DNA from: Bacteroidales bacterium | GTDB lineage: Bacteria; Bacteroidota; Bacteroidia; Bacteroidales; Azobacteroidaceae | Direction of reading: 5' to 3' | Assembly (NCBI GenBank): GCA_031556375.1 | Contig: JAVBTA010000003.1 | Span: 103,319-167,318, forward strand | Length of the DNA: 64,000 bases | Shown here: in pieces, positions 1 through 64,000 of the stretch | Layout of the letters: the number at the start of each line of letters is the position of its first letter | Position numbering within the stretch: the first letter of the stretch is position 1 | Notes under the pieces: model-generated | Told to the model about the DNA's origin: nothing | The model's input: the letters and a program-made list of their open reading frames with translations, nothing else | Database searches by the model: none | Made by a program: the position numbers and the translations under genes

Positions 1-1512
1 AGCTCCATCTAATTTCACCAATGCTTTTTGGATAACAGGTTTCATTTCTCCATGGCGACGTTCCATGTTCATCATCATAGTGATAGGGACACCTCCGGCG
101 ATCCATTCAGAAGCAGGAGCTGTTGTATTACGTACAGATGCCATATAACCGGTTTTTCCACTACCAATCAAGCCCGCAGCAGTATATCCTAAAGAATAGC
201 AATAATCTGCATCATAATTAGAAGGCGCAGCACAACGTCCTTCATATCCGAAAAAGTGTACTTGTGTTGAGAATTTTTCTTTAGCAGGATATTTTCCTTC
301 TTGTTTCAATTCATCAATACGATTAGAGACCATTTCTGCCAATAGTTTTTCTGTTTCGATCAGAGAAACCTGAACATTTCCGTGAGGGTCACGATCAAGA
401 GTCAGCTGACGAGCAACTGTTTCCGGAAGGCTTTTATATATACGGGCATTCTCAGGAGACAATTTATCAATAATATGTTCGCGTTGAGCAGAACGTTTAA
501 TACGTTTGAATTCTTCATCATGAAGAGCCAGATAATCATTGAGTTCGGACATTAGTTTCTTCATAGCAGGAACAAACTCGATCAAACCTTCAGGAATCAA
601 TACCGTACCAAAATTATTGCCGTTTTTCATTCTTTCAGCAACAATATTAGCAATATAATTGATGATATCATCAAGAGATTGATTCTTAGCTTCTATTTCT
701 TCTGAAATGAGACAGACATTTGGTTGTACCTGAAGTGCACATTCCAAAGCGATATGTGAAGCTGAGCGGCCCATCAATTTGATGAAGTGCCAGTATTTAC
801 GGGCAGAATTACAGTCACGCTGAATATTTCCGATAACTTCAGAATAAACTTTACATGCTGTATCAAAACCGAACGATGTTTCTATCATTTCATTTTTCAG
901 GTCACCATCGATTGTTTTAGGACAACCGATCACCTGAACTCCAGCTCCTATACTAGCATAATATTCTGCCAATACACAAGCATTTGTATTTGAATCATCA
1001 CCTCCGATAATAACCAAAGCTGAGATATTCAGTTTTTTCAGGATTTCCAGACCTTTATCAAATTGTTCTTTGGTTTCCAGCTTAGTTCTTCCTGAGCCAA
1101 TGATATCAAAACCACCGGTATTACGGTATTCTTTAATGATATCCTTTGTCAACTCTATATATTTATGGTCAACTAAACCACCCGGTCCTAGAATAAAGCC
1201 ATACAATTTGCTGTCTTTATGAATATCTTCAATCCCGTCGAAAATTCCGGCAATCACGTTATGTCCACCCGGAGCTTGTCCTCCAGAAAGAATGACTCCC
1301 ACATTGATCGGTTTATTTGCCATTTTTGTATCGCTTTCTTCAAAACGAATTATTGGCATACCGTATGTATTCGGGAATAAGTTTTTGATTTCTTCCTGAT
1401 TGGAGACTGATTGTGTCGGTTCTCCTTCTTTTGCACGGACACATCCTTTCAATGTTTTGGGAACTTTAGGTTCATAAGTTGCACGGGCTATCTGTAATGC
1501 ACTTTTTGTCAT
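1..1512 (-). CDS. pfp: PPi-dependent phosphofructokinase (diphosphate--fructose-6-phosphate 1-phosphotransferase), truncated at the 3' end by the window edge
   Basis: The minus-strand translation begins [19 protein letters not shown], with its start codon at 1510-1512. It contains [20 protein letters not shown], the GGDDS variant of the PFK GGDGS motif that is typical of Pfp enzymes. The ORF runs off the window at position 1. Confidence 0.8.
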
Positions 1513-1837
1513 GAATGTTAAAATTATAGGGTTTATTTTTATTAAGGCTTGCAAATTTCGGAAAATTTTGGAATTAAACAAAATAAACGGGGAGTAAAAT
1601 TAGGTTAATTTTTGAATATCTGATTTTGTACCTGCAGAAGCGAATTACACGGTTATTTGTATTTTAACCTATTTTCTTCGCTAAAAATAATTGGCATATT
1701 CCAGAACATTCTTCTTAAATTTCCCATACGCCAATATACATCCCATTCCGAGATTGTTTTTATAACCCTAATCGCTTCCTGATCCTGACTGTAAAACGGA
1801 AATCCATACATTTTTTTCTTGCTCAACTTTACTTATC

Positions 1838-2938
1838 TTACCACTCTGCTAATTCATAATTTGTACTCCGTCCACCTTCCGTCTCTTGTCGTAAAATGCC
1901 TTTATCCATTAAATCTTTAATATCACGTAAAGCCGTATCGGACGAACACTTGGTTATCTTAGCCCATTTTGAAGATTTTAACTTGCCTTTAAATCCGTCT
2001 AACAACTTGTTGAGCATGATTTGCTGCCTTTCGTTGAGCGGTGTTCGAGAATATTTATTCCAAAAATCAGCCTTGTGAAGCACGCTATGCAAGGTGTTCT
2101 CGGTGGAAAGCAATGCTCGTTTTAAACAGTTTAGAAACCAATCCAACCAATCTGTTATATCCAAATTGCCATGTTGTGATTTTTCTAATACCGTATAATA
2201 TTTCTTTCGTTCATTGAGAATTTGATTCGACATGCTATAAAATCGTTGTTGACTTTCATCACTCCGAGCCAATAGCATATCCGAAATAGCACGGCCAATA
2301 CGTCCGTTTCCATCATCAAACGGATGTATGGTAACAAACCATAAATGGGCAATTGCCGCTTTTATCACAGAGTCTATTCTTGATTCACTTTCAAGCCATG
2401 CTAAAAATTGTGCCATTTCTTGTTCAATAAATTGTGGCTGTGGTGCTTCGTAATGAATTTTTTCTTTTCCCATAGCACCTGAAACAACTTGCATCTCGCC
2501 TGTTCGATAGCGAGCAACTTCTATTTTATACATTCCGCTACGTCCTGTCGGAAATAATGCAGCGTGCCAATCAAACAACCGTTCTTCGGTAAGAGGTTGT
2601 TGATAGTTTCGTGTCGCATCAAGTGTCATCTCAACAATGCCCTCAATATTTCTCGCAGATGAAACTAACCCTGCAATATCCATTCCTAAATGTCTTGCAA
2701 TTGAGGAACGTACTTGTGCACGGCTTAGTTTTTCGCCCTCAATTTCAGACGATTTAAGAATGTCAAGTGTAAGTGTCGTGAGTGTAGCTTCTTCTTGCAA
2801 TGAAAATCCCAATGAGTGCATTTTTCCCATCAGTCTCCCTTGTAGATTGCGAACCTCTCCAAGCGTAATAGCAAGAACCTTATCATTCCACGTAAAACGA
2901 GGCCAATCTTTTTGCAGATAAATATATTTTGTCATTAC
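1838..2938 (-). CDS. Fic/DOC family protein with an N-terminal inhibitory motif and a C-terminal winged-helix region
   Basis: Canonical Fic motif HPFDDGNGRIGR. An upstream SSEIEG matches the [ST]xxxE[GN] auto-inhibitory helix of class II Fic proteins. The likely start is MTKYIYLQ, an internal Met of the 379-aa ORF. Confidence 0.8.
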   Translation of the reverse strand, partial: VMTKYIYLQKDWPRFTWNDKVLAITLGEVRNLQGRLMGKMHSLGFSLQEEATLTTLTLDILKSSEIEGEKLSRAQVRSSIARHLGMDIAGLVSSARNIEGIVEMTLDATRNYQQPLTEERLFDWHAALFPTGRSGMYKIEVARYRTGEMQVVSGAMGKEKIHYEAPQPQFIEQEMAQFLAWLESESRIDSVIKAAIAHLWFVTIHPFDDGNGRIGRAISDMLLARSDESQQRFYSMSNQILNERKKYYTVLEKSQHGNLDITDWLDWFLNCLKRALLSTENTLHSVLHKADFWNKYSRTPLNERQQIMLNKLLDGFKGKLKSSKWAKITKCSSDTALRDIKDLMDKGILRQETEGGRSTNYELAEW

Positions 2939-3082
2939 TTTCTTTTTTGCGGCAAATATACAAATTATTCTCCGCATTTTTTGCGGAAATTAAATAATAT
3001 TCTCTTGGATTTATAAGTTAAAGTTGAATTATCCACACGATAATATTATCTTTACACCCCAATTTCAAATAAATGTATTATT

Positions 3083-3637
3083 ATGGTAACAATCATTTTG
3101 ACGCATCCCTGGCATGGGAGTTTCAATAAAGCAATCTGTGACACAATAACGTCAAAATTAGATAGTATAAACAAACCCTATACCGTTTTAGACTTAAACA
3201 AAGATAATTTCAATCCGGTATTGACTGAGAATGAGTTGGCTCTCTATTCCGAGGGAAAATACACAGATCCTTTAGTCGGACATTATCAATCTGTGATCAA
3301 ACAATCAGATGAAGTTATATTTATTTTTCCAATTTGGTGGAATACCAGTCCGGCTATACTTAGGGGCTTTCTTGACAAGGTTTTTCTGGTTAATTTCTCC
3401 CACACTTACGAAAACGGTTGGACTCCTTTATTGAAAATAGATAAAACACTGGTTGTTACAACAAGCCAGGTACCTACAGAACACTTTGCATCTTCAATGG
3501 AAAATCTTTTTATAAAAGAAAATCTGGGAGTTGTAGGGTTCAAAAATATCACCTGGATGAATTGTGATAACGTGAAATTTAGCCCGGATGAGCATAGAAA
3601 ACGCTTTTTACAAGATATAAGTAACTATATTAATTGA
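3083..3637 (+). CDS. Flavodoxin-like fold NAD(P)H dehydrogenase (quinone)-family protein
   Basis: N-terminus IILTHPWHGSFNKAI...LDLNKDNFNPVL and the later FPIWWNTSPAILRGFLDKV match the Flavodoxin_2 / general stress protein 14 pattern. Confidence 0.6.
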   Translation: MVTIILTHPWHGSFNKAICDTITSKLDSINKPYTVLDLNKDNFNPVLTENELALYSEGKYTDPLVGHYQSVIKQSDEVIFIFPIWWNTSPAILRGFLDKVFLVNFSHTYENGWTPLLKIDKTLVVTTSQVPTEHFASSMENLFIKENLGVVGFKNITWMNCDNVKFSPDEHRKRFLQDISNYIN

Positions 3638-3640
3638 ATT

Positions 3641-4486
3641 ATGAATTATTACGAGTTAAAAATAACGATCTCTCCTAATACGGAGACAAACAGGGATGTG
3701 CTGGCAGCTTTACTGGCCGAAATCGGATTCGAAAGCTTCACAGAATCAGAGAATGGCCTTAATGCTTATGTTGCTGAAAAGAACTATTCAAAAGAAGCAA
3801 TCGATGAACTTTTATCCGACGTGCCCCTCATTGAAGTTGAATTAAAGTATACTATCAATTATGTTGAAGCAGAAGATTGGAATGAAGAATGGGAGAAAAA
3901 CTTCTTTCAACCAATTATTATCGATGATAAATGTGTGATTCATAGCTCTTTTCACAAAGATATCCCAAGTCTTTCTTACGACATCGTAATTGACCCTAAA
4001 ATGGCTTTTGGTACAGGACATCATGAAACTACAAGTCTGATGGTATCTTATCTGCTTCAAATGGATGTGGAAAACAAATCTTTCCTCGACATGGGTTGTG
4101 GAACTGCGGTACTGGCTATTCTCGCTAAAATGCAAAGATCCGGACGTACATTGGCGATTGACAATGATGAATGGGCATATCAGAACTCTCTCGAAAACAT
4201 ACAGTTAAATCATACAGAAGATATAGAAGTTTTGTTAGGAGATGCCGGTCTGCTTGAAAAAGAATCGTTTGATATTATTTTTGCTAATATCAACAGAAAT
4301 ATTTTACTGGCAGATATTCACATCTATGCTTCCTGCATGAAACAAGGCTCTGAGCTATATATGAGTGGGTTTTATACTGAAGATCTGGACATTATTCGTA
4401 AAGAATGTGAGAAAAATGGTTTGAAGTTTATTGATAACAAAGTAAAAAATAATTGGACAGCTGCCCGGTTCATCTGTTCAAAATGA
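3641..4486 (+). CDS. prmA: Ribosomal protein L11 methyltransferase
   Basis: PrmA-like N-terminus (YELKITISPNTETNRDVLAALLAEIGFESF). SAM-binding motif LDMGCGTAVLAILA. 281 aa. Confidence 0.85.
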   Translation: MNYYELKITISPNTETNRDVLAALLAEIGFESFTESENGLNAYVAEKNYSKEAIDELLSDVPLIEVELKYTINYVEAEDWNEEWEKNFFQPIIIDDKCVIHSSFHKDIPSLSYDIVIDPKMAFGTGHHETTSLMVSYLLQMDVENKSFLDMGCGTAVLAILAKMQRSGRTLAIDNDEWAYQNSLENIQLNHTEDIEVLLGDAGLLEKESFDIIFANINRNILLADIHIYASCMKQGSELYMSGFYTEDLDIIRKECEKNGLKFIDNKVKNNWTAARFICSK

Positions 4487-4687
4487 TGTATGAATTTTTA
4501 ATTTTATTTAATTAAAAATCAAAAACTTAATCGTTTTCCGGAAAATAAAATTTGCAAATTTGCAAAAAAGCAGTACCTTTGCGCCCGGGTAAGTCCTATA
4601 CGGCCAGCTCCCTTCGAATCCCCCCAGGGCTTGATCGCAGCAAGGGTAGTTGGTTGTAGCGGCGCGATATAGTAAGCTTGCCCACCT

Positions 4688-4761
4688 GCCTCTTTAGCTC
4701 AGTTGGCCAGAGCACGTGATTTGTAATCTCGGGGTCGTTGGTTCGAATCCGACAAGAGGCT
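4688..4761 (+). tRNA. tRNA, anticodon UGU by hand folding (tRNA-Thr)
   Basis: Cloverleaf folded by hand: acceptor GCCTCTT/AAGAGGC, D-arm GCTC..GAGC, T-arm GTTGG-TTCGAAT-CCGAC, anticodon loop TTTGTAA. One T-T mismatch in the anticodon stem lowers my certainty about the isotype. CCA is not encoded. The gene is followed by a hairpin terminator. Confidence 0.75.
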
Positions 4762-4779
4762 CAAAATTAAAAAGAAAGT

Positions 4780-4810
4780 AAGGATTGGTAAACACCAATC
4801 CTTTTTTTAT
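4780..4810 (+). terminator. Rho-independent terminator after the tRNA
   Basis: AAGGATTGGT-aaaca-CCAATCCTT followed by TTTTTTT. Confidence 0.7.
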
Positions 4811-4891
4811 TTAATAATTTTTCAAAACAATAGAAAGAACCATTCTTTTGTGTATTTTTGTATTCAAAATCAAATAACAATATTCAATCAT

Positions 4892-6646
4892 ATGTACAGG
4901 ACTAGAACTTGCGGTGAATTACGCATTGAAAACCTCAATCAGGAGGTCGTATTGGCTGGATGGGTGCAAAAAGCCCGTAAAATGGGTGGTATGATATTTA
5001 TCGATCTGCGTGATCGTTATGGCATCACACAATTAGTATTCAACCAGGAAGTAAATAGTGAATTGTGTGAACGGGCATCAAAAATCGGCCGGGAATGGGT
5101 AATTCAGGTCAAAGGAAAGGTGATGGAACGTTCGAATAAAAACACAAATATTCCTACCGGAGATATCGAAATCATAGCCAGTGAACTGACAGTTCTCAAT
5201 GCATCGGAAGTTCCTCCTTTCACTATTGAAGAAGAAACCGATGGTGGTGATGACATCAGAATGAAATACCGTTATCTCGATTTGCGTAGAACTAATGTAC
5301 GTTCGAATCTGGAATTGCGTCACCGGATGGCTTTTGAAACCAGAAGTTATCTTAACGAACGTCGTTTTCTGGAAGTTGAGACTCCCGTACTGATCGGATC
5401 GACTCCTGAAGGAGCCCGCGACTTCGTAGTTCCATCCCGCATGAATCCGGGAGAGTTTTATGCCCTACCCCAATCACCTCAGACATTCAAACAATTATTG
5501 ATGGTATCGGGTTTTGACCGCTACTTCCAAATAGTAAAATGTTTCCGCGACGAAGACTTACGCGCTGACCGTCAGCCTGAATTTACTCAGATCGACTGCG
5601 AAATGTCATTTGTTGAACAGGAAGATATTCTTAATACGTTCGAAGGACTGACAAAGCATCTGTTCAAAACAATAAAAGGTATAGAGGTATCGGATTTCCC
5701 TAGAATATCATATGACGAAGCTATGAAACTTTACGGATCCGATAAACCTGATACCCGTTTCGATATGAAATTCGTTGAAATCAAGGATCTGACCACAGGA
5801 AAAGATTTTGTGGTATTCGACAGTTCAGAATATGTTGCTGCTATTTGTGCCGAAGGTTGTGCGTCCTATACCCGCAAACAACTGGATGAGCTGACGGATT
5901 TCGTAAAACGTCCTCAGATTGGAGCAAAAGGTTTGGTTTATGTACGTTACGAAGCCGACGGATCATTGAAATCATCTGTGGACAAATTCTATTCTCAGGA
6001 TGATCTAAAAGCCTGGGCAGACCGTTGTAATGCAAAACCCGGTGATTTGATCCTGGTTCTTTGCGGAGCAACAGAAAAAACACAAAAACAACTTTGCGAA
6101 CTGCGTTTGGAAATGGGTTCCAGACTTGGTTTAAGAGATAAGAGCAAATTCAACTGCCTTTGGGTTGTAGACTTTCCTCTTCTGGAGTTCGATGAAGAAC
6201 TGAACCGTTATTTTGCTAAACACCACCCGTTCACAAGCCCTAAACCGGAAGATATCGCATTGCTGGATTCTAATCCGGGAGCCGTACGTGCCAATGCTTA
6301 CGATATGGTAATCAATGGAGTAGAAATCGGTGGAGGCTCAATCCGTATCCATAACAGCGAATTACAAAAGAAAATGTTCAGTATATTAGGATTCACTGAC
6401 GAAAAGGCACAGGCTCAATTCGGATTTTTGATGAATGCATTCAAATTCGGTGCGCCTCCCCATGGTGGTATTGCTTTCGGTCTGGATCGCTTTGTTTCTA
6501 TTTTCGCAGGACTTGATTCAATTCGCGACTGTATCGCATTCCCGAAAAATAATTCAGGAAGAGATGTTATGATCGATGCGCCGGCTTGTTTGGAGCAAGA
6601 ACAATTAGATGAATTGAGTCTGAAAGTTGTATTGAAGGAGAAATAA
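4892..6646 (+). CDS. aspS: Aspartate--tRNA ligase
   Basis: [50 protein letters not shown] is the classical AspRS anticodon-binding N-terminus. Class II motifs follow ([18 protein letters not shown]; GGGSIRIH). The start is taken at the internal Met. Confidence 0.9.
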
Positions 6647-6675
6647 TCCAATCGATTCCGGTTGATTTGAAAAAA

Positions 6676-6720
6676 TTAGCCCCGTCATTCGAATTCGAGA
6701 TGACGGGGCTAAATATTTTA
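6676..6720. terminator. Bidirectional hairpin terminator between aspS and the convergent M16 gene
   Basis: AGCCCCGTCAT-tcgaattcgag-ATGACGGGGCT, flanked by A/T runs on both sides. Confidence 0.65.
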
Positions 6721-6729
6721 TACAGTTTG

Positions 6730-8829
6730 TTATAGGAATGAACTGTCTGACAATCCTGTATTTACAGCAATTTTATTAACAGTTGCTTTCATTTCCATTC
6801 CCATTGCTTTCTGAACAAAGGTATGAGGGAAAAGAACACCGTTAACCGGCTTATAATCTGAATATTCCGTAACCTGTTGCATTTCTCCCTGAGGTGTATC
6901 CGCAGTCATTGTTTTTTGAACCAATAATCCGCTGTTAACATCAAAGAAACAACTCATTACCTTTGATGGAGCGTATTCAACATCAACCATGTAAGCATCC
7001 GATTTCTTCACTTTTTTAATGCCCTTAACACTCATCTTATAACCATTTTGAGCATAATACATTTCCGGACATACATAAGAGCCCATTTTTGCAGCTAAGA
7101 GTTCGTTTCCATCAGTAAATTCCTTGCTTCCACCCATACCCGATGTAATCAGTTTAACTCCGTTGAAGATTATTTTTTGAACAGACATACCGCCTGTTGA
7201 GAGTTCTGTAACTGTCATTCCCGGTTTTTTGAACATCTGAAGCATATCAATTTTTTGTCCCATCATAAACATCTCTGCATTAATGGTATAATCGTTAATT
7301 TTTTCAATCTCAGCAGCTCCACCAATTGCTTTTACATAATTATTGATGATTTGCTCAGCTGTAACTTCAACCTTGTCATTTTTAGCATCTTCCACTATCG
7401 GATTGGCATTTACATCATAAAACTGAACTGTTTTATTTGCTGCAAATTGTTTCAGGCCTTCTGCATGAGATTTATCACCTGTCACAACGACATAGGCATT
7501 GTTCGGTTTAAGGTATTTCTTTGCAGCAGCCTGAACATCAGCAACCGTAACGGCATGCAAACGCTTCAGATAATTTTTATAATAATCTTTCGGTAAATTA
7601 TATTTGTCAATGTTCAGTGCAAATTCAGCTAATGTACTTGGATTTTCCAACATTCGTCCGAAATTTCCGGCAAGATAACTTTTTGCTCCGTTCAATTCTT
7701 TTTCAGTAACAGGAGTTTCAATCATCTTCTTCATTTCATAATCAATTTGATATATAGCACTATCGGTAGCCGCTCCTTTTACTTGTCCGGCTCCACCACG
7801 CCCCGCAGATAAATAGAAACGGGAAACCAATTCATTGCTATTCAGATAGCTATATACTCCATAAGTGTAACTGTGTGTCTCTCTCAAATTCTGGAAAAGA
7901 CGGCTACCCATTCCTTGTCCGAATACATGCATTAATACTTCAACAACCTCTTCATCAGAAGAACCCACCTTCAATTGAATAGGATATGTAATGTCGATTG
8001 CTGATTGTACAGAACTTGGTTTATCGATCATCGAAACTGTAGTCTCTTTCGGAGTCTGAGGAATAGTATATTTAGTTACAGGAACATTCTTCTTCGCCCA
8101 CTTTCCGAAATATTTTTCCGCATTGGCCTTAGCTTCACTTTCGGAAATATCACCGATAATAACTAAGCGGGCTACATTCGGTGCGAAATAAGTATTGTAG
8201 TATTTTTCCAAATCAGCAACTTTAATATTATCATAGCTGGCTTCTGTTTCCAGTTCTCCGTTAGGAAATCCTTTTCCATAGGCCAAAGCCGAAGCCAAAC
8301 GATTATTCATGCTGCTGATATCATCTCCGATAGAAGATAAAGCTGTTTTTTGTTTTTTTACATTCAAATCCAGTTCACTTTCATTGAAAACCGGCTCCAA
8401 AAGAATTTCTGAGAAAATAGTAAGCATTTGATCTTCATATTTTTTCAAACAGCTGGCATACCCTCCACGGCTGTACGATGAAATTCTAGCCCCGATAAGG
8501 TCTATACTTTTGTTAAGCTCTTCTTTTGTCTGTTTTTTAGTCGCAGTTCCTATTACTGAAGTAAAAATATCGGACAAACCTGCTTTATCTCCTTCTAACT
8601 CAGGTTTAATGTCCAGAGACAATGAATAACGAACGATCGGCACAGTATTGTCTTCTACTACGAAAACCTTCAAACCATTAGGCAGAGTGAAGATTTTAGC
8701 ATCTTTAATCTGGATTTCTTTGGCTGGTGCTGCTGACGGGCGGATACTACGATCAATCTCTTGTGCATTCAGTACTATTGCACAAAGCAGAAAGATGAAT
8801 ATATTTAAAATCTTTTTCATATTTTTCAA
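6730..8829 (-). CDS. M16-family (pitrilysin-like) peptidase, non-catalytic partner subunit, secreted
   Basis: Signal peptide MKNMKKILNIFIFLLCAIVLNAQ. M16-like domains but no HxxEH zinc motif. Tandem with the catalytic M16 gene immediately upstream on the same strand. Confidence 0.65.
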   Translation of the reverse strand: MKNMKKILNIFIFLLCAIVLNAQEIDRSIRPSAAPAKEIQIKDAKIFTLPNGLKVFVVEDNTVPIVRYSLSLDIKPELEGDKAGLSDIFTSVIGTATKKQTKEELNKSIDLIGARISSYSRGGYASCLKKYEDQMLTIFSEILLEPVFNESELDLNVKKQKTALSSIGDDISSMNNRLASALAYGKGFPNGELETEASYDNIKVADLEKYYNTYFAPNVARLVIIGDISESEAKANAEKYFGKWAKKNVPVTKYTIPQTPKETTVSMIDKPSSVQSAIDITYPIQLKVGSSDEEVVEVLMHVFGQGMGSRLFQNLRETHSYTYGVYSYLNSNELVSRFYLSAGRGGAGQVKGAATDSAIYQIDYEMKKMIETPVTEKELNGAKSYLAGNFGRMLENPSTLAEFALNIDKYNLPKDYYKNYLKRLHAVTVADVQAAAKKYLKPNNAYVVVTGDKSHAEGLKQFAANKTVQFYDVNANPIVEDAKNDKVEVTAEQIINNYVKAIGGAAEIEKINDYTINAEMFMMGQKIDMLQMFKKPGMTVTELSTGGMSVQKIIFNGVKLITSGMGGSKEFTDGNELLAAKMGSYVCPEMYYAQNGYKMSVKGIKKVKKSDAYMVDVEYAPSKVMSCFFDVNSGLLVQKTMTADTPQGEMQQVTEYSDYKPVNGVLFPHTFVQKAMGMEMKATVNKIAVNTGLSDSSFL

Positions 8830-8848
8830 TTTATTCTGTTTTACTTAC

Positions 8849-10189
8849 TTATTTCTTTTCTGATTCAGGAAGATAGTACAAAACCACACGATTATTTTTT
8901 GCAAAATATTTTTTAGCAACATTCATCAAATCCTCACGTGTAATATTACTATAAAAGTCCAGTTCACGATTGATTCTTCCGGCATCTTTAAAATAGGTAT
9001 AGTTATTTGCCAGGTATTCAGCAACTTTTCTTATACTATTCAAATCGGAAGCAATGCTGTATTCTTTAGCTGCCATAGCCATTTGGAACTCATCTTCAGC
9101 AACCAGTTCGTTTTGAACTTTTTCAATCTCAATATTGAAAGCTTCTTCTAGTTTCTCCGGAGTCACTCCGCCATTTACAATACCAATTACGTATGTCAAT
9201 CCCGGATCTTCCTGTGCGTAAGGATATACCACTGCCTGTAATGCGACTCCTTTATCAGTAATATTCGTTTTCATACGGGAACTGGCTCCTCCTGATAAAA
9301 TCTGGGAAAGAATTTCAAGAGCATGAGCATCTTTTGTTCCCATAGCCGGTGCATGATAACCCATAAATACTCCAGGCAACTGGATCTTATCATAAACAAT
9401 ATCACGAATTTCCGCTGTTTGAGCCGGTTCCATGTCTTTTTGCGGACGATTGAAAGATTTTGTTCCTTTAGGGATTCCCGCGAAATATTTATTAATCCAT
9501 TCTTTTGTTTGTTTTTCATCAAAATCTCCGGAAATAACCATTACCGCATTATTCGGAACATAATATGTCTTGTAGAAATTATAAATATCTTCATCAGTAG
9601 CATTACGGATATGCTCCGGATAACCAAGAACCGACCACCTGTAGGGGTGGACTGTAAATGCTTTTTCTCCCAGTTTCTCTGTAGCAAGACCATACGGTTG
9701 ACTTTCCATTGTTTGTTTACGTTCTTCAATTACAACTCCTTTTTGAGTAGCGATGCCAATAGAATCAATCTTCGCATGTAACATACGTTCAGATTCCATC
9801 CATAAAGCTAATTCCAGTTGATTAGAAGGCATCAGTTCAAAATAATAGGTACGATCCGGAGAAGTATTGGCATTCAATGCCCCACCATTTTCTTCTACAA
9901 TTTTCATATACTCTCCACGACCAATATTTTGAGAACCTTCAAACATCAAATGTTCAAAAAAATGGGCAAAACCGGTTTTGTCCGGAGTTTCATTCTTGGT
10001 TCCCACATGATACATAATAGAAACAACCACGTTGGGAGTAGATGCATCTTTATGCAGAATCACATGTAACCCATTGCTCAGATCATATTCGGAAAACTCG
10101 ATGTTCACCTTTTGATCATCTTTTTCTTTAGCATTGACCGTAAAACTGCACCAGACAGCAATAGCCAACAATACGACTAACTTTTTCAT
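8849..10189 (-). CDS. M16-family zinc peptidase, catalytic subunit, secreted
   Basis: Signal peptide. The inverted zinc-binding motif HFFEHLMFEG (HxxEH) is present. Confidence 0.8.
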   Translation of the reverse strand: MKKLVVLLAIAVWCSFTVNAKEKDDQKVNIEFSEYDLSNGLHVILHKDASTPNVVVSIMYHVGTKNETPDKTGFAHFFEHLMFEGSQNIGRGEYMKIVEENGGALNANTSPDRTYYFELMPSNQLELALWMESERMLHAKIDSIGIATQKGVVIEERKQTMESQPYGLATEKLGEKAFTVHPYRWSVLGYPEHIRNATDEDIYNFYKTYYVPNNAVMVISGDFDEKQTKEWINKYFAGIPKGTKSFNRPQKDMEPAQTAEIRDIVYDKIQLPGVFMGYHAPAMGTKDAHALEILSQILSGGASSRMKTNITDKGVALQAVVYPYAQEDPGLTYVIGIVNGGVTPEKLEEAFNIEIEKVQNELVAEDEFQMAMAAKEYSIASDLNSIRKVAEYLANNYTYFKDAGRINRELDFYSNITREDLMNVAKKYFAKNNRVVLYYLPESEKK

Positions 10190-10333
10190 ATTTATATTAT
10201 TATTTATAAAAATTTACCACAAAAGTAACTCTTTATTTTTAACTATTTGGAGAACAGATTTTTTTTTTAATTGTTAACATATTAACTAATGGTGTTAATC
10301 AATCGAATATTTCGTTATTTGATAAAGAAATCG

Positions 10334-10341
10334 TAACTTTG
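10334..10341 (+). promoter_or_regulatory. Bacteroidetes-type -7 promoter element (TAnnTTTG) for pfkA
   Basis: TAACTTTG lies about 33 nt upstream of the pfkA ATG. Confidence 0.4.
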
Positions 10342-10373
10342 TACTGTTTTTAGGCAAAAAATGATTAGTTATT

Positions 10374-11354
10374 ATGGCAGAAATTAAATGTGTAGGCATC
10401 CTTACTTCCGGAGGAGATGCTCCCGGAATGAATGCTGCGATTCGTGCGGTGACCCGCAGTGCAATATATAATGGTTTCGAGGTGAAAGGTATCTACAGAG
10501 GATACCGTGGACTTATCACCGGAGAAATCATACAGTTCAAGACGAACAATGTAAGTAATATCATTCAACAAGGAGGCACTATTCTGAAAACAGCCCGTTG
10601 TCAAGAATTTATTACACAGGAGGGTCGTAAAACAGCTCACGAAACTTTACAGAAAGAAGGGATCGATGCTTTGGTTGTTATCGGTGGTGATGGTTCTCTT
10701 ACCGGAGCCCGTATTTTTGCCCAGGAGTATAACTTCCCGATTGTCGGACTTCCCGGAACAATTGATAATGACCTGGCCGGTACAGATACGACCATTGGTT
10801 ATGATACTGCGTTAAATACTATCATGGAGGCTGTTGACAAAATCCGGGATACAGCATCTTCACACGAACGTTTGTTTTTTATTGAGGTAATGGGTCGTGA
10901 TGCCGGTTTTCTTGCTTTGAACGGAGCTATTGCCGCCGGAGCAGAAGCTGCTATCATTCCTGAAATTTCGACTGAAGTCGACCAACTGGGAGAATTGATT
11001 AACAATGGTTTCCGGAAATCCAAGAACAGTTCTATTGTATTAGTTGCCGAAAGTGAACTTACCGGTGGCGCTATGGGAATGGCTGAACGAGTCAAAAAAG
11101 AGTATCCTCAATACGACGTACGTGTCACTATCCTAGGGCATATCCAGAGAGGTGGCTCTCCGACTGCTTCAGACCGTATTCTGGCCAGTCGCATGGGTGC
11201 GGCAGCTATCGATGCATTACTGGATGATCAACGCAACGTTATGATCGGAATACAAGACGATAAGATAGTGTACATTCCTTTTGCAAAGGCAATTAAGAAA
11301 GACAAACCTATTAATAGGGATTTGTTGAATACACTGAAGATATTGTCTATTTAA
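10374..11354 (+). CDS. pfkA: ATP-dependent 6-phosphofructokinase
   Basis: [30 protein letters not shown]...; GGDGSLTGA; [10 protein letters not shown]. All are canonical PfkA motifs. Confidence 0.9.
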
Positions 11355-11814
11355 GAAGATCCAATAACATTTTCATTCCGGCATTAGCGGAAGACAAGAT
11401 ATTTTCTTCACGGTTACCTGAGAATTGAAATTTCCTGGTGACCGTTTTTTCTTTGTATGAAACGGCAATCCAGACTGTTCCAACAGGTTTTTCTGGAGTT
11501 CCACCATCAGGACCGGCAATCCCGGAAGTTGCTATCGCACAATCCGTTTTAAGAACACGCTGAGCCCCGGTAGACATTTGTATTACAACAGGCTCACTTA
11601 CCGCACCGTATGAATCCAGATCGGCTGATGAGACTCCCAACACTAAATGTTTGACGTCGTTAGAGTAAGAAACAATTCCTCCGTTAAAATAAGCGGAACT
11701 GCCAGGTATAGAGGTAATCAGACTGGCAATTTTTCCACCGGTACAGCTTTCTGCCGTACCGATGGTCAATCCTTTTTCCAGGAGTTTTTGAGCGAGTTCA
11801 ATTTCCGGTTTCAT
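11347..11814 (-). CDS. CinA C-terminal-domain protein (nicotinamide-nucleotide amidohydrolase PncC-like)
   Basis: [55 protein letters not shown] is a CinA_C signature. Its start overlaps the stop of the upstream flavodiiron gene by 4 nt. Confidence 0.75.
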
Positions 11815-13001
11815 ATTTTCTCCGCAACAGCTCTGGCCAATGCGATACATCCATCGATTGTGGCCTCTGTCGGGGCTTGTTTCATTTCGACAGGTTCTCC
11901 AACCACTTCAAATCCGGATGATTCGGCAAATGCAGCAAGACGTTTTACGGCTGCTCCGGCCCAGGTGTACGAACCGAAATATGCAAACACCCGGTTTTTC
12001 ATATCACGTCCCTGTATCTTTGAAATCAAAGCTTCCACCTGAGGAAACAATTCATTATTGTATGTCGGTGAACCGATTATCAATGCTTTATATTTGAAAA
12101 TATCACGGATAACATACGATAAATCACGTTTGGAGACATTATGTAATATAATATCTTTTACTCCTAAAGCAGCTAGTTCGGCTGCAATAGCTTCCGCCAT
12201 CAGTTCTGTATGGCCATACATGCTCCCATAAGCAATTACGACACCTTTATCTCCTTCGTAACTACTCAATTTGTCGTACAGAGCCACTACTTTCTGAATG
12301 TTTTCTTTTACCGTCCAAACCGGCCCATGGGTAGAACAAATGATATTCAGTTCCAGATCTCCCAACTTAGCCAGAGCTTTTTGTACGGGATTACCGTATT
12401 TCCCTACAATATTGGAATAATAACGGATCATTTCATCCCAATATTTATCGGGATTCAATTGAGTATCCACGACCCCACCATCGAGAGTTCCGAATGTACC
12501 GAAAGCATCTCCTGAAAAGACAATGCCGTTAGTCGTCTCGTAAGTCATCATGGTTTCGGGCCAGTGTACCATCGGAGTCAGATAAAACTTCAGGTTGTGT
12601 GCGCCCACGGAAAGTTCATCTCCATCTTTGATTGCAGTAACACCCTCTTCAATACCATAATACCCCTTCACCATATCCAGGGTACGTGCATTTCCAATGA
12701 TCTGAACGTCAGGATATTGTTTTCTCAATAAACCTAATGATCCTGAATGATCGGGTTCCATATGGTTGATCACTAAATAATCAAGTTTCTTTCCATCCAG
12801 AGCTTTCTCGAGCTTTTGCAGAAATGCATCCGAATAGCAGATATCTACGGTATCGAAAAGTACACATTTTTCGTCCCTTAACAAATATGAATTATATGAG
12901 ACGCCTTTAGGAAGTGGCCAATGGCCTTCGAACAATTCTTTCGTCCGGTCATTTACCCCTACATAAAAGAGGTCTTTCTTTATTTCAATTGGTTTTAACA
13001 T
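11811..13001 (-). CDS. FprA-family flavodiiron protein (metallo-beta-lactamase fold + flavodoxin domain)
   Basis: The N-terminal MBL-like di-iron motif region ([12 protein letters not shown]), the C-terminal flavodoxin-like region and the 396-aa size are typical of flavodiiron proteins. Confidence 0.8.
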
Positions 13002-13839
13002 GTTGTTGAAGTTTATTTTTAATTGCTCTATAAACTAACCATACTCCGGCTATAACAAACGGAATACTTAATAATTGCCCCATATTCAGTCCTATACTAG
13101 CTACCAGATCCAGTTCAAATGCTTCTTGTACTTCTTTGAAATATTCGATAATAAAACGGGAAAGGAAAATCCCTATCAGGAAAACCCCAAAGATAAGACC
13201 TTTGCTATTTTGGGCATCTTTTTTCCAATATAGCCACATACAGATACACGCAGTGATAATGTAACAAAATGCTTCGTAAAGCTGAGTCGGATGTGATGGC
13301 ATAGAGAAAATCGGAGGAGCGCCTTTTTCCCAACGGTTAATATTGGTAATAAACCGGAAAGCCCATGGTACACTAGTCTCATGTCCATAAACTTCGTGAT
13401 TTATCAGGTTTCCCAAACGGATAAATGCTGCTGTAAACCCGACAGGAACGACAAGGCGATCCAGAGTCCAGAACATATTCTTTTTGGTCACGAATTTGGA
13501 ATACAACCAAATGGCAATGAGAATACCAATAGTACCTCCATGACTTGCCAGTCCGCCATCTCTGATCCTTAATATTTCAATCGGGTGAGCCAGATAATAA
13601 TCCGGATCATAGAATAAACAATGTCCTAACCTGGCACCAACCGTAGTCGCTACAATAACATAAAAGAATAGTTTATCGAACCAGGCTTCATTAAGTTCTT
13701 CATGTTTCCACATTTTGTAGACAATGAAACTGCCCAATGCGAAACCCAATGTGAAAGCAATACCATACCATCTGATTTCTCCCAGGAACGGAATGGTGAA
13801 CGCTACCGGATCGACGGTCCAGGTAATGAATGATAACAT
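12985..13839 (-). CDS. lgt: Prolipoprotein diacylglyceryl transferase
   Basis: Polytopic membrane protein with the Lgt signature region ([12 protein letters not shown]...[19 protein letters not shown]). Confidence 0.8.
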
Positions 13840-13840
13840 A

Positions 13841-14770
13841 TCAGACTAATTTTTTGATCAGCTCTTCTTTATCCCCGTAAAGCATATCGATCACAGGTAA
13901 TTCGATCATGGTATATGCTCCAGGGCGTTGTTTGAAGCTTGCCCGGGCAACAGAAACGAGTACCTGAGCCGTAAGCGCAGGATTATTGATACGCATGTTG
14001 AAATCTAATAATTGATTTTGCGTTTTTCCGGAAACACCCTTACGCACAAGATTTACACCATGTCCCATATCGATCAGGTCATCGACACAATCAACCTGCG
14101 TTACATGAGTATCATCGTGAGCAAAGTAGTCGTCAGCTTTGATTGCCGCTGAAACTTTCCGGAAATCATATCCGTCTTTTACTTCAATATAAACCATCCT
14201 GCGATGAACTCCTGTTCCTGTAGGAATAGTCATAGACAGAGCCGCTTTCACTCCCTCGATGGCTTTAACGGCAACTGTATGTCCCATACTCATCCCCGGT
14301 CCGAAATTGGTATAAGTGATTCCTTTGGGTACCATAGCTAGCATCAAAGCGCGTACTACAGAATCGCTTCCCGGATCCCATCCGGCAGAAATTACGGCCA
14401 CCGAATTAGATGCTTTTGCTACTTTATCCAACTCACGACGTAGATTCACAATTCCACCATGAATATCGTAACTGTCGACGGTATTGATACCCATTGCCAG
14501 AATTTTCTTTGCATGTTCTTCCACACTGCGTGTTGGGGTACACAATACGGCGACATCCACATCCTGCAGTTTGGAAATATCATCTACTACATTTATATGT
14601 GCAATTTCAGCCGGTTTTTCAGAAGGATTACGTCTGATAATTCCTACTAACTCAAAATCCGGAGCTGCTTCTATAGCTTCCATAACGTACTTGCCAATGT
14701 TTCCATAACCAACAATGGCTGCTTTTATCTTTTTCACCTTGATTAATGTTTTGAAATTATTAAGATGCAA
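13841..14770 (-). CDS. ddh: meso-Diaminopimelate D-dehydrogenase
   Basis: [37 protein letters not shown] is an N-terminal Rossmann fold of DapDH type. The true start may be the GTG/Val of VKKIK, about 33 nt downstream of the ORF start. Confidence 0.75.
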
Positions 14771-15132
14771 AGTTAGTTTTTTTTAGAGAAAATAAAAACA
14801 GAAGTATTAACAAGTACCTCTCACATGTAGGAAAAAGCAGAAATTCGCATAAAAATAAAAGTTGTACGTTCAACATATATGCCATTTTTTCATCTAAAAT
14901 GTTAATTTTTGTTAATTGATTGAAGTTTTCAATAAAAAACATATAAATAATTAAAATTGTTATATATTTGTGTAAGCTACATATAAAATTACACACAACG
15001 ATATAAACACATAACCAACCTACTCTACACATATACCTAATGATTGACAAAGTAAAGCTAATTTAATGTATTGATGCTATTTTATGGTAGCATAAAGTCT
15101 TTTATATCATTTTAGTATTAATTATAAATTAA

Positions 15133-18100
15133 ATGGGTATGAGAAAACAATTACATTTAATCCGGTTTATGATTTTGTCGTTCGCTGTGGTATGGTGTAT
15201 ACCATCATGGGCACAAATCAGCGAAGGGGGAATTCCTCCCAGTTTTGGGTTGCCCATATTGAGGCAATCAGCACAACCGTATCAAACTGCTATTAAGTTC
15301 AATGTTAATGAATTGAAAGCAGAAGACGCTAAAAATGAAGCGGAAGGAGCACCAATTCGTACGGCAATTATTATTCCATCTGATTTAAGTATTGAAAAAG
15401 ACGGCAGATGGACTGATCTGGCTGACGGTCGACGTATTTGGCAATTGGAGATTAGTGCTCCTGATGCTATAGCTCTTTTACTTTATTATGATGAATTTTA
15501 TATTCCTAAAGGAGGTAAGCTATTCATATACAATAAAGAAAAGAATCATATTCTTGGAGCCTATACAGAAAAGACCAATATAAAAGGCGGAAAATTTGCC
15601 ACAGAGTTTGTAGCCGGCGATAAGTTAGTCTTAGAGTACGTTTCTCCTTCAGAAACATTAACAATGACCGATGAGTCCGGAAAGACCTTACCGGTAATAG
15701 CTAAAGGTAATCCCCGCATCAAGATCTCAGGTATAGCATACGGATATAATCATCTGGATGTTTATCATATAAAAAATGAAAGACCTCAATTAAGAGTGGG
15801 AGAATCCGGTAGTTGTATGATCAACATCAATTGTCCTGAAGGCGACAATTGGCAGCTACAAAAAAGAGGAGTAGCAAAAAGCGTAACTCCAATCGGATCT
15901 GGAGCTTATCTTTGTTCCGGAACAATTCTTAACAATACCGTCCAGGATTTTGATCCTCTTTTCTTAACTGCAAGTCATTGCTTTTATACCAGCGATGCCA
16001 CTGCCAAGTGTACGGATTTTTCTCAGGTCATTTATTATTTCAATTATGAAAGCTTTAATTGTATGACGACTTATCCGGATCAAACACGCACAATGGTAGG
16101 GGCCGAGCTATTGGTGGAGCTACCGACTATAGGTGGTATAGCCGGAACAGGAGGTACCGACGGTGGATTATTACGATTACTGAATCCAATCCCTCCGGAT
16201 TATAACGTTTTTTATAATGGTTGGGATAACCGGAACATTGCTCCTACAAGCGGAGTAGGAATCCACCACCCTGCAGGAGATATAAAGAAAATATCAACAT
16301 ATACGACTACTGCAGGACAAACAACATGGACAGGAGGCCCCTCGAACCAGTGGTGGAATGTGACATGGGCTAGTACTGTAAGTGGAAAAAGTTTAACTGA
16401 AGGTGGTTCATCAGGCTCTCCATTGTTTAACCAAAATAAAAGGGTTGTTGGTTGTCTGACAGGAGGGCCTTCACAACAGGGTGTGCCTAAATGTGAACAA
16501 CCGGTATCCACGCATGTAGCCTATTACGGAAAGTTATCCTACCATTGGGACGGAGATAATACAGGCTCTGGAATTGTCGACCAAACAAAAAAAATGAAAG
16601 ATTATCTTGATCCGAATAACTCAGGGGCAAATTTTATAGATGGAAAATACAACTCTTCGGCTTCGACAAATGCAATTTTTGAAGTAGATAAAAGTGATAT
16701 AATTGTGTTTGAATCTGTAAATTTCAGAGATGGATCTTCTGGTGCAAATACATGGGAGTGGACATTTGAAGGAGGGACACCAAGTACTTTTAATGGAAAA
16801 CAACCTCCTGTTATTACATACAATGCTCCGAGTCCCACCGGAGGATTTACAGCTAAGTTGGTTGTCAATAAGGGAACTGCAAATGAAAGTAGTATGGAAG
16901 TGAAAATCCAGGTAAAAGAATTAGGAGATAACCCACAGACTCCCGTTGCACGTTTCTCTCTTGAAGAAATCCTAACCTTATCTGAAGGATTTGACACATC
17001 AATACCTCCTACAGGCTGGAATCTCGATAAACCAGGAGCAAGCACCAATCAATTCATATTGGCAAACATGACTAATGCTGCATTAAACTTTAATACGATC
17101 GATCCTAATAGTCAATATTCGGCTCTTGTCCAACATGATGATACTGAGGTTGTAGATACATGGTTGAAATCACCGGCATATACATTCTCTGACCCAAATA
17201 CATGGCTTGAATTTTATGGATTCTATGCTACTGCATATATAGATAATGACAAGTTTTTATCCGTATCGGTTTCTACTGATGGAGGAAATAACTGGACTGA
17301 AATCTGGACAAACGCAGATTTAAGCGGCGACGGTGATTTATCATGGCACAAACATAAAGTGGACCTGTCAACTTATGTTGGTCAAAGTATTAGATTAGGA
17401 TTTAGATATTATGGACAAGGAGGATACTTTGGCGGATTCGACGGTATAAAAATAGTCACTCCTTCTGACCCAGCCCAGGCAAAAACAATCAATGTAGGTG
17501 ACTACATTACTCCTGTCGAGTGGAGTTCAGGCCCCCCGATTCTTTATGAATGGACATTTGAAGGAGGAACACCAGCAACATCAACAGAACAAAATCCGGG
17601 TACTATTCGATATCTGCAACCGGGTACATTCGACATCACACTAAAAGTGAAAAATTATAGGGGTGAAGATATACATACCTTTACTGATGCAGTAACTGTA
17701 ATTCTGCATACACCTGAAACTGATTTTATAAGTCAGGGATATAACCGTACCGATTTTGCCCGCGCAATTCCGGTAAATGTCCCGGTAAAGTTTACCGATC
17801 TGTCGAAAAACTATCCTGATCAATGGAACTGGACTTTTACAGGAGGTACACCTACTACTTCCACAACACAAAATCCAATCGTAACCTACTCAACTGAAGG
17901 CATCAGCAATGTTAGTCTTACTGCGAAAAATATTACAGGAGAAAACACTGCAACAAAAAATAGTTATATACATGCAGGTTATTTAACCCACGATATTTGG
18001 AATATAAGTCAGGGGGAGACAACAACCAACACATGGAGGGCTACAGCTACAAACTATATTACCGGATCAAATGCAGGTACAATTGTTCCATATAGCGAGT

Positions 18101-20934
18101 TCGCCGAATTATTCGACGCACCCTTAGCATCCGGAGTGTTACGCAAAATTCAGATTTCTTTCTGGACAGGAGCAGCTACTAATGCAGGAAACCTGACTCT
18201 TAAGTTATACAATGTCGGAGCTGATGGTTTTCCTTCAACTACTTTCCACTCACAAACATTTCCTATTTCAGGTATCAACACATCAGGATATACCACTATA
18301 ACTCTTTCAAAAGAAGTTTCTATCAATGATAAGTTCTATGTTGCGATAGCTGGATTTGCCGCCACTACCAGCCAATTGGTAGCAGTTAGGGCCTCCAGCT
18401 TAAGGGCGCCTGAAGACAATCGGGTTTGTTTCTATAGTTTATATCATGATGTTATATTAAATCGCCCCTGGATTAGTACAGCCAGTCAGTACAACGTAGG
18501 ATTATCTATGAATATCGTTCCGGAATTTACCTACACTTACTATGAACTTAGTGGCGATAAAGAAGTATACCGTAAGAATATAGACAACACTATCGGAACA
18601 GCATCTGTAAGTACTAATGCAAGCTGGACGGCAACCACTAATGCAAGCTGGATTACGATCAGCAATGGTTCAGGCACCGGTAACGGCACTTTTACTTACA
18701 CAGTCAGTCAAAACGATGGAATGCTAAGAGATGGTGTCATAACTATTTCGTGCATGGGAAATCAAGAAACAATCCTTGTTGTACAGGCCGGACCAAACCC
18801 AATAAATCTTACGGCAACTCTTACAACTGAATCCGCAGTCGGTTTATCATGGGATGCTCCGGCTATCAAAGATATCTACGACAATATCGAAGGACATACA
18901 AGTTTTACCCTTGATTCTCCGGGTAGTGCAGGTTGGTCGTATATCGACGCCGATGGTGGTACTCCCGTAGCCATTTCATATGATGGAGAAACGTTTCCGA
19001 ATGTCAACATTCCAAGTTCATTCATGGTATACACGCCTGGAGAAACAACGCCTCCGATTACAGATGCACTGTTTGCACCTCATAGCGGTAACAAGTTCCT
19101 CGCATGTCCAAAGAATATTGCCAATACAGGAGCAAATAACGACTGGATAATAAGTCCGGAATTAGGTTTTGACAGGAATTTCAAATTTGTATTCTGGGCC
19201 AAATCCATTCATCCAAGTTATGCCGAACATATCCGTGTTGCATACTCAACCGCAGGAAAAACGGTCAGTGATTTTACGAATGTTGTTACATCCGGAAGTT
19301 ATGTAAGTGTTCCTAGTGCATGGACTAAATATGAATTTACAATACCGGCAAATGCCAAATATGTTGCATTGAATTGTGTATCAAACTATGCATTTATGCT
19401 TATGGTAGATGATATTTATATCGGTATTGGGGATGCTCCGGCAGGTATTTATCCAGAGATGGCAATTACCAGCGGATTATTGAAATTTATGGTTGACGGA
19501 AAAATTGAGATAGTTCAACCCGAATTTAACGCACTATTAAATAAAATGAAGGAAGCTGTTGTACGACAAGAGATCCCTGCGACTCTTACAAATGAGACAA
19601 CAGGTGAAATCATTCAATTAAATACTGAAAAAATTTCGGGTAATGCTGCTCCTATAAGCCAAGGAGGAGCATTGATGATTACGCAACAAAATTCGTTTAT
19701 TGGTATTCAAACCAATACAGGTATAAAATACAATATTTACCGTGATGGAAGCTTAATTGCCAACGGATTGTCAACAACTAACTATACAGACTTATATACA
19801 CCAGGTGGAAATGTGTGTTATACTGTAACTGCTGTATATAATGACGACAGCAGACTGGAAACAACAGAATCCAACGAAGTATGCCTGGCGGCTCCTTCCG
19901 CAATGATAGTCCAGGCTTTAGATGCAAGCAGACAACGATTCACGGACAATCCGACTTTCAATTTCACGATTACCGGTAATTTGATGGGATTACATACGAT
20001 TGACGAAGTCAGAACTTGGGTTACAGCAAGCACTACTGCCAATTATTATTCACCGGTAGGTGCTTATCCGATTATCCCTTCCGTAAATAATCCGCAACCT
20101 CAATATGTATTCCGGTTTATTAATGGAATATTGACTATTACAGCTCCTCCTATTCCTGTAATCCTGGAACAACCTAAGGATGCCGTATTATGTGAAGGAA
20201 GCAACTATACATTATCGGTAAAAACGCAGGGAGAAGAGCTGAATTACCAATGGTATAAGGGCAATAGCAAGATTATGGGTGTTAATTCCTCCAGTCTGGA
20301 ATTGAAAAACATAACCAGGAATGATTACGATACTTACTATGTCGTAGTAAGCAATGAGAGAGGAACTACATATAGCGAAAAGGCAAGGATATATGTTGTC
20401 GAACCTCTGGGTAGTATTTCTTACAAGGAATTTCCGGATGTTGCTGTCACAGGTTCTACTTACTCATTGAAATTGAATGGTTATTCCAACGTTACCAAAT
20501 ACACATGGAGTTTCAGCAAAGACAATGTTGTCAGCTTTGAACCTGAATCAGGCGCAAGGAATGAAACAAAAATAACATTCAGCGCTACAGCAATCGGAGT
20601 TGGAACAATAAAAGTAGACCTGGAACATACTTGCGGTACTTATTCTCATAGTAGAGATGTAAATGTTAAATATCCGACCGGAATTGATGATGTAAACAAT
20701 TCTATTGTAAAAATTTATCCTAATCCGGTAAGTAACATTCTGAATATATCTTACAATCAACAGCCGATCAAATCTGTAATTGTAAATGATATCAGCGGAC
20801 GAACTATTGAGCGTTATGATAATGTTGGATCCTACCAATTAGCTATCCAGGCTTCAAAATGGACAAAAGGTACTTATATTATCATTATTGAGACAAATAC
20901 TGGAAGAACCGTTCAAAAAGTTATCAAAAAATAG
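15133..20934 (+). CDS. Giant T9SS-secreted multidomain S1 (trypsin-like) serine protease/adhesin with PKD, cleaved-adhesin, BACON and Ig-like domains
   Basis: Signal peptide (MILSFAVVWCIPSWAQ). S1 His motif LTASHC. S1 Ser motif TEGGSSGSPLF. Three W-x-W-T-F-x-G-G-T-P PKD-like repeats. Two jelly-roll domains match the gingipain K2-type 'cleaved adhesin' pattern (SYIDADGGTP, NDWIISPELGF, YAEHIRVAYSTAGKTVSDFTN, DDIYIG). A BACON-like segment (ASWITISNGSGTGNGTFTYTVSQNDGMLRDGVITIS...VVQAG). An Ig-like domain (LCEGSNYTLSVKT...YQWYKGNS...DYDTYYVVVSNERG). A C-terminal T9SS type-A sorting domain (KIYPNPVSNILNISY...GTYIIIIETNTGRTVQKVIKK). Confidence 0.8.
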   Translation: MGMRKQLHLIRFMILSFAVVWCIPSWAQISEGGIPPSFGLPILRQSAQPYQTAIKFNVNELKAEDAKNEAEGAPIRTAIIIPSDLSIEKDGRWTDLADGRRIWQLEISAPDAIALLLYYDEFYIPKGGKLFIYNKEKNHILGAYTEKTNIKGGKFATEFVAGDKLVLEYVSPSETLTMTDESGKTLPVIAKGNPRIKISGIAYGYNHLDVYHIKNERPQLRVGESGSCMININCPEGDNWQLQKRGVAKSVTPIGSGAYLCSGTILNNTVQDFDPLFLTASHCFYTSDATAKCTDFSQVIYYFNYESFNCMTTYPDQTRTMVGAELLVELPTIGGIAGTGGTDGGLLRLLNPIPPDYNVFYNGWDNRNIAPTSGVGIHHPAGDIKKISTYTTTAGQTTWTGGPSNQWWNVTWASTVSGKSLTEGGSSGSPLFNQNKRVVGCLTGGPSQQGVPKCEQPVSTHVAYYGKLSYHWDGDNTGSGIVDQTKKMKDYLDPNNSGANFIDGKYNSSASTNAIFEVDKSDIIVFESVNFRDGSSGANTWEWTFEGGTPSTFNGKQPPVITYNAPSPTGGFTAKLVVNKGTANESSMEVKIQVKELGDNPQTPVARFSLEEILTLSEGFDTSIPPTGWNLDKPGASTNQFILANMTNAALNFNTIDPNSQYSALVQHDDTEVVDTWLKSPAYTFSDPNTWLEFYGFYATAYIDNDKFLSVSVSTDGGNNWTEIWTNADLSGDGDLSWHKHKVDLSTYVGQSIRLGFRYYGQGGYFGGFDGIKIVTPSDPAQAKTINVGDYITPVEWSSGPPILYEWTFEGGTPATSTEQNPGTIRYLQPGTFDITLKVKNYRGEDIHTFTDAVTVILHTPETDFISQGYNRTDFARAIPVNVPVKFTDLSKNYPDQWNWTFTGGTPTTSTTQNPIVTYSTEGISNVSLTAKNITGENTATKNSYIHAGYLTHDIWNISQGETTTNTWRATATNYITGSNAGTIVPYSEFAELFDAPLASGVLRKIQISFWTGAATNAGNLTLKLYNVGADGFPSTTFHSQTFPISGINTSGYTTITLSKEVSINDKFYVAIAGFAATTSQLVAVRASSLRAPEDNRVCFYSLYHDVILNRPWISTASQYNVGLSMNIVPEFTYTYYELSGDKEVYRKNIDNTIGTASVSTNASWTATTNASWITISNGSGTGNGTFTYTVSQNDGMLRDGVITISCMGNQETILVVQAGPNPINLTATLTTESAVGLSWDAPAIKDIYDNIEGHTSFTLDSPGSAGWSYIDADGGTPVAISYDGETFPNVNIPSSFMVYTPGETTPPITDALFAPHSGNKFLACPKNIANTGANNDWIISPELGFDRNFKFVFWAKSIHPSYAEHIRVAYSTAGKTVSDFTNVVTSGSYVSVPSAWTKYEFTIPANAKYVALNCVSNYAFMLMVDDIYIGIGDAPAGIYPEMAITSGLLKFMVDGKIEIVQPEFNALLNKMKEAVVRQEIPATLTNETTGEIIQLNTEKISGNAAPISQGGALMITQQNSFIGIQTNTGIKYNIYRDGSLIANGLSTTNYTDLYTPGGNVCYTVTAVYNDDSRLETTESNEVCLAAPSAMIVQALDASRQRFTDNPTFNFTITGNLMGLHTIDEVRTWVTASTTANYYSPVGAYPIIPSVNNPQPQYVFRFINGILTITAPPIPVILEQPKDAVLCEGSNYTLSVKTQGEELNYQWYKGNSKIMGVNSSSLELKNITRNDYDTYYVVVSNERGTTYSEKARIYVVEPLGSISYKEFPDVAVTGSTYSLKLNGYSNVTKYTWSFSKDNVVSFEPESGARNETKITFSATAIGVGTIKVDLEHTCGTYSHSRDVNVKYPTGIDDVNNSIVKIYPNPVSNILNISYNQQPIKSVIVNDISGRTIERYDNVGSYQLAIQASKWTKGTYIIIIETNTGRTVQKVIKK

Positions 20935-20961
20935 CATTTTGCAAGTAAACCCTCTAAATTA

Positions 20962-21001
20962 AAGCGGTGATTCTGAAAAGTTTCACCGCTTTTCATTTTT
21001 A
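20962..21001 (+). terminator. Rho-independent terminator after the protease gene
   Basis: AGCGGTGA-ttctgaaaagtt-TCACCGCT followed by TTTCATTTTT. Confidence 0.65.
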
Positions 21002-21081
21002 TTTAATGTTTTTTATATCAAAAGGTTATTTTTCGCGATATTTTTTTTTGTGAATTATTATTGTAAATCATTTTTAATCCG

Positions 21082-21089
21082 TAGCTTTG
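21082..21089 (+). promoter_or_regulatory. Bacteroidetes-type -7 promoter element (TAnnTTTG) for the glm-mal operon
   Basis: TAGCTTTG lies about 33 nt upstream of the glmS ATG at 21122. Confidence 0.45.
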
Positions 21090-21121
21090 TACCAAAATTT
21101 AAGCACACCAAATTAACATTT

Positions 21122-21529
21122 ATGAAAATAAAAACCATTGTTACCGGAGTTATCGGAGCCGATGTACATGCTGTTGGTAACAAAATTTTAGCTTATGCCC
21201 TGGAAGATGCCGGTTTTAATGTTGTGAATCTGGGAGTTATGGTTTCCCAGGAAGAGTTTATCAACGCCGTTCTGGAAACAAATGCCAGTGCAATTGTGGT
21301 CTCCTCTCTTTACGGACACGGGGAAATCGATTGTAATGGACTGCGTGATAAATGCAATGAAGCCGGTTTAAAAGATATAGTACTTCTTGTCGGAGGAAAT
21401 CTGGTAGTTGGGAAACAAGACTTCGCAGATGTTGAAAAGCGTTTTACAGCTATGGGATTCACCAAAGCATACCCTCCGGGAACCTCATTAGAAACAACAA
21501 TTGAAGACCTGAATAAATTTCTAAGTTAA
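21122..21529 (+). CDS. glmS: Glutamate (methylaspartate) mutase S chain, B12-binding subunit
   Basis: [50 protein letters not shown]...[26 protein letters not shown]...[15 protein letters not shown] matches what I recall of clostridial GlmS/MutS. It has the DxHxxG cobalamin-binding motif (ADVHAVG). Confidence 0.9.
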
Positions 21530-21539
21530 CAAATCCGTT

Positions 21540-22922
21540 ATGATTTACTTAACGGCCGATTTTGGAAGCACCTATACGAAATTGACAGCCATTGATGCCA
21601 AAGAATCCTGTATTCTGGCGACTTCCAATGCTTTCACCACCATTGAAACAAATATCATGGCCGGGTTTCATACTGCTTTATCAAAACTGGAAGAAAAATT
21701 TGGGAAACTACACTATGACAAAATTCTTTGTTGTAGCAGTGCAGGCGGGGGGCTGAAAATGGTAGCTCTCGGACTGGTGCCCGAACTCACAGCCAAAGCT
21801 GCTAAACTGGCAGCATCCAGTGCCGGAGCAAAAGTCGTTAAGACCTATTCTTTTGAAATATCACAATCTGAACAAAATGAGATTTATGAGATAAACCCGG
21901 ACGTAGTACTCTTGTGCGGAGGTACCGACGGAGGAAATAAAGAGGTAATCATAGCCAATGCCCAAAGATTATCTGCCATAGATCGTAATTTTTCAATCAT
22001 TGTTGCCGGAAATAAAAGCGCATCATACGAATTGGACGATATCCTGAAAGCTTCAGGAAAAGATTATGTAATCACAGACAATGTCATGCCTGTATTCAAC
22101 AGCCTGAATATTGAACCGGCCAAACAATGTATACGTGAAGTATTTATCCGCAAAATTATAGATGCCAAAGGTCTCTCAGAAGTACAACAAATGGCTTCAT
22201 CGGAGATCATCCCTACTCCACTGGCTGTAATGAATGCCTGCGAACTACTCAGTAAAGGTACGAAAAACAATGAGGGTATCGGAGAATTAATGGCTATCGA
22301 TCTCGGAGGAGCAACTACCGATGTTTATTCCATGGCTGCCGGAAAACCAATGGCAGAAAACGTACTTATCAAAGGACTGCCGGAACCTTTCAGTAAACGT
22401 ACCGTAGAAGGTGATCTGGGAATGCGATATAGTCTATCTTCCCTTGCTGAAGAACTCGACCTGGAAAATCTTGAGAAAGAAATCGGAGCAGAACCTCAGG
22501 AAATCAATCGCTGGGTTGAACGCTGCGTCTCCGATCCATCCATCATTGCCCATCTCGAAAGTAAAGAATTAAAGATAGAGGAAGTATTGGCTAAAAGTGC
22601 TATCGAACTGGCTGTTGAAAGACATTGTGGAATCATGGAAAGCGCTTATTCTCCGATGGGAATCATTTTTTCCATTACAGGAAAAGACCTGACAGAAATA
22701 CCGTATATAATTGGTATTGGCGGAATCCTGGTTAACAATCCACATCCGGAAAAATTACTTGAAGGTGCCAGGTTCAGTTTAGCAAAAAGCAACTCTATGA
22801 GACCGAAAAATCCGAAGTTCTTACTGGACAAAGAATATATTTTCGCCTCTATGGGATTACTCAGCTCTATAGATCCGGATTTGGCACTCTGTTTAATGAA
22901 AAAAGAAATAAATATACAATGA
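21540..22922 (+). CDS. glmL: Glutamate mutase-associated protein GlmL/MutL (ASKHA-fold, putative mutase chaperone/reactivase)
   Basis: N-terminus MIYLTADFGSTYTKLTAID. About 460 aa. It sits between the S and E mutase subunits, as in clostridial mutS-mutL-mutE operons. Confidence 0.8.
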   Translation: MIYLTADFGSTYTKLTAIDAKESCILATSNAFTTIETNIMAGFHTALSKLEEKFGKLHYDKILCCSSAGGGLKMVALGLVPELTAKAAKLAASSAGAKVVKTYSFEISQSEQNEIYEINPDVVLLCGGTDGGNKEVIIANAQRLSAIDRNFSIIVAGNKSASYELDDILKASGKDYVITDNVMPVFNSLNIEPAKQCIREVFIRKIIDAKGLSEVQQMASSEIIPTPLAVMNACELLSKGTKNNEGIGELMAIDLGGATTDVYSMAAGKPMAENVLIKGLPEPFSKRTVEGDLGMRYSLSSLAEELDLENLEKEIGAEPQEINRWVERCVSDPSIIAHLESKELKIEEVLAKSAIELAVERHCGIMESAYSPMGIIFSITGKDLTEIPYIIGIGGILVNNPHPEKLLEGARFSLAKSNSMRPKNPKFLLDKEYIFASMGLLSSIDPDLALCLMKKEINIQ

Positions 22923-22949
22923 TAATATAATCAGAAGATTAACAGTAAT

Positions 22950-24410
22950 ATGGAAATTAAGAACAAAAAATTATCGATGGATGATTTCCTTGCGGAACGC
23001 AAAGAAGTTCTTGAACAATGGCCCACCGGTAAGGATGTAAATCTAGAAGAAGCCATTAAATACCAGAAGGAAATACCTGCGGAAAAACGCTTTGGCGACA
23101 AGTTAGCCCACGCAAAAGAATACGGGCTGACCCTCATTCAACCCCGTGCAGGTGTTGCTCTTTATGATGAACACATCAAGTTACTCCAATACCTTGAAAC
23201 AGAAGGAGAAGCTGATCTTTTACCTACCACTATCGACAGTTATACCCGTCTCAACCGGTATAATGAAGCTCAAGTCGGTATTGAAAAGAGTAAGGAAAGC
23301 GGACGATCTATGCTCAATGGGTTTCCGGCCGTTAACTACGGTGTGGGAATTTGCCGTACAGTTACATCTTCTCTCAAAAGTCCGGTACAAGTGCGTCACG
23401 GGACTCCGGATGCGCGTTTGCTGACTGAAATCACTATTGCGGGAGGATTTACTTCATACGAAGGGGGAGGTATTTCGTATAATATTCCCTATTCGAAGAA
23501 TCATTCTCTTGAAAAAACAATTGCTCATTGGCAATATGCCGACCGTTTGATCGGTTATTATGAAGAAAATGGAGTTTCTATCAATAGAGAGCCATTCGGA
23601 CCGTTGACAGGGACACTTGTTCCTCCTTGTATTTCCAACTCAGTGGCTATAATAGAAGCAATACTAGCTGCAACACAAGGGGTTAAAGACGTTACTGTAG
23701 GTTACGGCCAATGCGGGAACCTGATCCAGGATGTCGCTGCGATTCGTTCTCTGGAACGTGAAACCCGCAGATATCTGGATCAATTCGGTTTTCACGATGT
23801 ACGTGTAACCACTGTATTCCACCAATGGATGGGAGGATTTCCACAAGACGAATCCAAATCATTCGCAGTAATCTCCTGGGGTGCAGCAGCCGCTGTTCTG
23901 GCAAAAGCAACCAAAGTGATCGTAAAAACGCCACATGAAGCAATGGGGGTCCCTACGAAAGAAGCAAACGCAGAAGGATTGAGAGCTTCCAAACAGTTGG
24001 CATCTATGTTGCAAGTGCAGAGTTTTGTCGATATACCTGCAGTTGTGGCTGAAGCTAGTATTATCAATCAGGAAGTTGAAAGCATCATTAATAAGGTAAT
24101 CGAATTAGGAAAAGGAGACATCGCAATCGGTACTGTTGCTGCGTTTGAAGCTGGTGTTATAGATATTCCCTTTGCACCTAGCAAATATAACGCTGGAAAA
24201 ATTATGCCTGCCCGTGACAACTCCGGAGCCGTACGTTTCCTGGATTCCGGGAATATTCCATTAACAAACGATCTAAAAGCATTCCATCGTGGAAAACTGG
24301 AAGAACGTGCTAAATATGAAAACCGTCCGGTAAGTTTCCAAATGGTAATCGACGACGTATATGCCATCGGAAAAGGATTTTTGGTAGGACGTCCACATGG
24401 AGTAAAATAA
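22950..24410 (+). CDS. glmE: Glutamate (methylaspartate) mutase E chain
   Basis: [46 protein letters not shown]...[20 protein letters not shown]...[15 protein letters not shown] closely parallels clostridial GlmE as I recall it. 486 aa. Confidence 0.9.
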
Positions 24411-24423
24411 TAAAAAAAATTAT

Positions 24424-25668
24424 ATGAAAATTATAGATGTTGTTTGTGCCCAAGGCAAAACAGGTTTTTTCTTTGATGATCAGAAAGCCATTAAAGCGGG
24501 AGCTAATCACGATGGAGCCTTCTACGAAGGCCAACCTATGACAGAAGGTTTTACTTCAGTAAGACAATCCGGAGAATCCATTTCCGTATTATTTATCCTT
24601 GAAAACGGAATCGTTGCACATGGTGACTGTGCTGCAGTGCAATATTCCGGAGCAGGCGGACGCGACCCATTGTTCCTTGCTAAAGATTTTATTCCGGTAA
24701 TCGAAAACGAAATAGCTCCTTTATATAAAGGAACGGAAATCACTACATTCCGTGAAATGGCTGATTTAATTGACAAAAAAATCAATTCAACAACAGGCAA
24801 AGCATATCACACTGCAATCCGTTACGGAGTTACCCAGGCTTGCCTCGATGCAGTAGCTAAAAGCAAATCCAAATTGATGGCTCAGATTATTGCCGAAGAA
24901 TATGGAACATGTATTTCAAATGCCATTATTCCTATTTTTTCTCAATCAGGAGACGACCGTTATTTGAATGCCGATAAAATGATCATGAAAGGCGCAGATG
25001 TCCTTCCTCATGCCCTTTTCAACCATGTTGAAGAAAAAACAGGATTAAAAGGAGAAAAAATACAGGCATATATAGAATGGTTGCGTGACCGTATTTTGAA
25101 ATTCAAACCATATGCAGGATACAATCCTGTCATTCATATTGACGTTTATGGCACGTTAGGGCCGGTTTTCAATAATGATTTTGAGAAAATAGCCGATTAT
25201 ATAGGAGATCTGGCAAACCGGGCTAAACCGTTCCATTTACGTGTTGAAGGACCTGTCGATATGGGAGAAAAAGATGCTCAGATCGATGGTTTACGTAAGA
25301 TCCGCGAATTCATGGAGAAAAAGGGAATTACCGCAGAAATCGTAGCTGATGAATGGTGTAATACTTTCGAAGATATCCGGGATTTTACGACACATAAAGC
25401 CGGTCACATGGCACAGATTAAAACTCCCGATCTTGGAGGTATCAATAATTCTATAGAAGCTGTACTTTACTGTAAAGCAAACGGTATGGGCGCCTATTTA
25501 GGAGGTACCTGTAATGAAACCAACCGTTCTGCCGAAGTTTGTGCCCATATCGCAATGGCAACCTCCCCTGTACAATATCTGGCAAAACCGGGTATGGGTG
25601 TGGATGAAGGTTATATGATCGTTTTCAATGAAATGCAACGTATATTAGCGTTAAAAAATAAACTATAA
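24424..25668 (+). CDS. mal: Methylaspartate ammonia-lyase (beta-methylaspartase)
   Basis: MKIIDVVCAQGKTGFFFDDQKAIKAGANHDG...TEGFTSVRQSGESISVLFILENGIVAHGDCAAVQYSGAGGRDPLFLAKDFIPVIENEIAP is almost colinear with clostridial MAL as I recall it. 414 aa. Confidence 0.9.
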   Translation: MKIIDVVCAQGKTGFFFDDQKAIKAGANHDGAFYEGQPMTEGFTSVRQSGESISVLFILENGIVAHGDCAAVQYSGAGGRDPLFLAKDFIPVIENEIAPLYKGTEITTFREMADLIDKKINSTTGKAYHTAIRYGVTQACLDAVAKSKSKLMAQIIAEEYGTCISNAIIPIFSQSGDDRYLNADKMIMKGADVLPHALFNHVEEKTGLKGEKIQAYIEWLRDRILKFKPYAGYNPVIHIDVYGTLGPVFNNDFEKIADYIGDLANRAKPFHLRVEGPVDMGEKDAQIDGLRKIREFMEKKGITAEIVADEWCNTFEDIRDFTTHKAGHMAQIKTPDLGGINNSIEAVLYCKANGMGAYLGGTCNETNRSAEVCAHIAMATSPVQYLAKPGMGVDEGYMIVFNEMQRILALKNKL

Positions 25669-25670
25669 AC

Positions 25671-27041
25671 ATGGACGAAATAAGAGTACTTTCCGCTACA
25701 GCGATCCTGGGATATGGTTTCCCTATGGAATCGTTTGTCGAAGGAATGAAACGCAAACCCCACGTAATTGCAGTAGACGCCGGGTCGACTGATCCTGGGC
25801 CTTATTATCTTGGTGCAGGAAAATCATTTACCGATTATAATTCCGTAAAACGTGACCTCGAAATCATGATTCCAGCGGCCCTGGAAGCCAATATTCCGGT
25901 AATGATCGGTTCTGCCGGTGGCTCCGGAGGTAGACCTCACGTTGAATTTAACCTGCAAATTATCAGAGAAATAGCCAAAGAAAAAAATCTTTCTTTCAAA
26001 CTGGCCGTTATCGAAGCTGAACTTGACAAAGAGCTGGTTAGAGGTAAATTAAAAAAAGGTGAAATTTCTCCTTTATATCCGGCACCGGAACTTACCGAAG
26101 ATGAGCTGGATAAGACTGTCCGTATCGTTGCTCAAATGGGAGAAGAACCATTCATCAAAGCTTTGGATGAAAAAGCAGATGTAATTTTGGCAGGACGTGC
26201 TTATGATCCTTGCGTATTCTCAGCTCTGGCTATTAAACACGGTTTTGATCGCGGATTGGCCATCCATATGGGAAAAATCCTCGAATGTGCTTCTATTGCT
26301 GCTGTTCCGGGAAGCGGAAGCGACTGTATGTTCGGTTACTTGCACAAAGAAGACTTCGTTCTCGAGCCACTCTCTCCTATCCGTAAATGTACAACATTAT
26401 CTGTTGCAGCTCATACGCTTTACGAAAAGAGTAATCCGTATATCCTGCCCGGACCTGGTGGCGCTATCAATTTGCATCAATCCAAGTTTGAGCAGATTTC
26501 AGACAATATGGTAAAAGTTTCCGGAAGCCGTTTCGAACCGACAGAAGATTACTTTGTCAAGTTAGAAGGTGTCAAGAAGGTAGGATGCCGAACAATCTCT
26601 ATTGCGGCAACTAAAGATCCGGTAATGATTGAAAAAATCGAAACCATCGTCCAAAGCGTAAAAGATCGTGTACGCAACAATTTCGAAGCTTATGGAATCA
26701 AAGATTTCTTTCTGGATTTCAAGATTTACGGTAAAAACGGTACAATGGGATTATTTCCCGGAATAGAGAATAAAGTGGCCCACGAATTGTGTATTGTTAT
26801 CGAGGCCGTCGCTCCCACTCAGGATCAAGCAGATACAATTTGCGGATTTGCCCGTAGTACCATGTTGCACTTCGGATATGAAGGACGTATATCTACTGCC
26901 GGAAACCTCGCATTTCCATTTTCTCCATCGGATTGTAAAGTCGGTGAAATCTACGAATTCAGCATTTATCATTTGATGAAAGTAGAAGATCCTGCGGAAC
27001 ATTTTCCGATTACTTATATTAACTTTGTAGAAGGAAAATAA
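25671..27041 (+). CDS. AtuA/DUF1446-like protein of unknown function, embedded in the methylaspartate operon
   Basis: 456 aa. Its size and its partnership with a downstream 105-aa DUF4387-like gene match the AtuA-family/DUF4387 gene pair, recalled from annotation patterns. No catalytic motif could be assigned by eye. The 2-nt gap to mal implies co-translation in the operon. Confidence 0.5.
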   Translation: MDEIRVLSATAILGYGFPMESFVEGMKRKPHVIAVDAGSTDPGPYYLGAGKSFTDYNSVKRDLEIMIPAALEANIPVMIGSAGGSGGRPHVEFNLQIIREIAKEKNLSFKLAVIEAELDKELVRGKLKKGEISPLYPAPELTEDELDKTVRIVAQMGEEPFIKALDEKADVILAGRAYDPCVFSALAIKHGFDRGLAIHMGKILECASIAAVPGSGSDCMFGYLHKEDFVLEPLSPIRKCTTLSVAAHTLYEKSNPYILPGPGGAINLHQSKFEQISDNMVKVSGSRFEPTEDYFVKLEGVKKVGCRTISIAATKDPVMIEKIETIVQSVKDRVRNNFEAYGIKDFFLDFKIYGKNGTMGLFPGIENKVAHELCIVIEAVAPTQDQADTICGFARSTMLHFGYEGRISTAGNLAFPFSPSDCKVGEIYEFSIYHLMKVEDPAEHFPITYINFVEGK

Positions 27042-27053
27042 AACAGTAATATT

Positions 27054-27371
27054 ATGGAATATAATTTAAGAGATGTTGCTTCTGTGATACGGAGTAAAAA
27101 CTCAGGTCCGTATGAATTGACTTTCGATATTATTTTCAAGGATTTTGAAATGTATGAGAAAGCAAAAGCTGCTAAAATAATGCATGAAAAAGTTTTTGCA
27201 AGCTTGTATAATATCCCTGAGTCGAATATAATGAAACTGGTGTATTTTGACCCGGCAAAAGCCATTAAAATCACCATTGTTCGCCCGATTCCTTCAGGAT
27301 CTCTCGGAGAAACGGATGTTTACGGAGCGCAACAACATGCACCTTTAATGGGTTTTACATTTAATTTATAA
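27054..27371 (+). CDS. DUF4387-like small protein, partner of the AtuA-like protein
   Basis: 105 aa, lying 12 nt after the AtuA-like gene. The assignment rests on size and context and is tentative. Confidence 0.45.
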   Translation: MEYNLRDVASVIRSKNSGPYELTFDIIFKDFEMYEKAKAAKIMHEKVFASLYNIPESNIMKLVYFDPAKAIKITIVRPIPSGSLGETDVYGAQQHAPLMGFTFNL

Positions 27372-27383
27372 TATACCGTTCCG

Positions 27384-28334
27384 ATGCGTAATATCATACA
27401 GGAATATTCGGTTTTTTCGCAGTATTTTGCCCCAAGCGACAGAAATAGTTTGCTGTTTCTGGGCGAACAGATCTCGCAACGCCATATGTATTACGATGAT
27501 AAACTGATCGGAATTGTCGGTGACGCCGGTTCCGGGAAATCTTCTTTGATCAAAGGTATGTTTCCCGGACTCGAGTTGTCAAATGATGATGACACTCTGA
27601 ATCCACGCAAGATCATGCAGGTCAGGGATTTATTTGAAGATATCCATGATGCGACAACTTATCATATCGATACCCGTTTCCAAGTCGCTTTTACACAAAT
27701 GCATGAAATCGTGATGTTTGTGAATCATGTATTAGAGAAAGGAAGACGGGTAGTTATCGAACATTTCGACATGCTTTATCCTGCCCTGGGTATCAATGCT
27801 GACCTGATTATCGGTATCGGAGAAGAGATTATCGTGACCCGTCCAAGTATGTTCGGCCCTTTACCTAAAAGCATTCACGAAATAGTAAGTAAATCGCTCC
27901 TTTACCGGAAAATGGCTCATACAGTGGAAGATATAACCATCATTATACTTATGGATGAGTTCGGCATTACCGATGATATGTTCTTTAATGCAGATATGCG
28001 GAACGGATTTGTACTTAAATTTTTCAAAGAGGTAGATATTGACATCGACCTGTTGTACAAAAGAGTCCGGGAAACATTAAATAAAAACCTGATAATCAAC
28101 TATTACGATGAAAATAACATCCTGATCGGAGATCGTTTAGTTCCTTGTAAAGGTCCCAGAATACACATACGGAATACTTCAGAAGTAAAAGAATTCAGCT
28201 TCGTTAAAAAATTAGTAAAAGACTATAAAACAGACACTTATTGTCTAATAGGAAGTTTCGCCAACGATCCGGATATCGACATCAGCAATTGGAACACCCT
28301 CCATTTCCTAAAAAGAAGAGATATAGAGTTATAA
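27384..28334 (+). CDS. P-loop (Walker A) protein of unknown function
   Basis: Contains GIVGDAGSGKSSLIKG, a GxxGxGKS P-loop that resembles the HPr-kinase/PEPCK-like type. 316 aa. It is in the operon with a 12-nt spacer. Confidence 0.5.
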   Translation: MRNIIQEYSVFSQYFAPSDRNSLLFLGEQISQRHMYYDDKLIGIVGDAGSGKSSLIKGMFPGLELSNDDDTLNPRKIMQVRDLFEDIHDATTYHIDTRFQVAFTQMHEIVMFVNHVLEKGRRVVIEHFDMLYPALGINADLIIGIGEEIIVTRPSMFGPLPKSIHEIVSKSLLYRKMAHTVEDITIIILMDEFGITDDMFFNADMRNGFVLKFFKEVDIDIDLLYKRVRETLNKNLIINYYDENNILIGDRLVPCKGPRIHIRNTSEVKEFSFVKKLVKDYKTDTYCLIGSFANDPDIDISNWNTLHFLKRRDIEL

Positions 28335-28397
28335 GTGTTGGCTTACGCAAGACAAAAAACTTTAGTATTACTTTAACTTTAAACTTAAAATCCCGAT

Positions 28398-29240
28398 ATG
28401 CGAACTATACAATCAAAATATATAACAGATCTTGTAGAAAATCTCTGTATTAAAGCAAATTGTGAATTATCTGATGATATCTACAGTTTCTTTTGCTCCA
28501 GTTGCCAGAAAGAAAAATCTCCTTTAGGCCGGGAAATCCTCTCTACACTGATCGAAAATGCCGATATAGCCCGCCAGGGCAATGATCCCATCTGCCAGGA
28601 TACCGGAATGACTGTTGTTTTCGTAACCATGGGACAGGATATACATGTTGAAGGTGGATTTATCGAAGATGCAATTAATGAGGGAGTTAGAAGAGGATAT
28701 GAAAAAGGATATCTACGTAAATCGGTTGTTAGTGATCCTATCAACCGGGTAAATACTAAAGACAACACTCCTGCAGTTATTCATTACGAAATCGTTCCTG
28801 GGGATCAATTTCATATTACTGTAGCTCCCAAAGGTTTCGGAAGTGAAAATATGAGCCAATTGCGTATGCTTAAGCCAAGCCAGGGATTGCAAGGCATCAA
28901 AGATTTTGTTATTCAGACGGTATCGGAAGCTGGAGCCAATCCTTGTCCTCCGATTATTGTCGGCGTAGGGATCGGTGGCACCATGGAAAAAAGCGCTTTA
29001 TTGAGCAAAAAAGCATTATTACGCCCAATTGGTCAGAAAAATGAAAATCCTCAATTGACAGCATTGGAAGCTGAACTTTTAGATGCAATCAATGCATTGG
29101 GAATCGGTCCTGCCGGATTTGGAGGAACGACGACAGCCATGAGTGTTAACATTCTCACTTATGCGACACATATCGCAGGACTTCCGGTTTCTGTGAATAT
29201 AGGTTGCCACGTAACCCGTCACGCCGACGGAGAATTATAA
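28398..29240 (+). CDS. Fe-S class I fumarate/tartrate-type hydratase alpha subunit, presumed mesaconase alpha
   Basis: ICQDTGMTVVFVTMGQDIHVEGG carries the CQDTG signature of the FumA/TtdA N-terminal catalytic region. 280 aa. Confidence 0.8.
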   Translation: MRTIQSKYITDLVENLCIKANCELSDDIYSFFCSSCQKEKSPLGREILSTLIENADIARQGNDPICQDTGMTVVFVTMGQDIHVEGGFIEDAINEGVRRGYEKGYLRKSVVSDPINRVNTKDNTPAVIHYEIVPGDQFHITVAPKGFGSENMSQLRMLKPSQGLQGIKDFVIQTVSEAGANPCPPIIVGVGIGGTMEKSALLSKKALLRPIGQKNENPQLTALEAELLDAINALGIGPAGFGGTTTAMSVNILTYATHIAGLPVSVNIGCHVTRHADGEL

Positions 29241-29259
29241 ATATCTGATTATCGGTATT

Positions 29260-29820
29260 ATGGAAAAAAGAATTGAAATAACAACTCCGTTTACGGATGA
29301 AATAATAAAAGGATTGAAAGCAGGTGATATGGTTTACCTATCCGGAACTATTTATACAGCCAGAGATGCTGCACATAAAAAAATGTGTGAGCTACTGGAG
29401 CAAGGCCAAGCTATGCCATTCGACTTTACAGGATCCGCCATATACTACGCCGGACCATGTCCTGCAAAACCGGGCAAGCCAATTGGTTCTGTCGGACCGA
29501 CTACTAGCGGACGTATGGATCTTTATGCTCCGACCCTTATGAAAGAAGGACTCAAAGTAATGATCGGTAAGGGATTACGGAATAAAGATGTCGTTGATGC
29601 GATTGTCAAGTATTCTGGTGTTTATTTTGCAGCCATCGGTGGCGCTGCCGCCCTGATGGGACAAAGTGTGGAAAATGCAGAAATCATCGCATTCGACGAG
29701 TTAGGTACCGAGGCTGTGCGTAAATTACGAGTAAAGAACCTTCCCGTAATCGTTGCAATCGATTGTGAAGGACGGAATATCTACGAAGAAGGTCGAAAAG
29801 AGTTTGCAGTCAAAGTTTAA
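29260..29820 (+). CDS. Fe-S class I fumarate/tartrate-type hydratase beta subunit, presumed mesaconase beta
   Basis: [21 protein letters not shown]...[34 protein letters not shown] matches the TtdB/FumA C-terminal beta-domain family. 186 aa. Confidence 0.8.
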
Positions 29821-31163
29821 TCCTCTGTTGAGGAAGGTAGTTGTTTCTTGGCTTTAACGCCTAATTCCCGTAATTTCTCTGCCTGTCCGATGAGGTTACC
29901 TCTCCCCTCTTTCAGTTGATTAAAAGCTTCGTTGTAGCTTTTCTGGGCACGATCGAGGTTTGTTCCCACATTACTCAGGTTCTCGACGAAACCAACGAAT
30001 TTATCATATAACGCAGCTCCACGCTCGGCTATCTGCTGGGCGTTTTGCGTTTGGTATTCACGCTTCCATAGGTCTACGATCAACTTGAGAGAAGCAATCA
30101 GGTTTGTAGGACTTATTAACAGGATCCGTTTATTATAGGCATAATGCCATAATTCCGGATCGTACTGCATAGCAAGCATATATGCAGGCTCATTCGGGAT
30201 AAACATCATTACGAAATCGAGGCTTGGAGCAAAATCCTGGTAGTTTTTGCGGCTCAATTCGTCGATATGACGACGAATCGACCGCAAATGCTCTGCTAAT
30301 GAGGATTTCTGTTCATCAATATCGTCCGTAGAAGAATAACGGGTATATGCAGTCAATGAAACTTTGGAATCAATAATAACTTTACGATTATCCGGGTAGT
30401 TGACGATCACATCAGGTTGCATCCGGTTTCCTTCTTCATTCTTGAAATAATTACCGTCATCATCTTTCAGGTATTCCTGGATAAAATATTCACGGTCTTT
30501 AACCAACCCCGATCTTTCCAGGATATTTTCGAGAATCATTTGTCCCCAATCTCCCTGTGTTTTTGAATTACCTTTCAAAGCATTGGTCAGATTGTTGGCT
30601 TCTTCACTGATTTTTTGATTGAGTTGCACGAGTTTTTCGACTTCTTTTCCTAGTGAAAAGCGTTCTTTAGCCTCAGTATTGTAAGCTTCTTCAACTTTTT
30701 TTCTAAATCCTTCGATGTTATCGCCTAAAGGCTTGAGGATTACGTCTAAATTTTCCTTGTTAATCCGAGTAAATTTCTGAGATTTTTCTTCAAGAATCCT
30801 GGAAGCCATGTTTTCAAACTCCAGATTGAGTTGTTTCCGGATATTTTCGACTTCAGCTTTCTGGTTTTCAAGACGTTCATTCAGAAATACGTTATTTGCA
30901 GATAATTCTGCGAATTTTCTGTTTAGTTCATTGAAAGACTCAATCTGTTGTTTCAGCTCTGTTTTTGACTGAGCTAATTCTGTTTGTAGAGAATTATTTT
31001 TCTGTATTTCAACGTTTAACGAGATATTTGTCTGGGTTAATTTATCGGCTTGCTCTTCATAAACCGGTTTTGATACGGTTTTGGATTTTATGACAGACGA
31101 TGCAATGAACCAGGTAATTCCGGCACCAATCAATAAACCAATAAATAAAAACAATATATCCAT
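29817..31163 (-). CDS. rmuC: DNA recombination protein RmuC
   Basis: N-terminal TM segment, a long coiled coil, and the RmuC C-terminal domain ([23 protein letters not shown]...[13 protein letters not shown]). Confidence 0.8.
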
Positions 31164-31255
31164 AAATCAAATGTATAATAATTTATAGGTCAATTCTAAT
31201 ATTTTGCAATTCTGCGCTCTATGAGCGCAAAATTGCACTGTTATTAATCTTTATA

Positions 31256-32683
31256 CTATTTTTTCGGACGTTTTTCAACTGGGATTGACGGTTGTTCCTG
31301 TTCTACCTTCACCTCTGGTTTTTCAACCGTTTCCGGTTTAACAGTTTCCACCTTGTTTTCTTTCAGATATTTAGGAAGTTCCATTCCTGCCATATTGAAT
31401 AAATCATTCAACGGAGGAACAGATTTCATCAACCCTGAAACAAAGTTAGCCGTAGATGTTTTACCATCCTGTCCATTATTTCCATCCCAAACAGTGACTT
31501 TGTCAATTTTGATATTTTTAACTGCATCAACCTGAGTCTTAACCAATTCCGGAAGTTTTTCGATCAATAACAATTGATATGCGGAAACAGGATCTCCTCC
31601 GGCAGCACGTACCATCTTATCGTAACCGTCAGCCTGTTTGGTAAGAATTTCGAACAAACCCCGAGCTTCAGCATCCATCTTAACAAAGATTGCATCAGCT
31701 TCCCCTTTCGCATTTTCACGTACTTTTTCAGCTTCAGCCTGGGCTTCGATGATACGACGTTGTTTCTCAATCTCAGTCGGTACTATAATATTTGCCTGTT
31801 GAGTCGAACGTTCACGTTCCGCACGGGCTTCTTCAGCTTTTTGTTCAGCAGCATATGCATCCTGTAAAGCCTTAGCCTCTTGTACTTTTTCTGCTGAAAT
31901 AGCTATACGCATAGCTTCGGCTTCTTTCTCACGACGATTAGCTTCCGAATTTGCTATATTAATTTTAGATTCGTTTTCTCCTTTTACTGCTATAGCATTG
32001 GCTTCCGCAGTTTTAATACGGGTATCCCTGACAGCTTCCGCTTTACCGATTTCCCCTATTTTTTCCTGCAAAGCCACACTTACTTTAGCTTCATTGATAG
32101 CTTTCGCAGCAGCTTCACGACCTAAAGCCTCAATATAACCCGATTCATCCTTGATATCCGTAACGTTTACGTTAATCAGTTTCAATCCTATTTTTTTCAA
32201 TTCGGCTTCCACGTTAGTAGAAATACTTTCGAGAAATTTATCGCGATCGGAGTTAATTTCTTCAATAGTCATAGTTGCGATAACCAGACGAAGTTGTCCG
32301 AACAAGATATCACTGGCTAATTCCTGAATTTGTTCCGAAGAAAGTCCCAGAAGACGTTCGGCAGCATTATTCATACTTTCCGGTTCGGTAGAAATACCTA
32401 CAGTAAAACGACAAGGTACGTCGACACGGATATTTTGTCCACTCAGTGCATTTGTCAGGTTGGCTTCAATAGAAATAGGTTTCAGATTCAGATATGCAAA
32501 ATCCTGAACAACAGGCCATATAAACGCACCTCCGCCATGAATACATTTTGCGGAAGAACCACCTGTATTTCCATAAACAACTAAAATTTTGTCTGAAGGA
32601 CAGCGTTTATAACGGGCAATCAGAGACGTAATAAGGATAAAGCCGACAACAACGGCAATAATAATCAAATAAATTGGCTCCAT
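31256..32683 (-). CDS. Flotillin-like SPFH/band-7 domain protein
   Basis: N-terminal TM (MEPIYLIIIAVVVGFILITSLIA). SPFH domain followed by a long Ala/Glu-rich coiled coil, as in YqiK/flotillin. Confidence 0.8.
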   Translation of the reverse strand: MEPIYLIIIAVVVGFILITSLIARYKRCPSDKILVVYGNTGGSSAKCIHGGGAFIWPVVQDFAYLNLKPISIEANLTNALSGQNIRVDVPCRFTVGISTEPESMNNAAERLLGLSSEQIQELASDILFGQLRLVIATMTIEEINSDRDKFLESISTNVEAELKKIGLKLINVNVTDIKDESGYIEALGREAAAKAINEAKVSVALQEKIGEIGKAEAVRDTRIKTAEANAIAVKGENESKINIANSEANRREKEAEAMRIAISAEKVQEAKALQDAYAAEQKAEEARAERERSTQQANIIVPTEIEKQRRIIEAQAEAEKVRENAKGEADAIFVKMDAEARGLFEILTKQADGYDKMVRAAGGDPVSAYQLLLIEKLPELVKTQVDAVKNIKIDKVTVWDGNNGQDGKTSTANFVSGLMKSVPPLNDLFNMAGMELPKYLKENKVETVKPETVEKPEVKVEQEQPSIPVEKRPKK

Positions 32684-32772
32684 AACTGTTGATAATTGAA
32701 AATTGAGAACTAAGAATTGAAAATTATTAAGGATTAACTGTAGCATATTATTGTTGTGTTAATGTTTAATCA

Positions 32773-33351
32773 TTAAATGATTGAACTGGGAATGTTGGAT
32801 ACCATAACTGTTTGATTGTCAATGACACTATCCACATGAACTTTAGCGCCTGTTGGGATACGTTCACCTTCTGTCATGGCGTCGATTTCATGGTAAGCTC
32901 CACCAACACTCACCTGTATTTTTCCTCGTCCTTTTCTTTCTGCAGGAATCACCAGGTACACATCCGCAGTCTTTCCTATTGTATCTGCTATTTTGAAAGT
33001 CTTATCCGCAGCTAATTTTGTGATTTGAAGCATCAGAAAGAAAAATATTCCGACAAATAATAATCCGACAGCAACAGATACGATATTCAACACTAAAGTA
33101 GATGAAATCACGTTGTAAAAACAAACAGCGGCCCAACCATAACCAAGAAAGAAATTAATCAGGTTACGGAATGAAAATAATTGAAACGGACCTTCATGGT
33201 GCATATCTCCATCAAAATCGGCATTGAGACCGTCTGATGAATCCACTCCAAGAAAGGTCATAATTGTTTGGATAACAAAGATCAAACTGGCTATCAAAGT
33301 TATAGTCCAGTATACTTTAAGTGCAGGCTCGAGACTATTAAACCATTCCAT
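32773..33351 (-). CDS. NfeD-like membrane protein (flotillin partner)
   Basis: True start MEWFNSLEPALKVYWTITLIASLIFV (internal Met of the 269-aa ORF). Multi-TM N-terminus plus a C-terminal OB-like region. It lies immediately downstream of the flotillin gene on the same strand. Confidence 0.65.
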   Translation of the reverse strand: MEWFNSLEPALKVYWTITLIASLIFVIQTIMTFLGVDSSDGLNADFDGDMHHEGPFQLFSFRNLINFFLGYGWAAVCFYNVISSTLVLNIVSVAVGLLFVGIFFFLMLQITKLAADKTFKIADTIGKTADVYLVIPAERKGRGKIQVSVGGAYHEIDAMTEGERIPTGAKVHVDSVIDNQTVMVSNIPSSII

Positions 33352-33409
33352 AATTACATTTTTAAAAAATTGTTGTGTAAAGATAAGAAATTTTTCCCAC
33401 ATTTGCAAT

Positions 33410-34663
33410 ATGAAAACTCGAATATTCCCACTGTTGATTTTTATAGTTCTGATAATCGAATCATTATCAGCACAAGGTTTCAAAACCGAGACCTTCTCGG
33501 ATATGATTAAGACCCTTCGTGTTAATGTTGTCAACAATTGGGAAGCTCCCCCTGTGATAGAATTGGAAGGTGGTGAAGCCATTGAGATTAGTTTTGATGA
33601 GATTGCCGATCATTCCAAGCGATATGTTTATACCTTGACCCATTGCAATGCCGACTGGAAACCGTCACAATTGACCCAACATGAATATATGAGCGGATTT
33701 CAGAATATGATAGTAAATAACTATGCCAACTCATTCGGGACATACATGGATTATATCAATTATAAGTTGTATTTTCCAAATGAAGATCTGACAATGAAAG
33801 TTTCAGGAAATTATGTCGTACAGGTTTTCGAAGAAAATAATCCTAAAAAACCGGTTTTATCCGCCTGTTTTTCCGTAGTAGAACCACAGGTAAAGATTGA
33901 CATGCAGGTTTCATCCCGCACTGATATCGACATAAACAAATCGCATCAACAAGTCAGTTTTGATATGAATTATGACAACCGAGATATCTCTCCTATGCAG
34001 GACATCAAAGCTATTGTCTTACAAAACAATCGTTGGGATAATTCTTCCGGGATGGTCAAGCCAATAACACTTGGAAATAAGCAAATAAGATATGATCATA
34101 TTCCTAAACTGATTTTCGAAGGCGGAAACGAATATCGTAAATTTGAAGTTATTACTTTCAAATACAGCGGATTGGGAATTGAGTCGTTTTCCTATCATGC
34201 TCCTTATTATCATGCGGATATTCGTGCTGACAAACCACGTAACAACAGGTATTCGTACGACGAAGATGCTGATGGAAAATATGTCATCCGCAATAAAGAC
34301 GGTGTGGATTATGATATTGAAGCGGACTATTTCTTTGCTCACTTCTATCTTCCTGCAAAACAGCCGTATAGCGAAGATATTTACATTTTAAGTGAGATAT
34401 TTAATAATGTAGCTGATGAACACAGTAAAATGGAATACAGTGCACAGGATGAAGGTTATATCAAAACAATAATCCTTAAACAAGGATACTATAATTACAT
34501 GTATGTCACAAAGAAAAGAGATTCGGAAGCTTTGTCGACAGCATTACTGGAAGGTAATTATTATCAAACTGAAAATGAATATTGTACTTATATCTATTAT
34601 CGTCCTTCAGGAAGCCGGTATGATAAGCTGATCGGTTTTAAGAACCTGAAGTATAAGCCATAA
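33410..34663 (+). CDS. Secreted hypothetical protein (possibly the Bacteroidetes DUF5103-like family)
   Basis: Signal peptide MKTRIFPLLIFIVLIIESLSAQ. About 417 aa with no recognisable catalytic motif. The long upstream extension of the ORF is an artefact. Confidence 0.5.
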   Translation: MKTRIFPLLIFIVLIIESLSAQGFKTETFSDMIKTLRVNVVNNWEAPPVIELEGGEAIEISFDEIADHSKRYVYTLTHCNADWKPSQLTQHEYMSGFQNMIVNNYANSFGTYMDYINYKLYFPNEDLTMKVSGNYVVQVFEENNPKKPVLSACFSVVEPQVKIDMQVSSRTDIDINKSHQQVSFDMNYDNRDISPMQDIKAIVLQNNRWDNSSGMVKPITLGNKQIRYDHIPKLIFEGGNEYRKFEVITFKYSGLGIESFSYHAPYYHADIRADKPRNNRYSYDEDADGKYVIRNKDGVDYDIEADYFFAHFYLPAKQPYSEDIYILSEIFNNVADEHSKMEYSAQDEGYIKTIILKQGYYNYMYVTKKRDSEALSTALLEGNYYQTENEYCTYIYYRPSGSRYDKLIGFKNLKYKP

Positions 34664-34720
34664 CTTTATATCACGATAAAATACATGAACCTTATGGGTA
34701 AATTCTTTAAACGATAACGG

Positions 34721-35863
34721 TTACATATCCCTTTTTTTCTTTAAGAATCGGTTCATCAGGTATTTTCGTACCGGTATATCATAAAATTTCAAACAGATAT
34801 AAGCTAAAATAATGCTTCCGGCGACAACACCTACCGCACCGGGTAATGATTCCTGAAATGTGAGATTATTATTCTTTACCCAGGCATAATACAAATAAAT
34901 AAAAGGATAATGTACCATATACAAAGGATAGGAAATATCTCCTAAGAAATTACATATTCTTGTAGTATATTTATCGGTGCTTTTTCCTGAAGCTCCAAGA
35001 TAGACAAGAACAGGGAAAAACACAACACAACATACAGTATCATACATTCCGTTCATCCATAAATGTTCAGCTCCACCGATGCGAGGTATAGCCAGGAGGG
35101 CTACGACAGATAAACCGCATATCCAAAATGCGCCTTTTACTTTAACTGGTTTAAAAATACGGGAAAGGAGTAATCCGGCAGAAAAAGAAAATAATAATCT
35201 CAAGGATCCTCCGGTGAATTCTGTTCCAGTCAGTGAATATCCGACACAGATATCGCCTAACGGACCAAATATGGCAAATGCCGCCAAACCACATCCTGCA
35301 ACAAAAACTAATACAGCAAGAGCTTTGGTAGAAAATTTACGAATAAACAAGGCATAGAGAATATTACCGATATACTCAAAGAATAAAGACCAACTTGGTC
35401 CATTCAAAGGAAACATCTCTCCCACTCCCCGGATTTCTGTTCCGGTAGTAGCAGGGATCAACAACATATTAAGAATTGTAGCGACAAACAAAGCCATGAC
35501 TGTCACTTTCGAGACATCCCATACGGAACAACCTTGAGTATAAAATATGATTGCTCCTATGACAGCTCCCATCACAACCATCGGGTGCAGGCGTACAATC
35601 CTACGTTTGATAAAGTCTTTTGTTTTCATTGCTCCCCAACGATCGTCATAAGCGTAACCCACAACAAATCCTGACAGTATAAAGAAAAAATCGACGGCTA
35701 AATAACCATGATTGATACGCTGATCTAAATGACTGGTCGCAAATGCTTCAAATATATGGAAACATACAACTGTAATAGCTGCCACTCCACGTAATCCATC
35801 TAGAATATTGTAGTGAGGTTTAGTATCTGCAAAGGCAGCCATAGGGATTTGTGTTTTCTGCAT
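34721..35863 (-). CDS. Acyltransferase family 3 (OatA-like) integral membrane protein
   Basis: YNILDGLRGVAAITVVCFHIFEAF...VDFFFILSGFV is the acyltransferase_3 signature, with about 10 TM helices. Confidence 0.8.
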   Translation of the reverse strand: MQKTQIPMAAFADTKPHYNILDGLRGVAAITVVCFHIFEAFATSHLDQRINHGYLAVDFFFILSGFVVGYAYDDRWGAMKTKDFIKRRIVRLHPMVVMGAVIGAIIFYTQGCSVWDVSKVTVMALFVATILNMLLIPATTGTEIRGVGEMFPLNGPSWSLFFEYIGNILYALFIRKFSTKALAVLVFVAGCGLAAFAIFGPLGDICVGYSLTGTEFTGGSLRLLFSFSAGLLLSRIFKPVKVKGAFWICGLSVVALLAIPRIGGAEHLWMNGMYDTVCCVVFFPVLVYLGASGKSTDKYTTRICNFLGDISYPLYMVHYPFIYLYYAWVKNNNLTFQESLPGAVGVVAGSIILAYICLKFYDIPVRKYLMNRFLKKKRDM

Positions 35864-35880
35864 AAGATAAGATTAAAAAT

Positions 35881-36855
35881 TTAATTAGCCGTTACCCAAG
35901 AGCTATTATGAACTTTAATTTTTGACTTATCGTAAAATAAATCATTTTTATCGGGAATATCCAGAATATATTTTTTTCCGGGAGTAGAAATTTTTAATTT
36001 ACGGTCTCTCAACCAGGGATTGAATTCTTTCAATTGACTGTAGTTGAGTCCGTAATCCTGAGCAAAGACCGCCAGATCAGGAATATCCTGAGTTACTTCA
36101 ACTTCTTTTGTTTTAATCTGTTGGTATAAATTTTCAGGTTTCAGCACAAAGCCATATTTATTAGGATTAGCAAATATTTCTTTGATGGCCATAATGCGGA
36201 ATAGATAACGGGAAGTTTCTTCGACTAACAAGAGGTCGAAAGCTGAACTGACCTGTTGATCCCTTAATTCGTTTGAAATACGTCCCATTCCGCCATTATA
36301 TGATGCTGCGACATTATACCAGTCTCCATATCTGGAATAAGCTGATTTCAGATAACGACAAGCTGCGGTAGTCGCTTTTTCCAGATGATAACGTTCATCG
36401 ATCTGTTCTGTTATCTCCAAACCGTTTTCTTTACCGGCGGCTGTCATTATCTGCCAGATTCCCACCGCCTTTGCCGGAGATATCGCACGTATATCCAGAT
36501 TACTTTCGATTACAGCCAGGTATTTGAAGTCGTCCGGAATACCATTTGCTTTCAGAATCGGTTCAATTACAGGGAAATATTTGTTTGCTTTTTTGATATA
36601 CATCATTGTTGTAGAATGAAAATAGGCAAATGAATTGATCTCCCGGTCGTAACGTTCCCGCATATCGAATCTTTTCAGGTCGACCTTTTTACCGAATAAT
36701 TTAACCTGATCAGGAGGTGTAACTGAGACTGTAATCATATTTACAGCAGGTTTTTCAGGTATACTTTCTACGTCTTGATTGCTTAAAAGAAAAAGTGAAA
36801 GAAAGATCACCAACCCAAAAATCATCAACACCAATATATAATTCAGATATTTCAT
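35881..36855 (-). CDS. Lytic murein transglycosylase (SLT domain)
   Basis: Signal/TM N-terminus. SLT catalytic region ...ESNLDIRAISPAKAVGIWQIMTAAGKENGL...YNGGMGRI. Confidence 0.75.
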   Translation of the reverse strand: MKYLNYILVLMIFGLVIFLSLFLLSNQDVESIPEKPAVNMITVSVTPPDQVKLFGKKVDLKRFDMRERYDREINSFAYFHSTTMMYIKKANKYFPVIEPILKANGIPDDFKYLAVIESNLDIRAISPAKAVGIWQIMTAAGKENGLEITEQIDERYHLEKATTAACRYLKSAYSRYGDWYNVAASYNGGMGRISNELRDQQVSSAFDLLLVEETSRYLFRIMAIKEIFANPNKYGFVLKPENLYQQIKTKEVEVTQDIPDLAVFAQDYGLNYSQLKEFNPWLRDRKLKISTPGKKYILDIPDKNDLFYDKSKIKVHNSSWVTAN

Positions 36856-36917
36856 AATTCATTATTTATTTTACCGTCATTTCTCACTATGTTCGAAACG
36901 ACAGAGTTTACTTCAAA

Positions 36918-38210
36918 TCAGTATCCGGATCTCAGCACATTAACGGCGCCCCTCTTTACTTTATTCTTTCCTGCAGTCGTTCGATATTCCATTATATAAA
37001 AATAAGCGCCTGTAGGTACTAATTTTCCATTGACACGTCCATCCCAGCCCTTGGCAGGATCATTCCATTCAAATAATTTAATTCCCCAGCGATTGAAAAT
37101 AGTACATTTAAAACTAACTACTGAGGTATACGAGATTCGAAATTCATCGTTTACACCCGGAGAACTACCCGGAGAAAACGCTTTGGGAACCTTTATCTCT
37201 GTTTCGCCGATTGTAACAGTATATACAACACTGGTGTCGCTACACACTCCGTGACGATCAATAACTTCTAGCTGGACTGTATATACTCCTTCCTTTTCAA
37301 AGTTGTAAGAAATCGTTTTGTCCGTATATCTTGCTATTGATTGAGACTCTTTAGAACCATCTTGTACAAAAAATATTTTCCAGATATACATTGCCGCAAC
37401 CGGTTCGTTAGCATATGCATTATAAGTTATAAAAATAGGACCAGAGGTTTCGTTTCCAAACTCATTAGGTACCTTTTCTTTATCTTTCTTTTCCGGGACT
37501 TTATGAGCATTCACCATATAAGTCTGGTATACAGGGGTTGACATTGACTTTGCGACTCCAAAATATTCAGCATATTTATCACCTCTCAATATAAAGTCCG
37601 TATCCTGAAAAACTGAATCTACAGTAATTGCAGCAGGATTTTTGACATTAATATCTTTTTCTGCTGAATAATACATTACACTTGCGTCATCCCATCTCAT
37701 AGTTGTATATGACAATTCATATTCACGTGGTAGCTTGGAATACGTTCCTGTCGGAGTGTAATATGCCAAATCAGCGGCATCCACACTTGCATTGATTGTT
37801 ATTTTATTACATTTATCATTTCCCTCATTGATATTAATCGATTGAAATACAGGAAGATATTTGCTGTAATCGATAATCCAGATATAAGAAGTCGACGGAC
37901 TCAGGTTTGATCCGACAAAATATCCATAACCATCCTGAATATTTGTTACAGTAGAAGTATTTCCTATTTGTTCTGACTCGATAGGAACGGCTTCGTTAGC
38001 CTTTGTCGTATACCGGTACCACTGGTGTTTTTCCTGATCGGAAGAAGTATATGAAATCTGAGCTCCCTGCATGCCATCCAGAAGATAAACGTCCAATTTA
38101 CTTACAGGAGCTGCCTTGTATGGAGTGCCCGTACCTCCTCTGACCGAGTATTGGGAAAAGGCAGAAGTGAACGAAAAAAATAAAAAAGCTAAAAGTATAT
38201 ATTGTTTCAT
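36918..38210 (-). CDS. T9SS type-B (gliding-motility-associated C-terminal domain) secreted protein
   Basis: Signal peptide MKQYILLAFLFFSFTSAFSQ. C-terminus FSPGSSPGVNDEFRI...FNRWGIKLFEW...GWDGRVNGKLVPTGAYFYIMEY matches the type-B CTD pattern. Confidence 0.7.
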   Translation of the reverse strand: MKQYILLAFLFFSFTSAFSQYSVRGGTGTPYKAAPVSKLDVYLLDGMQGAQISYTSSDQEKHQWYRYTTKANEAVPIESEQIGNTSTVTNIQDGYGYFVGSNLSPSTSYIWIIDYSKYLPVFQSININEGNDKCNKITINASVDAADLAYYTPTGTYSKLPREYELSYTTMRWDDASVMYYSAEKDINVKNPAAITVDSVFQDTDFILRGDKYAEYFGVAKSMSTPVYQTYMVNAHKVPEKKDKEKVPNEFGNETSGPIFITYNAYANEPVAAMYIWKIFFVQDGSKESQSIARYTDKTISYNFEKEGVYTVQLEVIDRHGVCSDTSVVYTVTIGETEIKVPKAFSPGSSPGVNDEFRISYTSVVSFKCTIFNRWGIKLFEWNDPAKGWDGRVNGKLVPTGAYFYIMEYRTTAGKNKVKRGAVNVLRSGY

Positions 38211-38270
38211 GTCCCAAAATTAAGAATTATTTCTAATTTTGCATGCCCACAACAATACAACCCTAATTTG

Positions 38271-39575
38271 ATGCTTAGAGTACTGAGACATACCATAATT
38301 CTGATTGTACTTTTATTCGTACAATTGCATAACGTAAAATCTGAAGTTGCATTATATCCGGAAGCAACTATTTTTACTCAAGAAGGTGATTTTTTTCTTC
38401 ATATGATAGAAAAAGGTGAAACTCTTCACCTATTATCAAAAAAATACAATGTAAAAATTGATGATATTCTGGCTGTAAACCCCGGATTATCTGTAAAAAC
38501 TTTTTATTACGGAAAAAAAATACGTATTCCCGGAAAAAATGCAACAATATCAAACGAAGAAAAGACAGAAACAAAACAAAAAACCGAACCGGAAAAAACT
38601 GAAATTACTACCACACCGATTGTAGTGCCGGAAAAAATCGTAGTTTCTGAAAACAATAGTTTTCATAAAACACTGGAATTTAACATTATACGATTCGATA
38701 TCGATTTATATCAATATCTGAATAAACAAATTGCAGAAAAAGAATTCCTATATAATTACAATAAATTCCTGAAGACTTACGGTGAAAAAATTATAGGAAT
38801 AGGAAAATTCGATTCCGATGATTTCTTCAAACGATTCAATGATTTTTTTGCAGAACCTACCTTAACGTCTTTATACGAAGACGTGGAAGATAAATTCAGG
38901 AATACTGAATTTATCAGCGGAGAACTCAATCCGGCATTAGATACTCTGTTCAAAGAATTTCCGGCACTAATCAGACCATCCATATATACTCACGTATCCG
39001 GGTTAAACCAAAGTGTTGTCGTTACTGATGATGTATTGTCCGTATCGCTTGATAAATATATGGGATCGGATTATCCGTTGTATAAGAATTATTTTCACAA
39101 CTACCAATTGCAGAACATGTCTCCGGACCGGATTGTTCCGGATTATTTACTTGGATTTATGCTTTCAAACCTTCCTTTTCAGGGACGGGAGGATGTTTTA
39201 CTCGATAGAATGATTTACGAGGGAAAATTACGATATATACTGGCTCGTCTATTACCATACAGAAAAGTCCGGGAGTTCATGGGTTACAGCGAAGAACAAT
39301 ATAACTGGTGTACGACAAATCAGGTACAGATCTGGAAAAACATTCTTAGAAACGGCCATCTTTATACTCCGGATTATATGACTACTGCAAAATACATCAA
39401 TAATGCACCATATACGGTTACTGTTTCAACCGAATCACCGGGAGGAATTGGAATATGGGTTGGTTTCCAAATCGTTGATGCATATATGAAAAAACATCAG
39501 GAAACTACTCTTTCTCAATTAATGAACATGCAGGACTCACGCCAGCTATTAATCGATTCTAAATATAAACCTTGA
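38271..39575 (+). CDS. LysM-domain secreted protein with a large C-terminal domain of unknown function
   Basis: Signal peptide then one LysM domain (HMIEKGETLHLLSKKYNVKIDDILAVNPGL...KIRIP). Its N-terminal about 50 aa are paralogous to the next gene. Confidence 0.65.
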   Translation: MLRVLRHTIILIVLLFVQLHNVKSEVALYPEATIFTQEGDFFLHMIEKGETLHLLSKKYNVKIDDILAVNPGLSVKTFYYGKKIRIPGKNATISNEEKTETKQKTEPEKTEITTTPIVVPEKIVVSENNSFHKTLEFNIIRFDIDLYQYLNKQIAEKEFLYNYNKFLKTYGEKIIGIGKFDSDDFFKRFNDFFAEPTLTSLYEDVEDKFRNTEFISGELNPALDTLFKEFPALIRPSIYTHVSGLNQSVVVTDDVLSVSLDKYMGSDYPLYKNYFHNYQLQNMSPDRIVPDYLLGFMLSNLPFQGREDVLLDRMIYEGKLRYILARLLPYRKVREFMGYSEEQYNWCTTNQVQIWKNILRNGHLYTPDYMTTAKYINNAPYTVTVSTESPGGIGIWVGFQIVDAYMKKHQETTLSQLMNMQDSRQLLIDSKYKP

Positions 39576-39639
39576 TTTACTTTTGCAAATAAATCGATTA
39601 TTTTTAACTTTGCAAACTGCAATATCAAAATCCAAATTA

Positions 39640-41229
39640 ATGACCAGATTATCAAAACATGCTTTATTTGTCCTTGTACTTTTATTTGTACAATTGCATA
39701 ATATAAAATCCGAAGAAGCATTTTATTTAGAACCGACCATTTGTGCCCAGGAAGGTGATTTTTTCTTTCACACGATAGAAAGGGGTGAAACCGTATACTC
39801 CATTTCAGTAATGTACAATGTGACTGTAGATGACATTTACAGACTTAATCCGGGGAGTAAAGCCAGCATTAAAGCCGGAGGTACATTAAAAATTCCTCAA
39901 AAGTCGAGTTCTTTTTATTTTCATACTATTCAAGCAAAAGAAACTCTTTATTCCGTATCCAAGAAATATGGCATGAAAGGTGAAGATATTGTAGCGGCCA
40001 ATCCCGGATTATCGGTACAGACATTTACTATAGGAAAAACAATACGCATCCCGACCAACACTGTTACATCTCCAATAGAAGCCGGCAATGAAAATACACA
40101 AAAACGTGAAACAGAAGCCTTGTTAACTCAAAAAAGCAAGGGAGATGATATCCGGATGATTAAAGTCGCTTTGTTATTGCCTTTCGGATTAAAAGAGAAT
40201 CCCGGTAACAATAATGATCAGAAACGTTTTGCAGAATATTACGAGGGATTCCTGATGGCATTGGAACAAACAAAAAAAGCCGGTATTTCTGTCGATTTAC
40301 AGGTATATGATATAGGAAAAGATGTTACTGACCTTTCTAATATCCTAAAAAAGAGCACCATGCAGGATGTCAACTTGCTGATCGGAGGATTGAACGATAA
40401 GCAAATTAAGATGATTTCGGCTTTCTCCAAAGAAAAAAACATCCCGTATGTTATTCCCTTTACTTCGAAAAGCGATGAACCTCTGAATAATTCTCATGTT
40501 TTTCAGATCAATACACCTCAATCGTACTTGTATTCAAAAGCATCTACCGCATTTTGCAAGCAATTCAGGGGTAGTCATGTTATTTTCTTTTTATCCGATC
40601 CTAATAACGAAAAAATGGAGTTTGTAAAAACTCTTCAGTCTGATCTTACTCAGGAAAAGGAGTCTTTTTCTTCTCTCTCCTACTCCGATAAGTTTTATCA
40701 GGAACTCTATGCTCAAATGAAACCGGATAAACTGAATGTTATCATTCCTTCCGACGATTCGCCTGAAACTCTGACCAAAATGTCAGCTCCGCTGAAAGTT
40801 CTGTCAGAAACGCATCCTGAACTGAGGATTACGGTATTTGGGTACCCCGGATGGCAGACATACAGTGGCGAGTACATGGATTATTACTTCAAATTAAGAG
40901 CCAATTTTTATAGTGTATTTTTTATTGACCCTACTTCTTCGGAAGTGAAAAATTTCTATTTTAATTTTAATAAATGGTTTTCCAGGGACCTGATCGTTAC
41001 TTTCCCCAAGTTCGGCATTCTAGGTTATGACACAGGAATGTTTTTTATCAAGGGATTACATGAATATGGAACTGCCTTTGAGTCGAATATTAACAAAGTC
41101 AAAAACAAGGGTATACAGACTGATTTCAAATTTGAACGTGTAAATAATTGGGGAGGATTTATCAATACCAATATTTATATTGTTTCTTTCAATCCTGATT
41201 TTTCAATCTCTAAAAATGCTTCAAAGTAA
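39640..41229 (+). CDS. Secreted protein with two LysM domains fused to a type-1 periplasmic-binding-protein (PBP1/LivK-like) ligand-binding domain
   Basis: Two LysM repeats (HTIERGETVYSISVMYNVTVDDIYRLNPG; HTIQAKETLYSVSKKYGMKGEDIVAANPG). The PBP1-like region reads IKVALLLPFGL...YEGFLMALEQTKKAGISVDLQVYDIGKD...NLLIGGL. Confidence 0.65.
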   Translation: MTRLSKHALFVLVLLFVQLHNIKSEEAFYLEPTICAQEGDFFFHTIERGETVYSISVMYNVTVDDIYRLNPGSKASIKAGGTLKIPQKSSSFYFHTIQAKETLYSVSKKYGMKGEDIVAANPGLSVQTFTIGKTIRIPTNTVTSPIEAGNENTQKRETEALLTQKSKGDDIRMIKVALLLPFGLKENPGNNNDQKRFAEYYEGFLMALEQTKKAGISVDLQVYDIGKDVTDLSNILKKSTMQDVNLLIGGLNDKQIKMISAFSKEKNIPYVIPFTSKSDEPLNNSHVFQINTPQSYLYSKASTAFCKQFRGSHVIFFLSDPNNEKMEFVKTLQSDLTQEKESFSSLSYSDKFYQELYAQMKPDKLNVIIPSDDSPETLTKMSAPLKVLSETHPELRITVFGYPGWQTYSGEYMDYYFKLRANFYSVFFIDPTSSEVKNFYFNFNKWFSRDLIVTFPKFGILGYDTGMFFIKGLHEYGTAFESNINKVKNKGIQTDFKFERVNNWGGFINTNIYIVSFNPDFSISKNASK

Positions 41230-41232
41230 CTG

Positions 41233-41976
41233 ATGAAAAAAAAAGTTGTTTTTGCATTGTTGAGTTTATTTCTGGGAGCCCCTCTGTTTTCCCAGATAAC
41301 CACTTCTTTGGATTCTTTACCCCCTCCCCAAAAACCATTTAAGCCGGAATGGGCTTTGGGAGTCAACGGAGGTGTTACTTTGTCAAAAATAGGGTTCAAT
41401 CCCACTATAAAACAAGAAAGCTTACTTCAATATGCGGGAGGTTTGACTGCCAGATATATCTCTGAAAGAAATGTCGGTTTACAGGTTGAATTAAATTACT
41501 CGATGCGTGGGTGGAAGGAAAAAACAGATAGTGTCAATATATATCAGGGCCTGTCCCCGAATCCGGCTCCGGCTGATAGTATCAGATATACCAATTACAG
41601 CCGCTCTTTAGCGTATATTGAGCTTCCTGTCATGACTCACGTATATTTTAACATGGGTAAATATATGAGGATAATCTTTCTTGCAGGCCCTCAGATCAGT
41701 TATTTGCTAAGCGAAAAAGTCGTCGAAAAAGAAATTGTCGTTGATTTTTCCCGCACAAACCCTCCTTATTACGAACAAAAAGTACAAAAGTCTTTTGATT
41801 ATGGAATTACCGGAGGTATGGGCTTCGAGCTTCGTACCGGTATCGGAAGCTTTGTCCTGGACGGCAGATACTATTTCGGATTATCGGATATTTTCAACAG
41901 CACAAAAGCCGATTATTTCCAGGCATCATCAAATCAGGTTATTACGGTGAAGATTTCTTATCTGCTTAGGAAATAG
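41233..41976 (+). CDS. Outer-membrane beta-barrel (PorT/OmpA-like beta-barrel family) protein
   Basis: Signal peptide MKKKVVFALLSLFLGAPLFSQ. Alternating amphipathic beta-strand pattern. A C-terminal aromatic residue is present but not terminal. Confidence 0.6.
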   Translation: MKKKVVFALLSLFLGAPLFSQITTSLDSLPPPQKPFKPEWALGVNGGVTLSKIGFNPTIKQESLLQYAGGLTARYISERNVGLQVELNYSMRGWKEKTDSVNIYQGLSPNPAPADSIRYTNYSRSLAYIELPVMTHVYFNMGKYMRIIFLAGPQISYLLSEKVVEKEIVVDFSRTNPPYYEQKVQKSFDYGITGGMGFELRTGIGSFVLDGRYYFGLSDIFNSTKADYFQASSNQVITVKISYLLRK

Positions 41977-42124
41977 GAAGTTAGAAGTAGTTGAAGGAAT
42001 GGCTTACGCCAGAAAAGGATTCCCTTAATATTCCTGCAACTCCCTTTAACTCCTTTTAACTCCCTTTCCCCACAACTTTTCAGCAACATTGTACGTTATA
42101 CATTAAATATTAAATATTCTGAAT

Positions 42125-42322
42125 ATGAAAAGCGGACAATTGTTAGGCGGTATCGCTATTGGTGCGATAGTTGGAATTGGCGTTGGCTATTTGCTGGGAG
42201 TCGATTCAGAAAAAAGAAATCAGTGGTTTCGTATGATCAGTACTAAAGTACTGAGGAATCCATGTTGTGACGATACAGAGTGTGATTGCAATGAGGATGC
42301 TAACCTTGAAGCAAAAGCATAA
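42125..42322 (+). CDS. Small membrane protein with a Gly-zipper TM helix and a Cys/acidic-rich C-terminal tail
   Basis: GGIAIGAIVGIGVGYLLG gives a GxxxG-repeat helix. The C-terminus is NPCCDDTECDCNEDANLEAKA. 65 aa. A spacing-compatible purine-rich stretch lies upstream. Confidence 0.4.
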   Translation: MKSGQLLGGIAIGAIVGIGVGYLLGVDSEKRNQWFRMISTKVLRNPCCDDTECDCNEDANLEAKA

Positions 42323-42482
42323 ACTTATTTTTCTTAATTTAATGATTTAAGGCAAGTTTTTAGATTGTTTTTTTAGAGAGGTTTTCCGTGAGGAAAGCCT
42401 CTGTTCATATATATTCATCTCAATGTTAATAAGATGTTGAATAGTTTAGGAGAGACTCTTGAATTGTCCTGCCAAATTCTGT

Positions 42483-42490
42483 TACCTTTG
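42483..42490 (+). promoter_or_regulatory. Bacteroidetes-type -7 promoter element (TAnnTTTG) for dnaB
   Basis: TACCTTTG lies about 33 nt upstream of the dnaB ATG. Confidence 0.4.
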
Positions 42491-42522
42491 CATTTCTAAA
42501 AAACGGTTCACATATAACAAAA

Positions 42523-44040
42523 ATGGCAGAACAATATCAATCAAGATCAAATTCCAGAAGAAAAAAAGCTCCGGCTAACTCAGAAGAAATCGGACGGTTA
42601 CAACCTCAGGCTCTGGAATTAGAGGAAGCGGTATTAGGCGCTTTAATGCTCGAAAAAGACGCATACTCCGTTGTTAGCGAGATACTCAGACCCGAAAGTT
42701 TTTATAATAAGACTCATGAGCTGATCTTTTCTGCTATTCAGGATCTTGCGGTTCAACAGAAACCTATAGATATGTTGACCGTTATTGAACAATTACGCAA
42801 AAAAGGCGACCTGGACATTGTCGGAGGCCCATTTTATATAGCTCAATTATCTCAAAAAGTGGTTTCTACAGCTCACTTGGACTACCACTCCCGTATTATC
42901 GCGCAAAAATATCTGGCAAGAGAGTTGATTTCATTCAGTTCTCAGATTGCGACTAAAGCTTTTGATGAAACTAACGATGTCGACGATCTAATGCAAGAAG
43001 CTGAGGGTCAACTATTTGAAATTTCACAACGTAATGTAAAGAAGGATGTTACCCAGATCAATCCGGTAATCAGGGAAGCTATAGAATTGATGCAGGTGGC
43101 AGCCCAACGTACCGATGGGTTAAGTGGGGTACAAACCGGTTTCAAATTGTTGGATAAGATCACTTCCGGATGGCAAAATTCTGACCTGATCATCATCGCA
43201 GCCCGTCCTGCGATGGGTAAAACAGCTTTTGTTCTTTCTATGGCCAAGAATATGGCGGTTGGATTCAACACTCCGGTTGCCGTTTTTTCGCTTGAAATGT
43301 CGAACGTACAGCTTGTGAATCGTTTGATTGTAAACGTGACCCAGATCCCGGCGGAAAAAATTAAAAATGGTCGTCTGGAAAAATATGAATGGGAACAATT
43401 GGATTACAAATTAAAAGAGCTTTTTGATGCTCCTATTTTTGTGGACGACACCCCCAGTTTATCTGTATTTGAACTCCGGACCAAAGCGCGTCGTTTAGTT
43501 AAAGAACACAAAGTTAAATGTCTAATTATAGACTACTTACAATTAATGAATGCCAGTGGTATGAGTTTTGGCAGCCGAGAGCAGGAAGTAAGTATTATTT
43601 CCCGTTCACTCAAAGGATTAGCTAAAGAGCTGAACATTCCTATCATTGCTCTTTCCCAGCTGAACCGTGGTGTGGAAAGCAGGGTCGGTAACGAAGGTAA
43701 ACGTCCTCAGCTATCGGACTTGCGTGAATCAGGAGCAATCGAACAGGATGCCGACATGGTTTGTTTTATCCACCGCCCTGAATATTATAAGATATTTACG
43801 GATGAAAAAGGTAATGACCTGACCGGAAAAGCAGAAATTATTATCGCGAAACACCGTAACGGCGCCACCGGAGATGTTTTGTTGAGCTTCAAGAAAGAAT
43901 TTGCCCGATTCCAGAATCTGGATGACGATATGTTGGTCGAAGAATATCAATCAAGACTGAATAGCCAGGCCGATATAGCACCGGCTCCACTGCCCAGTAG
44001 GGACTTTGGAATAGCACATTCATCAGAAACTCCGTTTTAA
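42523..44040 (+). CDS. dnaB: Replicative DNA helicase
   Basis: The DnaB N-terminal domain (LEEAVLGALMLEKDAY...), Walker A AARPAMGKTAF, the RecA-like core, and ...IIAKHRNGATGDV. There is no intein. Confidence 0.9.
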   Translation: MAEQYQSRSNSRRKKAPANSEEIGRLQPQALELEEAVLGALMLEKDAYSVVSEILRPESFYNKTHELIFSAIQDLAVQQKPIDMLTVIEQLRKKGDLDIVGGPFYIAQLSQKVVSTAHLDYHSRIIAQKYLARELISFSSQIATKAFDETNDVDDLMQEAEGQLFEISQRNVKKDVTQINPVIREAIELMQVAAQRTDGLSGVQTGFKLLDKITSGWQNSDLIIIAARPAMGKTAFVLSMAKNMAVGFNTPVAVFSLEMSNVQLVNRLIVNVTQIPAEKIKNGRLEKYEWEQLDYKLKELFDAPIFVDDTPSLSVFELRTKARRLVKEHKVKCLIIDYLQLMNASGMSFGSREQEVSIISRSLKGLAKELNIPIIALSQLNRGVESRVGNEGKRPQLSDLRESGAIEQDADMVCFIHRPEYYKIFTDEKGNDLTGKAEIIIAKHRNGATGDVLLSFKKEFARFQNLDDDMLVEEYQSRLNSQADIAPAPLPSRDFGIAHSSETPF

Positions 44041-44098
44041 TAAGTTATAATAAGATTTTTTTATTAATTTTGCGATTCAATTTTGAATTACAGAGAAA

Positions 44099-46561
44099 AT
44101 GAATATTTCTTACAATTGGCTAAAAGATTACGTTAATCTGGACCTGACACCGCAGGAATTGTCTGCGGCTTTGACTTCCATCGGTCTGGAAACAGGAAGT
44201 GTAGAAGAAGTTGAAACCATTAAGGGAGGTCTACACGGTCTTGTCATCGGACATGTATTGACTTGCAACGACCACCCGGATTCCGATCATTTACACGTTA
44301 CAACCGTTGATTTGGGAGGTGATGAACCTCAGCAAATCGTTTGTGGAGCGCCCAATGTGGCTGCGGGACAAAAAGTTATTGTCGCGACTATCGGAACAAA
44401 ACTTTATTCAGGCGACGAAACTTTTACCATCAAGAAATCAAAAATACGTGGAGTAGAATCGAACGGAATGATTTGTGCGGAAGACGAAATAGGGTTGGGT
44501 ACTGATCATAACGGCATTATCGTTTTACCTACCGACGCTCCTGTCGGTATGTCTGCACGGGAATATTACAAAGTGGAAAGCGATTATATCCTTGAAGTGG
44601 ATATCACTCCTAACCGTGTGGATGCAGCATCACATTATGGCGTTGCACGCGACCTGGCTGCTTATCTGCAACAAAACGGAAAGCATGTGGAACTGAAGAA
44701 ACCTTCAATTGATGCATTCAAAATAGAAGACAAATCTTCGGCGGTTGAAGTAATTGTAGAGAATACAGAAGCTTGTCCACGTTATTCCGGTATTACTATT
44801 AAAAATGTAAAAGTAACAGAAAGTCCGGATTGGTTGAAAAATCGCCTACAACTCATTGGTTTAAGACCGATTAACAACATTGTAGATATTACAAACTTCG
44901 TTTTGCACGAATTCGGACAACCTCTTCATGCTTTCGATTGTAAAGAAATTGCCGGGGATAAAGTATTTGTGATGACTTTGCCTGAAGGTACTAAGTTTAT
45001 CACTTTGGATGAGGTTGAACGTACCTTGAGCGATCGTGATCTGATGATCTGTAATGCTCATGGAGGGATGTGTATCGGAGGTGTTTTCGGAGGATTAAAA
45101 TCCGGCGTAACCGAATCGACTACAGATATTTTCCTCGAATCGGCCTATTTTCATCCTACATGGATCCGTAAAACAGCTCGTCGCCATGGTTTGAATACGG
45201 ATGCATCATTCCGCTTCGAACGCGGGTGTGATCCGAATAATACTATTTATGTATTGAAACGAGCAGCTTTAATGATTAAGGAAATAGCAGGAGGTACTAT
45301 TTGTGGTGAATTGCAGGATATCTATCCTACTCCGATCGGAAATCCGGCTGTAGAGGTTTCATATCAGAAAATCAACAGTCTGATCGGCAAAGAGATTCCG
45401 GCCGCCACAGTTAAAAACATCCTTAAAACGCTTGAAATTGAGATTATTAAAGAGCATAACGATGTATTAACACTAAGTATTCCGACTTATCGTGTGGATG
45501 TGCAACGTGATGTGGATGTTATCGAAGATATTCTCCGTATTTACGGTTTCAACAATGTAGAGATTGGAGATAGTCTGAAATCAAATCTTTCCTACCTCAC
45601 TCCTACCGATCAGGCCTACAAACTTCAGAGTCTGATTTCCGAGCAATTGACAGGGGCCGGATTCCATGAAATCCTAAATAATTCATTGACTTCAGGTCAA
45701 TATTATACAGATTCGGATGTTTATCCTGAAAGTAAATGTGTAAGATTAAAAAATCCTTTGAGCGCGGAACTTGATGTGATGCGTCAGACATTACTATTCG
45801 GAGGATTGGAAAGTGTTGCATACAACCGTAACCGTAAAAATCCGGATTTGAGTTTTTACGAATTCGGTAATGTTTATTCTTATCACAACGATAAGTTCAA
45901 TGAAGAAAAACCACTAGCCGCAATTAAAGAAGAGTTTCACCTGGCTTTATGGTTGACCGGAAATAAAGTTACTAATAACTGGAATCATCCGGAAGAAAAA
46001 TCTTCGGTTTATGAACTCAAGGCTTATGTCGAGAATTTACTGATCCGTTTGGGAATCAACCTGAAGAAGATCAATTATAAGCCTTATTCCAATGAATTGT
46101 TCTCCGCAGCATTGGCTATTGAAACCATATCCGGAAGAGAACTGGGAATTTTAGGTGTTCTTCAGAAGAAATCTTGTAAGAAATTTGATATTAATGCCGA
46201 AGTATATTATTCGGAACTAAGCTGGGATAATTTGATGAAGGAAATTAAATCGAATAAGGTTACTGCTTCTGAGATATCCAAATTTCCACCTGTGAAACGG
46301 GATTTGGCACTATTGTTGGATAAGAAAGTATTATTTTCCGAAATTGAGAAAATTGCATTCGAAACCGACCGTAAATTACTGAGGGAGGTAAGTTTATTCG
46401 ATGTATATGAAGGTAAAAACCTCCCGGAAGGTAAGAAATCGTATGCCGTAAGTTTTATCCTTCAGGATGAAGAAAAAACACTGAATGACAAACAAATAGA
46501 CAATCTGATGAATCGTATTCAGAAGAATTTGGAAGATAAATTAAATGCACAATTAAGATAA
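44099..46561 (+). CDS. pheT: Phenylalanine--tRNA ligase beta subunit
   Basis: MNISYNWLKDYVNLDLTPQELSAALTSIGLE is the PheT N-terminus. B3/B4 and B5 domains follow. 820 aa. Confidence 0.9.
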   Translation: MNISYNWLKDYVNLDLTPQELSAALTSIGLETGSVEEVETIKGGLHGLVIGHVLTCNDHPDSDHLHVTTVDLGGDEPQQIVCGAPNVAAGQKVIVATIGTKLYSGDETFTIKKSKIRGVESNGMICAEDEIGLGTDHNGIIVLPTDAPVGMSAREYYKVESDYILEVDITPNRVDAASHYGVARDLAAYLQQNGKHVELKKPSIDAFKIEDKSSAVEVIVENTEACPRYSGITIKNVKVTESPDWLKNRLQLIGLRPINNIVDITNFVLHEFGQPLHAFDCKEIAGDKVFVMTLPEGTKFITLDEVERTLSDRDLMICNAHGGMCIGGVFGGLKSGVTESTTDIFLESAYFHPTWIRKTARRHGLNTDASFRFERGCDPNNTIYVLKRAALMIKEIAGGTICGELQDIYPTPIGNPAVEVSYQKINSLIGKEIPAATVKNILKTLEIEIIKEHNDVLTLSIPTYRVDVQRDVDVIEDILRIYGFNNVEIGDSLKSNLSYLTPTDQAYKLQSLISEQLTGAGFHEILNNSLTSGQYYTDSDVYPESKCVRLKNPLSAELDVMRQTLLFGGLESVAYNRNRKNPDLSFYEFGNVYSYHNDKFNEEKPLAAIKEEFHLALWLTGNKVTNNWNHPEEKSSVYELKAYVENLLIRLGINLKKINYKPYSNELFSAALAIETISGRELGILGVLQKKSCKKFDINAEVYYSELSWDNLMKEIKSNKVTASEISKFPPVKRDLALLLDKKVLFSEIEKIAFETDRKLLREVSLFDVYEGKNLPEGKKSYAVSFILQDEEKTLNDKQIDNLMNRIQKNLEDKLNAQLR

Positions 46562-46562
46562 T

Positions 46563-47282
46563 ATGGGAAGAGCGTTTGAATATCGCAAAGCGACAAAACT
46601 GAAAAGATGGGGCAACATGGCCCGCGTATTCACAAAATTGGGAAAACAAATAACCATTGCAGTAAAAGAAGGTGGTTCGGATCCGGATACTAACCCACGT
46701 TTGAGGGTATTGGTTCAGCAATCGAAAAAAGAAAATATGCCGAAAGAGAATGTGGAAAGAGCTATTAAGAAAGCTACTTCCAAGGATTCGGCTGATTATA
46801 AGGAGGTTGTATATGAAGGATACGGTCCTTTCGGAGTTGCTATAGTTGTAGAAACCGCAACCGACAACCCTACCCGCACAGTAGCTAATGTCCGCAGTTA
46901 TTTCAATAAATTCGGCGGTTCATTAGGTACATCAGGTAGTTTACAATTCATTTTCGATCACAAAAGTGTATTCAAAATCACTCCCAAGGAAAATGTCTCG
47001 ATGGAAGAACTGGAGTTGGAACTGATCGATTTCGGTGTTGACGAAGTAGAATACGATGAAGAAGAAAATGTAATCCTGATTTACGGAGAATTCCAATCTT
47101 ATTCTGTTATCCAAAAATATTTGGAAGAGAACGGATATGAGATCCATAGTGCTCAATTTGAACGTATTCCAAACGATTATAAGGAATTGAATGAGGAACA
47201 ACGTACTCAGATTGATAAATTACTGGATAAATTTGAGGAAGACGACGATGTACAAAACGTTTTCCATAATATGGCGCAATAG
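46563..47282 (+). CDS. yebC: YebC/PmpR-family transcriptional regulator
   Basis: MGRAFEYRKATKLKRWGNMARVFTKLGKQITIAVKEGGSDPDTNPRLR is the YebC signature. 239 aa. Confidence 0.85.
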   Translation: MGRAFEYRKATKLKRWGNMARVFTKLGKQITIAVKEGGSDPDTNPRLRVLVQQSKKENMPKENVERAIKKATSKDSADYKEVVYEGYGPFGVAIVVETATDNPTRTVANVRSYFNKFGGSLGTSGSLQFIFDHKSVFKITPKENVSMEELELELIDFGVDEVEYDEEENVILIYGEFQSYSVIQKYLEENGYEIHSAQFERIPNDYKELNEEQRTQIDKLLDKFEEDDDVQNVFHNMAQ

Positions 47283-47360
47283 CCTATTTCTTAGAAATTA
47301 ATTCTCATGGAGGAACGATCTCTGTTGCTTCTCAACCGAAAAAAGGCAGTTGTTTTACAA

Positions 47361-49763
47361 TCAGACTTTAATTTCGTTTTTTGCCTCTTTGTCGCGTTTG
47401 ATACATACATAGAGCAACACTATCGTAATCACCCCATAAACAATGCTTATCGCAGTTACTGCGGGAGGTGCATCGGTTTTACCATACGAATGTAGTCCGC
47501 TCAGATAATAATTCACACCGAAATAAGTCATTAATACACAAAGGAAAGCATATATAGACAGGACATTCAATAAAAAACGGTTTTGTTTACCGGATAACAA
47601 ACGTAGATGAAGAACTGTTGCATAAATGATCATTGTGATCAGAGCCCAGGTTTCTTTCGGATCCCACCCCCAGTACCTGCCCCAGGATTCATTAGCCCAT
47701 ACTGCGCCAAGAAATATTCCTATTGTCAACAAATAAAGCCCCAGAGTCATGGAAAGTTCATTGATGACAGATATTTCATCCAATAGAGCTTTTGACCGTT
47801 GCCGGGGATTAAAACACGAATAGAATACCGTGAATACGCCCAGAAGGAAACTCATTCCGAAAAAACCATAACTTGAAGTAATTATCGCTACATGGAACAT
47901 CAGCCAATGCGACTTCAAGACAGGAACCAGAGGGGTTATTTCCGGATCCATAAAGTTCATATGAGCCACCAGTAATACAAATCCGGCCAGCATCGTTCCC
48001 AGAGCCAGGGTAATTACCGAGCGACGGGAAAATATCAATCCTACCAGTACCGCGCTCCAGGAAACATAAACCATCGTTTCGTAAGCATTCGACCAGGGAG
48101 GTTGTTCCGAGACATACCATCGTAAGGCAATCGCCAGTGTATGAATAATAAAGCCGATGGCAACTAATACAATCCCCGAATAATAAAGCTTTTTCAGGGT
48201 AGAACCCGGCTTCACAATGAACAAAGCCCCAACAATCATCAAAAGAAAGCCAAGGGTAAGATACAACATGAATAGCTTATTCAGAATATCTGCTTTATTA
48301 TAGAAAATTTCTGTTGAAACTTTCGATGGTTTAGGAAGTTCCACCGTCGATCGTGCACTTTGGTAAACACTGATCATGTGTATAACCTCCGATGTAGTAT
48401 CCCAGTTGCCTGTTTCTTTAGCTGAAATCACTTCTTCCTGATACCATGGAAAAATTTTAGCTACAAACAACGAATCCTGGCCTGAGAAAGCCGACAGATC
48501 ATCTCCGGGAGCAAGCCAACGATGATCCTTATCATCAGGTAAAGGGAATATTGCAACCATCTGGCGATGCAGGATCTCAAACAAAATATTGACCTTCTCA
48601 TCAAGCTTGAGCATGTCTTTTTCCAGTCGCGTACGCTTTTCAACGGGTTTGTAATAAATATCTTCAAGATATTTCTCCAGTTTATAAGCTCCTTTTGAGT
48701 CGAAGTTATCATTGAAACTGATATCTGAACCTGAAGTTCCCATCAATTGATGGAGTTCTTCATTTTTTTGGCTTATTAAAGCTACTTCCGACCAATAATG
48801 AGGATAAACCAGCATTCCAAGTAAAACCCGATCGGCATTGAGTTTTCCTATATGATCTTTTTTATGCAGTTTTCTTACGATCTTGGAGGAATAAGTATTG
48901 AATGGTTCAATACGGCCATCTGTAGATTGAACAAGTAGTTTTCCAAACTCAGATGCACTTTCTTTTGTCGGAACAAAATTTTCAGGGTTTCCTGTTGGTT
49001 GCTGGGCATAAACACAAGCAATTCCGCCAAAGAACAGCAATAACAAAGCCCCTGATCGTGCTGTAATCGCTTTCAGTTCCCGAACCAGATTCCTGAAATG
49101 TGAATTTTTCGTCAGAATAATCATTACAAAACCTACCAGCAATAAAAAATAACCGATATAGGTGATGATCATTCCCCAAAAATCGTGATTAATAGTCAGT
49201 ACTGTACCTTTCTCGTCTTTATCAAAAGATGTCTGGTATATACGGTATTGTTGTTCATAAACAACTTTGTTCATAAACACTTTCTCTTCCCTCTCCTGCC
49301 CTTTGGAATAAATAATCAGGTCGCTTTCGAACGAAGACGGATTATTTGAACCGGGATATCGTATCAACCGAAAATCTTTCAATCCGATCTCAAACGGAAG
49401 TTGGACTTCTTTGAGATATTCTCCGTTATCTCCGGCCTGAAGGACTAATGTGGATTGTTTCTCTCCTTCCCGAATATGGATAAGTCCCTCATAACTAAAC
49501 AAATTTGTCACCAAGGCCCCGGAAAGGATAAAAACAAAAGCAATATGCAGTACCATCATTCCCCATTGACCACCAACCCGTTTTTTCCTTGTAAAAATCA
49601 AAACAAAGAAACAAACGATCATCAGCAGCTGTAGCCCATAGACAGCAATATTGTTATAAATATACTTCCTTGCAACTGCTATTCCATACTGATTTTCAAT
49701 GAAAGTAGCAGCTGCAAGCAACAAAGCATACAAAATGAGGAGGAAGATACTTAATTTTCTCAA
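47361..49763 (-). CDS. ccsBA: Cytochrome c biogenesis protein CcsBA (ResB-like + CcsA fusion, System II)
   Basis: The C-terminal CcsA haem-handling WWD domain is WGRYWGWDPKETWALITMIIYATVLH. The N-terminal half is a ResB-like polytopic region. 800 aa. Confidence 0.8.
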   Translation of the reverse strand: MRKLSIFLLILYALLLAAATFIENQYGIAVARKYIYNNIAVYGLQLLMIVCFFVLIFTRKKRVGGQWGMMVLHIAFVFILSGALVTNLFSYEGLIHIREGEKQSTLVLQAGDNGEYLKEVQLPFEIGLKDFRLIRYPGSNNPSSFESDLIIYSKGQEREEKVFMNKVVYEQQYRIYQTSFDKDEKGTVLTINHDFWGMIITYIGYFLLLVGFVMIILTKNSHFRNLVRELKAITARSGALLLLFFGGIACVYAQQPTGNPENFVPTKESASEFGKLLVQSTDGRIEPFNTYSSKIVRKLHKKDHIGKLNADRVLLGMLVYPHYWSEVALISQKNEELHQLMGTSGSDISFNDNFDSKGAYKLEKYLEDIYYKPVEKRTRLEKDMLKLDEKVNILFEILHRQMVAIFPLPDDKDHRWLAPGDDLSAFSGQDSLFVAKIFPWYQEEVISAKETGNWDTTSEVIHMISVYQSARSTVELPKPSKVSTEIFYNKADILNKLFMLYLTLGFLLMIVGALFIVKPGSTLKKLYYSGIVLVAIGFIIHTLAIALRWYVSEQPPWSNAYETMVYVSWSAVLVGLIFSRRSVITLALGTMLAGFVLLVAHMNFMDPEITPLVPVLKSHWLMFHVAIITSSYGFFGMSFLLGVFTVFYSCFNPRQRSKALLDEISVINELSMTLGLYLLTIGIFLGAVWANESWGRYWGWDPKETWALITMIIYATVLHLRLLSGKQNRFLLNVLSIYAFLCVLMTYFGVNYYLSGLHSYGKTDAPPAVTAISIVYGVITIVLLYVCIKRDKEAKNEIKV

Positions 49764-50566
49764 TTTGGCAAATTAAACACAGGTACCAATCCATCCAATT
49801 GTTCGTCGGTCATACCTTGAGGATCAAAGCCTGCCTGACGGGCCGTAAGATAGATTTGGGCTGATTTTGATAATGTATCTATTGCATCAAAAGTTTCGAT
49901 GATATCATCACCAACACAAAGAACCCCATGTTTTTCCCACAGGACAACATCGTGTCTGTCGAGTTGTTTAATAGTCGCTGCTGCAAGTTCCAGTGTTCCT
50001 GGGATTTCGTAAGGAATAATACCGATTCCACGCGGAACAACAATACGGGATTCCGGTATCATCGACCAAAGGATACGTGCCATAACACCCTCTTCCAGGA
50101 ATTTTTTGCCATGTGATAACGCGATCAGGTCTGTAGGATGTGTGTGTAACACCACTTTAATTCCTTTTCCGATCTCACGCATATAGTTATGCATTGAAAG
50201 ATGGGATGGTAATTCACTTGTAGGAGCTACCGGATTTTCGGCTATAATATCATAAGCATCTCCATTATCATTGATACGAATGATCGACCCGTGTTCAAAA
50301 GGGGATTTCGCTACATACCTCATTCTTTTTCCGGTTCCTGTAACATAGAAATAATTACCACGTAAATGATCGAATTTAAGAGGTAACGGTATGCTTGGAA
50401 CTAATCCCGGCAACGATTTGATTTCATTTGTCACATATTCCGTCAGATTAACGGATATATTTCCACCGTTACGTTCCGCCCATCCTTTTTCCCAAAGGTA
50501 ACCTGCTACTTCGGCTATTTTACCGATTTCATGCATTAATGCAGCATTTGCTCTGATACTATTCAT
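49760..50566 (-). CDS. Class II aldolase/adducin-family protein (rhamnulose-1-phosphate aldolase-like)
   Basis: ERNGGNISV, PTSELPSHL, VVLHTHPTDLIALS and GIGIIPYEIPGT parallel RhaD motifs. 268 aa. A 4-nt overlap with ccsBA. Confidence 0.65.
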   Translation of the reverse strand: MNSIRANAALMHEIGKIAEVAGYLWEKGWAERNGGNISVNLTEYVTNEIKSLPGLVPSIPLPLKFDHLRGNYFYVTGTGKRMRYVAKSPFEHGSIIRINDNGDAYDIIAENPVAPTSELPSHLSMHNYMREIGKGIKVVLHTHPTDLIALSHGKKFLEEGVMARILWSMIPESRIVVPRGIGIIPYEIPGTLELAAATIKQLDRHDVVLWEKHGVLCVGDDIIETFDAIDTLSKSAQIYLTARQAGFDPQGMTDEQLDGLVPVFNLPN

Positions 50567-50662
50567 TATAAATTATAAATTACGAATTATGATGCAAAGT
50601 TAATAAATATATACCTAATATAGGGGTATAATGCCGTACAAAGTAATGTAAAGTTGTACAAC

Positions 50663-53600
50663 TTAATCCTCTATAACTACACGAAATCCTACATTATAAA
50701 CCTTTTGCCAGGGTAAATATGCTTTTCTGACATAAGCAGCCGATGCTTTAGGATGTTCAATCCAGGAACCTCCCCTTACCACCTTTTCTTCTGTCGTTGC
50801 AGTTTTTTTGTCGCTCAACGGATAAGGAAGATAATCCGAACGGGTCCATTCTGCAACGTTTCCGTGGATGTCATAGATTCCCCATACATTCGGTTTGTAG
50901 CTACCCGGTTTTGCTACAAGCATATTGCCATCATCCACGCTTTCTTCCTTTGGATGCCATGTATAATACTTATACCAGCGGTTTTTCTCTCCCATTGGCT
51001 GAGGATCGACCCCTGATACTGCCATTTTATTCATTTGCTTATCAGCCATATTTTCAAAAGCGGCAAAATTATCATTGAAACTTCCATACCAGAATGGAGC
51101 ATCATTACCGGCTCTACAAGCCCACTCCCATTGTTGTTCGGTTGGTAAAGTCACTTTAAGACCTGTTTTTTCACCGAGTTTTTTACAATAATCCATTGCT
51201 TCCTGCCAGCTGACACGTATTACGGGTTGTTCCGGTTTATTCGCAGGATAACCCTCATTTACATGGTCTTTCCACTGTTGATCAAAGAATTTGCTGTCAT
51301 GTTGTGGAAAAAATACACGGAACTGTTCATTTGTAACCTCCATCTCAGCTATCCAGAACGATTTTTTCACTTCAGCTGCAAATGCAGGAGAATAATCGGA
51401 TGGTTTGTTGTTAGTGCCCATAATAAATTTTCCGGCAGGAACTTTCACAAATTTCATACTAATTCCAGGAGCAATTTCTATCATTTTAGATGTTTCTCCT
51501 GCTTTTGCCAACATAGAATATGCTTCCTGATTATCAAAGGGATAACCTTTCACTTTGACATCTTTATAATTTACCTCTTTTTTAACCGGTTTAACCTGAG
51601 TAGGTTTAGGTTGTTTACTCAAATAACCGGCATAATTCCGTATTTCACCTTTCCAGTCAACACCAGCTTCGTTGGCATACTTATCCGTCAGTTCAATGCG
51701 CCTTTGGATCTGATCACAATTATTATATTCCTCCGCACGCATAGTACTATGATAAGGAGCATTGAAATCGATCCAGTTATAAAGTGTTTTCCACTCTTTT
51801 TCAGTCAATTCCACTCCATGGTGACCTTTTTTCAACATAGAGATCAGAGGACTGGTAGAAACGTGGTATTCATAAGGATATAATACTTTCATACCAGCTT
51901 CAGGTCCCTGACGGTGAACATACGGATGCAAATCGAGATAACTTTTACTGTAGGCCAATTTATTCGGCACCTCTTCATCAATACGACCACCTCTGTAATC
52001 ACGCTTGAGAGAACCATTGTGACAAGCCACACAAGCCCTGTCTAAAATAGGCTGTATCTCTAATTCGAAAGTAAAAGGACGTACTCCCCCTTCCGGAATC
52101 GTTAAGTTTTTTGCAGGTTTCAAGGAAGCCATTGCCCGCTTAGGCTTAGGTATCTGATTCTGATCTTCGTGGCAGCCCACACAGGAAACTACTTCACCAG
52201 GCATGCCGGTCAACCAGCTTCTCATCCACTGGATAGCAGCTCCGTCCTTATCCAAGGGTTGAAGTGAAACCGGAGTATTAGCCGGGATATTAAACATCAC
52301 AGAACCATCATCTTCAACAGGTACCACCCCCAAAAGACGTTTGATGTCCCATCCGCTTTGAATACCCTGAGCCACGTGATCCGATTGAGAACGGTTGTAT
52401 GCATATTCATACGCAAATACACGTAAAGATTTCACAGTTCCTTTCGGTACATTCGGCAAACCTTCTCCTTCGTAAATATCCTGAATGAAAACGGTAGCTT
52501 CTTTTTTACTTTCATTTATCTTTGAAGGAATTACCGGAGGTGTCTGACGTTTAATCAATGGAATACCGTGAATATATCCGGCACCTTCTTCCAATACAAT
52601 TGGAGTGATATTATCGTAAATATCAACAAGATACAATCCCCATAAGCTATTCTCGTTCAACTTTGCTGTTACAAGAAAATATTTATCACTGATCGGATAA
52701 GGTTTGATAAATTGAGGATATACACCATTAACCAATTCATCCTTAACCAATGGAATGATCGGACGTTTACTGAATGGAATCTCCTGCAACATACCTTTTT
52801 CCTCTTTCCTGCTTTTTGCAGGATCAAAGGTCATCAGACGACCACTGCGAGCCACTCCATGATGACCGGAAATAATTCCGACAAACTGAGTTGTACCATT
52901 GGGTAATGGTTGAACATCAAAAGTACTGTTTGGAAAGACAGAACCACTACCATAAAGTGAGCGTTGTTCCGTACCGTCGGGATTCATGTGCATGACCATA
53001 CGCGAAAAATAGTGTGTCAAGTCGGTATATTCCCAACGAACATACATCAGACGACCGTTATTCATTACCGTAGGATGCCAGTTTGCATCCTGATCGAATG
53101 TCAAACGTCTGATTTTACCGGTTTTAGGATCGTAATTAATCATGTTTCCAACAGCATCGCTACCATTCACACAAGGCACAGCCTGATAACCTATATTTGA
53201 AACAGCAATAACCTTATTATCAGGGAGATATGTTCCATCAAAAAATTCCAGGTCTTTTTCTGTCGTTGTGATCATCTGTTTGAAATTTTTTCCGTCGATT
53301 CCGACTTCATATACATTCCAGAGATTATTCTCGTTGATCATTGAAAACATGACGCGATCTCCGTTCCAATGTAACTTCAAATCCGGCACAGACGATGTAT
53401 TTGTAGGCTTGAATATAGTTCTGTACTTGATATCTCCACGCAGGTTATTCATCTCCATGATTTCAGCATTGAATCCTTTTCTGGCAGCAGAAGACTGATT
53501 TGACCAGTTATTCGGCTGTGTACCAAGAGAATGTGCGCTATTCTTGCGGGCATTAACTCCGATAGTATATTTACTAACCAATAGTCTGTCCATATCCAAA

Positions 53601-54277
53601 CCCGGATTAGACAAAAGGATATCACGTTTTAATTTCAGGGCTTTCTCTGCCGAAGCAATCGCCGCCGGATCATTCGAATAAATACCGTCAAATCCTTTAT
53701 TAATCAATAATTTAAGTTCTTTTAACAGGGAAAGAGCCTGAACCAGATTAAAAGACGGACTGGATTTCATATCATTTATTGCGGCTTCGATAGAGGGCAC
53801 ATTAAGCCATTCTAACTGTTCGTCGAGCCTATTGATATTAGAAGCAACTATAAATAAATCCAGTAATCCGGTGGCCCGTGCTTCAGGATTGCTCAGCTTC
53901 ATTTGTTCTTTTGCCTTCGATTGAATATATGAGGGTTTTCGGATATATTTACAAATATCTTCAACCATAGCGTATTCAATGGAATCTCCTATAGTTGTAA
54001 AAAATATCTTCCGATCCTGAGGTTCCAGATAGGTCATTGAGAAGCCTGTTTCCAGTGGAAATTGCTTGTACAGGGCCTCTATTTCAGGATTAACGTTCAA
54101 TGAATCGAGAGGTATATTCTCCTTCTTTACTTTATCCATCACGGACTTCTTTGTAGTTATGACAGCTTCCGTCCAACTTACCGGTGTGCAATTTAACGAA
54201 GCTTTCTTACTTCCCTTCTGTGCAAAAACAGAAATAGTGAAGCAAAAACAGATCATAATAATCAGATTTTTCTTCAT
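50663..54277 (-). CDS. Secreted 1204-aa protein: TolB-like beta-propeller + di-haem c-type cytochrome region (HzsA-like architecture) + C-terminal FGE-sulfatase (SUMF1-like) domain
   Basis: Signal peptide MKKNLIIMICFCFTISVFAQ. Beta-propeller-like repeats. Two CxxCH motifs, SCVGCHEDQ and ACVACHNGS, about 45 aa apart. The C-terminal approximately 300 aa read ...WGIYDIHGNVAEWT...RGGSW..., typical of the FGE-sulfatase/GldJ-K fold. Confidence 0.65.
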   Translation of the reverse strand: MKKNLIIMICFCFTISVFAQKGSKKASLNCTPVSWTEAVITTKKSVMDKVKKENIPLDSLNVNPEIEALYKQFPLETGFSMTYLEPQDRKIFFTTIGDSIEYAMVEDICKYIRKPSYIQSKAKEQMKLSNPEARATGLLDLFIVASNINRLDEQLEWLNVPSIEAAINDMKSSPSFNLVQALSLLKELKLLINKGFDGIYSNDPAAIASAEKALKLKRDILLSNPGLDMDRLLVSKYTIGVNARKNSAHSLGTQPNNWSNQSSAARKGFNAEIMEMNNLRGDIKYRTIFKPTNTSSVPDLKLHWNGDRVMFSMINENNLWNVYEVGIDGKNFKQMITTTEKDLEFFDGTYLPDNKVIAVSNIGYQAVPCVNGSDAVGNMINYDPKTGKIRRLTFDQDANWHPTVMNNGRLMYVRWEYTDLTHYFSRMVMHMNPDGTEQRSLYGSGSVFPNSTFDVQPLPNGTTQFVGIISGHHGVARSGRLMTFDPAKSRKEEKGMLQEIPFSKRPIIPLVKDELVNGVYPQFIKPYPISDKYFLVTAKLNENSLWGLYLVDIYDNITPIVLEEGAGYIHGIPLIKRQTPPVIPSKINESKKEATVFIQDIYEGEGLPNVPKGTVKSLRVFAYEYAYNRSQSDHVAQGIQSGWDIKRLLGVVPVEDDGSVMFNIPANTPVSLQPLDKDGAAIQWMRSWLTGMPGEVVSCVGCHEDQNQIPKPKRAMASLKPAKNLTIPEGGVRPFTFELEIQPILDRACVACHNGSLKRDYRGGRIDEEVPNKLAYSKSYLDLHPYVHRQGPEAGMKVLYPYEYHVSTSPLISMLKKGHHGVELTEKEWKTLYNWIDFNAPYHSTMRAEEYNNCDQIQRRIELTDKYANEAGVDWKGEIRNYAGYLSKQPKPTQVKPVKKEVNYKDVKVKGYPFDNQEAYSMLAKAGETSKMIEIAPGISMKFVKVPAGKFIMGTNNKPSDYSPAFAAEVKKSFWIAEMEVTNEQFRVFFPQHDSKFFDQQWKDHVNEGYPANKPEQPVIRVSWQEAMDYCKKLGEKTGLKVTLPTEQQWEWACRAGNDAPFWYGSFNDNFAAFENMADKQMNKMAVSGVDPQPMGEKNRWYKYYTWHPKEESVDDGNMLVAKPGSYKPNVWGIYDIHGNVAEWTRSDYLPYPLSDKKTATTEEKVVRGGSWIEHPKASAAYVRKAYLPWQKVYNVGFRVVIED

Positions 54278-54291
54278 GGTATATTATACTA

Positions 54292-55200
54292 TTATTGTTT
54301 ATTCTTGTATTCAGATGATTTTTTCAAGTCTTTATTTTTAACAGGAAATACACAGGATATCCTTCCAATACCGTTTCCTTCCGACAGTTGCCACATTAAT
54401 TTATTGTCCTGTGTAATTTCAATTAAAGCCGGTTGATTGCCATCCTCCCCTTTCGCATGACCGTTCCAGTTGCAAATCAACAAGTTATTATTATCCAATT
54501 CGACTATTTGTGCAACAAAATTCAAGCGAATCCCTTCAATATCTTTTTGTCCGATTTTTCGGATTAATTGGCCTGTCTTCCGTTCCACTTCCAATGCCGA
54601 ATGGGCATCTCCGCATGCAATCAACAGATTTCCGTTTTTTAGTTCAACGATTGAAAACGGATTTCCTTCAACCTTAAAGCGCATCACTTCTTCTCCCTCA
54701 GGACTTATTTCGACGACCTCTCCTTTTGCCATGACAGGAAATAGATAATTCCCGTTTTTAGCTTTGATTAATTGTCGCATTTGTCCGTGCAGACTTTCAA
54801 CTCCAGTTTCAAAAGAGAGTTTTTTCACTTCTTTCCCTTTCTTGTTCAACTCAATTATTTTGGCCGGAGAACCACTATGAGCCAGTAGAAACCCTCCGTT
54901 TGGCATTTGAGTGGCAGCATAAAGCTCCCCTTTTTCCTCCAGCTTATAATCCCAGATTACTTCTTTCTTCGCATTAATAAGTTTTGCACCTTTCTTATAC
55001 GAAATCAACAAATTTCCGTCTTTAGTCAATGTAATGTTTTCACAATCATCACTTTTTTCCAAATCGTATGTCCACTCGATCTGCTTCGTATTTTTATCAA
55101 TTAAAACCACCTGTTGCCATCCACAACCACTGATAAAGATCTTATCCTGAGCAAGAAGGCTACAGGGTAAAAGAAGAAAAAGAAAAGCCAAATACTTCAT
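54292..55200 (-). CDS. Secreted beta-propeller-like protein of unknown function
   Basis: Signal peptide MKYLAFLFLLLPCSLLAQ. Repeated G-x-L-L patterns (NGNLLI, DGNLLIS, NNLLIC) suggest propeller blades. Confidence 0.45.
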   Translation of the reverse strand: MKYLAFLFLLLPCSLLAQDKIFISGCGWQQVVLIDKNTKQIEWTYDLEKSDDCENITLTKDGNLLISYKKGAKLINAKKEVIWDYKLEEKGELYAATQMPNGGFLLAHSGSPAKIIELNKKGKEVKKLSFETGVESLHGQMRQLIKAKNGNYLFPVMAKGEVVEISPEGEEVMRFKVEGNPFSIVELKNGNLLIACGDAHSALEVERKTGQLIRKIGQKDIEGIRLNFVAQIVELDNNNLLICNWNGHAKGEDGNQPALIEITQDNKLMWQLSEGNGIGRISCVFPVKNKDLKKSSEYKNKQ

Positions 55201-55276
55201 AAAATAACGTTTTATAAATTGAGTATGGAGACCTACCCCCCTACAAAGGGGGATGCCCATTCTCAATTCTCAATTC

Positions 55277-56149
55277 TCAATTCGATAAGTCCTCAAATAA
55301 CTGATAAGCCTCATTAACCGAGTAATTCTTATGAACAACTGCGCTAACGGCCTGTATCATAGCAATCGGATTTTCAGACTGGAATACATTACGTCCCATA
55401 TCCACACCGGCAGCACCATCATTGATTGCATTATAGCATAGTTCCAGAGCTTCTTTTTCCGGAAGTTTTTTACCACCTGCAATTACAATAGGTACGGGGC
55501 ATGCTGCAACAACGTTTTCAAATCCGTCGCAATAATAGGTTTTTACGATATTCGCACCATTTTCGGCACAAACACGGGAAGCCATACCAAAATAACGGGC
55601 ATCACGAGCCATATCTTTACCAACAGCAGTAACTCCCATTACAGGAATATTATATTTTGAACCCAAATCTGCCATTTTATAGAGATTCGCAACCGTTTTT
55701 GCTTCCATAGCCGGATCTCCGATAGCGAGCATAATAGCCATAGCAGATACATTCATCCTGATTGCATCCTCAATATCGATTACAACATTATCATTCAATT
55801 CCGTAAGGATAGTTGTTCCGGCATCCGATCGCAAACAAATAGGTTTATTGATATTTGCAGGAACTGATGATTGCAAAATACCGCGGGCACACATCAAGCA
55901 GTCCGCATACTCCATTAACGGGGTGATATTCAAGTCAATCCGTTCCAAACCTGAAGTAGGTCCCATGATGAACCCATGATCAAAAGCCAGCATCACTGTC
56001 CGTCCGCTTTGTGGGTTGAAAATACGTGTCAGCCTGTCTTTCATTCCCCAGGGAAGATTATCAGCACCTTTTACATGGAATGCCCGGTTTTTCACTTCAA
56101 CACCGATTCCAAATTTTTTACCTTCTCTGATATCGTCTAAATCTGCCAT
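55277..56149 (-). CDS. lsrF: LsrF-type class I aldolase/thiolase (DhnA/FbaB-DeoC superfamily; 3-hydroxy-5-phosphonooxypentane-2,4-dione thiolase-like)
   Basis: MADLDDIREGKKFG...TVMLAFDHGF..GPT.GLERIDLNI...GANIVKTYY...CPVPIVIAGGKKLPEKEALE...DMGRNVFQS is nearly colinear with enterobacterial LsrF as I recall it, including the Schiff-base lysine context IVKTYY. 290 aa. Confidence 0.75.
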   Translation of the reverse strand: MADLDDIREGKKFGIGVEVKNRAFHVKGADNLPWGMKDRLTRIFNPQSGRTVMLAFDHGFIMGPTSGLERIDLNITPLMEYADCLMCARGILQSSVPANINKPICLRSDAGTTILTELNDNVVIDIEDAIRMNVSAMAIMLAIGDPAMEAKTVANLYKMADLGSKYNIPVMGVTAVGKDMARDARYFGMASRVCAENGANIVKTYYCDGFENVVAACPVPIVIAGGKKLPEKEALELCYNAINDGAAGVDMGRNVFQSENPIAMIQAVSAVVHKNYSVNEAYQLFEDLSN

Positions 56150-56191
56150 TTTTTTTGTACATTTATATTTTTAGAAAGTCCCTTAAATTAC

Positions 56192-56800
56192 TTACTCTGC
56201 AAATGCCTGGAACATACAAGCCCATGATGAAGCTCCTGAATCAGCGTAACCTATGGATTTTTCTCCGTAATTGCGGGCTCGCCCGAAGTTTGCTTTCATT
56301 TCGATAGTAGCTTCTGCCCCTGTTTTAGCGGCTTTAGCAGCTTCTGTAAAGAGTTGGGTAATATCATCCGAATCACAAGCCAACATTGCATCTACAGCAG
56401 GAATCAGGGCATCCATCATTGTTTTGTCGCCTTTTTGAGCCTGAGTTTGTTTACATACACCCTCCAGACCTCCCTTGAAGAGTTGTTTGACCTGTTCCGC
56501 ATTCATTTCTGTTCCTTCAACATGGTCGCTCATTCCGAGAAGAAAGCCACCAATTAAAGTACTGGTAGAACCACTGGTTTGCATCATCACATTGAATCCC
56601 ATGTCATTAAGCATAGTCTTCAGTTCCGTACCTTTCTTTGCAGCTTCCACAACAGAAGTCAGAGCCTGAACGATGGCTGTTCCATGGTCTCCGTCTCCAA
56701 TTACAGCGTCTAATTGAGAGAATTCATCAGCACGTTCGGTTACACGAACCAAAGCACGTTCCCACATGCTGATGAAGTCTTGTATAGTTAATTTTTGCAT
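56192..56800 (-). CDS. dhaL: Dihydroxyacetone kinase-type ADP-binding subunit
   Basis: AVIGDGDHGTAIVQALTSV is the DhaL signature DGDxG. 202 aa. Confidence 0.8.
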   Translation of the reverse strand: MQKLTIQDFISMWERALVRVTERADEFSQLDAVIGDGDHGTAIVQALTSVVEAAKKGTELKTMLNDMGFNVMMQTSGSTSTLIGGFLLGMSDHVEGTEMNAEQVKQLFKGGLEGVCKQTQAQKGDKTMMDALIPAVDAMLACDSDDITQLFTEAAKAAKTGAEATIEMKANFGRARNYGEKSIGYADSGASSWACMFQAFAE

Positions 56801-56804
56801 ATTA

Positions 56805-57845
56805 TTAAATCGTAGTCCAGTAAGGAGCGTTTGCTCTGCGTTTTAGAAGTTCAACATGATCGGCATCCAGTTTACCCAGCATCATTTGGAATCCTGAAAG
56901 TTCTTGAACTGTAAGGATTTCCATTAATTTTGCATCAGCAACTTCAATACCGGCATCCATTAGTATCTGGTGAGCTTTACGGAAAACAATACTCATTTCC
57001 ATATGAGTTGTAGCGCCGCTTCCATTGATGTAAAGCATTACTTTATCTCCTTTTTCAGGCTGGATCTTCTTGCACAACTGGTTAATCATGATTTCAGCCG
57101 TTTTATCCGCAGATTCTAACATCTGACGGCCATTGCTTCCGCCTTCACCGTGTTGTCCCATACCGATTTCCATTTCACCTGAAGGCAGGCTGGAGATAAC
57201 CGCACCATTCTGAGGATGAGTACATTGTCCCATAGCCACGGCCAAAGTAGCGATTTGTTTGTTGAAACGTTCACCGATTTCGCAGATCTCATCAAGGCTT
57301 TTTCCTTCTTCAGCGGCAGCACCTACTATTTTAGCTAGAGGTACACAACCGGCCAAACCCCGTCTGTCTTTATCCGGAGTATCCAAACCGGAACTGATAT
57401 CGTCGTGAGTCAGAATCGATTTTACTTTGATACCTGCCTTTTCTGCGAGCATTGTTGCCATATTGGCACTCATCACGTCTCCGGAATGATTCAAAACGAT
57501 TAACAGGATACCGGCATCACGTTTGAACATTTGCAAAGCCTGGAAAAGACGTTGAGCACCTGGAGCAGCAAAGATATCGCCGACAACAGAGCAATCCAGC
57601 ATACCTTCTCCGACAAATCCACTCAATGCAGGTTCGTGTCCTGAACCTCCTAAAGTAATGATTGCCACTTTCTTTTCGTCCTTCGGTTGAGCTCTTACCA
57701 CAATATTTTCGCCGCCTAAAGCAACTTTATCATTATAAGCCAACACATATCCTTCCAGTAATTCTTTTGTTATATTTTCGGGTTCATTGATGAACTTGGT
57801 CATAATCTTACTCATGATATTATTTTTTAAAGGTTTATTTATCAA
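56805..57845 (-). CDS. dhaK: Dihydroxyacetone kinase-type substrate-binding subunit
   Basis: ITLGGSGHEPALSGFVGEGMLDCSVVGDIFAAP carries the DhaK GGGSGHEP signature and the substrate His. 346 aa. Confidence 0.85.
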   Translation of the reverse strand: MINKPLKNNIMSKIMTKFINEPENITKELLEGYVLAYNDKVALGGENIVVRAQPKDEKKVAIITLGGSGHEPALSGFVGEGMLDCSVVGDIFAAPGAQRLFQALQMFKRDAGILLIVLNHSGDVMSANMATMLAEKAGIKVKSILTHDDISSGLDTPDKDRRGLAGCVPLAKIVGAAAEEGKSLDEICEIGERFNKQIATLAVAMGQCTHPQNGAVISSLPSGEMEIGMGQHGEGGSNGRQMLESADKTAEIMINQLCKKIQPEKGDKVMLYINGSGATTHMEMSIVFRKAHQILMDAGIEVADAKLMEILTVQELSGFQMMLGKLDADHVELLKRRANAPYWTTI

Positions 57846-58152
57846 AACACATTAACTCGATTGGGATACCTTCTTCTACGATAAAAGCGATAGTCAGGTT
57901 TTCTCCACCCGGACATGGCTCTACAATTACGTTTGCACCCTTTAAAGCTTCTTCCATATTTGGCACTTCGTATGCAATATGAGGAACTTTCTGAATAATT
58001 TCAGGCAACCAGCTTCCTTCTTCAAAACGAAGGAACTCAATTCTGTTCGGACTTTTTGAATAATCGGTCAAATGAACTTTCATTCCATCTACAAAAAACT
58101 CTCCTTGTTGACTTTCGCAAGTCGGAATTCCGTAATGATTAATTTTTCTCAT
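57835..58152 (-). CDS. Small hypothetical protein (possibly VOC/glyoxalase-like half-domain)
   Basis: 105 aa. Its stop overlaps the dhaK start by 11 nt, implying translational coupling. No clear motif. Confidence 0.4.
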   Translation of the reverse strand: MRKINHYGIPTCESQQGEFFVDGMKVHLTDYSKSPNRIEFLRFEEGSWLPEIIQKVPHIAYEVPNMEEALKGANVIVEPCPGGENLTIAFIVEEGIPIELMCFDK

Positions 58153-58179
58153 GGTAATTCAGTATTTCAGGTTTATAAA

Positions 58180-58872
58180 TTATTTTCTCATTCCTGCCAA
58201 AGCGTCTGTAAATACAGCACCCGGATTAGTAAAACGCAAACCATTACCATCGTGATAATTTGCATATTCAGTAACTATTGCACCTTCAGGGCCCGCAAAC
58301 AAGAAGTGTGGAGATTCTGCTTCGGCCAAATGAATTACTTCATCAACCATTTGTTTCTGGAAATGAGAAACAGTGATAAAATCTTTCTGACTTGCCGGTA
58401 AAACAGGAGGATTAGGAGTTGGGTCTCCGATTGAATAGTTGTAAGTCCAACCGTGACGAACCTGCCAGCTTTCAAATTTAGGAGGATGGTTTGTTGCTAC
58501 GTGACGGTGTTCCAGGATCATTTGTCCGGGTAATAAGTAGATTTCATGTCCGAAATAAGCATGAGCTTCATCGTTTACCCAGAATAAACCTGCCATTCCT
58601 ACATTTTCGAAGTCTCCCAGTTCAAAATCGGTGATCCACAGATTATTTTTTACAAACTCGGAATATGGAACTCCATAATAATCAAGCATATCCAGATATG
58701 CATCCAGAGCGACTTTAGGATCCAATTTTCCATCTTTGTAAAAATCCGCATTTGTGTACTTTTTCTTGTACGGTTCTTTTGTTTGCATAACTTCTTCTTT
58801 TTTAGTTTCACCGGAACAAGCTACTAAAGCAACCCCGATTATTAAGATCATTAAATTTTTAATTGTTTTCAT
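58180..58872 (-). CDS. Cupin-fold lipoprotein (possible sugar isomerase)
   Basis: Lipobox LVACSG. Cupin-like His cluster LPGQMILEHRHVATNHPPKFE. 230 aa. Confidence 0.45.
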   Translation of the reverse strand: MKTIKNLMILIIGVALVACSGETKKEEVMQTKEPYKKKYTNADFYKDGKLDPKVALDAYLDMLDYYGVPYSEFVKNNLWITDFELGDFENVGMAGLFWVNDEAHAYFGHEIYLLPGQMILEHRHVATNHPPKFESWQVRHGWTYNYSIGDPTPNPPVLPASQKDFITVSHFQKQMVDEVIHLAEAESPHFLFAGPEGAIVTEYANYHDGNGLRFTNPGAVFTDALAGMRK

Positions 58873-58886
58873 ACAATAATTATTAT

Positions 58887-60044
58887 TTATTTCAAGTTTA
58901 TTTTATTTTCTATCAATGCAATTCCCTCTATTTCAACCAATAATTCATCCCGGCATACATCAGCCAGGACATAACAAACCGGAACTTTCGCATATTTTAC
59001 CTTTACTACATTACGTGCCGCTTCCAGATATTTACAGCCTTTCAGATATACCCGTAAAGAGCAGATCCGGCCATATCCTTTCAACCCGGACTTAGATTCA
59101 CTTAAGGTTTGACCGGATATCAAATGCTCTACATTTTCCAATGTAATCCTGGTCTGTTCTTCTATTCCAACGTCTGCAAGGCTATTTTCACCACGGATTG
59201 CAGCCGTTCCTGAGACATAAATCAATCCTGATCCGTTTTCTAAAACTAATTTGGCTCTCTCAAATTTAGGAGTCGTTTTCTGCTTCAATTCTTTATCTTC
59301 CTCCCCGATCAACACTTTTTCCGAATAACCGAATGCAGGCACCTGTAAGCTATTATCAAGCGGAATTATCCGGTTTTCCGGAGTTGTAAAACAAAATGCT
59401 TCCAGATCGATCATTATTCCTCCGAAAGAAGTACCGATGCCTGTTGCCGCAGGAAAACCATTGTTCCAGATTGCAGAAGTATAGAAATGAGTTCTCGCAT
59501 CATTAAAATCCTGATAATGCTGATGGGTTCCTTCTATTTTTGTGATTTGCTCTATATAATTCCATTGACGGACAATAGACGAAACCGGCATGTTTTCACA
59601 AATAAAAATGTCTTTTAATTTAGAAAAAACCTGATCTGACTGTGTCCTGATCGAGTTTTTTAATGAATCTGCCAGAACTCCTCCGACAAACAGTTTTTTT
59701 GATTTTCCGTTTTGGAGAATAATATATGGTAAATCGTTTTGTTTCTTATAATGAACTTCTGTTCCGGCCTCCCACTCTGCCTCAAAAACTTCGAGGATTA
59801 AAGTATCCTGTTCCAGAGGAGGTTGAGCCACATAACTAAAAACCGGAGCTTTTTCTTCAAATTTACGTTCTACAAACCGAGCAATTAACGTTAAATGCTT
59901 CTTGTACTCTTCGTTATCCGTTGGATTTCCGAAAAATACAAGTCTTATAATTGTTCCTGTTTCAAAACCGGAATTAAATAAATAATCCAGTTGTTCTTCG
60001 ATTGAATTTCCTTTACTTTGTATATAATTACACTTAATAAACAT
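58887..60044 (-). CDS. Two-domain protein with a C-terminal RidA/YjgF-like domain (possibly FkbO/Hyg5-like chorismatase family)
   Basis: The C-terminal 120 aa read LIYVSGTAAIRGENSLADVGIEEQTRITLENVEHLIS...CRDELLVEIEGIAL, which is the RidA fold pattern. The N-terminal approximately 250 aa are unassigned. Confidence 0.5.
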   Translation of the reverse strand: MFIKCNYIQSKGNSIEEQLDYLFNSGFETGTIIRLVFFGNPTDNEEYKKHLTLIARFVERKFEEKAPVFSYVAQPPLEQDTLILEVFEAEWEAGTEVHYKKQNDLPYIILQNGKSKKLFVGGVLADSLKNSIRTQSDQVFSKLKDIFICENMPVSSIVRQWNYIEQITKIEGTHQHYQDFNDARTHFYTSAIWNNGFPAATGIGTSFGGIMIDLEAFCFTTPENRIIPLDNSLQVPAFGYSEKVLIGEEDKELKQKTTPKFERAKLVLENGSGLIYVSGTAAIRGENSLADVGIEEQTRITLENVEHLISGQTLSESKSGLKGYGRICSLRVYLKGCKYLEAARNVVKVKYAKVPVCYVLADVCRDELLVEIEGIALIENKINLK

Positions 60045-60046
60045 TA

Positions 60047-61843
60047 CTACAGAGAGTTAACATATTCCACCAATGCTTCGATTTCCTTTTTGGAAACCTT
60101 CTTATCGATCCCATGTTTATGTACCGTAAAGACATCCTCCATGGTTGCAGCTCTTCCATCGAAAAGATAAGGAGCTGTACGCCAGGATTCTATCAACGTA
60201 GGGGTATCCCAACCAGTCTCAAATTCGATATCTTGTCCAATACGGTGCAGTTTCATATCTGTAAAATAAACTCCGGAATGACATTCACCACAACTGAGCT
60301 TATCAAATATCTTTTTCCCTTGTTCTGCTTTTTCAGATAATTTTCCATTAACAAGATACGGGCTTGGAACCGGACGAAGCGATCTCAGATAGTCATCTAC
60401 ACAAACGGCCTTTTCTTCCGGGATCTCGGCAAACTGAATCAGTGCAAATCCCTTTCTTACAGCCAGATCTGCAGATTCACGAATTCCGGAAATCATAGAA
60501 GGGGGAGTTACATGACTGTAAAGCATACTTTTACAGTTTTTCGGATTACCTATTCCATCGTTCATCAAATCCCAGTTCATCCCATCGGTTCTGGCATCCG
60601 GGTGACAACCGATACAGGATTGCCAACCCTGGAAACAGTATGCAGCATCATGGAAATATTTCTCTCCTTTATTTGCCGACGATTCAATCCGGTTTACGAC
60701 TAAAGGACGATTTTCCACCTTATTGTCAGCTAAATTGAGAATATTTAATGTATCTGAAAAATAAGTCGGGATATATACTTTATCATTTGAAACGACAAAG
60801 TTTCGCGGACCGTTTCCTATCAATGAGATACGTTGTTTTAGTCCGTATAAAAAGCGTAAATCATAATCCAGAGAAGATTTATCAGGATATGCGATAAATC
60901 TTTCAATCATCTTCGGATAATCGACAATGCTGATTTCATGGGTGCCGGAATGTGAAATAACAAGCTTATCCGGCGTACAGTGAATTCCCCAGATCCCGGC
61001 AGCGCCTCGTTCCGGATCATCCAACAGTATCGAGCCCAGATTTTCAAATTTTGCAGCATCTACTATTGTAATCGCACTGGTATTCATCCAGCCTTGTTGC
61101 AATTGGTTGGTAGGCACCTGGAAACGTCCCAGATTGTGAGTAATGAAAACGTACTTTCCATCGGGACTCAAACACATTCCTCGTAACGCATTACTTCCGT
61201 TTGCCAGTTGAATATCTTTTATTTTGGTGAAATTTTTCAGATCGATGACCGATACACAAGACGCGACTGTGTCAATATCCGCACGTTGTTCAGGTAAATA
61301 GTTCGAAACAAATAAATACCGGTTATCCTGGCTAAGTACCGCGCATGCGGGCTCTCGTAAGACTTTTACGGTATTAACAACCTCCGCTTTTGACAGATCG
61401 ATCTCACTGACAGTTGTCTGAAACTGATTCATGACATACAATGTCTTTCCATCGGAAGAAAGCACGGGAGAAGTAGCTCCGGAACCGGTTTCCAGAACTT
61501 TTTCCACAACTCCGCTTTCAAGATTCAGAAAATGTACCTCACCTATTGCTTCAAAAGTCGTAACATAAGCATATTCACCCGAAGTAACAACTCCGGTTGG
61601 CGCTTGAGGAAATGTCCAGGTCTTCACCGGTTTATCAAAATCGACGTTATATAATTCTAATGTTTTATTTCCTCTATTTGTTATCAGGAATTGATGGTTG
61701 TCTGTTTCTTTAATATCTGTGGGATAATGGGGATATGAAGCTTTATCAGCTTGATCACCAACTGAAGTAGAACTTAGAGATAAGGTTGTCAGACTTACCG
61801 CAACCAGCAGTATTAAATAAGGTATTAATGAATTTTTATACAT
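60047..61843 (-). CDS. Secreted YVTN-type beta-propeller protein with a C-terminal di-haem cytochrome c domain
   Basis: Signal/TM N-terminus. Repeated ~40-residue blades (DGKTLYVMNQ, DNRYLFVSNY, DGKYVFITHN). Two CxxCH motifs, SCIGCHPD and SCGECHSG, about 100 aa apart. Confidence 0.65.
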   Translation of the reverse strand: MYKNSLIPYLILLVAVSLTTLSLSSTSVGDQADKASYPHYPTDIKETDNHQFLITNRGNKTLELYNVDFDKPVKTWTFPQAPTGVVTSGEYAYVTTFEAIGEVHFLNLESGVVEKVLETGSGATSPVLSSDGKTLYVMNQFQTTVSEIDLSKAEVVNTVKVLREPACAVLSQDNRYLFVSNYLPEQRADIDTVASCVSVIDLKNFTKIKDIQLANGSNALRGMCLSPDGKYVFITHNLGRFQVPTNQLQQGWMNTSAITIVDAAKFENLGSILLDDPERGAAGIWGIHCTPDKLVISHSGTHEISIVDYPKMIERFIAYPDKSSLDYDLRFLYGLKQRISLIGNGPRNFVVSNDKVYIPTYFSDTLNILNLADNKVENRPLVVNRIESSANKGEKYFHDAAYCFQGWQSCIGCHPDARTDGMNWDLMNDGIGNPKNCKSMLYSHVTPPSMISGIRESADLAVRKGFALIQFAEIPEEKAVCVDDYLRSLRPVPSPYLVNGKLSEKAEQGKKIFDKLSCGECHSGVYFTDMKLHRIGQDIEFETGWDTPTLIESWRTAPYLFDGRAATMEDVFTVHKHGIDKKVSKKEIEALVEYVNSL

Positions 61844-61856
61844 CAGAATTTGTTTT

Positions 61857-62660
61857 TCATGTATTGCTATAACCTAACTCAAAAGAAATATTCTGAGTAA
61901 TATTCTGTATTTCATTCGCAAACATCAGGATTGTTTCTCCCGGCAACCGGTCTTTCGGACCAGAGATCCAGATAGATCCGCAAGGGGCATTACTATAATT
62001 GAATATAGGCACTCCTATGCATACAACTCCATTCAATTCTTCTTCCATATCGACAGCATAACCCAATTTGCGGACTTTATCCAATTCCAGCAGATATGCT
62101 TCTTCTGTTGAGATTGTATTTCGGTTGTATATCTGATAATTCATTTTTGATAAATAGTCCTTCCTGGATTCTTCCGGCATAAACGCCATCATGGCTTTTC
62201 CCGGAGCCGAACAATGCAAATCGAATGATTTTCCCGGAGAGAGGACAAAGCAAAACGGATGTGTTCCTAAAACCTGTTCGATAAAAAGACCCTTATCCGT
62301 ACCCATAACACCGAAACAAACTGTTTCTTTCACAATATCACGCAGTTCACGCATTTTAGGCAGTACAACCTCTAACAGGCTGTGTTCCTGTATAGATTGA
62401 AAGCCTAAGATAAGCATTTTTCTTGAGAGTTTATATTTTTTTGACGAATTATTGTAGAGTAAGTAACCTAATCTGACTAATGTATTAAGGATCCGGTAAG
62501 TTGTAGTCTGCGAAATATCGGCTTCATTTCTGATTTCCTGCAAAGTCATTCCCCTATTAGCATTGGCTAACAGTTCAAGTATTAATATTCCCTTTTCAAG
62601 ATTGGGGACTTTGTAAGAATCGTCTAATTCTTCAGGTGTGTTTTTCATATTTGAAATCAT
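61857..62660 (-). CDS. IclR-family transcriptional regulator
   Basis: N-terminal wHTH (GMTLQEIRNEADISQTTTYRILNTLVRLGYL) plus an IclR effector domain. Start chosen at an internal Met. It heads the same-strand array at its upstream end. Confidence 0.75.
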   Translation of the reverse strand: MISNMKNTPEELDDSYKVPNLEKGILILELLANANRGMTLQEIRNEADISQTTTYRILNTLVRLGYLLYNNSSKKYKLSRKMLILGFQSIQEHSLLEVVLPKMRELRDIVKETVCFGVMGTDKGLFIEQVLGTHPFCFVLSPGKSFDLHCSAPGKAMMAFMPEESRKDYLSKMNYQIYNRNTISTEEAYLLELDKVRKLGYAVDMEEELNGVVCIGVPIFNYSNAPCGSIWISGPKDRLPGETILMFANEIQNITQNISFELGYSNT

Positions 62661-62746
62661 TTTCCAGATTCGAAACAAAAATAAGCATTTCAAATGAATG
62701 TTTTAAATTCAATTAGTTAAATTTAGTTAAATATCAATCAACAAGC

Positions 62747-63079
62747 CTAAATATTGTCAATTGGATTCCAGAATATTTGCTTCCAGTTTTTAATCCGGTT
62801 GTTAGCAACCTCAATCCCCTCGTTTTCCAACAATTTTTGCATTTCCCCACCAGTACCAAATACTTCACTGGCGGTTAATATCCCCTGGCTATTCACAACA
62901 CGATGAGCCGGAATACCTGTTTCAACAGAATTACATTCACTCATAATCTTTCCGACTTTTCTGGACCAATTAGGATATCCCACAGCCTTAGCGATGGCTC
63001 CGTAGCTCGTTGCACGGCCATAAGGTATAAGTTTTACAATATCGTAAACCGCTTGACTGAGAGATTCCTTTCCTGCCAT
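62747..63079 (-). CDS. Alkyltransferase-like (ATL) protein: MGMT DNA-binding domain lacking the catalytic Cys
   Basis: The MGMT C-domain helix-turn-helix is present, but the active site reads IPAHRVV (PAHRV instead of PCHRV). 110 aa. Confidence 0.7.
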   Translation of the reverse strand: MAGKESLSQAVYDIVKLIPYGRATSYGAIAKAVGYPNWSRKVGKIMSECNSVETGIPAHRVVNSQGILTASEVFGTGGEMQKLLENEGIEVANNRIKNWKQIFWNPIDNI

Positions 63080-63117
63080 TGAGACTATTTTACAGATAAA
63101 TTACCATCAAATTAATC

Positions 63118-64000
63118 TTATTTTATTGAACTTAAGAAATGACGTAATCCCGGGCACTCATACATCCTGAAAGCTTTTGTTTGGTTATACCGGGAAAAAC
63201 GGGTTCCATATTCTAATGCCAATGTTTTATCTTTCTCGGCATTCAAAAACTCATAGCAATGCCTGTGAATATACGAAAGCATAACCAACACATAAGCACG
63301 TTGTTCATCGTTCACAGCATCTTTCAAAGCTTTCTCATAATAATTACGGGCAATACCGGCTGTCATATAATCGCGCATCCATTGAGGTAAACAATCTATC
63401 CTTGAATAGTACAAATCACCTGTATCCGAACCATAACGGATCATCATCCAGGCATTTCCCCAATACGAGGTGTTAAAATAAGCATTACCAAGTTTGATAT
63501 AACAATCTACAGCTTTGGATTTATCGGATGATGCCTGTTTTTCCAGATCAATCAATTCCTTTACAAAATCAGCTTTATTGAAATGATAATCGAATCGACG
63601 GTACTTATTTGCTCTGAGTCCTTTAGGAACAAACGGATCTTCATTCAAATAAGTAGAAAATGATAAATGATTAGAGTTCCAGTAATCCTGAGGCATAGAC
63701 GCGAAAGTTGTGTACGCCAGTTGCAGATCATTATTACGGAATGCCAGTGTTCCTTTCAGATCCTTATAAGCATTCACTGAACCAAGAGGCTGAGCACAAA
63801 GATACTCTTCAAAAGGAGACTTGTTTTTCTTTTCCAGGAGATCAATCATTATATCCATATCGGCAATAGTCGCATTTTTATCAAAATATTCAAGTGACGA
63901 ATACACATCTCCAGTACGATATTCCCTGATATACCAGTCATTTTCGCCTTCTGACCACCAATTTCCTATTGAATGTCGGTAAACATCTGATTTTAAGCGC
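63118..64000 (-). CDS. Hypothetical protein, 5' end beyond the window
   Basis: The ORF track begins with a GTG read as Met, but the reading frame stays open upstream to the window end (...RLKSDVYRHSIGNWWSEGENDWYIREYRTGDVYSSLEYF...). No motif recognised. Confidence 0.4.
   Translation of the reverse strand, partial: RLKSDVYRHSIGNWWSEGENDWYIREYRTGDVYSSLEYFDKNATIADMDIMIDLLEKKNKSPFEEYLCAQPLGSVNAYKDLKGTLAFRNNDLQLAYTTFASMPQDYWNSNHLSFSTYLNEDPFVPKGLRANKYRRFDYHFNKADFVKELIDLEKQASSDKSKAVDCYIKLGNAYFNTSYWGNAWMMIRYGSDTGDLYYSRIDCLPQWMRDYMTAGIARNYYEKALKDAVNDEQRAYVLVMLSYIHRHCYEFLNAEKDKTLALEYGTRFSRYNQTKAFRMYECPGLRHFLSSIK

Follow-up and report, generated by a model that had tools for sequence, protein, structure and literature searches.

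Distant homologues of the hydrazine synthase (HZS) alpha subunit and of a fused beta-gamma subunit have been described in non-anammox anaerobes, where they form clades I-IV (Hagglund et al. 2025, PMC12758564). In these clades, alpha and the fused beta-gamma are co-localised, haem alphaI is canonical, and the region of the ligand tyrosine is missing. The same work reports a beta-gamma fusion in Scalindua and notes beta-gamma homologues in Bacteroidota. Its main text makes no mention of FGE, sulfatase or SUMF1, and a supplementary table includes, with other weak matches to HzsA, a single Opitutales protein of 1110 aa named 'SUMF1/EgtB/PvdO' (PMC12758564). A second point of comparison is PvdO of Pseudomonas pyoverdine maturation (PDB 5HHA), a cofactor-less protein on which a periplasmic oxidation depends; the purified protein shows no activity, and a partner for electron transport may be required (PMC6206403).

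Within the window, by which we mean the whole 64,000-nucleotide stretch of Bacteroidales DNA analysed, positions 50663-54277 correspond to exactly one open reading frame of 1204 aa in the ORF list and translation. The sequence-only reading had its extent and length right, while the strand is corrected here to minus; the plus-strand frame of the same interval is riddled with stops. The product, which we call alpha-FGE, is laid out as follows.

50663..54277, minus strand: alpha-FGE gene, single ORF of 1204 aa (translation, Pfam, AF2 model, Foldseek)
54218..54277, minus strand: putative Sec signal peptide, aa 1-20, MKKNLIIMICFCFTISVFAQ (inspection of the translation)
53615..54175, minus strand: N-terminal domain made up of helices, roughly aa 35-221 (DSSP on the AF2 model; pLDDT >90)
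52553..53587, minus strand: beta-propeller, about aa 231-575 (AF2 model, Foldseek to HzsA and TolB, profile pieces, conservation)
52166..52441, minus strand: HZS_alpha middle domain, aa 613-704 (PF18582, E 1e-37)
52169..52183, minus strand: haem-binding motif 1, C699-V-G-C702-H703 (CxxCH of SCVGCH, aa 699-703), aligned with Cys583/Cys586/His587 of HzsA haem alphaI
52019..52033, minus strand: haem-binding motif 2, C749-V-A-C752-H753 (CxxCH of ACVACH, aa 749-753), aligned with the HzsA haem alphaII motif
50675..51454, minus strand: FGE-sulfatase-fold domain, aa 942-1201 (PF03781, E 2e-41; PvdO as best PDB match)

The N-terminus resembles a Sec signal peptide, so that alpha-FGE looks like a secreted protein, and in the AlphaFold2 model of the mature chain (pLDDT 83.4, pTM 0.78) residues 1-10 are disordered. 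The best PDB match of this model, along its whole length, is HzsA of Kuenenia stuttgartiensis (5c2v_A; Foldseek E 1.6e-21, TM 0.59 on the target over 799 columns), which has a propeller, a middle domain and two c-type haems in the identical order. The profile pieces of the propeller are co-linear with HzsA chain residues 79-397, and TolB is also found among the Foldseek matches to this region, in keeping with the TolB-like propeller proposed from the sequence. The middle domain scores 129 bits against a PF18582 cut-off of 26.6, and it is the best-conserved domain of the protein, with a mean identity of 56% across 56 relatives. The helical domain that precedes the propeller is where the family varies (10% mean identity in the same set), and it is swapped for or lengthened by NPCBM, F5/8 type C or PKD modules in other members.

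Two c-type haems are predicted on alpha-FGE, their covalent attachment being read off the motifs. Both CxxCH motifs are invariant in the 126 homologues aligned, comprising 70 close and 56 distant sequences (the latter at 32-53% identity), and His819 is likewise invariant in the 56 distant relatives. Profile searches, motif alignment and fold comparison thus agree on the HzsA-like layout and di-haem region that had been recognised from the sequence; the two observations that would have spoken against them, a lack of profile support and unconserved CxxCH motifs, were looked for, and the opposite was found in each case.

When compared to HzsA itself, the differences are substantial. Identity over the Foldseek alignment is only 15%, and alpha-FGE carries additional N-terminal helical and C-terminal FGE-fold domains. 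The proximal ligand of the Tyr591 type is missing: the position four residues after the haem-1 histidine is N, S, G, D or T in the 56 relatives and never Tyr. Cys369, which is invariant in the propeller together with His472/His473, does not lie at the position of alphaCys303. The NCBIfam hydrazine_alpha equivalog gives 59.6 bits and fails its cut-off of 800. The hosts also differ, being fermentative Bacteroidales, and no anammox genes were found in the window or in the related loci examined.

The C-terminal domain had been assigned to the formylglycine-generating-enzyme (FGE) fold with copper-dependent FGEs named among its possible relatives, and only the first part of this assignment holds. 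In the Pfam search, PF03781 scores 142.8 bits against a cut-off of 23.3, and the quoted strings WGIYDIHGNVAEWT and RGGSW (aa 1168-1172) are both present in the translation, as are SCVGCH and ACVACH. The fold and the motifs LPTExEWE, GNVxEWT, RGGSW and NxGFR are shared with FGE/SUMF1 and with EgtB/OvoA/SenA; however, the equivalog models of these proteins fail on alpha-FGE, and the DinB-type iron-binding domain of EgtB is absent by Pfam search. In the alignment, the counterparts of human FGE Cys336 and Cys341 are Glu1174 and Ser1179, respectively, and the catalytic cysteine pair is present in none of the 56 relatives aligned. We rejected alpha-FGE as a formylglycine-generating enzyme because both catalytic cysteines are replaced family-wide, and the copper-FGE reading because these are the copper-binding residues and the domain is PvdO-like. 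There is no support for the database name 'nonheme iron enzyme', since the Cys pair, a DinB-type domain and passes of equivalog models are all lacking. GldK/PorK appear among the sequence and fold matches, and PvdO is the top PDB match by both measures (Foldseek TMt 0.75). PvdO shares with this domain an FGE fold that lacks the catalytic cysteines of FGE; it is periplasmic and tied to oxidation without a cofactor of its own. It differs in that the NCBIfam PvdO equivalog reaches 78 bits on alpha-FGE against a cut-off of 500, that no pyoverdine genes accompany alpha-FGE, and that the domain here is part of one polypeptide with a di-haem HzsA-like body. Alpha-FGE is an HzsA-like body that has acquired a variable module at its N-terminus and, at its C-terminus, a PvdO-like, cysteine-less FGE-fold domain.

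The strongest evidence on this protein is its operon context, in particular a homologue of HzsB and HzsC fused into one chain, together with a dedicated CcsBA; this context was absent from the sequence-only reading. The operon comprises 12 genes that all lie on the same strand, with intergenic distances of -11 to 96 nt; besides alpha-FGE, these are, in order of transcription:

61857..62693, minus strand: regulator of the IclR family, at the head of the array (PF09339 and PF01614; 34/84 loci)
60047..61843, minus strand: beta-gamma, 598 aa, secreted HzsB-like propeller and HzsC/CCP-MauG-like di-haem domain (PDB matches)
58887..60044, minus strand: chorismatase-family (FkbO/Hyg5 plus RidA-fold) protein, 385 aa, without signal peptide (PF21168, PF01042)
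58180..58872, minus strand: lipoprotein cupin, 230 aa, D-lyxose/D-mannose isomerase family (profile, model, Foldseek)
57835..58152, minus strand: 105-aa cluster-specific protein, VOC/glyoxalase-like by source name and inspection only
56805..57845, minus strand: DhaK-type kinase subunit (PF02733, E 1.6e-95)
56192..56800, minus strand: DhaL-type nucleotide-binding kinase subunit (PF02734, E 1.3e-39)
55277..56149, minus strand: class I aldolase/thiolase of LsrF type, DeoC/LacD family (NF006081, 462 bits, cut-off 297; PF01791)
54292..55200, minus strand: Mala_s_1-like beta-propeller with its own signal peptide (PF22701, E 1e-55; 50/84 loci)
49760..50566, minus strand: accessory class II aldolase, RhaD-like (NF002963, 302.8 bits, cut-off 170)
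47361..49763, minus strand: CcsBA (ResB and CcsA fusion), system II cytochrome c haem lyase, last gene (PF05140 and PF01578)

The best PDB matches of beta-gamma are 5c2v_B (E 6.7e-19) and 5c2v_C (E 3e-16), and its haem motifs, CIGCH (410-414) and CGECH (518-522), are invariant in 55 loci. With beta- and gamma-type partners encoded close to alpha-FGE, the system resembles the HZS complex and would hold four haems in total; unlike in HZS, beta and gamma are one fused protein. Cys165 of gamma is Val here, and the position of gamma His144 falls in a gap of the alignment. We rejected alpha-FGE as a hydrazine synthase, as the tyrosine at haem alphaI and the link through gamma Cys165 are both lacking. 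The gamma part also resembles MauG and the bacterial di-haem cytochrome c peroxidases, with CCP_MauG matches and two CxxCH at the expected spacing, but it follows a seven-bladed HzsB-like propeller in the same chain. Beyond its haem motifs, beta-gamma has two more invariant cysteines, Cys403 and Cys437.

Among the other products, CcsBA scores 192.5 bits with TIGR03144 (cut-off 187.6) and adjoins alpha-FGE in 35/84 loci. The Mala_s_1-like propeller, for which an internal Met (MKYLAFLF...) is the probable start, is likely a third periplasmic partner. The cupin matches 7nzo (E 6e-22) and 2y0o (E 1e-17); its model (pLDDT 90.9) gives Foldseek TMt of 0.87-0.90 at 1.5 A rmsd, and its four metal ligands and lipobox Cys are all conserved. 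A periplasmic lipoprotein sugar isomerase is an uncommon arrangement. The chorismatase-like protein matches 5ag3 (E 1.2e-23) and FkbO (4bps, E 2.6e-10), and the LsrF-like aldolase also matches ADH-synthase and BagB/FevI models. Both kinase subunits fall under the equivalog cut-offs, DhaK clearly (TIGR02363, 286 bits against 406) and DhaL narrowly (TIGR02365, 134.3 against 138.3). The 105-aa protein, which gave no match in Pfam and PDB searches, has only 162 homologues, some labelled 'related to lactoylglutathione lyase'. In the annotated arrays, we observe neither a transporter of the inner membrane nor an electron donor or acceptor, be it quinol or another.

The array recurs across the Bacteroidales, in hundreds of anaerobic members, so the chimera is not rare; literature searches found no characterised family member or counterpart, as the sequence-only reading had supposed. 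Across 84 alpha-FGE loci, we find beta-gamma in 55, the cupin in 52, the LsrF-like aldolase in 51, the Mala-like propeller in 50, DhaL in 49, the chorismatase-like protein in 48 and DhaK in 47. The RhaD-like aldolase occurs in only 4/84, and a DAHP_synth_1 protein takes its place in a Bacteroides version. There are two distinct gene orders, each co-directional, and within a 10-kb range some loci have beta-gamma and alpha-FGE alone or lack the DhaK/DhaL/LsrF genes. In other organisms, alpha-FGE and beta-gamma make up a single chain (P0192 and P0197), and the P0197 fusion occurs at its full length of 2831 aa in six cluster members (NCBI, ENA); P0208 and P0264 are fusions of alpha-FGE with the Mala-like propeller. 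Relatives bear F5/8 type C, NPCBM, Laminin_G_3, SASA and PKD modules, and eight lone paralogues immediately follow SusC/SusD, some with an HTCS regulator. Outside the Bacteroidales, relatives occur in Verrucomicrobiota. When compared to clades I-IV, whose clusters include FG-GAP/CRTAC1 and ABC substrate-binding genes and in some cases extra c554-type haems (PMC12758564), alpha is here fused to an FGE-fold domain and its neighbours are CcsBA, the lyxose-isomerase cupin, the chorismatase-like protein, DhaK/DhaL and the LsrF-like aldolase.

We tentatively propose, at a probability of roughly 45%, that the operon encodes an HZS-like redox complex of the periplasm with four haems, and that its substrate derives from carbohydrate, the carbohydrate link resting on gene association and accessory modules. 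In our best reading, alpha-FGE is the predicted alpha-type subunit and is partnered by the fused HzsB-HzsC homologue, the Mala_s_1-like propeller and the dedicated CcsBA, which would attach the haems of the complex. We favour a carbohydrate-derived substrate because of the sugar-type modules on relatives, the SusC/SusD-linked paralogues, the isomerase-family cupin and the LsrF-type aldolase. Such a substrate would enter the periplasm, through SusC/SusD in the case of the PUL-embedded paralogues, and may be bound by the FGE-fold domain, along with the NPCBM or discoidin modules of relatives. The haems would supply the catalytic site and the electron path for a redox reaction, which is most likely oxidative. 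An electron-transfer partner of this type is what PvdO, having no cofactor, may need. The cupin might take the oxidation product next; after uptake, processing by the DhaK/DhaL kinase, the small VOC-like protein, the chorismatase-like hydrolase and the LsrF-type aldolase/thiolase could end at dihydroxyacetone phosphate, with the IclR regulator presumably controlling the entire array. Several points weigh against this reading: the annotated arrays encode no transporter that would connect the periplasmic and cytoplasmic steps and no electron donor or acceptor, some loci lack much of the array, a sugar isomerase is uncommon as a periplasmic lipoprotein, and the chorismatase-like protein and the DAHP-synthase-like gene of Bacteroides would suit a biosynthetic role equally.

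A biosynthetic cluster, in which cytoplasmic enzymes build a chorismate- or sugar-derived molecule that is exported and oxidised last in the periplasm by the PvdO-like domain and the haems, much as pyoverdine is matured, is an unlikely alternative, if the strongest of them. The chorismatase family match, the ADH-synthase and BagB/FevI matches of the aldolase and the DAHP_synth_1 gene of the Bacteroides version are consistent with this, and PvdO acts in a final periplasmic chromophore oxidation (PMC6206403). However, the annotated arrays contain no exporter, NRPS/PKS or tailoring genes, and the PUL-embedded paralogues and glycan-binding modules suggest uptake rather than export. IclR regulators and an isomerase-kinase-aldolase set are also typical of catabolism.

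We consider it quite unlikely that the array is a periplasmic NO- or hydroxylamine-handling system of gut anaerobes, with nitrogen-oxide chemistry as in HZS. In this scheme, the gamma-like haem would reduce NO, or a species derived from nitrite, to hydroxylamine, which would pass through a tunnel to the alpha-like haem for condensation or detoxification. The full four-haem layout is indeed kept, including the beta propeller that holds the inter-site tunnel in HZS, and the beta-gamma fusion is shared with Scalindua (PMC12758564), but the HZS-specific residues described above and a passing hydrazine_alpha score are missing, the operon contains sugar-type enzymes and no nitrogen-cycle genes, and paralogues are housed in PULs.

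A MauG/CCP-like, peroxide-driven protein-modifying machine is more improbable still. As a periplasmic substitute for FGE or anSME that needs no oxygen, it would bind a peptide such as the sulfatase CxPxR motif through the FGE-fold domain and draw oxidising equivalents from the haems. The gamma part is a CCP_MauG family member, the fold of true FGE binds sulfatase peptides, and relatives outside the Bacteroidales occur in Verrucomicrobiota, a phylum known for many sulfatases. Against this, the FGE catalytic cysteines are both missing in 56/56 relatives, the annotated arrays contain no sulfatase gene, and DhaK/DhaL, the aldolase and the isomerase are left unexplained. Finally, a surface protein of the GldJ/GldK/PorK kind, with a structural or adhesive role, no catalysis and haem motifs as relics, is hardly credible despite the GldK/PorK matches and the PKD and lectin-like modules of relatives, given the invariance of the CxxCH motifs and His819 in the distant relatives, the co-encoded haem lyase and the haem-bearing middle domain as the best-conserved part.

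Precisely one minus-strand ORF, encoding 1204 aa, fills the interval 50663-54277; a plus-strand reading is ruled out, with stop codons throughout the frame. The protein, here called alpha-FGE, carries all the motifs quoted in the sequence-only reading (CVGCH at aa 699-703, CVACH at aa 749-753 and GGSW from 1169), and the HzsA-like middle domain and formylglycine-generating-enzyme (FGE) domain proposed there are both recovered by Pfam: HZS_alpha (PF18582) matches aa 613-704 (E 1e-37, 129 bits against a cut-off of 26.6), and FGE-sulfatase (PF03781) matches aa 942-1201 (E 2e-41). A cytochrome c7 match spanning both CxxCH motifs is sub-threshold, and the two linker regions have no Pfam match at E<=10. 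By inspection only, the N-terminus looks like a Sec signal peptide. Five domains are resolved when the mature protein is modelled by AlphaFold2 with 70 homologues (mean pLDDT 83.4, pTM 0.78; mature numbering plus 20 gives full-length numbering).

Domains of alpha-FGE in the AlphaFold2 model (mature numbering)
aa 15-201: N-domain, all-helical, confident
aa 211-555: beta-propeller
aa 573-680: middle domain, beta-rich
aa 696-870: haem domain, mostly helical
aa ~896-1184: FGE-fold domain

Mean identity over 56 distant relatives (32-53% identity) is 56% in the middle domain, which makes this the most conserved part. The values are similar for the FGE-fold domain (41%), the propeller (38%) and the haem domain (34%), and the N-domain (10%) is not conserved. 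Both CxxCH motifs are invariant across every aligned homologue.

The closest structural relative of this layout is the alpha subunit of hydrazine synthase (HZS), HzsA. With phmmer, the sole match to aa 600-860 is 5c2v_A, in which VSCVGCHE of alpha-FGE aligns with RICSGCHY, the HzsA haem alphaI motif, and RACVACHNG aligns with AKCAMCHDS, that of haem alphaII. C699/C702/H703 thus align with HzsA C583/C586/H587 (residues 556/559/560 of 5C2V chain A, an offset derived from His587 in PMC12758564), and C749/C752/H753 with the alphaII motif. Searched as a profile, the HzsA-like part aligns with HzsA in co-linear pieces from the propeller to haem alphaII (chain 79-668, E 1.2e-17), and Foldseek ranks 5c2v_A first for the whole model (E 1.6e-21, TMt 0.59, 15% identity), with 799 alignment columns covering the entire 768-residue chain and TolB-type propellers ranked below it. 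Like HzsA, alpha-FGE has a propeller, a middle domain and a C-terminal haem domain co-linear with 5C2V chain A. Pfam, Foldseek and the profile alignment all support the proposed order of propeller, HzsA middle domain, di-haem region and FGE fold; taken alone, this architecture and its membership in an HZS-like complex are very probably correct.

The alpha-FGE gene lies in a 12-gene operon that runs on the minus strand from 62693 to 47361, with intergenic gaps of -11 to 96 nt.

Genes of the operon, first to last
Gene 1, minus strand: IclR regulator
Gene 2, 60047-61843, minus strand: beta-gamma, 598 aa, secreted
Gene 3, minus strand: chorismatase-family protein (Hyg5 5ag3, E 1.2e-23; FkbO 4bps, E 2.6e-10)
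Gene 4, 58180-58872, minus strand: 230-aa lipoprotein cupin
Gene 5, 57835-58152, minus strand: 105-aa protein without family
Genes 6 and 7, minus strand: DhaK and DhaL
Gene 8, minus strand: aldolase above the LsrF equivalog cut-off (462 vs 297 bits)
Gene 9, minus strand: Mala_s_1-like propeller
Gene 10, 50663-54277, minus strand: alpha-FGE
Gene 11, 49760-50566, minus strand: RhaD-like class II aldolase
Gene 12, minus strand: ResB-CcsA fusion (CcsBA), a system II cytochrome c haem lyase

Because the two top PDB matches of the 598-aa protein are HZS beta (5c2v_B, E 6.7e-19) and HZS gamma (5c2v_C, E 3e-16), we identify it as a beta-gamma fusion. Its two CxxCH motifs are invariant in 55 loci, as are Cys403 and Cys437, which could pair in a disulfide or provide an extra haem link of another kind. 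The 230-aa lipoprotein has no Pfam match at E<=10 and is a D-lyxose/D-mannose isomerase homologue by profile (against 7nzo, E 6e-22) and by fold (model pLDDT 90.9; Foldseek TM 0.87-0.90, rmsd 1.5 A). His122, His124, Glu134 and His189 are invariant, and the lipobox Cys19 is kept in >=90% of homologues; this conserved lipoprotein signal implies that the sugar isomerase is anchored outside the cytoplasm, an unusual location in the family. The 105-aa protein, whose ORF overlaps the start of the DhaK ORF by 11 nt, has no Pfam match at E<=10 and nothing credible in the PDB by phmmer. It is 42-92% identical across related loci, has 162 detectable homologues, at least most of them in Bacteroidales, and is named 'related to lactoylglutathione lyase' by one source. 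A scan of the operon for sigma-70 promoters and terminators, which does not cover Bacteroidetes promoters, gave fewer matches than shuffles. Just upstream of the IclR gene, 62747-63079 on the minus strand encodes a 110-aa protein consisting solely of an O6-methylguanine methyltransferase DNA-binding domain.

Confirmed relatives of alpha-FGE, gathered by a pattern scan with one genome per species, number at least 578; an exact copy of the window protein is not on record, and gene context is taken from relatives. Among the matches listed are Bacteroides, Parabacteroides, Alistipes, Rikenella, Odoribacter, Prevotella, Phocaeicola and Fermentimonas, together with Marinilabiliales and one Verrucomicrobiales genome, and the closest of those listed come from one MAG of Bacteroidales (89%) and one of Dysgonamonadaceae (86%). 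When the operon proteins are searched by tblastn against 84 related loci, many of them on incomplete contigs so that all counts are lower bounds, alpha-FGE is accompanied by beta-gamma in at least 55, the cupin in at least 52, the LsrF-like aldolase in at least 51, the Mala_s_1-like propeller in at least 50, DhaL in at least 49, the chorismatase-like gene in at least 48, DhaK in at least 47, the 105-aa gene in at least 46, CcsBA in at least 35, IclR in at least 34 and the class II aldolase in just 4. We observe two gene orders, each co-directional: that of the window, and a Parabacteroides type with alpha-FGE and CcsBA inserted after the cupin. Minimal loci retain beta-gamma and alpha-FGE only (L041, L077) or IclR, beta-gamma, cupin and alpha-FGE (L023). 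The slot 3' of alpha-FGE is variable, with the RhaD-like aldolase (49760-50566) found only in the window and its close relatives and a DAHP_synth_1 protein taking its place in the Bacteroides version (L001, 14103-14840).

In a library of representatives at 50% identity, 2133 clusters match alpha-FGE at E<=1e-30, of which more than 100 align over mature aa ~190-1184. All 31 long members examined combine HZS_alpha with FGE-sulfatase, and many add F5/8 type C, NPCBM, Laminin_G_3, PKD or SASA modules. Two of these representatives, P0192 (3230 aa) and P0197 (2831 aa), join alpha-FGE and then a complete beta-gamma in one chain with PKD and other modules, as natural fusions of the entire complex; P0197 (MEI6075845.1) is from Verrucomicrobiota and is full length in six cluster members (NCBI, ENA). 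In P0208 and P0264, a Mala_s_1-like propeller is fused to alpha-FGE. These fusions argue that alpha-FGE, beta-gamma and the Mala_s_1-like propeller work together physically.

A second setting is provided by polysaccharide utilisation loci (PULs). At eight loci (L009, L045, L047, L050, L065, L071, L072 and L084), lone paralogues stand directly behind SusC/SusD with no accompanying array, some of them with a hybrid two-component regulator (HTCS). At L084 (229-13402) and L045 (815-13327, Parabacteroides gordonii), the paralogue is the last gene of an HTCS-SusC-SusD set, or of a SusC-SusD set that also includes a 978-aa protein bearing a xylose-isomerase-like TIM barrel. Both haem motifs are retained in these two paralogues, the two that were checked, and no beta-gamma gene lies within 10 kb of either. 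Parabacteroides massiliensis has both kinds of locus (L021 and L050).

The system comprises an HzsA-like di-haem body, a PvdO-like domain, beta-gamma and propeller partners and a dedicated haem lyase. Our full explanation, to which we assign slightly less than even odds (about 0.45), is that these proteins form an HZS-like periplasmic redox complex acting on a carbohydrate-derived substrate. That the complex would be periplasmic and redox-active is suggested by the invariant haem motifs and the retention of CcsBA. A carbohydrate-derived substrate, in turn, is suggested by the lectin-type modules on relatives, by the paralogues that are PUL components, by the IclR-type regulator, and by constant neighbours whose isomerase, kinase and aldolase form the type of set that ends in dihydroxyacetone phosphate. 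The same operon may instead be read as a biosynthetic cluster, since the chorismatase-like gene suits biosynthesis equally well; set beside this gene are the sugar-type neighbours and the PUL paralogues, from which we favor the carbohydrate-directed complex. The array encodes no transporter and neither an electron donor nor an acceptor; that peroxide serves as the oxidant in strict anaerobes, by way of the CCP/MauG-like gamma domain, is no more than a guess.

A true hydrazine synthase would share the four haem motifs that alpha-FGE and beta-gamma carry together, as in HZS, but the residues particular to that enzyme differ. In HzsA, haem alphaI has the proximal Tyr591 at +4 of the motif His, and His587 binds zinc together with Cys303; in alpha-FGE, unlike HzsA, the +4 position of the first haem motif is Asn707, and it is N/S/G/D/T, never Tyr, in the 56 relatives. 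The invariant propeller residue Cys369 is rejected as a counterpart of the zinc ligand alphaCys303, as it maps, approximately, to chain 120-215 and not to 276. Haem alphaII of HzsA is bis-His with His772 as the distal ligand; in alpha-FGE, His819 is invariant in the 56 relatives and is a candidate for the equivalent position. The NCBIfam hydrazine_alpha equivalog (NF052339) fails on alpha-FGE, with 59.6 bits against a cut-off of 800. With no Tyr591-type ligand, a failed equivalog and Cys369 away from the alphaCys303 place, the features that make HZS special are missing. The HZS complex also has a third covalent link to haem gammaI through gamma Cys165, plus gamma His144, whereas in beta-gamma the Cys165 column is Val462 (V in 50/55) and His144 falls in an alignment gap. 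No HAO/HDH-type gene is found in the operon or the other scanned ORFs of the window, and the relatives of alpha-FGE are fermentative Bacteroidales. The absence of Tyr591 and of gamma Cys165, the equivalog score and the organism rule out a true hydrazine synthase.

The C-terminal domain is most similar to PvdO, both in sequence, where PvdO heads the PDB matches followed by SUMF1, SUMF2, PorK and ToxD, and in fold, where it is the top match among FGE-fold structures (Foldseek TMt 0.75) and FGE and pFGE also match. Assignment to any one of the named enzymes of this fold fares poorly, with the PvdO, GldK, GldJ, EgtB, SenA and OvoA equivalog models all below cut-off: PvdO (NF051459) scores 78.3 bits against 500, GldK/PorK (TIGR03525) 71.8 against 350, GldJ (TIGR03524) 23.5 against 458, TIGR03440 46.7 against 360 and the SenA model 45.7 against 420. 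No pvd (pyoverdine) genes are among the annotated operon genes, and Pfam finds no DinB-type iron-binding domain of the EgtB kind in alpha-FGE. Copper-dependent FGE chemistry does not survive: against human SUMF1, catalytic Cys336 corresponds to Glu1174 and Cys341 to Ser1179, and the copper-binding pair is present in none of the 56 relatives (D/S/E/N/T in the first column, mostly Ala in the second). Copper FGE activity is ruled out by this family-wide loss of the pair, and the domain is therefore an intact, constrained fold unable to act as a copper FGE. The database names 'nonheme iron enzyme' and 'formylglycine-generating enzyme required for sulfatase activity' are not supported, and the locus corrects this widespread naming.

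Within an HZS-like complex acting on carbohydrate, the FGE-fold domain would be a substrate binder, and by analogy it probably binds the substrate of alpha-FGE. PvdO is required for a periplasmic oxidation, is inactive and cofactor-less when purified, and may, as has been suggested, depend on a partner for electron transport (PMC6206403); the haem body may be a partner of this kind, here fused to a PvdO-like domain. A broader reading, which we consider rather unlikely, is that these proteins represent an unrecognised class of haem-c-dependent glycan- or sugar-processing enzymes, in which a four-haem complex of the same stock as HZS is coupled to a PvdO-like binding domain and converts a carbohydrate-derived substrate, by oxidation or another redox-assisted step, in the periplasm of Verrucomicrobiota and of anaerobic Bacteroidales, human gut genera among the latter, with some copies (L084) being the sole enzyme-like gene beside SusC/SusD. 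If true, this would reveal the type of partner needed by cofactor-less PvdO-type proteins.

To our knowledge, hydrazine synthase was long thought to be without relatives. Relatives with no assigned function were reported only in 2025, when distant co-localised alpha and fused beta-gamma homologues were described in Planctomycetota, Desulfobacterota and a few others, with haem alphaI canonical and key HZS residues missing (Hagglund et al. 2025, PMC12758564). That study notes beta-gamma homologues in Bacteroidota; the FGE fusion is absent from its main text, and one Opitutales 'SUMF1/EgtB/PvdO' protein appears as a weak HzsA match in a supplementary table. It has also been proposed that HZS-like enzymes make up a broader family whose members act on other substrates (Dalcin Martins et al. 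2023, PMC10732223). In the full-text literature searched, which excludes most subscription journals, neither the operon of Bacteroidales nor the FGE fusion nor the paralogues in PULs are described, and there is no functional study of the architecture or cluster, in agreement with the earlier view that there is no characterised counterpart. Fermentative Bacteroidales commonly carry the complete alpha and beta-gamma set together with a haem lyase of its own, and context strengthens the finding because, in these common anaerobes of the gut and the environment, the set is part of a metabolic operon that is conserved. Since carriers include cultured, genetically tractable human-gut genera (Parabacteroides, Bacteroides, Alistipes), and the set is tied both to a conserved operon with isomerase, kinase and aldolase genes and to PULs, the role of HZS-like complexes outside anammox is directly testable. 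The locus is also a route to the ancestry of the key enzyme of anammox and may hold new haem chemistry in gut glycan or sugar metabolism.

Elsewhere in the window, 21050-29820 on the plus strand is a methylaspartate-pathway cluster for glutamate fermentation, with genes for MutL, the glutamate mutase E chain, methylaspartate ammonia-lyase, an AtuA-like protein and a class I fumarase/mesaconase-type hydratase. The plus strand at 15133-20934 encodes a T9SS cargo protein of 1933 aa, in which a Por_Secre_tail sorting domain is combined with trypsin-like peptidase, PKD, BACON and Ig domains. Finally, 38202-41229 on the plus strand encodes a GldB-like gliding lipoprotein with a LysM domain and then a second LysM protein, a pair consistent with a Bacteroidota host that has gliding/T9SS genes.

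Follow-up and report, generated by a model that had tools for sequence, protein, structure and literature searches.

In Escherichia coli and Salmonella, the terminal enzyme of the Lsr system is LsrF, with a kinase and a small isomerase encoded alongside, and in E. coli it converts P-HPD to DHAP and acetyl-CoA. The kinase, LsrK, is of the FGGY type, the isomerase, LsrG, has the ABM fold, and the system also comprises the LsrACDB transporter and LsrR. Roles have been assigned to the catalytic and phosphate-binding residues of LsrF (PMC2728841), and Bradley et al. (2018) found a Bacteroidetes LsrF homologue to be associated with gut colonisation, with AI-2 degradation being proposed (PMC6084841). 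An lsr-type locus of Lacticaseibacillus, with lsrK and an ABC transporter, has no annotated lsrG and includes a small cupin. LsrF is also encountered outside the Lsr system: in the Alphaproteobacteria Sagittula (p3) and Shinella (p1), LsrF proteins 69–72% identical to that of E. coli are found in non-AI-2 sugar clusters together with a class II aldolase-type protein and with cytoplasmic or membrane-bound partners (an FGGY kinase other than LsrK, a GlpD-like FAD dehydrogenase, an SDR and an ABC transporter), so that homology alone does not imply a function related to AI-2. We describe here a further setting for LsrF, of which we found no account in the searchable literature.

A four-gene block within a conserved operon

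The window, a stretch of 64,000 nucleotides from a Bacteroidales bacterium, encodes five proteins on the minus strand between positions 55277 and 58872, where they had originally been predicted: a cupin lipoprotein (58180–58872), a 105-residue protein of the VOC fold that we call VOC105 (57835–58152), the kinase subunits DhaK (56805–57815) and DhaL (56192–56800), and an LsrF-family class I aldolase/thiolase (55277–56149). VOC105, DhaK, DhaL and LsrF form a block inside a conserved, single-strand operon of 10–12 genes, which in the window runs from an IclR-family regulator (61857–62693, minus strand; Pfam IclR_C and HTH_IclR) to a gene for CcsBA (47361–49763, minus strand).

Related loci were gathered through VOC105, taken as the operon marker, whose relatives are present in 281 species belonging to the Bacteroidota and Verrucomicrobiota, among them isolates of gut Bacteroides and Parabacteroides and metagenome-derived Akkermansia genomes; the habitats include gut, termite gut and sediment. 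In this sample the block is uninterrupted in 72 of 80 loci, the other eight ending inside it, mostly at a contig end, and all four are present, always on one strand, in each of the 44 loci with complete 10-kb flanks (full loci). This linkage, which spans two gene orders and two phyla, indicates that the pairing of LsrF with DhaKL is not due to chance. The full loci also contain the cupin (43/44), homologues of the alpha (42/44) and beta-gamma (41/44) parts of hydrazine synthase (HZS), a chorismatase-like protein (39/44), a Mal s 1-like propeller (33/44) and CcsBA (27/44), with a class II aldolase in only two. The full locus L085, from Alistipes, has the four-gene block with no HZS-like gene within 10 kb. 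Neither in the window nor among the families conserved within 10 kb in the 80 loci did we find LsrK or any other FGGY kinase, LsrG, LsrACDB or LsrR, and no transporter is among the families conserved between the loci. The original prediction of an LsrF-type protein paired with DhaK/DhaL, in place of LsrK and LsrG, is thereby confirmed, and the Lsr-type transporter that it proposed to look for is missing from the window and from these families. The Sagittula and Shinella clusters resemble the present operon in combining LsrF with a kinase other than LsrK and with a class II aldolase-type protein, but they lack DhaKL, VOC105, the cupin and the haem proteins.

The cytoplasmic enzymes

The LsrF protein of the window (290 residues) scores 462 bits against the NCBIfam equivalog NF006081 (cutoff 297), matches the E. 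coli LsrF structures 3gkf and 4p2v (E-value 1e-107), and is 57–60% identical to LsrF from E. coli and Enterobacter, whereas the Lacticaseibacillus protein is 52% identical to the E. coli one. Residues D57, H58, K203 (the lysine of the IVKTYY motif), Y205, G226, G227, D251, M252, G253 and R254 are all retained in the window protein and in 71–72 homologues of its cluster, which bears out the expectation that the catalytic lysine and the phosphate-binding residues are conserved. Asp251 is specific to LsrF and is replaced by Ala in the nearest non-LsrF aldolases. Plain aldolases are more distant (MJ0400, E-value 2e-33; FBP aldolases, about 1e-12), and ADH_synth and BagB/FevI are also hit, ADH synthase scoring 171–178 bits. 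The protein is a true member of the LsrF family.

DhaK has a Dak1 domain (E-value 2e-95) and matches the structures of Lactococcus lactis (3ct4, 9e-58) and E. coli (1oi2, 1e-50) DhaK, and DhaL (202 residues) has a Dak2 domain (1e-39). As in the two-subunit enzymes of E. coli and L. lactis and the single-chain, ATP-dependent Dak of Citrobacter freundii, the Dak1 and Dak2 parts are accompanied by the hemiaminal-forming His218, by His56 and Asp109, which with His218 are invariant in 79 DhaK homologues, and by the Asp triad for Mg/ADP, the D-x3-G-D-G-D-H-G motif (DhaL residues 31–40) being present in all 66 homologues tallied. In contrast to those enzymes, the KNY sequence that precedes Asp109 reads LNH in each of the 79 DhaK homologues, with Leu in place of E. 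coli K104 throughout, and the locus has no DhaM. Since DhaM is missing, and since to our knowledge Bacteroidota generally lack a sugar PTS, ATP is the likely phosphoryl donor. The partner genes suggest a DhaKL substrate larger than dihydroxyacetone. The probable start of DhaK is the ATG at 57815, which locus L001 (94% identical) has in common with the window and which leaves a 19-nt spacer after the VOC105 stop codon; the open reading frame extends to a TTG at 57845, and the translational coupling proposed for the 105-residue protein depends on that TTG.

VOC105 has no match in Pfam or NCBIfam and no similarity to LsrG. Its AlphaFold2 model (pLDDT 95.7) is closest in Foldseek to 2qh0, 3hdp, 3oa4, 6bu2 and 6qh4 (query TM-scores 0.63–0.73), which assigns the modelled protein to the metal-type VOC fold, as a minimal relative of glyoxalase I and methylmalonyl-CoA epimerase. 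H6, E39, H58, E93 and E99 are invariant among the homologues, and the tetrad H6/E39/H58/E99, with the fold, corresponds to the chemistry of enediolate isomerases. The original suggestion that this protein is a candidate isomerase is therefore plausible, and VOC105 could stand in for the cytoplasmic LsrG despite the different fold. There is no room for a signal peptide in VOC105, DhaK or LsrF.

Exported proteins and neighbouring genes

The cupin (230 residues) belongs to the D-lyxose/D-mannose ketol-isomerase family, sharing fold, metal ligands and about 30% identity with the Thermofilum enzyme (7NZO) and Bacillus subtilis YdaE (2Y0O), at target-normalised TM-scores of about 0.86–0.89. Profile searches gave E-values of 9e-22 (7nzo) and 3e-17 (2y0o), Foldseek comparison with 7nzp, 7nzo and 7nzq gave target TM-scores of 0.84–0.89 and rmsd values of 1.7–2.1 Å, and H109, H122, H124, E134, H189 and H207 are invariant. 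The members of this family known to us are cytoplasmic, but the window protein carries a signal peptide and a lipobox, and among 67 homologues 64 have a hydrophobic N-terminus and 61 a lipobox-like Cys. The cupin is thus exported rather than cytoplasmic and cannot act on a cytoplasmic phospho-intermediate, so that it cannot substitute for LsrG as had been proposed.

Homologues of all three subunits of anammox hydrazine synthase (Kuenenia HZS, 5C2V), namely the alpha middle domain, the beta propeller and the gamma dihaem unit, are encoded on either side of the block, a context that had been missed in the original prediction. The exported propeller and dihaem protein (60047–61843, minus strand, 598 residues) matches 5c2v_B (E-value 7e-19) and 5c2v_C (3e-16) and has two CxxCH motifs in all 65 homologues, but at 104 bits it is far below the hydrazine_BC cutoff of 1250. 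The exported alpha-like protein (50663–54277, minus strand, 1204 residues) combines the HZS alpha middle domain (Pfam HZS_alpha, 1e-37) and two haem c sites (CxxCH at residues 699 and 749, with two such motifs in all 63 homologues) with a C-terminal FGE-like domain (FGE-sulfatase, 2e-41) that is absent from Kuenenia HZS, and often with an NPCBM carbohydrate-binding module (33 of 69 homologues); 60 of 67 homologues bearing RGGSW have no Cys in the region of the FGE catalytic pair. Unlike anammox organisms, the hosts are fermentative members of the Bacteroidota and Verrucomicrobiota from gut and sediment, and the neighbouring genes are for sugar-type enzymes rather than for anammox.

The other minus-strand genes encode a cytoplasmic chorismatase-like protein (58887–60044, 385 residues) with an FkbO/Hyg5 N-terminal domain (PF21168) and a RidA/YjgF domain (PF01042), matching 5ag3 (1e-23) and FkbO 4bps (3e-10); an exported Mal s 1-like propeller (54292–55266, likely start at 55200; PF22701, 1e-55); and an accessory, RhaD-like class II aldolase (49760–50566; NF002963, 303 bits, cutoff 170), whose gene overlaps by 4 nt that of CcsBA, a ResB/CcsA fusion for cytochrome c maturation identified by homology to genes with PF05140 and PF01578 in loci L002 and L003. 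Beyond the window, this aldolase type is confined to L001 and L052, which are close relatives, and to L081, where it is on the opposite strand, and a different, unrelated class II aldolase occupies the same place in Akkermansia. In Bacteroides a hybrid two-component regulator replaces IclR, and a DAHP synthase I-like gene, restricted to this genus, is found in 18 loci. In our reading, the IclR or hybrid two-component regulators and the NPCBM modules point to a catabolic, carbohydrate-sensing locus.

Possible routes through the operon

AI-2 quenching without LsrK or LsrB, in which DPD, or its 1-hydroxy-2-keto isomer made by the exported isomerase, would enter the cell and be phosphorylated by DhaKL, followed by the LsrG step on VOC105 (P-DPD to P-HPD) and release of DHAP and acetyl-CoA by LsrF, appears unlikely. 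DhaK enzymes require a hydroxymethyl group beside or near a carbonyl, which both DPD and its ketol isomer provide, the LsrF protein is of the AI-2 enzyme's family with every key residue kept, a cytoplasmic enediolate-type isomerase is always encoded in the same block, and LsrG seems replaceable, as the Lacticaseibacillus locus has none annotated. The operon is also frequent in dense, AI-2-rich communities, and the Bacteroidetes LsrF homologue linked to gut colonisation (PMC6084841) speaks for the same route. However, the locus contains nothing specific to AI-2 (LsrB, LsrACD, LsrR, LsrK and LsrG being absent), LsrF proteins closer still to the E. coli enzyme are found in clearly non-Lsr clusters, and the presence of NPCBM modules and hybrid two-component regulators favours a carbohydrate as the substrate. 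No known AI-2 route involves dihaem proteins, a chorismatase-like protein or CcsBA, which are tightly linked here, nor would such a route obviously need them. The initial interpretation is thus partly supported: AI-2 is a possible substrate, to which no specific feature points, but the genes do not form an AI-2 unit that stands by itself.

Alternatively, the cupin might act on a small aldose or deoxy-sugar (tetrose/erythrulose, 5-deoxyribose or some other 5- or 6-deoxy sugar) to give the ketose, and DhaKL on the ketose to give its 1-phosphate, with LsrF, and the class II aldolase where present, as a CoA-free, DHAP-releasing aldolase. We consider this quite improbable, even though the cupin is of an aldose–ketose isomerase family, the DhaK-family kinase LerK of Mycobacterium smegmatis forms L-erythrulose 1-phosphate, LsrF is fully equipped as a class I aldolase, and class II aldolases are found in this operon and in Akkermansia. 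LsrF keeps Asp251 and resembles true LsrF more than it does any plain aldolase, the class II aldolase lies outside the core set, cleavage of erythrulose 1-phosphate would free formaldehyde, and the haem proteins are likewise left unaccounted for. Biosynthesis seems very improbable: DHAP made by DhaKL would be condensed by the LsrF-like enzyme, as by its relatives ADH synthase and GriI, and with the chorismatase-like enzyme (and the DAHP synthase-like one in Bacteroides) would yield an aromatic or cyclitol compound, which the periplasmic haem proteins might, for example, use as cofactor or substrate. The core position of the chorismatase homologue, the DAHP synthase I-like genes and the DHAP-type condensing enzymes of the LsrF superfamily agree with such a role, but the protein resembles thiolytic LsrF far more closely than it does ADH synthase, no further shikimate or aminoshikimate genes are present, the DAHP synthase-like gene is confined to one genus, and the regulators are typical of catabolic loci.

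We tentatively favour, at slightly less than an even chance, a role of VOC105, DhaK, DhaL and LsrF as the cytoplasmic end of the operon, a funnel that would convert a small hydroxy-ketone of periplasmic origin to DHAP and an acyl-CoA. The exported part, i.e., the cupin lipoprotein, the two HZS-like dihaem proteins and the propeller, with CcsBA for haem attachment, would presumably act on a carbohydrate-like substrate to produce this compound on the outer side of the inner membrane, although the haem proteins and the chorismatase-like protein could serve a separate purpose and merely share regulation with the funnel. The lack of a conserved transporter that would bring the intermediate across the inner membrane, and the Alistipes locus L085 with its block but no HZS-like gene, count against this reading. 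We infer an order of steps in which the active-site His of DhaK would bind a small, uncharged hydroxy-carbonyl compound, ATP bound to DhaL would phosphorylate the terminal hydroxymethyl group, and metal-dependent VOC105 would shift a proton or carbonyl via an enediolate, as ketol or epimer isomerases do. With the resulting intermediate, probably a C4–C5 hydroxy-diketone, LsrF would form a Schiff base at the carbonyl adjoining CH2-O-P, free DHAP and transfer the acyl remainder to CoA, giving acetyl-CoA if the intermediate is P-HPD. The alphaproteobacterial clusters, in which LsrF is accompanied by a kinase, a GlpD-like dehydrogenase and an SDR, fit LsrF as the step at which keto-sugar phosphates of various origins converge.

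Gene organisation and distribution of the locus

The lsrF gene of the window is part of an uninterrupted train of twelve genes, all on the minus strand (47361-62693), with intergenic gaps of -4 to 96 nt. From the first gene to the last, these encode an IclR regulator, a 598-aa exported beta-propeller and dihaem protein (60047-61843), a 385-aa chorismatase-like protein, a 230-aa lipoprotein (58180-58872), a 105-aa protein that we called VOC105 (57835-58152), DhaK (56805-57815), DhaL (56192-56800), LsrF (55277-56149), a Mal s 1-like propeller, a 1204-aa exported haem protein (50663-54277), a class II aldolase and a ResB/CcsA fusion. The region addressed by the original prediction (55277-58872) corresponds to genes 4 to 8 of this train. 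That prediction described the 105-aa ORF as translationally coupled, a claim that depends on a TTG start of dhaK; with the ATG found also in a locus of 94% identity, the two genes are 19 nt apart. The terminator scan gave no terminators above chance within the twelve-gene train. Between 46.5 and 64 kb, the promoter/terminator scan, which does not cover Bacteroidota promoters, returned fewer matches than in shuffled sequence and none in intergenic positions, and it neither supports nor breaks the reading as a single operon.

A one-genome-per-species scan with the 105-aa family identified relatives in 281 species, and the best 80 loci were analysed. These come from Bacteroides (B. cellulosilyticus, B. 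intestinalis, B. stercorirosoris, B. nordii, B. oleiciplenus, B. timonensis, B. fluxus, B. clarus and B. cutis), Parabacteroides, Tannerellaceae, Dysgonomonadaceae, Rikenellaceae including Alistipes, Prolixibacteraceae, Marinifilaceae and Cytophagales, and, in the Verrucomicrobiota, from Akkermansia genomes assembled from metagenomes and from Opitutales. Two more copies are found on plasmid-deposited records, of P. distasonis and of a marine Aureibacter. Cultured strains carrying the locus are B. cellulosilyticus DSM 14838, B. intestinalis, B. clarus and P. distasonis.

The gene order VOC105-DhaK-DhaL-LsrF is intact in 72 of the 80 loci, and the other eight end within the block, mostly at a contig end. 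Gene counts were made on the 44 loci with full 10-kb flanks, all of which contain each of VOC105, DhaK, DhaL and LsrF, with the cupin lipoprotein present in 43, the 1204-aa haem protein in 42, the 598-aa haem protein in 41, the chorismatase-like protein in 39, the Mal s 1-like propeller in 33 and CcsBA in 27. The counted operon genes are on one strand in 44/44. Two gene orders are observed, one with the cupin before VOC105 (59 loci) and one with a haem protein, with or without CcsBA, inserted between them (16 loci), which indicates that the linkage has outlived rearrangement. The four-gene block is found alone in one full locus only, from Alistipes (L085), flanked there by genes with no relation to it (for UvrC, GH43, an antiporter and a glycosyltransferase). 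In the window, the gene of the RhaD-like class II aldolase overlaps the ccsBA start by 4 nt (49760-49763), and thus this accessory gene sits inside the operon here; most related loci lack it, and its presence in 2 of the 44 full loci rules it out as a core partner.

Elsewhere in the window, the plus strand carries a methylaspartate-route glutamate fermentation operon (21050-25668), headed by a small ORF (21050-21529) and encoding MutL, the glutamate mutase E chain and methylaspartate ammonia-lyase, followed by an AtuA-like gene. Also on the plus strand is the gene of a 1933-aa secreted protein (15133-20934) that combines trypsin-like, PKD, BACON and Ig domains with a C-terminal sorting domain for type IX secretion, near which GldB and a CHU_C-tailed protein are encoded (36918-39575).

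LsrF and its kinase and putative isomerase partners

LsrF scores 462 bits with the curated equivalog model NF006081 (cutoff 297) and aligns over its full length with the crystal structures of E. coli LsrF (E 1e-107). In the characterised enzyme, Lys203 is the Schiff-base lysine and Asp57 the general base, Asp251 is an LsrF-specific catalytic residue that is Ala in the closest other aldolases, and the phosphate site is formed by His58, Gly226/227/253 and Arg254 (PMC2728841). Lys203, Asp57 and Asp251 are kept in the window LsrF and in 71-72 homologues of related loci, and His58, Gly226, Gly227, Gly253 and Arg254 are invariant in the same set, which bears out the expectation that the catalytic Lys and the phosphate-binding residues would be conserved. 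Judged from its sequence, the protein belongs to the LsrF family and may cleave P-HPD, with CoA, to DHAP and acetyl-CoA.

DhaK has a Dak1 domain (E 2e-95) that keeps His56, Asp109 and the hemiaminal substrate-binding His218. DhaL has a Dak2 domain in which the D-x3-G-D-G-D-H-G nucleotide/Mg motif reads DAVIGDGDHG (residues 31-40), with the Asp-triad (Mg/ADP) motif present in 66/66 tallied homologues. With regard to dihydroxyacetone as a possible physiological substrate, both proteins score below the equivalog models (286 vs 406 for dhaK1 and 134.3 vs 138.3 for dha_L). The PTS phosphoryl donor DhaM is found neither in the window operon nor among the families conserved in the 80 related loci, and the pair is presumably of the ATP-dependent DhaKL subtype. 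The KNY sequence that precedes Asp109 in the solved DhaK proteins of E. coli and L. lactis is replaced by LNH in 79/79 cluster homologues, a substitution that may mark a different substrate pocket.

VOC105 gave no Pfam or NCBIfam match. Its AF2 model (pLDDT 95.7) is a minimal VOC domain with the paired beta-alpha-beta-beta-beta fold, and Foldseek matched it to 2qh0, 3oa4 and 6qh4 with probability 1.00 and TMq 0.63-0.73, the nearest structures being glyoxalase I and methylmalonyl-CoA epimerase. H6, E39, H58 and E99, the putative metal ligands, are invariant in the homologues and lie on the expected strands (1, 4, 5 and 8). VOC105 was originally put forward as a candidate for the role of LsrG; the isomerase-type fold is in agreement with such a role, but a relation to LsrG itself is not seen, as LsrG of the Lsr system has an ABM fold and the Enterobacter protein shows no similarity to VOC105 (E 0.69). 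The VOC105 family is separate and has no Pfam model, and with 971 representative clusters at E <= 0.001 it extends far beyond the operon. Its proteins P0361-P0510 include tandem duplications, and distant relatives are fused to GNAT, cupin or SnoaL-like domains, which give no clue to the substrate. Several metagenomic copies (P0198, P0200-P0202, P0207 and P0208) reach 157 aa through an unrelated tail at the C-terminus that bears PF24877, and are probably assembly or gene-call chimeras and not real fusions.

The FGGY kinases, to which LsrK belongs, are absent from the families conserved in the 80 loci and from the 30 window proteins scanned, and LsrG, LsrB and LsrR are likewise absent from the conserved families, in line with the proposal that DhaK/DhaL stand where LsrK and LsrG would be expected. 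The search for a nearby transporter, Lsr-type or other, was run on the 80 related loci and had a negative outcome, with neither LsrACDB nor any other transporter family conserved. The regulator differs as well, being the LsrR repressor in the Lsr system and either IclR or a hybrid two-component system in the loci described here.

A tblastn search with LsrF against plasmid records gave three kinds of context. The first is the canonical lsrRK/lsrACDBFG layout, in Enterobacter, with a Lacticaseibacillus variant in which lsrK, lsrF, an ABC transporter and a small cupin occur but no lsrG is annotated. In the L. paracasei plasmid locus (L090, 1207-9888; the gene table may be incomplete), lsrK, an LsrR-like regulator, the ABC transporter and lsrF are present, and a 118-aa cupin, which may be another non-orthologous isomerase, adjoins lsrK. 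In the second context, in Sagittula (p3; L089, 5752-11081) and Shinella (p1; L091, 9001-18867), LsrF is accompanied by an FGGY kinase that is not LsrK (172 bits vs a cutoff of 528; best match XylB). A GlpD-like FAD dehydrogenase, a sugar ABC transporter and either a class II aldolase or an aldolase/SDR are also encoded in these clusters, which look like an uncharacterised route for sugars or polyols that depends on LsrF, with 1-deoxy-pentuloses as possible substrates. The third is the DhaKL type, as in the window. All key residues are retained in the alphaproteobacterial LsrFs, which share 69-72% identity with the E. coli protein, so sequence alone cannot tell AI-2 processing from other uses. 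LsrF chemistry is thus joined to at least three different kinase/isomerase sets, whatever the substrate, which makes it unsafe to call AI-2 quenching from an lsrF annotation alone.

Exported proteins and other companions of the operon

The 230-aa lipoprotein is a cupin of the D-lyxose/D-mannose isomerase type (profile E 9e-22; TM 0.84-0.89, rmsd about 2 Å) that keeps all metal ligands. Its signal peptide and lipobox are conserved family-wide. The original prediction also considered it as a possible supplier of the LsrG isomerase role. Because the protein is exported, it cannot stand in for LsrG.

Homology to the beta (E 7e-19) and gamma (E 3e-16) subunits of hydrazine synthase (HZS) is seen in the 598-aa protein, whereas the 1204-aa protein combines an HZS-alpha middle domain (E 1e-37) with an FGE-like domain at its C-terminus. 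Two CxxCH motifs are present in every homologue of either protein. The HZS models (alpha, beta, gamma and beta-gamma) gave 59.6-104.5 bits vs cutoffs of 560-1250, and scores so far under the cutoffs characterise the two proteins, at the sequence level, as HZS homologues and not as members. In 60 of the 67 RGGSW-bearing homologues of the 1204-aa protein, the region of the catalytic pair lacks Cys, which makes FGE-type catalysis by the C-terminal domain unlikely. Of 69 homologues of this protein, 33 have an NPCBM carbohydrate-binding module at the N-terminus. Full homologues of the HZS alpha and beta-gamma types, with two haem c sites each, are found in non-anammox Bacteroidota and Verrucomicrobiota (window 50663-54277 and 60047-61843; L001-L088), accompanied by their own CcsBA. 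No proposal for their function in fermentative gut or sediment bacteria was found in the literature.

The 385-aa protein is homologous to the Hyg5/FkbO chorismatases (E 1e-23). The genus Bacteroides has a hybrid two-component system as the regulator and, in addition, a DAHP synthase I-like gene. At the B. cellulosilyticus locus this regulator (L029, 1945-6105) is encoded upstream and has a periplasmic sensor domain. In one Akkermansia sp. MAG (L057, 13233-15805), the locus has a class II aldolase of another kind, and a catalase is encoded between LsrF and the HZS-alpha-like gene; the best matches of this aldolase are 3-oxo-tetronate-4-phosphate decarboxylase and FucA, both sub-threshold, and the catalase hints at the involvement of peroxide.

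Proposed pathway and its significance

In our view, which we hold tentatively and at slightly less than even confidence, the locus encodes a cytoplasmic funnel of four genes, together with exported cupin and haem proteins that make its ketone outside the cytoplasm. From the observed protein identities, residues, export signals and linkage we infer an order of steps, a donor, an intermediate and a role for the haem proteins. Starting from a carbohydrate-like substrate, the cupin isomerase and the haem proteins would yield the ketone outside the cytoplasm, DhaKL would phosphorylate a small uncharged hydroxy-ketone, with ATP as the most probable donor, VOC105 would carry out an isomerisation via an enediolate, and LsrF would release DHAP and an acyl-CoA. 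The chemistry may explain why the sequence of LsrF does not tell AI-2 processing from other uses. P-HPD is CH3-CO-CHOH-CO-CH2OP, and a ketol shift, the step of LsrG, would lead to it from P-DPD. Alternatively, it could be formed by C4 oxidation of 1-deoxy-xylulose 5-phosphate, or by phosphorylation of the free hydroxy-diketone at its HOCH2-CO end, this diketone being presumably of the type accepted by a DhaK-type kinase.

The AI-2 version is a special case of this funnel, and we consider it unlikely: it agrees with the LsrF and VOC components and with the published association of a Bacteroidetes LsrF homologue with gut colonisation (PMC6084841), but it leaves the haem proteins without a role, and the locus has no AI-2-specific component. 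Less probable still is a route in which tetroses or deoxy-pentoses simply pass through isomerase, kinase and aldolase steps, and a biosynthetic function, argued from the chorismatase-like and DAHP-synthase-like genes, appears very improbable. The funnel could also be extended to the whole operon of 10-12 genes as an undescribed periplasm-to-cytoplasm catabolic system, in which the HZS homologues and the exported ketol-isomerase would convert an extracellular pentose-derived compound to a C5 hydroxy-diketone, perhaps AI-2/DPD, which DhaK/DhaL, the VOC isomerase and LsrF would then take to DHAP and acetyl-CoA; we regard this extended version as quite doubtful. The module itself we file as an LsrF pathway whose front end differs, and the surrounding operon may be something new.

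The names lsrF, dhaK and dhaL are already given to these genes by PGAP, and earlier work had pointed out an LsrF homologue in Bacteroidetes, with a statistical study linking it to gut colonisation (PMC6084841). In the literature on LsrF, DhaK and HZS homologues in Bacteroidetes we found no description of the pairing with DhaKL, of a VOC protein as partner, of the exported isomerase or of a connection with HZS homologues, and no mechanism for AI-2 handling by Bacteroidota. We know of no mechanism by which this dominant gut phylum handles the interspecies signal. The locus provides a concrete, genetically testable candidate in cultured gut strains, and places full homologues of the anammox hydrazine synthase subunits in fermentative gut and sediment bacteria. 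If the extended version is true, gut Bacteroides, Parabacteroides and Akkermansia would have a means of consuming AI-2 without LsrK or LsrB, and the hydrazine synthase protein family would gain a function outside anammox.
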